In this document: positions 1 through 32,365 of the stretch, one piece after another
Layout: every line of letters begins with the position of its first letter
Numbering within the stretch: position 1 is the first letter of the stretch
Notes under the pieces: model-generated
Database searches by the model: none
Told to the model about the DNA's origin: nothing
Seen by the model: the letters and a program-made list of their open reading frames with translations, nothing else
Position numbers and translations under genes: made by a program
Source of the DNA: a virus
Taxonomy: Duplodnaviria; Caudoviricetes
Virus record (IMG/VR): IMGVR_UViG_3300017785_001899
Coordinates: 1-32,365 of that record
Strand: one strand, 5' to 3'
Length of the DNA stretch: 32,365 bases

Positions 1-20
1 GGAGGGCCTTGTGCGCTCAT
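1..20 (-). CDS. 5' end of the next gene (MSAQGP...), truncated by the window edge
   Basis: An ATG at 20-18 overlaps the TGA of the 17..1666 gene (ATGA coupling), as at several other junctions in this window. Only 6 codons are visible. Confidence 0.4.
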
Positions 21-1666
21 AGATTAAAGTCTGTTTCTTTTAGCTCAACAATTTCACAAGAGCTATCGTTTCTTCCAATGCTGATCTGGAAGTGGTTTGA
101 TCCACCCCTAGACTTCAGCATAGCTCCATAGACAATCGCCACATTTGGCTTCCAGTGGAAGCACCCCGGAACGTAGCGCTCATCTCCACTGATTATTGGA
201 TACTTGCTGACGGCAATTGTTTTGAACGGAGGCTTTGACTCCATGATCGAAGCTCCGATGTGATACTGAAATGCTCCGTGCGCTCCATTGAGTCCCTCCC
301 CGGTTCGAGAGTGAAAGAACCGGATCATCCTGTCTCCATCCATCACGATAGATCCACCACGGATCTCGCCGTGATCCCATGTGGGGGATTCCGATTTGAA
401 CTCGGACGAAACCCTCGCTCCATCAACCTGAATCACCATCTGCTCTCCGTTTGAGTTTCCCCAAACGAAGTGAATCTTTCCATCGTGTTCAAATGGACAC
501 AGGTTTTTGACCATGCCGCTGAAGTCATTGTTTCGATAGACAGGCTGGATGTTCTGCGGGATCTCCCATCTTCCTTCTCGCTGAACCAACATACCATAGC
601 CAGCCACGCTCTTGAATTGGCCGAACGACTCTGTTGAGAGAACGTATGTCATCATCAGCTTTCCATTGTGATGAAACAGTCGAGCGTCCTCGAATGAGAA
701 TCCATCAAACGCTGATGGAAACTTAATGTCCGAAGTCAGAACTCCGTCGTTAATTGCCAGAACAGTTTTCCAGTCCTTAGATGGATGATACCTATGGGTT
801 GTTACCAGAACCTCTCCGTGCCATATCATGCCAAGGTTGTATCCGAACCTGTTTGAAAAGGCAGGGCATGACTTCACATTCATTGGCTCTTTCTTTTCGA
901 TGGCGTTCCTTGCTGTTCGGATCAACTCATCCTTCCTGCGCGGGAAGTCCGAATAGCGACAGTGCATCGAGAACCTGCTGCTCCATGCCGATCCATGCCA
1001 GCGCGAGGGCTTGTCGGTCACGAGCGCAATGACTGGTTTCGAGCAAGCCTTGCTCATGTGGAGATGGGCTGTCTCCACGGTGACGATGAGATCCGCCGCA
1101 TCCATCAGCGCCAGCACATCAAGCAAGTGAGGGGCCTGCACAGATGACAGTCGCACGATCTGATGCGACGGAAAGCTTTCGATCAGGAGCCTAGCCAGTT
1201 CCTCCTTGTGCGGAAACGGAGAGCTTTGGGAGTGATCGGCAAAGATGATGAAAGGCTTGTCTGTGATGCCTTCCTGAAAATGGTGAGCAACCCACTTTGG
1301 GTTAAGATTCTTTTCACGCGGGATCACCAGCGGCAACTTGTCCCACTTGTCCAGCATCCCGCCACGATCCCACTGATCGTATTGGAACGATGGATGACGG
1401 TGATGGAACTCGAACCCCTTGCCATGAAGCTGCGTCACCTTCACGTCCCTGCTGGCCTCTTTTGCGAACTTGATAGATCCAGACAAGTCCTGCATTGAGC
1501 CGTCAAACTTTACCACTTTGACGTAATCAACACCGCTCAGAAGCTCGCTGTATGGGCGCACGGTCACAATCTCCGGCTTCACTCCAGACTTGATGTAATC
1601 GTGATGGATCATCGGTAACGCACTAAGTATGTCTCCATACTTGGATGTTTGAACCCATGTGGACAT
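17..1666 (-). CDS. Glycosyltransferase family 9-like (GT-B) domain fused to a C-terminal five-bladed beta-propeller glycoside hydrolase/phosphorylase-like domain (GH130/GH43-like)
   Basis: The N-terminal KYGDILSALP and ADLIVTVETAHLHMSKACSKPVIAL match the GT9 heptosyltransferase-type motifs (GD..L..P; DSG..HLA.A...P...L). The C-terminal half has GYNLGM, FEDARLF, KNLCPF and IRGGS motifs typical of GH130-like propellers. Confidence 0.7.
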   Translation of the reverse strand: MSTWVQTSKYGDILSALPMIHHDYIKSGVKPEIVTVRPYSELLSGVDYVKVVKFDGSMQDLSGSIKFAKEASRDVKVTQLHGKGFEFHHRHPSFQYDQWDRGGMLDKWDKLPLVIPREKNLNPKWVAHHFQEGITDKPFIIFADHSQSSPFPHKEELARLLIESFPSHQIVRLSSVQAPHLLDVLALMDAADLIVTVETAHLHMSKACSKPVIALVTDKPSRWHGSAWSSRFSMHCRYSDFPRRKDELIRTARNAIEKKEPMNVKSCPAFSNRFGYNLGMIWHGEVLVTTHRYHPSKDWKTVLAINDGVLTSDIKFPSAFDGFSFEDARLFHHNGKLMMTYVLSTESFGQFKSVAGYGMLVQREGRWEIPQNIQPVYRNNDFSGMVKNLCPFEHDGKIHFVWGNSNGEQMVIQVDGARVSSEFKSESPTWDHGEIRGGSIVMDGDRMIRFFHSRTGEGLNGAHGAFQYHIGASIMESKPPFKTIAVSKYPIISGDERYVPGCFHWKPNVAIVYGAMLKSRGGSNHFQISIGRNDSSCEIVELKETDFNL

Positions 1667-1672
1667 CTGGCC

Positions 1673-1882
1673 TCAGTTAAAAGCTGGCTCTGGTGGTTGC
1701 TCTGGTGGAAAGAATCCAGTCAGTCGAAACGTGACGGTCTGCTTTCCATCGTTCACAGAGATGGCCTCGAACAGGAACGCCCCGACCCTAATCTTGGACT
1801 TCACAGGAACAAGAGAGGCGACGGATAGTTTGTCCCCGTCTGGAATGTCCAGAAGGGGAACGTAGCGATCTTGGCTGCTCAT
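1673..1882 (-). CDS. Hypothetical protein, 69 aa
   Basis: Fills the gap between coupled genes, with an ATGA overlap with the upstream 77-aa gene. Confidence 0.6.
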   Translation of the reverse strand: MSSQDRYVPLLDIPDGDKLSVASLVPVKSKIRVGAFLFEAISVNDGKQTVTFRLTGFFPPEQPPEPAFN

Positions 1883-2112
1883 ACTGGTTCGTATGTCTCC
1901 TCGAAGATGTCCGGTTTGCAGGGGTAGAACTCGCCCTTCACCCCTTTAATTATCCAGTCACCGATGTCCCCTTGCATCACACCTTCCAGCGTTTGTATGA
2001 CGACCTTCCCATCATGCACACCATGCGGGGCAGCAAAGGAGTTGATTTGCCTCGTGTTGTTTCCAATCCATTGGACGGCTTCGATTACGATTGGTTTCTT
2101 TCGGTATTTCAT
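1879..2112 (-). CDS. Conserved small phage protein (YRKKPxxIEAVQW...TLEG...GDWIIKG..GEFYPCKPDIFE.TYE family), function unknown
   Basis: Matches a widespread small phage protein signature. ATGA overlap with the scaffold-like gene. Confidence 0.85.
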   Translation of the reverse strand: MKYRKKPIVIEAVQWIGNNTRQINSFAAPHGVHDGKVVIQTLEGVMQGDIGDWIIKGVKGEFYPCKPDIFEETYEPV

Positions 2113-3269
2113 ACTTTGTCAAACTCAGCAGCCATTGAGTTGATGTCCTTGACGGGTGCGGCAGGAGCGCCACTGGACGGCGCTGTTGTTGCGCTGCCGG
2201 GATCGGCCTTCTTGAACTTACCCAACTCAGCCTTGAGCGATTCAATCTCAGCAGTGGCCCTCGTGAGCGCAGCGGCGACACGAGGCATGGCGGCAAAACG
2301 AGCGCGGATCACGGCAGACACAGCAGCCCGCTCATCTGGCTTCATCGTTCCGAGAGTGGTCTTGAGCGTGTCGAACTTATCGTAACCCTCAGTCAGGATC
2401 TTCGAGCCTTCAGGATCTGCGTCAGATGGCGCGAAATACTTCGATCCAATCGGATGAGCCTTCAAGCTCTCGGAAGAGGCGCTGAAGTGAGACTCATATT
2501 CCTCCTCCTCCCGTTTGCTGAGAGTCTCTTTTTCGAGACGCGAGTTTTCGCTCTTCTCAGCGTGTTCAGAAACGGCGATGCTGGCAGCTTCACGGATGCG
2601 ACCAATCTCGTTGATTCGAGCCATCACTCGATGTGCCGAACGACCAAACGAGTCGTGGATGAAAGCGTCCTGCTCGCTGATCGGCAGGCTCAGTGCCTTC
2701 CTGAAATCAGCTTCTGTGGCCGGGCGGGTTTTGGGTTCTCCATCCTGAGTGAAGGAGATGGTCAGGTTCTTAACCTCGTCAATCGCCTGCTTCAGTTCGC
2801 GATTGTAGGGAAGCACGAACTTGTTCGAGTATTCCTCTGAACGAGTGAAGTCAGCTTCTGCGGCTCGCTGCTTCCAATTCTTCTCACCCTCGGACAATTG
2901 AGCGATCCGATCCTCAAGGGCCTTGATCTTACCAGCATCAGCAGGGGCTTCGACGGTCTTGCTCTTGATGGCGTCAACCTGATCCTGAAGTGCCTTCTCC
3001 TTTGCCGCTGCGTTCTTCTTGAACGACTCGAACACCTTCCAAGCCTTCGGATTCGATTTGATTACAGCCTCGTCGTCGGAAGGCTTGGCTGCTTCGGGCG
3101 GTTTTGCAGCGGGCTTGGCTGGCTCAGGCTTGGCTGGCTCTGGTGGTGACGCTACTGCCTGCCTGTCGAGATCCGCCATCAATCCATCAATGCCTCCAGA
3201 TTGGGGCGATGACGGGGCTGGAGCGGGTGCTGCTGGTGGTGCTGGTGCTGCTGGTGCGATGTCTGGCAT
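2109..3269 (-). CDS. Putative capsid scaffolding protein
   Basis: Pro/Ala-rich disordered N-terminus, long charged coiled-coil body and position two genes after the portal. A-rich leader (AATAAATAATT-ATG). Confidence 0.55.
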   Translation of the reverse strand: MPDIAPAAPAPPAAPAPAPSSPQSGGIDGLMADLDRQAVASPPEPAKPEPAKPAAKPPEAAKPSDDEAVIKSNPKAWKVFESFKKNAAAKEKALQDQVDAIKSKTVEAPADAGKIKALEDRIAQLSEGEKNWKQRAAEADFTRSEEYSNKFVLPYNRELKQAIDEVKNLTISFTQDGEPKTRPATEADFRKALSLPISEQDAFIHDSFGRSAHRVMARINEIGRIREAASIAVSEHAEKSENSRLEKETLSKREEEEYESHFSASSESLKAHPIGSKYFAPSDADPEGSKILTEGYDKFDTLKTTLGTMKPDERAAVSAVIRARFAAMPRVAAALTRATAEIESLKAELGKFKKADPGSATTAPSSGAPAAPVKDINSMAAEFDKV

Positions 3270-3286
3270 AATTATTTATTGGTTTG

Positions 3287-3544
3287 TTAGAGTGGAAGTT
3301 CTTTGAGTGTTTTCATCGGCATCTGTTTGGGTTCTTTATCTTCAAGACAGATGTTGAGAAGGATGGATCTGAACTGGACAGCGCCATGAATCTGCTCTGC
3401 TGAACAACCTCGTTCAGCCAGCGCAGCCTCTGAAAAGATCATAGCCGTTTTCATCAGAGGCGAGTTAATCATGTCTGCCAATTCCGCCACAGCGGGAGCG
3501 TCAAACACCTTCTGGAAATGTTCCTTAGCGGATAAAGCAATCAT
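3287..3544 (-). CDS. Small helical protein between portal and scaffold (position of Bbp19-like proteins)
   Basis: 85-aa ORF in the usual portal-small protein-scaffold position, preceded by its own promoter-like element. Confidence 0.7.
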   Translation of the reverse strand: MIALSAKEHFQKVFDAPAVAELADMINSPLMKTAMIFSEAALAERGCSAEQIHGAVQFRSILLNICLEDKEPKQMPMKTLKELPL

Positions 3545-3581
3545 TGAGACGACAATAACCCTATTAGCAGATTAGTGTCAA
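3545..3581 (-). promoter_or_regulatory. Sigma70-type promoter, probably leaderless
   Basis: TTGACA (3581-3576, overlapping the portal TGA), 18 nt, TATTGT (3557-3552), 7 nt, ATG 3544. Confidence 0.6.
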
Positions 3582-5917
3582 TCAGCTTTTGGCTGTGCTG
3601 GAGCGGCTTTGGCCTTTTTCTTCATGGATTCGATTTCCGCCTCTGTCTTTTTGAACAGGGCCTCAATCTCAGCCTTGGCCTTGGCTTGCAACATTGTGAT
3701 GTCGGCAACGAACCCGGCGTTTGCGATCTGCATTTTCTGCGAGAACTCAGCCTCGCGCTGCTGGAACTTCTGCTCGAAGCTGGCCTCGTTGATCTGCTGC
3801 TTCTGCTGTGCGGCCTGAGCGGTTGCTTGAGCTTTTGCCTCCGCTTCGGGGTCTTGCTGCTGTTGGCTCGCCGCTTCCTGCTGGCGTTGAGCAAATGCTT
3901 TGACCATGTTCATCAGGCGACCCACTTCCTTGCCTGCGGCTGTGACGAACTCCTTGTTCTCAGGGTTCTGAGACATGAACTGGAGGTTCTGCTCGATGTG
4001 TTGAGAAACCATCCCAAGCCCTATCACGTCCTGCTGTGTTCCAACCTCGTCGGTCTGTGAGATTCGATCTATCACGGAACTCATCTTCTCGATCAACTTC
4101 GCGACATACTCTTGGCGCTCGATTCCTTCGCGCATACCAACTTCGACTCCGAGCATCAGGTTCGGGAACACTTCGTCTGCGGCCATCGTTCCAGCCGTTA
4201 CTGTCGGGGGCTGGTTCGGAACGAGAAGCTCTCCGAGAGCGGGGTTTCGAGTGATGGTGCTAACCCACATGCGATCAATCGTTCTCTGTGAGGATTGGTC
4301 GAAAGCCGCTTTGTTTTGGAACAGCGCTGTTGACTCCTGTTGGGCCAAAGCCTGATCGCCACCACCAAGAACACGGTCAGAGTCAACCTGCCAAAATTCG
4401 GCCACCATGAGTTCATCAGGGATCTCATCTTTCTTGCACCGTTTTCTGAACTCAACCACATCAGGATCGTCAGAGTTTGGAAGCAGAAAGCGGCGAACGA
4501 TCTCCTCGTCCTTGAACATCTCAAGCGCATACATCATGTCCAGCATCGAGCTAACCATCTTGTTCGCTGACTGGAGGCGGATCTGAGCCTCTCCGAGCGT
4601 CTGCTCCTTGCTCGTTCCGCTGTCAACGTCCTGAACGAAAGAAGCGCTGCTCTCGGACATCAACTGACGACTCTCAGCCATTGCGCTCTCAACGAGTCTT
4701 GGATCAATCTGGTGACGCTCCTGCTGTGGGATGATTTCAACACCCTGCTCTACCACACCGTATGGGCGCAGGTTGAAAACCTTTGGACGATCACGATCTG
4801 TCGGGTTCTGAACCCGGATCAGCATGAGCATGTTCTCGAACACATGCTGCATCCACTGGCAGCGCAATCGGTTCATGCACTCGATAGTCGCGAAGATGGC
4901 TTCGCCAAGCCCGCGAGTGGAGTGATAGGTCTGTGGAGGGACGAGGTTGCAGTCCCCGTATTGGATGCTGGTGATGCTATCAACGCTGCTCGCGAACTCG
5001 CGCTTACCACCATCAAAAACGAACTTTTCTGAAATGGAAAGCTTGTCCACACCCTCGGCTGATGCGACTTCCTTGAGGCAAATCTTGCGATACCAATGCT
5101 CTTCGTTTTCGCTTCCACCAGATTCACTCCGGTAATACCAAGCGATAAGATGAACCTTCGGGACAGCATCGGAATCAGCAACGACTTGGTTCTGCTTCCA
5201 GATATTGACCATCTCCTCCGGCCTGTCCACCCAGTTGTATTGATCGTTGTTCTTGTTGAGCTTTCCGTATGCTGAAAGGATCTTTCTCACCACTTCGAGA
5301 TCCCATCCAGATTCTTTTGCCTTCTCCGAGTTGCCGTGAGTCATCTTCATCAACTCATACGGAGTCAGGTAGAGGTTGACCGCAAAGTGAGTCAGGTTGG
5401 TCAAGTCTTGAAGAGTCCCAGTGGGGATCAGAAAATCCTCAAGCGGGATGAACTTCGGCATCCAATCAAAATTGTTGGGCCACATCAATACCCCAATCCC
5501 ATGAAGCACGAGTGATGCGTTTCTGTTCTTGAGAAGGTAGAGATATTTCTTACCGCTCTTTCCACGCTTCAGTGCGCGGTTCAAGTTGGCTGTGAATTTC
5601 GCGCTTCGATCATAGCGCTTCTCGGTCTTACCAGCCAGAAGTGTGCATGTTACGAAATTGCCTTTGTGGAGAAGCGCGTTGTTGACCTGTCGGTTTGCGT
5701 CCTGAAGGATCTTTGAACCCTCACCCCAGTTCACGTTGATCTGGATCTGGTTCTCAGCAACCTCTTCGTCTGTGTAGGGGCGGCGACCATTCATCAGAGA
5801 ATTGATGAGCGCACGATTGCTCGCACGGATCCGCTCCGGCTGTTGCATTAACTCAACCGCTGCCAGAACAGCTTCTGGAGTTCCGTAATCCGGTGTGTTT
5901 TTAATTTGATCGCTCAT
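3578..5917 (-). CDS. Portal protein (P22-like, with Gln-rich C-terminal coiled-coil barrel)
   Basis: 779 aa with a portal-like layout: RGLGEAI, a T..EAQIR..SAN segment and a long Q/A/E-rich helical tail. It precedes the small protein and scaffold. Confidence 0.7.
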   Translation of the reverse strand: MSDQIKNTPDYGTPEAVLAAVELMQQPERIRASNRALINSLMNGRRPYTDEEVAENQIQINVNWGEGSKILQDANRQVNNALLHKGNFVTCTLLAGKTEKRYDRSAKFTANLNRALKRGKSGKKYLYLLKNRNASLVLHGIGVLMWPNNFDWMPKFIPLEDFLIPTGTLQDLTNLTHFAVNLYLTPYELMKMTHGNSEKAKESGWDLEVVRKILSAYGKLNKNNDQYNWVDRPEEMVNIWKQNQVVADSDAVPKVHLIAWYYRSESGGSENEEHWYRKICLKEVASAEGVDKLSISEKFVFDGGKREFASSVDSITSIQYGDCNLVPPQTYHSTRGLGEAIFATIECMNRLRCQWMQHVFENMLMLIRVQNPTDRDRPKVFNLRPYGVVEQGVEIIPQQERHQIDPRLVESAMAESRQLMSESSASFVQDVDSGTSKEQTLGEAQIRLQSANKMVSSMLDMMYALEMFKDEEIVRRFLLPNSDDPDVVEFRKRCKKDEIPDELMVAEFWQVDSDRVLGGGDQALAQQESTALFQNKAAFDQSSQRTIDRMWVSTITRNPALGELLVPNQPPTVTAGTMAADEVFPNLMLGVEVGMREGIERQEYVAKLIEKMSSVIDRISQTDEVGTQQDVIGLGMVSQHIEQNLQFMSQNPENKEFVTAAGKEVGRLMNMVKAFAQRQQEAASQQQQDPEAEAKAQATAQAAQQKQQINEASFEQKFQQREAEFSQKMQIANAGFVADITMLQAKAKAEIEALFKKTEAEIESMKKKAKAAPAQPKAD

Positions 5918-6648
5918 ACAATTCCTTGTTCTCTTTTCTGGCGGCGAGTGAGGCGAGGAAGCTGATCCTCATTGCTGGGTGTTTCAGTCATGTTCTCAGC
6001 GAATATACCCATCTTGTCGCCGTGAACAAGAACAGCGCTGTTGGAGATACTGGATAGGCTCTCCACAGTCGAGATGTTGAGGTATTGGATCATGTCGGTT
6101 GGAGTCGCCCGGCGCACAACCTCTGTTGATGTAATCAGCGGGAACGGAGCATCACCCTGACACAGTTTATCCAACTCGAAACTTGCACCTGTGAAATAGA
6201 CACCGCATCGGGCCATGAACTTCTGACCACCGGGCTGAGATGAGATGAGTCCGAGATACTTCCTTGGCTGCGCGTCGTAGGCTTCTGCCAAGTCTTTCAT
6301 CCACGATGGCTTCACAGGGACGCAATCAGGTTCGAGCCACACCCAAGGCCAGCGGAACTGGTGCATGGCCATCATCGCTGCGTGACGGAACAGATTATTC
6401 ATCTGCCTGAACTTGTCGTTCAGATACTGCTCCGCAACCGTGGGGGCAATTGTTTCTTCAACGGTTTCATAAGCGAGTTCCGCTGCGATCTTGACCTTCA
6501 TTCGCATCTCGGCGTGAACGTCATCATTCACAACCAGAAGAGCGTGTCCGATGGATTTCTTTCCATTCAGGCGATACACATGGTCACAGGCGCGTTCTGC
6601 TTGAACAGCATCGTTAGCGCAGTAGGGGATTACAACAAGGAGTTTCAC
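5914..6648 (-). CDS. Putative GT-A fold glycosyltransferase
   Basis: N-terminal beta strand KLLVVIPY, WVWLEPDCVP (DxD-equivalent) and a C-terminal VLVHGDK. Start moved from the track's 6666 to GTG 6648, which overlaps the upstream TGA (GTGA). Confidence 0.55.
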   Translation of the reverse strand: MKLLVVIPYCANDAVQAERACDHVYRLNGKKSIGHALLVVNDDVHAEMRMKVKIAAELAYETVEETIAPTVAEQYLNDKFRQMNNLFRHAAMMAMHQFRWPWVWLEPDCVPVKPSWMKDLAEAYDAQPRKYLGLISSQPGGQKFMARCGVYFTGASFELDKLCQGDAPFPLITSTEVVRRATPTDMIQYLNISTVESLSSISNSAVLVHGDKMGIFAENMTETPSNEDQLPRLTRRQKREQGIV

Positions 6649-7013
6649 GGTTTCAATTTCCAACAATGTGACGGAAGAGCAGATCGCTCTGCTGCGGTTA
6701 AATGTTTAGCTACCCTGATCTGCGGCTCCCAAATAAGAAGCCTAAGAACACACCCACAAGACTCGCACTTGTGAAGCTGCTTTTCTCCATTAACTCGAAG
6801 TGATGCGTCGTTCTTGATCTCAAGAATCTTGCGGGCAAAATCAGCCCCGGCGCTTGTGGCGAACCCGACTTCGACATTGTTTGGACACGTCAAGCAAACG
6901 TCGGCGCGAGATTGAGCCTCTTCTTTAGGAACAATAATTGCACCAGAGCCAAGCCAAGCTGTGATGGCCTCAACCCCTCCGGCAACTTGATATGCTTTTT
7001 CGAGGAGTGTCAT
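6645..7013 (-). CDS. Cys-rich putative zinc-binding protein
   Basis: R..VCLTCP, CESCGC and LPSHCW motifs. ATGA-coupled to the upstream gene. Confidence 0.75.
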   Translation of the reverse strand: MTLLEKAYQVAGGVEAITAWLGSGAIIVPKEEAQSRADVCLTCPNNVEVGFATSAGADFARKILEIKNDASLRVNGEKQLHKCESCGCVLRLLIWEPQIRVAKHLTAAERSALPSHCWKLKP

Positions 7014-7426
7014 TGGCGTTCAGCACCGCAAGCTTTGCATTTGTATCCAGTAATGCGCTGACCACCACAGGTCGGGCAGTAGATCGGATCAGTCTCTGTC
7101 GCGCCACAGACACAAGATCCACCCGGCCCGCCAGCGCTTGCACTGACCTGAACAGTCGGCGGCATACCGGGATCGTCAGGGCCACCAACGAACAGCCACG
7201 GCATCTGAGCGTTCTTTTGGGCGAAGATCTCCTGAACTATGCTATCGAAGCCTCCAGCGCCTTCAGGATAAAGCTTTGGATTGGCTTCGCGATGAGCGCC
7301 AACCTTAGCGGCGATCATCTCGGCGTTCCCCTCGTAGCCGTTGAAGATCATTCCAGTTTTGGGATCTTGGAACGGAAACCCACCGGGAGGATACCCTGCG
7401 TTTGGATTCTTCAGTTGCAGACTCAT
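7010..7426 (-). CDS. Hypothetical protein with C-terminal zinc ribbon
   Basis: PPGGFPFQDPKTG N-terminus and CVCG, CPTCGG, CKACG motifs. ATGA overlap with the stop of the giant gene. Confidence 0.75.
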   Translation of the reverse strand: MSLQLKNPNAGYPPGGFPFQDPKTGMIFNGYEGNAEMIAAKVGAHREANPKLYPEGAGGFDSIVQEIFAQKNAQMPWLFVGGPDDPGMPPTVQVSASAGGPGGSCVCGATETDPIYCPTCGGQRITGYKCKACGAERQ

Positions 7427-10400
7427 TTTCTGTATTCCTTAATTACTTTTCCTTTTGCGTCCAGAGCTTCTGGATCAATCTTTTCTTGAATGTCCATTTT
7501 CACTTCGTCGCGGATCGGAGCGAGGGATTCTTTGAAATACTCTTCGTATTCATCAGGTGTGACTGTCTTGAGATAATCAGCATCAACAAGCATCACCTCT
7601 CGCCACCGCTTGATGACAGTAGTTTGATACTCATAGCTCTCCTTTGGCAAGTCCTTAGCAGATAATTGTTGACCGTTCTTGATCCAAGTTGGAGACGGAT
7701 CTGGATGATGCGGGAACCCGCCCTTTGAAATAATGGATGAAAGGGCGGCAACCACTGGATCTCTCTTCGCCTTAGCTGCGACGATTCGAGATTGGGGCGT
7801 GAGCATGTTCTCGACTGGTAATCCAGCCATTCCGTATTCAGGGCCTTCACCAACCAGCCTTCTAACAAATGGAAATCCACGAATCCAATAATCAATCCCG
7901 CTTGTTGGCTTATATGTGTTCGGATCAAAGAACGTGTCAATTTCACGGAGGGTTGAATTGAATGGGATAAGTCCCGCCACGTTTCCAGCCTGCTGCGCGA
8001 CGAGCCTGTTTAGGGCCGACGCGCTTTCATCCGTGTTCATTGCTGAGATGCCAAGGGTTCTGGATAAACCGCTAACCACGCTGAGATCTTTGATGTAGAA
8101 CAGACCAGAAGCCCACGCATCAACCATTCTCGTCATGGATTCGTCTGGCGACATGCGCTTACCATCCTTGCGCTCCTTGTCCCGCATGTTTCCGATCATC
8201 GCCAGAGCGCCACCGAACGGAAGGTTTCCGTAGTTGATCCAGCGACCACCGACACGGATCGAGAGCGGACGCTCACCTGCCTCAATCTTGTCCTTCCTCT
8301 GCTGGGGTGTGAGTCCATACCACGATCCAGACACATCAAACTTGTCCTCATCATCGTCGCCGCCACCACGAGTCATGGCGTAAGCGATTGCCGCGAGAGC
8401 AAGCCCGCTCACCTGTGCCGCTGCGATGAGCCTGCGGCGATCATCAGGGATTGGGTTTCCTTCATTGTCCAAGATTCCAAACACCCTAGACCAGTGCATG
8501 TGTGGAGCCTTCTTCCCGATGATCGCACGAGCGTAATTCACACCACCCACGATGGGCATCCAGTTGGAAGCGCTCTGAGTCATGTTGATGGCAGCACGAG
8601 CAAAGGCGAGTCCAGCAGCGGTCTTTGTTACGAACGCTGTGAACGCTGCGGCTGGCTTGCTCGATCCAGTTCCCATCTGTATTGCGCGAGGCATTGATTC
8701 GAGCAGGCGATAGACGACACCACCCCATCCGACAGGTTGAGCGTTGAGCGCTGCGATCTCACCAAGAACAGTGGCGTTGTCTTTGACCTGCTGGCTGATT
8801 CCAGCCTCAAGTATCTCAAGCTGGCGAGCGCGGACATCAACCCACTTGGCGTCAGGCCCAAGCTCTGCCTGAGCCTGCTTCTTGGCCTGTGCTGATTTCT
8901 CCTTGTCGAAGCGTGTCATCGCCTTCTGAAGCTCTTCAGGGCTGTCGAGGAGCGCGTTGTAGATCACGCCGGATCCGCGAGTTCCGATTGCTCCAACGTA
9001 GTCCAGACCGACAACAGCGCGGCGAACGTAGCTTGTGAGTCCAAGCGCCTTCTGCCAGTTGTTTCCGTGCTTCAGCCAACCTTCGAGAGAGTCGAGCTTG
9101 CCTTGACCTGAGAGCAGTCTGTTGATGTTTCCAGAGAACTCGGCGCGGCGAGTGTAGTCACCAGTCTTGAACACGTCCCAGCCGTTCGCGACACCTTCGA
9201 GAGAGTCAGATAGGAACGCTTGCAGGATTCTACCAGCGGTGCCGGGCCTGCGCTTCAAGATCGCTGCGTCCATCGCTTGCTGTGCCGCCATGATCGCGCC
9301 GTGGATCCATGATCCTGTGAGGATCGCGGTCAGGGTTCGAGTTCCAGACAGAGCGTTGTTATACCAGTAGTCCCGAACGATGTCCAAGGGGTGAGCAGGA
9401 GTTGACTGCTGGATCACGTCAATCATCTGCTGGAGAATCTTGTTCTGGAGAACACCCTCCGGCTTGGTTTGAGCCTCCTGAGCGAGCTTGGTGAGCTTTG
9501 TGGCTGCTTCACCTGTGAGAGATGGAAGCCCAAGCTCTTTGGCAAATGCGTTCAGGAAAGCTGAGTCGTCGAGCGTTCCGAGGTTGGCCTGACGGATGAG
9601 TTCGGGGAGAACTTTCTTGAACAGCTTCTCTCCAGCCTCGACAGTTGGGAGCTTGATCCGCTTTGCGAACTCGCGTTTGAAAACCTGCATACGAGCGGCT
9701 TCCCACGCCTTGCTCAGTGCGTTCTCAAGCATCACAGATTGCTCAGGTGTCAGACCCTGAAGCTTCGGATGCTTTCTGATCTCAGCAAGGAGATGCTCTC
9801 TGCGCTCTTTCTGTGTGGCTCTGCTCTCGTCCAAGAAAAGTTCAGACCAGTTGATGCCACCTTCTGATGCTGCCTTGTTGAGGATCGCAGCTATCTTTGA
9901 GTCGCTTTTCAGCAACGCTGCGGTGAGCGCGGACTGCTTCTCTTTTTCCTTCTGGAGCTTCCACTGCTTCCTGATCTCGATCTCACGCTTGACGATTGAT
10001 GTGAGGATTCTGCGCTTGGTTGCAGCAATGCCAATGTTCTCAAGTGTCGCATCAAATTCAGATTCTTTGATGTCTCCATTGAGCATCCCCTTCACAGCCT
10101 CTTTCACGCCATTGGCCTGCTTCGCTCTTTCGGCTGGGGGAGTGTCTGACTGAGACTTGGCGAACTCGCTGATTACGGCATCAACCTGATTCTCTGCCGT
10201 AGCACCGAGGCGCAAGGCGATCATGGCCTGCGCTCTGAGCTTCCGCATCTCGGCCTGATTCTTCTTTCTGTCCTGAGCCTCTTTCGGCTTTGCATCATCC
10301 CACTGCTTTCTGATCGCTCGCTCACGCTGAGAAACCGAAAGGAGAATGTCGGTTGTGCCTTTGGCAATTCCCAACATATCCATCGTGGATGAGAACTCGG

Positions 10401-13400
10401 AATCTGTGATGTCGCCAAGCACGAACCACTTCACAACTTCTTTGACGCTGGCATCGGCTTTCTTGGGCCAACTCAGAGTGTCCGATTGTGACTTTGCAAA
10501 TTCGTTGATGATCCTTTGAGCCAAGCCCTCGGCTTCGCTTTCCTCGATCTCGTCCTGAACCTCTTCGCCAGCCTCTTGAGTTGCCGTCCTTGTTGTTCCA
10601 GAAACAACCTCTTCAGCGGACTGTCCTTCAGGGAGTCCGAACGCTGCGGCCCAAGCTTTCTGTGCGAGTCCACGGAACGCCAGAACCGGAGACATGAAGC
10701 CAAGCTCTTCTCCGAACACCTTGCGGGCTTCGAGAGTTTGAGCAACGACACTTCCCTCCTGTTGAGCGAGAGACTTGGCCCGATCCATCAACCTCCACAA
10801 CTCAGCAACCTCTGCCGGGTTCTTGGATGTCCCGATCTTGGCGAACATGCGCTTCATCACAGCGGCTATGGTTGCGGACACGTTCTGCTGGCTCAGTCCC
10901 GGAACAGACTTTCCAGATGCGAACTGGGCGATGCTGTCTATCACTTCCGAGTTCGGGGTGTATTCGATGAACTTTTTGGCATCAGCCATCTGCTGCTGAC
11001 GATCTGTTGCTGTGTAGTCCCCGGTAAAGAATCTGCCCTGAGTCGCTTTACGCTGCTGCTCTTTCTCAGCTTCAGTGAGTCCGGGAAGTTCTGGCTGATC
11101 CGCGAACGAGAACGATGCGTCTTTGCGCTTCGGGTTTTCGATCAACTCTTCCGGCTTGAACACTTCACCGTTCTCTTGAGTGATCGTGATGTCGCCATCA
11201 TCGAACACGACGTAGTTATAAGTGACTTTAGGTTTTGAAATTACTGTGTCGTAGCCTTCAGCCTCAAGCTCTTCCTGACGCGCCATCGCCTCTTCCCTAT
11301 CAGAAAGCGTTTCGCTTTTACCATCATACTCAATAACCCAACCCGACTGACGACTCCCCTGATCCAGAAATTTGATTCCCTTGATTCCGAGAGACAGGAG
11401 AAACTCAGACACAGCCTTGTTGCCGTTGAGTTGGTATCCAAGATTTTCGTAAAATTCTCCTGCGGATTGCCTATAACCCGGAAGTTTAGTTCCAGCGCTT
11501 AAAAATTCTCTAATGGTTACGGCTGTAAAATAATTGCTAGGGCTATTTTCGTCTGGGTTGTCAAACAACATGCCACTCTTTTCAACGTAATCGTGAAGCT
11601 TGTTGTAAATGCCTTCAGGAAGATCAGCAGCAGACCCTCCATAATCCATCGTATTTTCTGGATCGAAATTGATCTCGACGGTGTAGAGATTGCCAGCCTT
11701 CTGCTCGATCTTTTTACCACGGAGTTCCACCATCTTATTCAGAACAGACGACCAATACTTTGATGACTGTCCACTTAAATTGGAAATTTTTGAAGCGTAA
11801 GCCTCGGCGCGATCTTGCCCCATCAGAAGTATCTTTTCGATAGCGATGTTGACTGGATCAAGCGGCTTGTCTGTCGCTATTTGTTTTCCATCAACCCAAT
11901 AATCAGGAGTGGAAAGCGTGTTTCTGTAATGATTCGCCGTTCTCCGTTCCTGAGCAAAGTAAAGTCCCCATCCATAGACCTGTGCGCCTTCACCAGTTCC
12001 AATCCTGTCGGTTCTGAACCGATCTTTGATCTTGTGGGGTGTTCCATGATAGCCCGTCATCTTCAGGCTTGGAGCAAAGATCGTGGCGTTGCCAGCAACG
12101 ATTGTGTCTTGGCTCATCAGCTTGTTCATCGCTGAATCAAGCAGAACCCGGATGTCGTTTTCAGAAACTGTTTTTACCCATCCAGCATCACGCAAGAACT
12201 GACGGAACATTGCGACGATCTTGTTCCACAGGTTCGGATCGTTCGTGGGGTTCTCAGAAAGGTTCGCTATGAACTCCCTGCCCAAGCGGATTTCAGATCC
12301 GTTCCTGTAACTCTTCCGCATCTTTTCCATCAACGGATGGTCTTTGAAAGAGTCATAAACCTGCTGCATGAACCCATCGAGCCTCTCGCCAAGAGTGGAG
12401 TCAGTCGCAAAGTGTCCAGCCTGCTCGTGAAGCCATGTCGCCCTTGCTTCTGCGAGAGACGACATCATGCTGGCAACGATATAAACCTTGCCGTCGTAGA
12501 GAACGCCACCGATCAGCGCTGGATTTCCACCCTGAGCATAAGCCAACTGGTGAAGCTCATCAGGAAGGTCATTGTATGTGTTCACCACAACCACTGGCAC
12601 AGCAGATGGGAAGTCTGCCTGAAGATCCATCAACTCTCGCTGAACAGATTCTCTGGTGACAGGCTCTTTCTCGGCCCAAGACTCTTCTGTGGCCTGTTCT
12701 TGAGACAGGCGAAGTGCGCGATTCAGAAGCCTGCGCTTTATGACTTCGAGAGTTTTCTTTGGAGAAACAGCCTTCCCAACTTCTCCAAAGCGGTTAGTCT
12801 CCGCTCCGGTGGATTGCTCTTCTCGAACAGATCCTGTTCGCTCTGGTTCTTCAAATAAGTCTCGCTGTTTTCTGCCAATTGATTTTGCTGCGTCGGCATA
12901 GCTGGCAGGCTCTGCGCGTTTGGACGTTGCACCAAGCTTTCCATAAACTTCCTTTTCGAGATACCACAACACAGCCTGAAGGTCTGCGTTTGTGAGATTG
13001 ATTCCCTTACCCTTCAGGATCTGTTGAGCCTTGTTCACCGAGTTTCGGATGAAGTCACGCTCGCTCGCGTTTGCGGGAGCCTCGTTCATTCCGAAGAACT
13101 CTTCAGCGAGACGTTGAGATGCTCGATTGATGTCGCTGCGATCCCTGAATCCGTTCGCTGTGTATTCGATCAGTTTCTTCTTCGCGAAGTCCAGAAGTGG
13201 GCCGGGGTTGTCAGCTTCTGCGTATGGATCGAATGTTCCGCTCTTGATCGCTGCGAGAATCCGCTTCGCATCAGCGCGAAGCTGTGTTGATCCCGGAACA
13301 CTCTTGAGAACCGATGTCAGGTTGGCGATCTGGCGAGGGATCGCAGCCAGTGAAGCCTCTGTGAGAGTTCCTCGATAGCGGTTGAATGTCCGCATGAACC

Positions 13401-16400
13401 AGCGATCCATCGTGACTGGATCGAAGTTGCCGGAAAGGTTCTGATAGAACCCACCACCGATCTTCGGGCCGAACACGAGAGATCCAAATGTTTCGTGAGA
13501 TGATTTCTCTCCGGTGATGTTCAGCCCGGCAGCGCGAAGCTCTCCGACTGTGAACTTTCCACTGAGGAACTTCGGGAGATTCTCAACACCCAACACGCCT
13601 ATCAACTTATCGAGCATCTTCAGCCCGTCGTTGATTGCGTTCTTGTTCACCCCACCCCAATTTCCATCAACCTCAACATTTCCAGACTGCTTCCACTTCC
13701 CGTAAAGCTCATCTGCGCGAGTGAAGTTTGACTGAACATCCTGACCGTTGCTGGTGATCGCGATCATCGCACGGATGATTGCCTGCCTGCCCTTGTCGCC
13801 GTCGAGATCCGGGTGGCGCTCGATAAGTGATCGCATGGCTGATCTCATCTGAGATCCATACCATCCGACAGCTTTCGAGTTCTTGCCAACCGCATACTCA
13901 ACCTCTGACGCCATAGCAGAAGCGATCTTCTTGGCGTTCTCTTCGGTGAGTTCTCGAAGCGCACCAAAGGCTTCAGCCACGCGACGGGATAGATGGTCTG
14001 CGACGGCAAAGACTTTAGAGTATCCAGAAGCACCTTCAGCCTTGTCGTCTGCCGATAACTCGAAATCTACGCGCTGCGGTGGCTTGATTCCTTTTTGAGG
14101 CCAACCAGACAGGACATCTATTGCGGTTCTGTTCGGGGAACGACCAGCCATCGAGAAATCCGCTTTTCCAGATCCGGGGAGAGCTTTGAAAACTGCGGCA
14201 ACGCTGAAGTCTCCGTTGTAGTAACCAACGTATCCAGCCTCTGAGATCAGACGCTCGTAGATGGTATTGACAGCTTGATCGTATCTTTCTCCAAAGTGAC
14301 GCGGAAAGCGCTTCTCGGCTTCATCCTGAGCTTTCTCATAAATGTCGTCAGGATCGCTCTTGTAATCGTAAAGATGGTCGGCGTTGATTTCGACATCGTG
14401 CCGTTTAGGGCCAAGTCCCTGCTCAGGGGAATACCCGGATAATCCGTAATAGCTTCTGGCAGGAAAATCGTTAGGGTATTCGGCCTTTCGCAGACGCTCC
14501 GCACCTTGGATTCCTTTTCCATGATACTTTGGATCAATCTTTTTCTTGGTGAGATCAACATTGCTCCAATGCGAAATCGTTACTCTCCCCCCGCGCTCGC
14601 CGGGAACAAGCTTTCTGGCTTTGCCTGCGAGAGTTCTTGGTCGAGAGCTTTTAGCCCCCGGCTTTTCTGTTCTGAGCGCGAAGCTTGCTTCTGCTCCGGT
14701 GTTTGCTGTTCCGGCTGTGGCTGCTGTTGATTGTTGTCCATAAGGTATGTTAGCACTTTTCTGTTGAGTGTCAAACCGAGTAGCCCAACTTGGAAGAAGA
14801 GCAACTTTTTGAACCGCATAAGGACGGTCTTTTGGGCTGATGTTCTTTCGTCTCTGTCCGTCGTAATTTTGAGATCCGAAATTGACCCACGAGTTTTGCC
14901 CACGAGTCTCAGTCGTTAAGGCCAGTTGAGCCAATGGTGAAAACATCTGGCTGTGCTTTATCCAAGCGTTCTCTTCTCCTCTTGGCCCGAACTGGAAATC
15001 TTCAGCAGCGTGTCCATAAAGATCGTGGATAGCACGAAGCTTGTCGTTCGCTGTGATTCCGTTCTGGTCTGGAACATTGAAAAGTGGGTGTGGTTCTCCA
15101 CCTTGGAAGAAATAAAGATGGTTATTCTCACGAATGTCGCGAGACATCTCTTCCGAGTTTGCGTATGGCTGTCCGGGTTCAGTCCAAGACTCGAAGGTGA
15201 CTCCAAGATCATTAACAGCGTGATCCCACTGAGCGTTTATCTCCTTCTCAAGTTGACGATAGGCGGGAACAGCTTTTTCATCAAAGACAGGAAGCGCGTC
15301 ATACGCTGTGGCAATTGCCCTTGCTACCGACTCTTTAACTTTAGCGTAGAGTCCCTTCTTTATCGGAGGGAGTCCAACCGAGGCAGCGTAGCGATCTGAA
15401 GCCGCTATTACTTCTTGATTGGGGACTGAGCCTTTCCTTGGCCCTTCACTACTATCTTCTTGCCGCCCGGTTTCCACCCCTTCGGCGGGCGATGAAACGG
15501 CTGGCTTGATTCCTGACCCTGCGCTGGTTTGTTCGACATAAGGTATGTTAGCACTTGTTTGTTTAGTGTCAACCGAAGCTGCGGCTTGAGCCTTCAGTTT
15601 TTCAAAATCTGCCCGCATCGCTTCTTGGACGGCATTTGATTTGTCCTGAAGGGCCTGCGGAAGGGATTCGAGCGATCCACCCGGATTGAGCGGTTTATCA
15701 GCAAATGAAAAATCAGCGCCTTTCTGCTTAGGATCGGCTCCCCCGTATTTATTAACAGGGGTTAAGGACTTTTCCAATACTTGAGATGGGTTGAAAACCG
15801 CTATTACAGAATGTTTCCCGACACCACCTCGGCGTACACCTCCCAAGTAAGAGATGGCGTCGAAGCCCATCGCTTGCACCATTTGCCCGGCTGCTGGTTT
15901 TGCACCGTCGCGAAAATCAATTGGGCCAACAGATCCCATGTTTTCATTACCACTACGACTGTATCGGTAATAGAAATACTCAGCCGTGCTGACAAGGCTT
16001 TTATACAGATCAAGACCAGACGCTTCGGGTGGTATTTTGTTTTTTATTGTGGTGGCTATTTCAGGAGGTAGCTTGGACAACGCTTCAGCCAACTCCTCTT
16101 GGGATATTGAGCGCTCCATGTCGAGTGGATTTTTAACATCCAAAAATGCTGAGACAACACCCGGAGAAGCTGGAGACTCCAACTGCTCTTTGGTAAATTC
16201 AGGAGTTCCGAAGAAGTCTCTCTGCTCGGTTGGCTTCGTGGAGTATCCTTGAGGCTGCAATCCAACCAAGCTACGAAGTCGGTTTCGGATTGGTTGCCCC
16301 GCTGCCGCTGACCACTTATCCGTGAAGTAAATCATCGGCCCAAACAAGCTGTCCTTGTTCAGTCGGTCTAGCTTGAAATCGCCAGCGTCTTTAATGTTCC

Positions 16401-18150
16401 CAGCAATGTAAGATCCGTGGAAAAATCCCTTCGGAGAACCGTCTCTATTTTTTACAGATGGGCTTGCACCGCTGAGTCGGGTCGTGGTTTCCGGTGATGG
16501 TTTTTTAGAAGCTTCAGCAAACGAGAAGTCAGCACCATTGTCCTCATTGAACGATGCGCGAACAGCTTTGGCTTTGTTTTCCAGAGCCTTGATGTCCATC
16601 AGAGCATCTTGGCTGATGGTGAATGTTCCCTGCCTGTTTCCTTGATCGTCTTTGAGAGTGAACTGGAGAAGATCTCTTTTCTTACCTGACAGATCAGGAA
16701 CTCGATTGTCGAAATCCATGTTCTGATCGCGAATGGTCTGAGCGATCTGGATCGCCTCTTTGTAGAACTGAGGCATTGCCATCTCAGTGGTGACGCGCTG
16801 CATGTCCTCATCTGTTTGAGGATTGCTCGCAACACCAGCGTCCGATCTCGCTTGAGATTTATCTCGCAACTGGATCAATTCAGCAAGCTGTTCATCCGAT
16901 GCGTTGAGTCCGAGATCAACATTCTGCTTGTTGAACGACTGACCTTTTGCGCGGAACTCGTCCGCTGACATATCGGCAACAGATCGAGCGAAGTCCATCG
17001 CTTCTGGAGCGGCTTGTTTCTGAGGCTTGGCTTCAGCCGCTCTGCTCCTGTTGAACTCTTCTGCCACTGCGTCGAGAGTGGCTTGGTTCTGGTCAACTCC
17101 AGCAGGCGGGCTTGAGCCTCCTCCAGATGAAGCAAAAACACCACCAGTAACGGAGCCAGTTAAAGCCCCACTCGCAGCAGCCTCTGAAACACCCTCCTGC
17201 CACGGCTTTCCGCTAATGAGATTTGAGAACACCTGCTCAACAGCGGATTGGCCCATCTCCTCAACAAGCCCCTCTGAAACCATAGCCTTCACTATTCTTT
17301 CGGCTGCTGATTTTCTGGCTCCTGTTGTTAAAGCCCCAGCCATTGCTGAGTCCACGTCGGCAACTCCAAGCTTTTGAGAAACCTTTCCACCGACAACGCT
17401 GAGTAAAGATGTTGCGACACCGCTGGCAAGAGATAGCAGGGACTGCTCAAGTGTGAGAAGTCCACTGTCAGATTGTTCGCGGGCTTGTGTTGCTGTGCTA
17501 CCAGCGCCAGTCACACCCTCGCCAGCAGCGCCAGCAATGATCTGACCAAGCTTTCCAGCCTTGGCGAGAGTTGGGATAAGGGCGATCCCCTTCGACACCG
17601 CACCCCCGGCGAGCATCTGCGGTAAAGATTCAATAACCTGACCAGCTATCGAGGTTGGGTTTTTCAGTAGTGCCTCAATAGTTCCAGAAAAACCCTTCGC
17701 GTCTGAAACATCTTTGTTCGCAGCTTGCTGCTCATCGCTGTGAAGTTTCTCAAGAAACTCGCCAGTGATCTTCGGGCTGTATCCTGTGGCCCGCTCCAAG
17801 GCGTCACCAACTCCACCACCCGCCACAATGTCTGCAAGGCCAGTCGCTGCGGCTGGAACACTGACGACGCCTTTAGCAAGGCTTACAAGAGGATCTCGAA
17901 CAAGCGTGTTTCCAACATCGCCCAAAACTCTTCCTGTGGATTCCTTTTGATCTCCACCAACAACAGGAGCGAATCCACCAAGAGGATCTGATAAAGAATC
18001 GAGCGGGCCTAAGTTTGGGTATCCCGGAAGCCCTATTGGGCGCGAGACTGGCTGAGTCGCTTCAAGAGACAGATCCTCATCAATCTCGTCAAAGACGTTC
18101 TTTTTCTTTGAGGCTCTATCGGCGTCAATCTCATCAAACACATTCATCAC
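7423..18150 (-). CDS. Giant polyvalent internal virion (ejection) protein, 3575 aa, with ART-like, metallopeptidase-like and HhH-glycosylase-like modules
   Basis: Modules in order: Gly/Ala-rich hydrophobic N-region (~17970-17120); ART-PolyVal-like module 1 (FFHGS, GPMIYFT, FLDVKNPLD, GFDAI, AVFNPSQV; ~16450-15780); HDLYGH domain (~15400-14790); divergent ART-like module (ISHWS, RSYYG, LYD, GYVGY; ~14580-14190); HhH-glycosylase-like domain (VTMDRW, LQAVLW; ~13990-12900); MPTase-like LHEQAGH...EFIA (~12660-12130); ART-PolyVal-like module 2 (YHGTPH, GEGAQVYGWGLYFA, YNYVVFD; ~12060-11190); long helical C-terminal region. Located after tail and small ejection genes. Confidence 0.85.
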   Translation of the reverse strand: MMNVFDEIDADRASKKKNVFDEIDEDLSLEATQPVSRPIGLPGYPNLGPLDSLSDPLGGFAPVVGGDQKESTGRVLGDVGNTLVRDPLVSLAKGVVSVPAAATGLADIVAGGGVGDALERATGYSPKITGEFLEKLHSDEQQAANKDVSDAKGFSGTIEALLKNPTSIAGQVIESLPQMLAGGAVSKGIALIPTLAKAGKLGQIIAGAAGEGVTGAGSTATQAREQSDSGLLTLEQSLLSLASGVATSLLSVVGGKVSQKLGVADVDSAMAGALTTGARKSAAERIVKAMVSEGLVEEMGQSAVEQVFSNLISGKPWQEGVSEAAASGALTGSVTGGVFASSGGGSSPPAGVDQNQATLDAVAEEFNRSRAAEAKPQKQAAPEAMDFARSVADMSADEFRAKGQSFNKQNVDLGLNASDEQLAELIQLRDKSQARSDAGVASNPQTDEDMQRVTTEMAMPQFYKEAIQIAQTIRDQNMDFDNRVPDLSGKKRDLLQFTLKDDQGNRQGTFTISQDALMDIKALENKAKAVRASFNEDNGADFSFAEASKKPSPETTTRLSGASPSVKNRDGSPKGFFHGSYIAGNIKDAGDFKLDRLNKDSLFGPMIYFTDKWSAAAGQPIRNRLRSLVGLQPQGYSTKPTEQRDFFGTPEFTKEQLESPASPGVVSAFLDVKNPLDMERSISQEELAEALSKLPPEIATTIKNKIPPEASGLDLYKSLVSTAEYFYYRYSRSGNENMGSVGPIDFRDGAKPAAGQMVQAMGFDAISYLGGVRRGGVGKHSVIAVFNPSQVLEKSLTPVNKYGGADPKQKGADFSFADKPLNPGGSLESLPQALQDKSNAVQEAMRADFEKLKAQAAASVDTKQTSANIPYVEQTSAGSGIKPAVSSPAEGVETGRQEDSSEGPRKGSVPNQEVIAASDRYAASVGLPPIKKGLYAKVKESVARAIATAYDALPVFDEKAVPAYRQLEKEINAQWDHAVNDLGVTFESWTEPGQPYANSEEMSRDIRENNHLYFFQGGEPHPLFNVPDQNGITANDKLRAIHDLYGHAAEDFQFGPRGEENAWIKHSQMFSPLAQLALTTETRGQNSWVNFGSQNYDGQRRKNISPKDRPYAVQKVALLPSWATRFDTQQKSANIPYGQQSTAATAGTANTGAEASFALRTEKPGAKSSRPRTLAGKARKLVPGERGGRVTISHWSNVDLTKKKIDPKYHGKGIQGAERLRKAEYPNDFPARSYYGLSGYSPEQGLGPKRHDVEINADHLYDYKSDPDDIYEKAQDEAEKRFPRHFGERYDQAVNTIYERLISEAGYVGYYNGDFSVAAVFKALPGSGKADFSMAGRSPNRTAIDVLSGWPQKGIKPPQRVDFELSADDKAEGASGYSKVFAVADHLSRRVAEAFGALRELTEENAKKIASAMASEVEYAVGKNSKAVGWYGSQMRSAMRSLIERHPDLDGDKGRQAIIRAMIAITSNGQDVQSNFTRADELYGKWKQSGNVEVDGNWGGVNKNAINDGLKMLDKLIGVLGVENLPKFLSGKFTVGELRAAGLNITGEKSSHETFGSLVFGPKIGGGFYQNLSGNFDPVTMDRWFMRTFNRYRGTLTEASLAAIPRQIANLTSVLKSVPGSTQLRADAKRILAAIKSGTFDPYAEADNPGPLLDFAKKKLIEYTANGFRDRSDINRASQRLAEEFFGMNEAPANASERDFIRNSVNKAQQILKGKGINLTNADLQAVLWYLEKEVYGKLGATSKRAEPASYADAAKSIGRKQRDLFEEPERTGSVREEQSTGAETNRFGEVGKAVSPKKTLEVIKRRLLNRALRLSQEQATEESWAEKEPVTRESVQRELMDLQADFPSAVPVVVVNTYNDLPDELHQLAYAQGGNPALIGGVLYDGKVYIVASMMSSLAEARATWLHEQAGHFATDSTLGERLDGFMQQVYDSFKDHPLMEKMRKSYRNGSEIRLGREFIANLSENPTNDPNLWNKIVAMFRQFLRDAGWVKTVSENDIRVLLDSAMNKLMSQDTIVAGNATIFAPSLKMTGYHGTPHKIKDRFRTDRIGTGEGAQVYGWGLYFAQERRTANHYRNTLSTPDYWVDGKQIATDKPLDPVNIAIEKILLMGQDRAEAYASKISNLSGQSSKYWSSVLNKMVELRGKKIEQKAGNLYTVEINFDPENTMDYGGSAADLPEGIYNKLHDYVEKSGMLFDNPDENSPSNYFTAVTIREFLSAGTKLPGYRQSAGEFYENLGYQLNGNKAVSEFLLSLGIKGIKFLDQGSRQSGWVIEYDGKSETLSDREEAMARQEELEAEGYDTVISKPKVTYNYVVFDDGDITITQENGEVFKPEELIENPKRKDASFSFADQPELPGLTEAEKEQQRKATQGRFFTGDYTATDRQQQMADAKKFIEYTPNSEVIDSIAQFASGKSVPGLSQQNVSATIAAVMKRMFAKIGTSKNPAEVAELWRLMDRAKSLAQQEGSVVAQTLEARKVFGEELGFMSPVLAFRGLAQKAWAAAFGLPEGQSAEEVVSGTTRTATQEAGEEVQDEIEESEAEGLAQRIINEFAKSQSDTLSWPKKADASVKEVVKWFVLGDITDSEFSSTMDMLGIAKGTTDILLSVSQRERAIRKQWDDAKPKEAQDRKKNQAEMRKLRAQAMIALRLGATAENQVDAVISEFAKSQSDTPPAERAKQANGVKEAVKGMLNGDIKESEFDATLENIGIAATKRRILTSIVKREIEIRKQWKLQKEKEKQSALTAALLKSDSKIAAILNKAASEGGINWSELFLDESRATQKERREHLLAEIRKHPKLQGLTPEQSVMLENALSKAWEAARMQVFKREFAKRIKLPTVEAGEKLFKKVLPELIRQANLGTLDDSAFLNAFAKELGLPSLTGEAATKLTKLAQEAQTKPEGVLQNKILQQMIDVIQQSTPAHPLDIVRDYWYNNALSGTRTLTAILTGSWIHGAIMAAQQAMDAAILKRRPGTAGRILQAFLSDSLEGVANGWDVFKTGDYTRRAEFSGNINRLLSGQGKLDSLEGWLKHGNNWQKALGLTSYVRRAVVGLDYVGAIGTRGSGVIYNALLDSPEELQKAMTRFDKEKSAQAKKQAQAELGPDAKWVDVRARQLEILEAGISQQVKDNATVLGEIAALNAQPVGWGGVVYRLLESMPRAIQMGTGSSKPAAAFTAFVTKTAAGLAFARAAINMTQSASNWMPIVGGVNYARAIIGKKAPHMHWSRVFGILDNEGNPIPDDRRRLIAAAQVSGLALAAIAYAMTRGGGDDDEDKFDVSGSWYGLTPQQRKDKIEAGERPLSIRVGGRWINYGNLPFGGALAMIGNMRDKERKDGKRMSPDESMTRMVDAWASGLFYIKDLSVVSGLSRTLGISAMNTDESASALNRLVAQQAGNVAGLIPFNSTLREIDTFFDPNTYKPTSGIDYWIRGFPFVRRLVGEGPEYGMAGLPVENMLTPQSRIVAAKAKRDPVVAALSSIISKGGFPHHPDPSPTWIKNGQQLSAKDLPKESYEYQTTVIKRWREVMLVDADYLKTVTPDEYEEYFKESLAPIRDEVKMDIQEKIDPEALDAKGKVIKEYRK
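9961..10520 (-). repeat. Intragenic tandem duplication of a ~75-aa helical unit
   Basis: IINEFAKSQSDT...VKEVVK..VLGDITDSEF...LGIAK....ILLS...RERAIRKQW versus VISEFAKSQSDT...VKEAVK.MLNGDIKESEF...IGIAA....ILTS...REIEIRKQW. Confidence 0.85.
14580..14741 (-). CDS. Nested out-of-frame small ORF B (53 aa, MDNNQQQPQPEQQTPEQKQASRSEQKSRGLKALDQELSQAKPESLFPASAGGE)
   Basis: ATG lies 5 nt after the -10 of the internal promoter, in the +1 frame of the giant gene. TAA at 14582-14580 falls just before the ISHWS strand of the ART-like module. Confidence 0.55.
   Translation of the reverse strand: MDNNQQQPQPEQQTPEQKQASRSEQKSRGLKALDQELSQAKPESLFPASAGGE
14742..14774 (-). promoter_or_regulatory. Internal sigma70-type promoter, copy B
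   Basis: TTGACA (14774-14769), 16 nt ending in TGC, TAACAT (14752-14747), ACCTT, ATG 14741. Confidence 0.7.
15408..15539 (-). CDS. Nested out-of-frame small ORF A (43 aa, MSNKPAQGQESSQPFHRPPKGWKPGGKKIVVKGQGKAQSPIKK)
   Basis: ATG lies 5 nt after the -10 of the internal promoter, in the +1 frame of the giant gene. It ends in a tandem TAA TAG just before the HDLYGH domain and is below the ORF-track size cutoff. Confidence 0.55.
   Translation of the reverse strand: MSNKPAQGQESSQPFHRPPKGWKPGGKKIVVKGQGKAQSPIKK
15540..15572 (-). promoter_or_regulatory. Internal sigma70-type promoter, copy A
   Basis: TTGACA (15572-15567), 16 nt ending in TGC, TAACAT (15550-15545), ACCTT, ATG 15539. Confidence 0.7.
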
Positions 18151-18962
18151 TCAAGAGAGTATCCAGATTGGATCGCCCACTTAGCAGCAACAGCCCTGTC
18201 ACCACCTGCGCGATTCTCTAGTTCAATCATAAGCTCTTTCGGGATTCGACCATTCCTTGAATACTTCTTACTGGTTCCAAACACATTTTCAGGCCCATCA
18301 GGAGACTCGCGAACATTGTTTGGATCACCGATGTATCCATAGCTTTCAAGCGGCTTCTGGATTGGAGATTCGAGAGCGGGGGCTGGCGCAGCAGCGGCTT
18401 TCGGTGTGCTTCTGAACAACTCACGAGCGCCCCGCGCTGCCTGAAGAGCTTTATGAGCCTCTTCGCGCTGCCGGGGTGTTTTAGCATCCAAGACGGATTT
18501 GCTCGCTATCTTGATAGCATCGTCATGCTCTTCTCTGGTCTGTCTGTGGATGGGATCTTCCCTCTCAGGAGCGTCACCAGCGTAAGCAATGCTTTGCTCT
18601 CCGGTGTTGGGGTCTATCGCAATAACTATATCCTCTCCGTTTTTACCCTTCACTTTGAAAGTTCTAGGAGCGGAAGATTTTGGCTGCTGCGGGGATCGCC
18701 CACCGAAAGACTGAGTGAGTGGATCAATCAGTTCCTGACGAAGGTTCTGAGGCGAATCCTCTTCGAGAATGTTTCCGAAGGCGTCATTTCTTGGAGCTTT
18801 GCGGCGAGCATCATATTCAGCAAGCGCCTGACCCATCTGCTTCTCAAGATCGCCAGCCACGGAATACGAAAGCCCATCAGCAGACATGCCATCGCTTCTG
18901 CGTGATCGCAACACTTCCCGATCCATCGGATCGGCCAGTTCTCTGTTGATTGGTCGTGCCAT
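18147..18962 (-). CDS. Putative internal virion/ejection protein (271 aa)
   Basis: Charged low-complexity protein directly upstream of the giant gene, with the C-terminal AGGDRAVAAKWAIQSGY motif. Start moved from the track's 19061 to ATG 18962 (TAA-AATAT-ATG), which removes the overlap with the upstream gene. Confidence 0.65.
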   Translation of the reverse strand: MARPINRELADPMDREVLRSRRSDGMSADGLSYSVAGDLEKQMGQALAEYDARRKAPRNDAFGNILEEDSPQNLRQELIDPLTQSFGGRSPQQPKSSAPRTFKVKGKNGEDIVIAIDPNTGEQSIAYAGDAPEREDPIHRQTREEHDDAIKIASKSVLDAKTPRQREEAHKALQAARGARELFRSTPKAAAAPAPALESPIQKPLESYGYIGDPNNVRESPDGPENVFGTSKKYSRNGRIPKELMIELENRAGGDRAVAAKWAIQSGYSLE

Positions 18963-18967
18963 ATATT

Positions 18968-19471
18968 TTAATTGATGTTTCTCACGCCACCACCGATACC
19001 CCAAGAAGAACTCGATGGCCTGCCGTTGTAGGCGTCCCACCCTGAGCTTACCACCCCCCACTTCGGCTTGTTTGCTTCTCTCTCCTTCGCGAGCATACCC
19101 TGCCGCGCAAGACTGTTCGCAGCATTGGATTCATTCTGCCTGAACAAATTGTTCTGATCGAACTGTCTCTGATCCATCTGCTGCCCAGTTGTGGGAGCGA
19201 CAGTCCCAGAATAGCCAGTGACAAGCTTGAGCAGGTCATCAATCCCGCGCTGCTTCATCTCGTCGCTGCGTTTGTTGTGCAGATCGTATCCGAACGCATT
19301 GGACACACCGCTGCCGGGCATACCAGTTTTGACCCCAAACTTGGCAGCGCTGTTCTGTGATGGGCCTGTTGATGTTCCGCCCTTGAGCAGGTTTTCAATG
19401 ATGGACGACGCTGAAGATGTAAGCCCACTGAAGCCGGGGATGGATTGCTCGATAATGTTGTTGTATGCCAT
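18968..19471 (-). CDS. Putative small internal virion/ejection protein
   Basis: Gly/Ser/Gln-rich 167-aa protein (QQMDQRQFDQN) between the adaptor-like gene and the larger ejection genes. Confidence 0.6.
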   Translation of the reverse strand: MAYNNIIEQSIPGFSGLTSSASSIIENLLKGGTSTGPSQNSAAKFGVKTGMPGSGVSNAFGYDLHNKRSDEMKQRGIDDLLKLVTGYSGTVAPTTGQQMDQRQFDQNNLFRQNESNAANSLARQGMLAKEREANKPKWGVVSSGWDAYNGRPSSSSWGIGGGVRNIN

Positions 19472-19474
19472 AAC

Positions 19475-20524
19475 TCAAATTGGATTCTGGATCATCCTGT
19501 TACTGCCCATGACGTTCACGCGCACCGAGAGTTGATCCGATGGAGATTTGTCTCGAAGCTCAAAGTTCAATTCACGGATCGCTTTGAGCATGTATTTCTC
19601 AGCGTTCTCAGAATCTCCAGCCTCATCATACTTGATGGATTGGATCGCCATTGCAAGAGCGTCGAAGTCCGAGATGAGGAGGAAGTCATTCTCGCTCTGA
19701 ACGGGGATATACTGGAGCTTCACGATAGCTTCCATCTGCCACGTCTTTACGTCGTATTCATCTACCGAGTAAGGAGTGCAGGCCAGCGCAGGAATCGCCA
19801 TGTGACGATAGCTTGGATTCGTCTCGTTCGGTTCGTATGTGGCGAGCATCCGATACTTGAGAGTCACTGTGTCGTATTCGTAGAGATAGGCCATGCCCTG
19901 AGTGGCTTCACGAACGACAGATGTGATCCGAGTTACGAGCGGGGTCGGAGCGGGGATGCTTGGAGAAGCTGCCGTGAGTGTGACACCGTATTGCCAAACT
20001 CCAGAAACCTGCTCCTGAAGCGGCTGGTTTCCGTATTGAGTTCCGAAGAGTGTGATCGTCTTACCAACGTCTTGAGCTTTGACGACATGGTAGCGGATCA
20101 GTTTTCCTTCGTTGCCTGAGATCTGGTTGAAAACAGGAACGGTTGTTCCATCAATTCCAGCCGGGTTGTATCCACCAGCAGCAACACCGTATCCGAATCC
20201 GCTTCCATTGATCGCATTGTTCCAGCCACCAATGTTTCCGGGAGAGAGAATTGACCACCAATTATTTCGGATCTGCATGTAGTCAGAATTGCACAGGCGA
20301 AGTCCGAGAACTGTTCCGACGTGACGAGGAAAAACAACGTCGCAACCACCAGTGCAGAGACGCATCGCAACTTCAGTTCCGAACCAGCCGCCCCGCTTCA
20401 TCAAGCGGCGAGTCGCTCGGTTCACATAATCAGCAAACTGCTCCGTGTCGGCACAGACGCCTGAGATGTTTTTTATCCCAATGTCGTTTCGAGCATCGGA
20501 CAGTTGATATGTAAAGGCGCTCAT
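19475..20524 (-). CDS. Putative head-tail adaptor / tail tubular protein A-like
   Basis: N-terminal helices (YVNRATRRL) and C-terminal helices (DALAMAIQSIKYDE...AEKYMLKAIREL) around a beta core, the typical adaptor layout. Located in the tail module. Confidence 0.55.
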   Translation of the reverse strand: MSAFTYQLSDARNDIGIKNISGVCADTEQFADYVNRATRRLMKRGGWFGTEVAMRLCTGGCDVVFPRHVGTVLGLRLCNSDYMQIRNNWWSILSPGNIGGWNNAINGSGFGYGVAAGGYNPAGIDGTTVPVFNQISGNEGKLIRYHVVKAQDVGKTITLFGTQYGNQPLQEQVSGVWQYGVTLTAASPSIPAPTPLVTRITSVVREATQGMAYLYEYDTVTLKYRMLATYEPNETNPSYRHMAIPALACTPYSVDEYDVKTWQMEAIVKLQYIPVQSENDFLLISDFDALAMAIQSIKYDEAGDSENAEKYMLKAIRELNFELRDKSPSDQLSVRVNVMGSNRMIQNPI

Positions 20525-20560
20525 CAGCTTGTTAATACTTCGATTTGACGCTCACCGCAA
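20525..20560 (-). promoter_or_regulatory. Sigma70-type promoter candidate, leaderless
   Basis: TTGCGG (20560-20555), 17 nt, TATTAA (20537-20532), 7 nt, ATG 20524. It fills the whole intergenic gap. Confidence 0.45.
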
Positions 20561-20563
20561 CAA

Positions 20564-22771
20564 CTAAGGGCAAGTGCCTATAATTGCTGAAACTGACGCT
20601 GATTCAGCAGTCCCAAACGGGACAACGAAAACACTGGCTAATCCTTGAATCGTAATAACAGAAGCAACCCCAGCGGCTAGTGTAAATTGTATAGACCCGC
20701 TTGGAGTTGCTGGGGTTGGTGGTATGAACGGTGGAAAGCCGGGGTTGTATGAGTTTGTCTGGAGTATTGGAGATCCATCTTGAAAAATCTCAAAGTTTCC
20801 ACCAAGGCCAGTGATGTTGTAGTCAACACAGCAAAGCCCTCCGGGGCCTGTGTATGATGTAGTTCCTGAGAAATTAACAGAGGCAGTATTGAAAACACCA
20901 GAACTCGGAGCAGAAGCGGAATAGACGGCTGAATTTCCAAGAAGTGTTGCGCTGGCTATTCCAGCACCGCTCGTTGATATTCCCGGAGATCCCCAAACTA
21001 TTGCTGTGAACGAAGAGCAGCTATGAGGGACGACTGACTCAACGCTCAGATCGAACTCTTTCACGCACTGCTTCAGACCGTCTTGAACAAAGATGGCGAA
21101 GGTGAAGTCCCCCTCCTCAGTTGGGATTCCTGTGATCGCAGCGCTTCCAGCGAAGAGTGGATTAAAAACAAGACCATCAGGAAGTGATCCGTAAGCCCAG
21201 CCCCAGATCGGTGTTGATCCAAATCCAGTTGCCGCGATCACTTGATCGTATTGCTGATTCAGGTCGGCGCTTGGAAGCGGAGATGCCGTGCTGATTCCTA
21301 TGACATCTACCGTGTAAGTTCTCTGTCCGATAGCGTATGGATCTCCCGACTGCGGTGGTGGAGCGACAGCTTGGATCGTGAATGAAACGGGGCCAAATGC
21401 TGTTGGGCTTCCTGTGAGCAACAAGACATCGCCAGAAGATTGAGCGGCAGACATCCAAGACGGTTGAGAATTGTTGAGGAAATCAAATTGATCTATCACC
21501 CACAGAGAGGGCTGCGGAACGGCAGCGCTTGGCTGAACAAGTCCATAAACAATCTGGCCAAAGTCGGAATCAATACACGCCCAAGTCGGAAGATCTGAAA
21601 GAACGATCCCAAGCGTTCTCGCGAACAACTCCTCGGCATCACATTCGGCCTGCTGCTGCCCAGCCTCTTGAATTATCTGTTGCGCGGCAGCGTTGATTAG
21701 GGCCGGAGAGGATCCACAAGGAAGAACGCGAGTGATGTTGCTCTGACACCCCAAATACGAAAGGACTATGTTTGTGAAACAAGGCTCGGCTGGTGGAATT
21801 GGAAAATAAAATGTTCCCGGTGGATATGTGAACACTCTTGGAAACAGGCCCGGAGGACAAACCTGACCAGTTGGGCACTGGATCAAAAATGAAAGCGGTG
21901 TTCCATTAAAGAACAGCGCGTCCTGAAGGTTGTAGATCTCAACATCTGGAACTCCAGAATCGGGACAGGTTCTTGACGCACAACTCAGGACAGCGTTTGA
22001 AGCTGGGGCAATGTTTCCGGTCTGGATGTTGTAGATGTCGGCGTCAGGAAGAACAGAGCATGTCCTAGTGACGCAAAGAGACGACGAGTTCGCTGTTCTC
22101 TCTGATCCATCTTGGAGGCTGTATTCTGAGAAATCACCAACATCGCCACACGATCTGTATCTGCAAATAACAGAGAGAGCGTAAGGTGGTGGTGGTGGTG
22201 GCGTAGGCGGGATCGGGATTACTGCGACTATCACTGTGCAGAACCCGAAATCCTCTCCACTCTGGATGCCGGAAAGGTCAATATCCTGCCCGTAGATCAA
22301 AGCTGGAGTGCCAAAAGCCTCCTCGCTGGAGATTCCGGTTGGCTCTAAAAAAAGGCCAGTGGAAATGCTCAAGACTCCGAAATCCTCGGAACTTGCGATC
22401 CCGCTTGGGGAAACTGTGAGAGTTATTAAGGCAGAACCAAAGGCTTCAGCGCTGGCGATTCCGGTTGGCGTTACGGTCAGCGATATTAGTGGAGTTCCGA
22501 AAGCTTCAGCGCTGGCAATTCCTGTCGGAACTACAACAAATACGAGAGTTGGAGTTCCGAAAGCTTCAGCAGATGCGATCCCCGATGGGGAGATCGTGAT
22601 CGTGATGGATAGAGTCCCGAAGGCTTCTCCTGACGCTATTCCAACAGGTGTTACAATTCCGCCAGCGTCATCGTTGATGAGATCTTCATCAAACCATCCC
22701 TGAATGAGATTCTGAGTGTCTAACCACCCGGAATCCCTCAATTCAGGATCGAAGATTCCCAGCGGGTTCAT
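20564..22771 (-). CDS. Tail fibre / minor tail protein with GIASAEAFG repeats, Cys-rich repeats and putative Ig (He_PIG-like) domains
   Basis: Seven ~20-aa P.GI.S.E.FG repeats, a polyproline hinge and three CxxRxC repeats. GSLPDGL...ITGIPTEEGDFTF is a He_PIG-like motif. Confidence 0.7.
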   Translation of the reverse strand: MNPLGIFDPELRDSGWLDTQNLIQGWFDEDLINDDAGGIVTPVGIASGEAFGTLSITITISPSGIASAEAFGTPTLVFVVVPTGIASAEAFGTPLISLTVTPTGIASAEAFGSALITLTVSPSGIASSEDFGVLSISTGLFLEPTGISSEEAFGTPALIYGQDIDLSGIQSGEDFGFCTVIVAVIPIPPTPPPPPPYALSVICRYRSCGDVGDFSEYSLQDGSERTANSSSLCVTRTCSVLPDADIYNIQTGNIAPASNAVLSCASRTCPDSGVPDVEIYNLQDALFFNGTPLSFLIQCPTGQVCPPGLFPRVFTYPPGTFYFPIPPAEPCFTNIVLSYLGCQSNITRVLPCGSSPALINAAAQQIIQEAGQQQAECDAEELFARTLGIVLSDLPTWACIDSDFGQIVYGLVQPSAAVPQPSLWVIDQFDFLNNSQPSWMSAAQSSGDVLLLTGSPTAFGPVSFTIQAVAPPPQSGDPYAIGQRTYTVDVIGISTASPLPSADLNQQYDQVIAATGFGSTPIWGWAYGSLPDGLVFNPLFAGSAAITGIPTEEGDFTFAIFVQDGLKQCVKEFDLSVESVVPHSCSSFTAIVWGSPGISTSGAGIASATLLGNSAVYSASAPSSGVFNTASVNFSGTTSYTGPGGLCCVDYNITGLGGNFEIFQDGSPILQTNSYNPGFPPFIPPTPATPSGSIQFTLAAGVASVITIQGLASVFVVPFGTAESASVSAIIGTCP
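22230..22657 (-). repeat. Seven tandem 60-66 bp coding repeats (P.GIAS.E.FG)
   Basis: Visible in both protein and DNA, e.g. GGAGTTCCGAAAGCTTCAGC at 22491 and 22551. Confidence 0.9.
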
Positions 22772-22774
22772 ATT

Positions 22775-24112
22775 TTACCAAGTATAAACAATGCAGTAAC
22801 CGACACCGCCAACGCCACCAGTGCCACCAATTCCCGGATTCATCCCAGTACCACCACCACCGCCGCCGCCGCCGCCAACACCACCAGCGCCACCAGACGC
22901 GCCAGCAACAGCAGCCGTAACTGTGGTTCCACCGCCACCGCCACCACCGCCGCCAGCCTTTGATGTTGCAGCAGCGCCCGCTGTTCCAGCAGTCGGAGCC
23001 GCTCCATCAGTCCCAACTGCGGCACCGCCAGATCCAGTATAAACTCCAGACCTTCCGCCAGCGCCACCAGCGACGTTTGCCGGAGTTGCGCTATGTGATC
23101 CACCAGCGCCACCACCAGCGCCACCGTAAAGAGAATTTCCACCAAGAGATGAGGCGACTGGCGTTGCTGCAATCCCTGCACCACCACCACCACCAGATTC
23201 GGCACAGTTTATGACAGAAACAACGGCAGATCCTGTTACTCCCTGAACACCAACCCCACTCGAAGCAGCAGTTGGTAGCCCGCCTGCGCCTCCAGTGGTT
23301 GAGCCAACGGCACCGACTCCACCGCCACCGCCACCACCGCCACCGCAAGATGCGTTACCGGGGGTAATGGATCCACCTGCGCCGCCGCCACCGCCAAACG
23401 CAGTTATCAACGATCCAAACGTAGAGGACGATCCAGCGCCTCCAGCAGATCCAGACGCACCAGCAGTTCCACCAGCGCCAAGGGTTCCACCAGCGCCAAT
23501 CGTGACAAGCTCGGTGGCAGAAAGATCGTCAGCGCTAAAAAACCTCTGTATGCCGCAACCTCCACCACCACCGCCACCACCCTTGCACACAGCCGCTGTT
23601 GCAAGGGAGCCACCACCGCCACCGCCGCCACCACCGCCCCAAATCATCACACGAACCAGCTTCGGGGTGAATGTTGTTGGCTTCACCCAGTTGGTAGCGC
23701 CAGACGAGAACAACTGAATATCGGGAGCCCCTTGAATCGTTGATTGGGTTTTCAGACCACCGGATGTGAACTTTTGCCAATCACCATTATCGAACGTCAC
23801 TAACTCACCAGCGAGCAGAGTTCCTTTCCACAGGATCGCCGTGTTCGCTCCATCAAAGTTCTCCACCGTTATGAGGTTTGATGTCGAAGCATGATTGTTA
23901 TAGATCGAGATCAGCTTTACGTTTCTCTGCGTGGAAGCGGCTGGAGCAGCCACGATAGTTGTCGTGGTGGCTGTTGTAATGGACGCTTTTGGCTCGCCAT
24001 CTGGAGTGATGACTCCGCTTAGGTTGTCCACCCAAGATGTGTGAACCTCAATGTCGCCAGTTGACCCGGTAACGACTCGGATTATGTCCGATGTTGATGC
24101 GAGCAGTAGCAT
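22775..24112 (-). CDS. Glycine-rich tail fibre / receptor-binding protein
   Basis: Beta-rich N-domain followed by WVKP...VRVMIWGGGGGGGGG and long GGxGG runs ending GYCIVYTW, typical of glycine-rich polyglycine-II fibre domains. Confidence 0.75.
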   Translation of the reverse strand: MLLLASTSDIIRVVTGSTGDIEVHTSWVDNLSGVITPDGEPKASITTATTTTIVAAPAASTQRNVKLISIYNNHASTSNLITVENFDGANTAILWKGTLLAGELVTFDNGDWQKFTSGGLKTQSTIQGAPDIQLFSSGATNWVKPTTFTPKLVRVMIWGGGGGGGGGGSLATAAVCKGGGGGGGGCGIQRFFSADDLSATELVTIGAGGTLGAGGTAGASGSAGGAGSSSTFGSLITAFGGGGGAGGSITPGNASCGGGGGGGGGVGAVGSTTGGAGGLPTAASSGVGVQGVTGSAVVSVINCAESGGGGGAGIAATPVASSLGGNSLYGGAGGGAGGSHSATPANVAGGAGGRSGVYTGSGGAAVGTDGAAPTAGTAGAAATSKAGGGGGGGGGTTVTAAVAGASGGAGGVGGGGGGGGGTGMNPGIGGTGGVGGVGYCIVYTW

Positions 24113-24114
24113 AA

Positions 24115-24525
24115 TTAGATCTTAAAGATTTTGTTAGCGCCAGAGTCCCAAGTAACAGTGATGTCGCCGCCATTGGGTGTGACTGGCAACCCAGTTCCGA
24201 CATCAATCAGGGCGATGAGAGGGCTTGTTGCAGGAACGCCAGTGTCTTTCCAGATGACGATGTATTGAATCGCAAGACCTGCTGCAACTGCTGTGAATGT
24301 TATGTCGGCGGCGTCGAACACCCCCAACGTAACGCTTTTACCCGAAAAGTTTCCACTGGTGGCTACTGCGGCCCCGGCGATGTCGTAGAATTGATCCGTT
24401 GTCGTATTCGGAGAATAGACGCTCGACCTGAACAGTGACGCCTTGATGTTGTCTGTGTCCAAATCAATTGACGGACTCTGAGAGAGGAAGCTCTGACGAG
24501 CCAATGAATATAATGTGTTTGCCAT
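24115..24525 (-). CDS. Conserved phage minor tail protein (MAN.LY...GVFDAADITF...LPVTPNGGDITVTWD.GANKIF family)
   Basis: Strong resemblance to a widespread ~135-aa minor tail protein that usually precedes GIASAEAFG-repeat proteins. A-rich leader. Confidence 0.8.
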   Translation of the reverse strand: MANTLYSLARQSFLSQSPSIDLDTDNIKASLFRSSVYSPNTTTDQFYDIAGAAVATSGNFSGKSVTLGVFDAADITFTAVAAGLAIQYIVIWKDTGVPATSPLIALIDVGTGLPVTPNGGDITVTWDSGANKIFKI

Positions 24526-24537
24526 AATTTTTTATTT

Positions 24538-27000
24538 TTACACTTCAACAACAACGTCGCAGATCGGCGGTTTGAACTTCGGCGTCGGCAATGTGACTGC
24601 CGCAAACCTTGCTCCCAAGAACCGACAATATCCAGTTATTTTGAACTTAATCTGAAACGTATATCCATCTCGAAGTGGGGTTTTCAGGATCGGATCGCAA
24701 TCGTCAGAGCTTGGTTCTCCAAGCCCCAGCTTTGGAAAATACTGAGGATCACCTTCCACGTTGGAACAAATACTGAAGCTGTGCCAAGGCGTCCAGCAGC
24801 CTTGATCTGACTTGTAAAAAACCTCGAACCGAACAGTTCCAACAACATCGGAAACAGAAAACTCACCGTCTCGGAGAGACACCATCACGTCGCGAGGTTT
24901 AACATCCTTGTTAAAGATAGAGGCTGTCTCGAAAGACCATACGATAGGAATCGTTCCGTTATCAAACTCGCTAGACCCGGTGGGCAAAATCTCATAAAGC
25001 TCTATCTTCGACAGGGCGACATTGAATGTGAACGCAAAGGCTCGATCAACTCCGTTGAAAGTTCCTTGAACAGCTTGGAGCGTGTTTACGCCAGTCCACA
25101 GACCGTCATAAACAGGATTCTGCTTTCCAGCAACGCCGCTGATGGGATCTAGGTTCAACACAACAAACCCAGCGTGTAGAACACCCTGAGACGATGCCTG
25201 CGGAGAAACCGTCATAATCCACCTGTTGTCGAAAACAATCGAGCTTCCGTAATTGAGCAGAGCCTTGTCGTCCACGCTAAGGATGCGAACAACCTCGTCA
25301 GATACTGGAGTGTTTCCGGGAGTTCCAAAATCACGGCGAGCCTGAACGAGAGTTCCGAGTCCGGGTGTGGATCTGAACCCAACGTCACTGTTTATTAGCG
25401 TGGTGGAGTTCTGACCCTGTGGGCCTGTGCCAATCAGTGAGAATGTGAGGATTGGGCCTGTCGCTGGTGGTGCATCAAAATCAATCGGGGCTTGGCATGA
25501 CGCCATGAACGCAGCCGTTCCGACTTGGAGCGATCCTTGACCAAGGGCGAGATCTAGGTTCGCTGTGAACGTCATTGATGTGATGACGTTTCCCGCGCCG
25601 GGGATCGAGAAATTGCCGCCACGGAATGTCAGGTCTGTGGTTTTTAGAACAGCGTCACGGAAACTGTTCGCCTGAGTTCCGCTCGCGCCCCGGCTCGTGT
25701 CGCTGCAAATAAAGCTCAAGCCATCAACGAGACACATCCAGTTCTGACCAAGACCGTATGCGCCCATGCGTCCAGAGGGGAGTTCGGGAACGGAGATTAT
25801 TTCTTGAGAAGTGGCATAGTTTGCAGTGGTTTCGTCATCCAGATTTATCAAAGTAACGCTTGGTGTTCCGGGAGGGGGTATAACAATTGCCTGAATCGTG
25901 AACTGATTAACTCCAATATAAACGATCTGGCCAGAGGCTCCGGTATATGCCGAATCAAGCGTCAACTGAACCGAGTTTCCAATTGAAGGAACGGTGTCAT
26001 CAACAGCAACCGTCCCGGCGATCACATTTGGCGCAGAGCTTGATGCGAAAAGTATTTGAGTCCCGCTTGGAAGAGACGCTGGAAATGTTCCTGTCTGGTT
26101 TGGAGAAACCGTAATCGAAGAGCCTGAAAATATCGTCACTCTCCACACCTTCCCAAAGATCAACAAGAGGGATCCAACAACACCCAAGAATGGCGATGTC
26201 AGATTTATCACGAACGCAGAAAAGGCAGCACCTGTTGTAAGCGGTATTGTGTTTGCGACAACTCCAGCAACGGATGGCCTTATCAGAATCTGATCTCCAT
26301 CGCTGATTGGCCCGGCAACGCTGTAAAGGCTAGTCAGGCTAACGATGTATCCAAGAGGGTTCTCGATGGGTTGGTAAAACGCATTGTTGTAAAGAACGGG
26401 AACATTGTATGGGCCGGGCCAATTTGCCAAAAGCGTGACAACAACTGTGCCACCTATCTCTGGAGGATCTATTGGTGATGGAGCTACGGCGTCTGCTGTG
26501 GCTAGAAGAACACTTGGCCCAAAGCTCCTGCGCGTGGTAACACCATCAAAGAAAATCGGCAGGCTCGCGCCATCGTTGACGATCAGGAAGTTCTCAGACT
26601 GCCACATCCAAGCCTGTGTTGATGTGGCTGGATTTGGATCTCCCGGAATCGTTCTCTCGATCACGGTCACTCCGTTTCCATTCACGACAAATTGGAACAG
26701 CCTTCCAGCTATCTGAGCAAATAGGGACTGATTTCCAGAATCCGGCTGATAATATCCAGCACCCTGAAACAGACCTTCTTCGACAGCTTCCTTAACTTCA
26801 TCGCTTGGCCAAGTGATCGTGAGTTGATTTGTGAAAGATGGCCTTGTGGTGACGAAGCCATCTCGAACAGTTGCGTTGGACGCAAACGAAAGCTGATTCT
26901 TTGGAAGAAGGAGCGGGTTGAGTCCGCTGTTAATTCCAAGCTCAAGCGTGTCTATTGAGTCATAGACTGAAACCGATCTGAATGGTTGAGTGTCTGCCAC
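24538..27000 (-). CDS. Putative tail nozzle / tubular protein B (beta-propeller, P22 gp10/T7 gp12-like) with internal beta-rich insertion
   Basis: 820 aa, beta-rich. N-terminal LLPKNQLSFASNATVRDG.VTTRP, QSENFLIVNDG, PVSDEV..IL and C-terminal DGYTFQIKFKITG are consistent with podovirus nozzle proteins. Confidence 0.55.
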   Translation of the reverse strand: MADTQPFRSVSVYDSIDTLELGINSGLNPLLLPKNQLSFASNATVRDGFVTTRPSFTNQLTITWPSDEVKEAVEEGLFQGAGYYQPDSGNQSLFAQIAGRLFQFVVNGNGVTVIERTIPGDPNPATSTQAWMWQSENFLIVNDGASLPIFFDGVTTRRSFGPSVLLATADAVAPSPIDPPEIGGTVVVTLLANWPGPYNVPVLYNNAFYQPIENPLGYIVSLTSLYSVAGPISDGDQILIRPSVAGVVANTIPLTTGAAFSAFVINLTSPFLGVVGSLLLIFGKVWRVTIFSGSSITVSPNQTGTFPASLPSGTQILFASSSAPNVIAGTVAVDDTVPSIGNSVQLTLDSAYTGASGQIVYIGVNQFTIQAIVIPPPGTPSVTLINLDDETTANYATSQEIISVPELPSGRMGAYGLGQNWMCLVDGLSFICSDTSRGASGTQANSFRDAVLKTTDLTFRGGNFSIPGAGNVITSMTFTANLDLALGQGSLQVGTAAFMASCQAPIDFDAPPATGPILTFSLIGTGPQGQNSTTLINSDVGFRSTPGLGTLVQARRDFGTPGNTPVSDEVVRILSVDDKALLNYGSSIVFDNRWIMTVSPQASSQGVLHAGFVVLNLDPISGVAGKQNPVYDGLWTGVNTLQAVQGTFNGVDRAFAFTFNVALSKIELYEILPTGSSEFDNGTIPIVWSFETASIFNKDVKPRDVMVSLRDGEFSVSDVVGTVRFEVFYKSDQGCWTPWHSFSICSNVEGDPQYFPKLGLGEPSSDDCDPILKTPLRDGYTFQIKFKITGYCRFLGARFAAVTLPTPKFKPPICDVVVEV

Positions 27001-27001
27001 A

Positions 27002-27889
27002 TTAAGTCAGTGAAGTGATGAGATCGTTGACGTGATCGCTCAGTGATGCGACAGCATCTGCTGTGTCCATGTTCTGAATCTCGATAAGGAAGTATCCAGC
27101 GCCAGCAGTAAATACTGTTCCCCCAGCAGCCATTTCGATTGAAATGTTTGCCCCGGCAGCGCCGTCATTTAGGGCAACAATTGGGTTTGGAGATCCAATT
27201 GATTTTTGACCGATTGCTGCCGTGCTTGCGAGATTTACAGTGAGCGTGTTTGTGACGTTGACGCCTGAAATCTCTAGGTTAAAAATCTGACTTGCTCCAG
27301 CACCCGTTCCGGCGACGGTTGTTACAAAATCAAATTTGAGAATCTTAAATTTGTAATCAATGACGTAATCGGTGAGAAGATCAATCGCCAAAGCACCAAG
27401 CCCAGTTGCCAGCGACGTTAGTGGAATCGTTAGAGTTGAAATCCCAACACCAGCAGCAACTGCCAAGTTATTAACAGCGCCAGCGGCTGTAAGGGCGGTA
27501 TAAACAACAGCAGCCGGAAGAGCGGCAGGAGCAAATTGAGGCCCGGCTGGAGAAACCAACTTGTCGTTTGCGATGCTGGTTGCATCTGCGTTTGCGGCAA
27601 CGTCAAGATAAACCCCGGTGAACTGGTTTGCGGCAACTATGGTCACTTCAAAATAACCAGCATCCTCAACGTAGATGACAAGACCAACAGAAGCCCATGC
27701 TGTGCTATCTACCGTAAAAGCAACCGTGTCTCCCTTGTCGAACGGGCCAGCCACGCCAGCGGTGAGTGTGTAAGCGTTGACGCCATTCGTGCCGTTCGTT
27801 CCAGCAGCGCCAGTCGCTCCAGTAGATCCGGGGATCTCAGTGATCGTCGGTGTTGGACACGCGCAATTACAGTCAGAGGCAGCACTCAT
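27002..27889 (-). CDS. Putative tail fibre / virion protein with short collagen-like segment (295 aa)
   Basis: CNCAC N-terminus, GSTGATGAAGTNGTNG (Gly-X-Y) segment and beta-rich C-domain. Start moved to ATG 27889 because the track's TTG at 27925 is the -35 box of a promoter. Confidence 0.65.
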   Translation of the reverse strand: MSAASDCNCACPTPTITEIPGSTGATGAAGTNGTNGVNAYTLTAGVAGPFDKGDTVAFTVDSTAWASVGLVIYVEDAGYFEVTIVAANQFTGVYLDVAANADATSIANDKLVSPAGPQFAPAALPAAVVYTALTAAGAVNNLAVAAGVGISTLTIPLTSLATGLGALAIDLLTDYVIDYKFKILKFDFVTTVAGTGAGASQIFNLEISGVNVTNTLTVNLASTAAIGQKSIGSPNPIVALNDGAAGANISIEMAAGGTVFTAGAGYFLIEIQNMDTADAVASLSDHVNDLITSLT

Positions 27890-27925
27890 TGACTGATTTT
27901 TACCCTGTCTTGCCAGTTCGGTCAA
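27890..27925 (-). promoter_or_regulatory. Sigma70-type promoter candidate, leaderless
   Basis: TTGACC (27925-27920), 17 nt, TAAAAA (27902-27897), 7 nt, ATG 27889. Confidence 0.5.
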
Positions 27926-27934
27926 CAGGGATGT

Positions 27935-28477
27935 TCACTTGAGCCTGATGAGCTTCATGGGGGCGTCGTTGGTGATGACGATGCTCAACTGAGATCCGGG
28001 GTTGGTGATTACCGTTCTGTAATTCGACCAAGTTGTTCCATTTGTTGAGATCTGCCACACGTTTGTTGTGTTCGGAGCGGAAACGTCTGCCGCCAAAGAA
28101 TAGATCCTTGTGGAGATTTTGGGGTAGATGAAATTTGTGATCTGGTTAGATGCCACAGACTCAACGCCCGACGAGTTGTAAGAGACGGCGTGGATAAAAA
28201 TGTCTTTTCCAGCGACAAGTTTATCAAGAGTTGTTTTTGTGACATTGCCAACGGTTGACGAACTCTGTCGGCTTCCACTGGTGTCTCCGTAATAGATTCT
28301 GTAACCGACAACATTCGTGTTTGGTGACGCATCCCAAGCAAGCTTGAGATAGTTTCCAGTTGGGGCGGCGGATCCAACCGAGGCTGGCTGTGGCGGAAAC
28401 GAAACCAGAGCGGCAAAAGCCGACATCCACGCAAGGGCTAAAACCATGTAAGCAACGATTCTGAGATATTCCTTCAT
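27935..28477 (-). CDS. Signal/TM-anchored fibronectin type III domain protein (180 aa)
   Basis: Hydrophobic N-terminus and FN3 motifs LAWDASP...VVGYRIYYG...L..G....AVSYNSSGVES. Start is probably ATG 28477 (track gives 28495). Confidence 0.75.
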   Translation of the reverse strand: MKEYLRIVAYMVLALAWMSAFAALVSFPPQPASVGSAAPTGNYLKLAWDASPNTNVVGYRIYYGDTSGSRQSSSTVGNVTKTTLDKLVAGKDIFIHAVSYNSSGVESVASNQITNFIYPKISTRIYSLAADVSAPNTTNVWQISTNGTTWSNYRTVITNPGSQLSIVITNDAPMKLIRLK

Positions 28478-28512
28478 GTGCGAATTTTCAGCCATGAAAC
28501 TTTACCAGTCAA
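28478..28512 (-). promoter_or_regulatory. Leftward promoter candidate for the FN3/tail operon
   Basis: TTGACT (28512-28507), 17 nt, GAAAAT (28489-28484), 6 nt, ATG 28477. Confidence 0.45.
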
Positions 28513-28536
28513 CAGATTGTTGCTAATGTTTCTGAA
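28501..28536 (+). promoter_or_regulatory. Rightward promoter candidate for the terminase, leaderless
   Basis: TTTACC (28501-28506), 17 nt with TG extension, TAATGT (28524-28529), 7 nt, ATG 28537. Confidence 0.55.
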
Positions 28537-30348
28537 ATGTCGAAAACGAGAGAGAAATACGGATTGAATTGGCCCATCGAAAACGATGATCTCAAGATCG
28601 AGCTTTGGATGATCCGAAAAGGTGATGAGTGGTTGAAGGAAAATGGACGATCACTCTCGTTCCACTACGAAGAGGCTAAGAAAATCCTGTGGCCGGAACT
28701 GGATGCTCACCGCTGGCACAACATCTGTCGCGACTCCATTCTTGAGAACAAGGTTTGTGTGCTGATGGGTTGTGGATCGTCTGGAAAAACAAACGCAGCC
28801 GCTTGGATCAGCCTGCTCGACTACTTTGCTTGGCCGAAAGAGACGTGCGTTCTGGTTTGCTCGACAGATGTTCGCGGGTTGAAGAAGCGCGTGTGGGGTG
28901 AAGTGACGATGCTGTGGGAAAAAGCGATCCAGAAGTTCGATTACCTTCCCGGAAACCTTCTCGACAGCGCAATAGCGATCACAACCGACGACATGGACGA
29001 CATCGAGTTCGGAGAAAGGAAGTCTCGTGACATGCGGCAGGGAATTTTCGGTATCCCTTGCGTCCAAGGTGGAAAGTTTGTCGGGCTTTCAAAGTTCATC
29101 GGCGTGAAACAGAAGCGAATGAGACTTGTGGCTGACGAGGCTTCGGCCATGAACGACTCGTTTCTGTCCAGCTTCTCGAACCTGAACAAGAACGAGGACT
29201 TCAGAGCTATTGTTCTTGGAAACCCGAACGACATCCACGATCCGCTCGGTAAAGCAGCAGAGCCTCTGGGTGGTTGGACTGATGAGTATCTCGAACCGAC
29301 CAAGACACGCACTTGGAAAACTCGTTTTATGAATGGGCTGTGCGTGAACCTTGTCGGAATTGACAGCCCGAACCACGACTTCCCAGCAGATCAGCCGACG
29401 AAATACAAATACCTCATCAGCAAAGAAAAGATTGATGAGACTCTCTCGTTCTTCTCGAAAGATTCTGTTGAGTATTTCTCGCAGTGCGTCGGAACAATGA
29501 AGATCGGAACAATGGCTCGTCGAATCCTGACTCGCGAGCTATGTGAAAGATTCGGAGCGCAGACTCAAGCGATCTGGAAGAACGACAAGAAAACAAAGGT
29601 GTATTTCTTGGACGCATCATACGGTGGCGACAGGGCTGTGTGTGGTGGCGCTGAGTTTGGCGAGGACGTGAACGGAAAGATCGTGATCTCGTTCTACCCA
29701 CAGAAAATTATCCCGGTTGTTGTCGGTGGAGAGAACGTCGAGGATCAACTCGCCAAGTTTGTGAAGCAGGACTGTGAGGCTCTTGGAATACCACCGAGCA
29801 GCATGGGACATGATGCAACTGGACGAGGAAGTTTGGGAACTGCTCTGGCCCGAATCTGGTCTGCCGACACAAACCCAATCGAGAGCGGTGGTGTTCCGAG
29901 TGATCGTCCTGTGTCGCTCGATCTTTTCACAACAGATGAAGCGACAGGTCAGAGACGGCTCAAGCTGTGCAAAGAATTTTATGATCGCAAGGTGAGCGAG
30001 TTCTGGTTCTGCGTCAGATACGCAGTCGAAGCAGGACAGATCCGGGATCTTCCAGAAGATGCGATGGAGGAGTTGTGCGCGAGGAAGTGGGACATCCTCA
30101 AGAACGGGCTTCACTCAGTTGAGGTTAAGGACGGGACAAGAACAAAGCCGGGAATGAAGCAACGAACTGGAAAATCTCCTGACCACGGTGACTGCGCTGC
30201 TGGTGTGATCGAGATGGCCCGAAGGAAAGGATTCCAGATCTCAAAGCTTGCGATGGAGGACAAGAAAGTTTTTGGAAAGAATTGGATCGAGCAGGACATG
30301 AAAAAGTCCATGAAGCTCCAGAAAGAAAGACAGCTTCAATCCGTTTAA
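28537..30348 (+). CDS. terL: Terminase large subunit
   Basis: Walker A GCGSSGKT, Walker B RLVADEAS, coupling motif VLGNP, RNase H-like FLDASYGGD and C-terminal GKSPDHGD. Confidence 0.9.
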   Translation: MSKTREKYGLNWPIENDDLKIELWMIRKGDEWLKENGRSLSFHYEEAKKILWPELDAHRWHNICRDSILENKVCVLMGCGSSGKTNAAAWISLLDYFAWPKETCVLVCSTDVRGLKKRVWGEVTMLWEKAIQKFDYLPGNLLDSAIAITTDDMDDIEFGERKSRDMRQGIFGIPCVQGGKFVGLSKFIGVKQKRMRLVADEASAMNDSFLSSFSNLNKNEDFRAIVLGNPNDIHDPLGKAAEPLGGWTDEYLEPTKTRTWKTRFMNGLCVNLVGIDSPNHDFPADQPTKYKYLISKEKIDETLSFFSKDSVEYFSQCVGTMKIGTMARRILTRELCERFGAQTQAIWKNDKKTKVYFLDASYGGDRAVCGGAEFGEDVNGKIVISFYPQKIIPVVVGGENVEDQLAKFVKQDCEALGIPPSSMGHDATGRGSLGTALARIWSADTNPIESGGVPSDRPVSLDLFTTDEATGQRRLKLCKEFYDRKVSEFWFCVRYAVEAGQIRDLPEDAMEELCARKWDILKNGLHSVEVKDGTRTKPGMKQRTGKSPDHGDCAAGVIEMARRKGFQISKLAMEDKKVFGKNWIEQDMKKSMKLQKERQLQSV

Positions 30349-30356
30349 CTAATCGC

Positions 30357-30581
30357 TTATGCAGACGCATCTGATGCGCTGCGTCCCTGATCCGGGCCGT
30401 TAGGGCGCATGGCGAGCGTTCGCACTTCATCGGTTAGCTCGGCAATCTTTGCGTCTTTCTTTTGATTTGAGGCGTTCAGTTGTTCAGCAAGTAGGAAGTT
30501 TTCGAGTGCTTGCCCCACGAGTTTTAGTTTTGGCATCCTTTTGTAAGACGCCGCCAGATTCGCTTGTTCTCCGATAGTCAT
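30357..30581 (-). CDS. Hypothetical protein, 74 aa (coiled-coil)
   Basis: Fills the gap between terL and the replication genes, with a heptad-like KKDAKIAELTDEVRTL segment. Confidence 0.55.
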   Translation of the reverse strand: MTIGEQANLAASYKRMPKLKLVGQALENFLLAEQLNASNQKKDAKIAELTDEVRTLAMRPNGPDQGRSASDASA

Positions 30582-30633
30582 ATTGTTTCCAGTTGCAGCA
30601 CGTCTTGGGACAGCCTCGCCTCGTAGCTAGGGG

Positions 30634-30801
30634 TTAGGCGAAATGGTCACAGCACGAGAATTGCTCATAGTGGTGTCGTTTTTGTGCGGACGGTTTCCGT
30701 CCATACTTGCGCTCACGGTATTCGTCGCCCGCTCCGCATAGGACACATTCTCTGATGGTGATGTCATACCAGTATTTACGCTTTCGCTTAACAGATTTCA
30801 T
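30634..30801 (-). CDS. Small basic putative zinc-finger protein, 55 aa (MKSVKRKRKYWYDITIRECVLCGAGDEYRERKYGRKPSAQKRHHYEQFSCCDHFA)
   Basis: Read manually, below the track cutoff. ATGA overlap with the dnaB stop, with CxxC and CCDH motifs. Confidence 0.65.
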   Translation of the reverse strand: MKSVKRKRKYWYDITIRECVLCGAGDEYRERKYGRKPSAQKRHHYEQFSCCDHFA

Positions 30802-32123
30802 TTCTTTTTCTGTTTCGGAACATCCTCATCTCTCACTTTTGAAGCGGTCACGAACCGTGTCCACTCCTTCATAAAAATCAGATTAACCACCCCAGTCTCT
30901 CCGTCTCGACTCTTCTCGATCATCAACTTGATCGGTTGAACCTTCGGCTCCCACTCGCCATCGTTCATCAACTTCCACACATTATCAGCATCCTGACCAA
31001 TAGCCCGACTCTCTCGCAACTTTCCATCGTCGTTAAGCTGAGACAGCGCGATCACGCAACAGTTCAGTTCCATTGCGATTGATTTCAATCCACGAGACAC
31101 GCTGGCGATCTCCTGCTCCCGGTTGTCGCCGGATCCTGAGATGAGTTGGATGTAGTCAATGACCACGATCTTCAGGCCCTGCTTCTGGTGTATCCTGCGA
31201 CACACGGCAGCGATCTGTGAAATGCTCATGCCACTCGCCTGCTCGATCACAATCGGAGCGTGTGAGATCTTGCCCGCTGAGTGGGTCAGCTTCGGACAGT
31301 CGTTTTCGGTGATGAACCTCCTGTTCACTCTCGCGTGTGAGAACATGGCGCGAGAAACGATCTTGGACGGAGACATCTCAGCGGAGAAAAACGCTGACTG
31401 GATTCCACGAAGAGAAGCATCAAAAGCAATGTTCGCTGCGAACGCTGTTTTTCCTGTGGATGGGTATCCCGCGATCACGATCACTTCCCCACCGTGCAGC
31501 CCGTCTGTCTTTGAATCAACATCGGCCAACTCAGTCGAGACACCAAGGATCGTGTCTGTTTTCATCCGGGCTTCAAGATCCGCTATGGCTTCGAGCGTTA
31601 AGCTCTTGATGTCGCTGCTCTGCTTCTTGCAGGTTCTGATCGCGAGCGCTGACTTCTCAAACTCGTCGAGGAACTCGTCCGTGGTGCAGGCGTGATTATA
31701 GACTTTTTCGAGATGCTCAGTGCATGTCTCGATCACCTTCCTAAGAGTCCGCTTCTCCAAGATTGTGTCAAGGTAGTGAGGAAGGGCTGCTGATGATCCT
31801 GTGGCGTTCTGAAGATCGTTGAGGTAGTGAATTCCACCCACTTGATCAAGAAGCCCTGAATCCTTCAGCCGCTGATGGATCGTGATAAGATCGAGCGGAA
31901 CCCGCTCGTCTGCCATCTTCACGATGGTTTCGTAGATGGTTCGGTGGCGCAGGTCGTAGAACGTCTCCAGATCGCTCCCAATCGCTTCTACGCACTTTCC
32001 GACACAATCCATCGGTGAGAGCAGGATGCAGCCTAAGACACCCTGTTCTGATTCAGAGGAGTGGGGAGGAAGCCGGAGTGTTCCGGTGGATTTCGATGCT
32101 TGGTCTGAAATTGATGGGATCAT
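30798..32123 (-). CDS. dnaB: Replicative DNA helicase, DnaB family
   Basis: LPPHS.ESEQGVLG N-domain, Walker A GYPSTGKT, FSAEMS, VIDYIQL, ALSQLN, LRES.AIGQDAD and KSRDG. Confidence 0.95.
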   Translation of the reverse strand: MIPSISDQASKSTGTLRLPPHSSESEQGVLGCILLSPMDCVGKCVEAIGSDLETFYDLRHRTIYETIVKMADERVPLDLITIHQRLKDSGLLDQVGGIHYLNDLQNATGSSAALPHYLDTILEKRTLRKVIETCTEHLEKVYNHACTTDEFLDEFEKSALAIRTCKKQSSDIKSLTLEAIADLEARMKTDTILGVSTELADVDSKTDGLHGGEVIVIAGYPSTGKTAFAANIAFDASLRGIQSAFFSAEMSPSKIVSRAMFSHARVNRRFITENDCPKLTHSAGKISHAPIVIEQASGMSISQIAAVCRRIHQKQGLKIVVIDYIQLISGSGDNREQEIASVSRGLKSIAMELNCCVIALSQLNDDGKLRESRAIGQDADNVWKLMNDGEWEPKVQPIKLMIEKSRDGETGVVNLIFMKEWTRFVTASKVRDEDVPKQKKK

Positions 32124-32126
32124 AAA

Positions 32127-32365
32127 TCAGAACCTTCCTCCCACAGCCGGGGTGACACCCTGAGAGTCCATCACATCCTCCCAGCGCCTCTGGAACAGCC
32201 AAGTGGCCGGGTATGGTATGAACTGGCCCGAATCCTTCGTCCACTGCTCTGAGCGCTTCTGGGACTCCAAGGCTTTGAGGATCTCAGGAAGCGACGACGA
32301 GCAACCAAGGCGAGTCCAGATCCCAAAAGCTTTTGATTTCGCAACCTTGTGAGGGTAGGAAGCCC
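32127..32365 (-). CDS. Phage replication initiator protein, C-terminal part (truncated by the window edge)
   Basis: Manual translation ...SYPHKVAKSKAFGIW...EQWTKDSGQFIPYPATWLFQRRWED...* matches the conserved YP.K..K..A...W / GQFIP.PATWL...RWED initiator signature, directly upstream of dnaB. Confidence 0.8.
   Translation of the reverse strand, partial: ASYPHKVAKSKAFGIWTRLGCSSSLPEILKALESQKRSEQWTKDSGQFIPYPATWLFQRRWEDVMDSQGVTPAVGGRF

Follow-up and report, generated by a model that had tools for sequence, protein, structure and literature searches.

Small out-of-frame genes predicted within a giant phage gene of the polyvalent type, one of them tracking a single enzyme-like domain

We analysed a 32,365-nucleotide phage fragment (the window, meaning the whole of that stretch), which carries a DnaB helicase gene, a virion module and a gene of 3,575 codons. 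Wherever ORF1, a reading frame of 43 codons nested in the +1 frame of this giant gene, recurs in relatives, its motif is kept directly upstream of one domain, D1, whatever domain lies further upstream. Comparison of sequences indicates that ORF1 is a real, unannotated overprinted gene, and two further nested frames, ORF2 and ORF3, are probably two more. We propose, with a probability of about 0.55, that the giant gene contains portable cassettes of a domain and its partner peptide, in which peptides encoded in the linkers would bind the neighbouring domain and keep it off. This would offer an answer to the question of how phages can make a polyprotein when several of its internal enzyme domains are potentially self-harming, and it implies that gene callers have overlooked a category of small genes nested in giant virion genes. 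Embedded +1 genes, ORFs following virion toxins and internal promoters are all known already; domain-plus-peptide cassettes in a polyvalent gene would be new. The features are as follows.

7423..18150, minus strand: giant gene of the virion module, an ORF for a polyvalent-type protein of 3,575 aa
15545..15572, minus strand: internal promoter-like site 1, sigma70-type, TTGACA-16-TG-extended TAACAT, by consensus match only
15408..15539, minus strand: nested ORF1, 43 aa, +1 frame, predicted leaderless, identified by motif, codon-position pattern and tail homologues
14782..15423, minus strand: domain D1, giant residues ~910-1123, with HDxxGH...GEENAW; helical, weakly zincin-like
14747..14774, minus strand: internal promoter-like site 2, a near-copy of site 1, by consensus match only
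14580..14741, minus strand: nested ORF2, 53 aa, +1 frame, motif ELSQAKP, identified by comparison with locus L011
14170..14586, minus strand: domain D2, residues ~1189-1327, ADP-ribosyltransferase-like fold
12850..14010, minus strand: domain D3, DUF7178-related by weak matches
12738..12899, minus strand: nested ORF3, 53 aa (68 aa from the ATG at 12944), +1 frame, after D3
3287..3581, minus strand: ordinary 85-aa gene with the same promoter geometry, matched by sequence (TTGACACTAA at 3581)

The giant gene and its internal promoter-like sites

The giant protein conforms to the polyvalent proteins described by Iyer et al. (PMC5512222), since several disparate effector-type domains occur in it together with family markers: ART-PolyVal (PF18760; E 3.4e-10, above the Pfam cut-off), the ART-fold domain D2, D1 and D3. 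A second ART-PolyVal match is weak, and a HEQAGH peptidase-like motif can be read from the translation. As described in the main text of PMC5512222, polyvalent proteins are likewise giant multidomain phage proteins of the virion module with ART-PolyVal and a HExxGH peptidase-like motif; that main text makes no mention of overlap, promoter, linker, low-complexity or nested partner genes. The N-terminus resembles large PHROG families and the C-terminus an internal virion protein family. From this PHROG "internal virion protein" match and the position in the virion module, we predict that the virion would carry the giant protein and inject it together with the DNA. A short ADFSFA-like linker motif, which may mark cassette joints, repeats between domains at giant residues 540, 812, 1155, 1331 and 2344. 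Elsewhere in the window, the sole large plus-strand gene is a 603-aa ORF (28537-30348) with Walker A/B-like and RNase H-like motifs, by eye a terminase large subunit; it has a TG-extended TAATGT 7 nt 5' of its ATG, no Pfam match and a weak match to PHROG 5902. The 549-aa gene at 17-1666 (minus strand) has a weak glycosyltransferase family 9 match in its N-terminal half, plus a second domain.

An initial annotation had reported two promoter-like copies inside the giant gene, each leading into a short out-of-frame ORF, and this description proved accurate. The 36-bp copies (15572-15537 and 14774-14739, minus strand) are identical at 33 of 36 positions, and both read TTGACA-16-TAACAT-ACCTT-ATG with a TG extension. 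The three mismatches are confined to the spacer: two alter the giant protein (K/Q, T/K), and the other is silent, at a third codon position. The two ATGs start +1-frame ORFs of 43 aa (15539-15408) and 53 aa (14741-14580), which overlie giant residues 871-915 and 1137-1191, respectively, and end at the first residues of the next domain. Every promoter call here is a consensus match. By this measure sites 1 and 2 rank at the top of the six promoter-like sites in 6500-19500 (shuffles, 7.0 +/- 2.2), and among 156 ATGs inside the giant gene they alone have a promoter score of 10/12. Confinement of the mismatches to the spacer has P = 0.078 and, taken alone, is weak evidence. The copies remain alike into the first codons (54 nt, 81%), so copy 2 is likely to be a recent duplicate of copy 1.

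The same geometry had also been said to precede five ordinary genes, a claim that shrinks to one of the 19 ordinary starts tested: only the start at 3544 matches fully (TTGACA-18-TATTGT-7-ATG, score 10), and at 28537 (plus strand), 28495 and 24525 a TG-extended -10-like site is paired with a weak -35. The promoter of the 85-aa gene (3581-3287) shares its first 10 bases with nested copy 1 and overlaps the upstream stop codon; the gene itself sits after a portal-like gene, and no family match was found for it. Among the relatives, further TTGACA...ATG sites within giant ORFs (L034:5164 and L025:2230; L numbers denote loci) open +1 frames of at least 70 codons.

Conservation of ORF1 and its start signals

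With D1 as the query we collected 14 + 80 + 80 + 80 loci plus 5 annotated regions, the sets of 80 being the best of 584, 212 and 573 confirmed stretches, numbers that are to be read as "at least" for the viral and metagenome scans. After removal of the window's own contig and of duplicates, 231 loci including the window remained, 223 of them with enough upstream DNA. A close clade A and a distant clade B were divided at a profile score of 315, where scores and tree separate. Loci are called embedded when D1 forms part of a long reading frame.

ORF1 contains FHRPPKGW (15497-15474), the general form being [FY]xRPPxGW. We searched from -120 to +30 nt of the D1 start for acidic residues followed by [FY]-x-R-P-P. 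Among the best matches kept, this pattern was present in the +1 frame upstream of D1 in 20 of 22 embedded clade-A loci, as compared with 0 of 22 in the giant frame, 1 of 22 in the +2 frame and 3 of 907 windows elsewhere in those giant genes. On the same basis it was found in none of 127 embedded clade-B loci and, at stand-alone D1, in 1 of 12 clade-A and 0 of 62 clade-B loci. The pattern was written after the peptides had been seen; we therefore reran the test with an independent profile, trained only on seven in-frame D1 tails (described below). At a score of at least 15, the tail-only profile detected the peptide upstream of D1 in the +1 frame of 19 of 22 embedded clade-A loci, in 0 of 22 for each other frame and in 1 of 127 embedded clade-B loci; ORF1 of the window scores 22.6.

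Codon-level variation gives the same picture. In the loci with the Gly-Trp form (n = 11), codon differences read in the +1 frame are 151 synonymous and 177 non-synonymous, whereas those read in the giant frame are 27 synonymous and 320 non-synonymous. Entropy by +1 codon position is 0.56/0.52/1.35 (8 lineages, anchor codons excluded), the reverse of the pattern in the D1 core, where entropy by giant codon position is 0.22/0.05/1.3. Judged by this comparison, ORF1 is selected as a protein in the +1 frame. Hence the earlier suspicion that the nested frames are non-random gains support from the motif, codon and profile tests, which indicate for ORF1 protein-level selection linked to one domain. 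The accompanying idea that constraint acts on the DNA rather than on the peptide has to be corrected: relatives keep the ORF1 peptide and not the promoter DNA or the SANIPY peptide.

The start signals themselves vary. Five loci (L001, L002, L008, L030 and L184) have GGAG, a Shine-Dalgarno sequence, 6-9 nt 5' of the ATG; L010 and L011 have TTGACA-17-CAnnnT-7-ATG; L197 has a TG-extended TACAAT 8 nt 5' of the ATG; L029 is without an ATG, and five loci have distant ATGs only. Thus, of the recurrence expected in homologues, the open +1 frame with its motif is found repeatedly, but the exact promoter-ATG arrangement is not conserved, and we conclude that conservation applies to the peptide rather than to the promoter sequence. 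L001, L002 and L014 have differing upstream domains, and their sequences turn identical about 55 nt before the peptide ATG. This shared edge delimits a cassette made up of start signals, peptide and D1. Together with the D3 layouts described below, it bears out the suggestion that cassettes have accreted into the giant gene, in so far as domain and small gene behave as a unit.

D1 and its proposed partner peptide

D1 is widespread, with an estimated ~1,500 viral and ~2,100 metagenome stretches, and is also carried by gp104 of mycobacteriophage Bxz1. Section 8 of PMC5512222 defines the zincin-like motif as HExxH or HExxxH; this motif, with its catalytic Glu, is absent from D1, in which Asp replaces Glu in an invariant HDxxGH. 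The ORF1 motif also occurs as a C-terminal, in-frame tail of D1, in 7 of 116 scorable short homologues (from the best 120 of 317); tails of at least 30 residues are present in 18 short homologues, and 7 of these 18 have the motif. Furthermore, L028, one of the two clade-A exceptions, has the motif as an in-frame segment after D1. A quick tree of 74 rows places the nested forms L029, L030, L031 and L184 and the tailed forms in one subclade (SH-aLRT 86). A segment that some genes fuse to a domain and others encode separately next to it usually indicates a physical partnership, and hence the interchange of tail and nested gene points to a predicted physical partnership of D1 with the peptide. Downstream of cellular stand-alone D1 genes (L101, L182, L183, L185, L188, L194, L198, L199, L206) lie small genes that fall into two or three recurring types and are possibly alternative partners; in L194 they are, by eye, excisionase-like and integrase-like. 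D1, D2 and D3 co-occur repeatedly in unrelated giant proteins (L060-L100 and others), often with D2 directly after D1, which hints at one pathway.

We suggest that the tail of short D1 homologues is an autoinhibitory segment and that the nested ORF1 peptide would be the same segment, made in trans under its own promoter or ribosome site. A domain enclosed within a polyprotein can neither end in a free tail nor be followed by an immunity gene, which would explain this arrangement. Start signals, peptide and domain would shift between giant genes as one cassette. With host-type promoters, the peptide would appear in the cell that makes the virions or shortly after the DNA has entered, whereas packaging and injection would involve the giant protein without its peptide. 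ORF2, for the ART-fold D2, and ORF3, for D3, may be partners of the same kind, with less support than ORF1. We favour an inhibitory partner since separate start signals in a late virion gene suit different timing of peptide and domain, and since the fold neighbours of D2 include toxins held by antitoxins. Linkage of the motif to D1 is tight in embedded clade A (20 of 22), but it speaks against an inhibitory partner that D1 is common without the motif (present in 0 of 127 embedded clade-B and 1 of 12 stand-alone clade-A loci, among the best matches kept). We advance a stronger version tentatively, at slightly less than even odds. It holds that each effector domain would come with an antidote peptide overprinted in a linker, forming a hidden second layer of genes, and that the D1 antidote would be an autoinhibitory C-terminal tail turned into a separately transcribed, trans-acting peptide; the phage would build and inject a multi-effector protein and switch its individual domains off from promoters read by the host, and the low-complexity linkers of polyvalent proteins would often be a by-product of the hidden genes. 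The domain-peptide pairs, including a natural comparison of cis tail with trans peptide, would allow such a relationship to be studied, and a specific peptide ligand would help in working out what D1 does.

The peptide might instead be a true partner of the domain that acts as an activator, a substrate, a chaperone or an adaptor to the target or virion, a reading that we consider unlikely. The evidence from association and fusion suits any obligate partner, and, among the homologues compared, the motif is found only with virion-borne-looking forms, not with cellular stand-alone D1. There is also a precedent in the embedded o-spanin, a cooperating partner: according to the part of PMC6139136 used here, Rz1 is a small, Pro-rich gene lying wholly in the +1 frame of the gene of its partner, Rz, embedded Rz1 genes were overlooked by gene callers, and embedded, overlapped and separated layouts exist. 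ORF1 is similarly a small +1 gene nested in the gene of its putative partner. Rz1 and Rz, however, form a lysis complex of two cooperating envelope proteins, with one pair per gene, whereas the present gene has several predicted cytoplasmic peptides, each tracking one enzyme-like domain, and one of these peptides also exists as an in-frame tail. Against this reading, a cooperating segment could presumably stay in frame in the linker, and possession of its own promoter or ribosome site would suggest separate timing.

Two other readings are improbable. ORF1 could be a leader that couples translation to an in-frame restart, yielding a shortened giant protein from D1 in the manner of Rhs internal transcripts. 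In agreement with this, the giant-frame codon under the Gly-Trp of the motif is ATG, GTG or TTG in 11 of 11 loci, and never CTG (background 44 of 146), and stand-alone D1 genes start at about the Gly-Trp codon. Nevertheless, this codon bias is weak, coming from only about 8 lineages, and at least 9 nested loci without Gly-Trp still keep the acidic-Tyr-Arg-Pro-Pro core. The motif also serves as a C-terminal tail, where restart is impossible, and there is no stop after D1, so the restart product would have ~2,700 residues. The Rhs precedent, internal promoters that make type II TA modules (as described in the part of PMC7043789 consulted), resembles our system in having promoters within a large effector gene, ahead of a domain; but the Rhs internal transcripts encode an in-frame C-terminal toxin and a separate downstream immunity gene, whereas the internal ATGs of the present gene open another frame, and it is a predicted peptide that is conserved. 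We likewise give little credence to the idea that the peptides are independent early phage products that act on the host and merely hitchhike with the first neighbouring domain. Host-type promoters do sit inside a late gene, and the same geometry precedes the ordinary small gene at 3544, but the motif stays with D1 despite differing upstream domains, and it switches between the upstream +1 frame and the downstream in-frame tail of D1.

ORF2, ORF3 and their neighbouring domains

D2 has an ART fold, which places it in the ADP-ribosyltransferase superfamily, and its closest folds include toxins that were solved together with their antitoxins. His, Tyr and Glu are conserved in the D2 alignment (A3); NAD+-dependent activity is, at most, predicted. 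When the ELSQAKP motif of ORF2 is compared with L011 in the +1 frame, 7 of 7 residues are identical with 6 synonymous codon changes, and in the giant frame 1 of 7 is identical. ORF2 was seen in only 2 of 47 D2 relatives.

D3 has an Atlas score of 0.95-0.96, weak DUF7178 matches in 7 of 9 sequences and what we take to be a helix-hairpin-helix glycosylase-like motif. ORF3 was not part of the initial annotation, and promoter scoring of giant-gene ATGs found no promoter-like site at it. Of 26 internal D3 copies, 23 are followed by a +1 frame of at least 30 codons with an ATG, as are 10 of 13 terminal ones; in the background, 573 of 2706 windows (21%) have such a frame. When D3 is terminal, the +1 frame extends beyond the stop, like an ordinary overlapping downstream gene. 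This is the layout of MuF toxins, virion-borne effector domains with a small neighbouring ORF, where, in the part of PMC5576092 cited here, a small ORF follows 89.4% of 191 toxin genes. MuF toxins, however, occupy the C-terminus and have their small gene outside the toxin gene, whereas the present system has internal domains and small ORFs nested in another reading frame, with ORF1 upstream of its domain.

That the nested frames are decayed relics, as had been proposed, or a chance duplication, in either case with no translated product, is very improbable overall: recent duplication would explain the 36-bp identity, and 21% of background windows have an ATG and a +1 frame of at least 30 codons, but for ORF1 this reading is contradicted by +1 coding selection, seen in synonymous-type variation and in a motif kept among D1 domains only ~50-65% identical to that of the window, and it may hold for ORF2 or ORF3 singly.

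Nested partner genes of polyvalent proteins are not described in the literature covered, mostly the main text of open-access articles; the parts of PMC7824862 and PMC9503650 consulted mention polyvalent proteins and not nested genes. By eye, the nested +1 frames after internal D3 (L004, L224) resemble the separate small gene after terminal D3 (L032, L035, L036), and the pairs L041/L141 and L019/L116 have other conserved +1 peptides.
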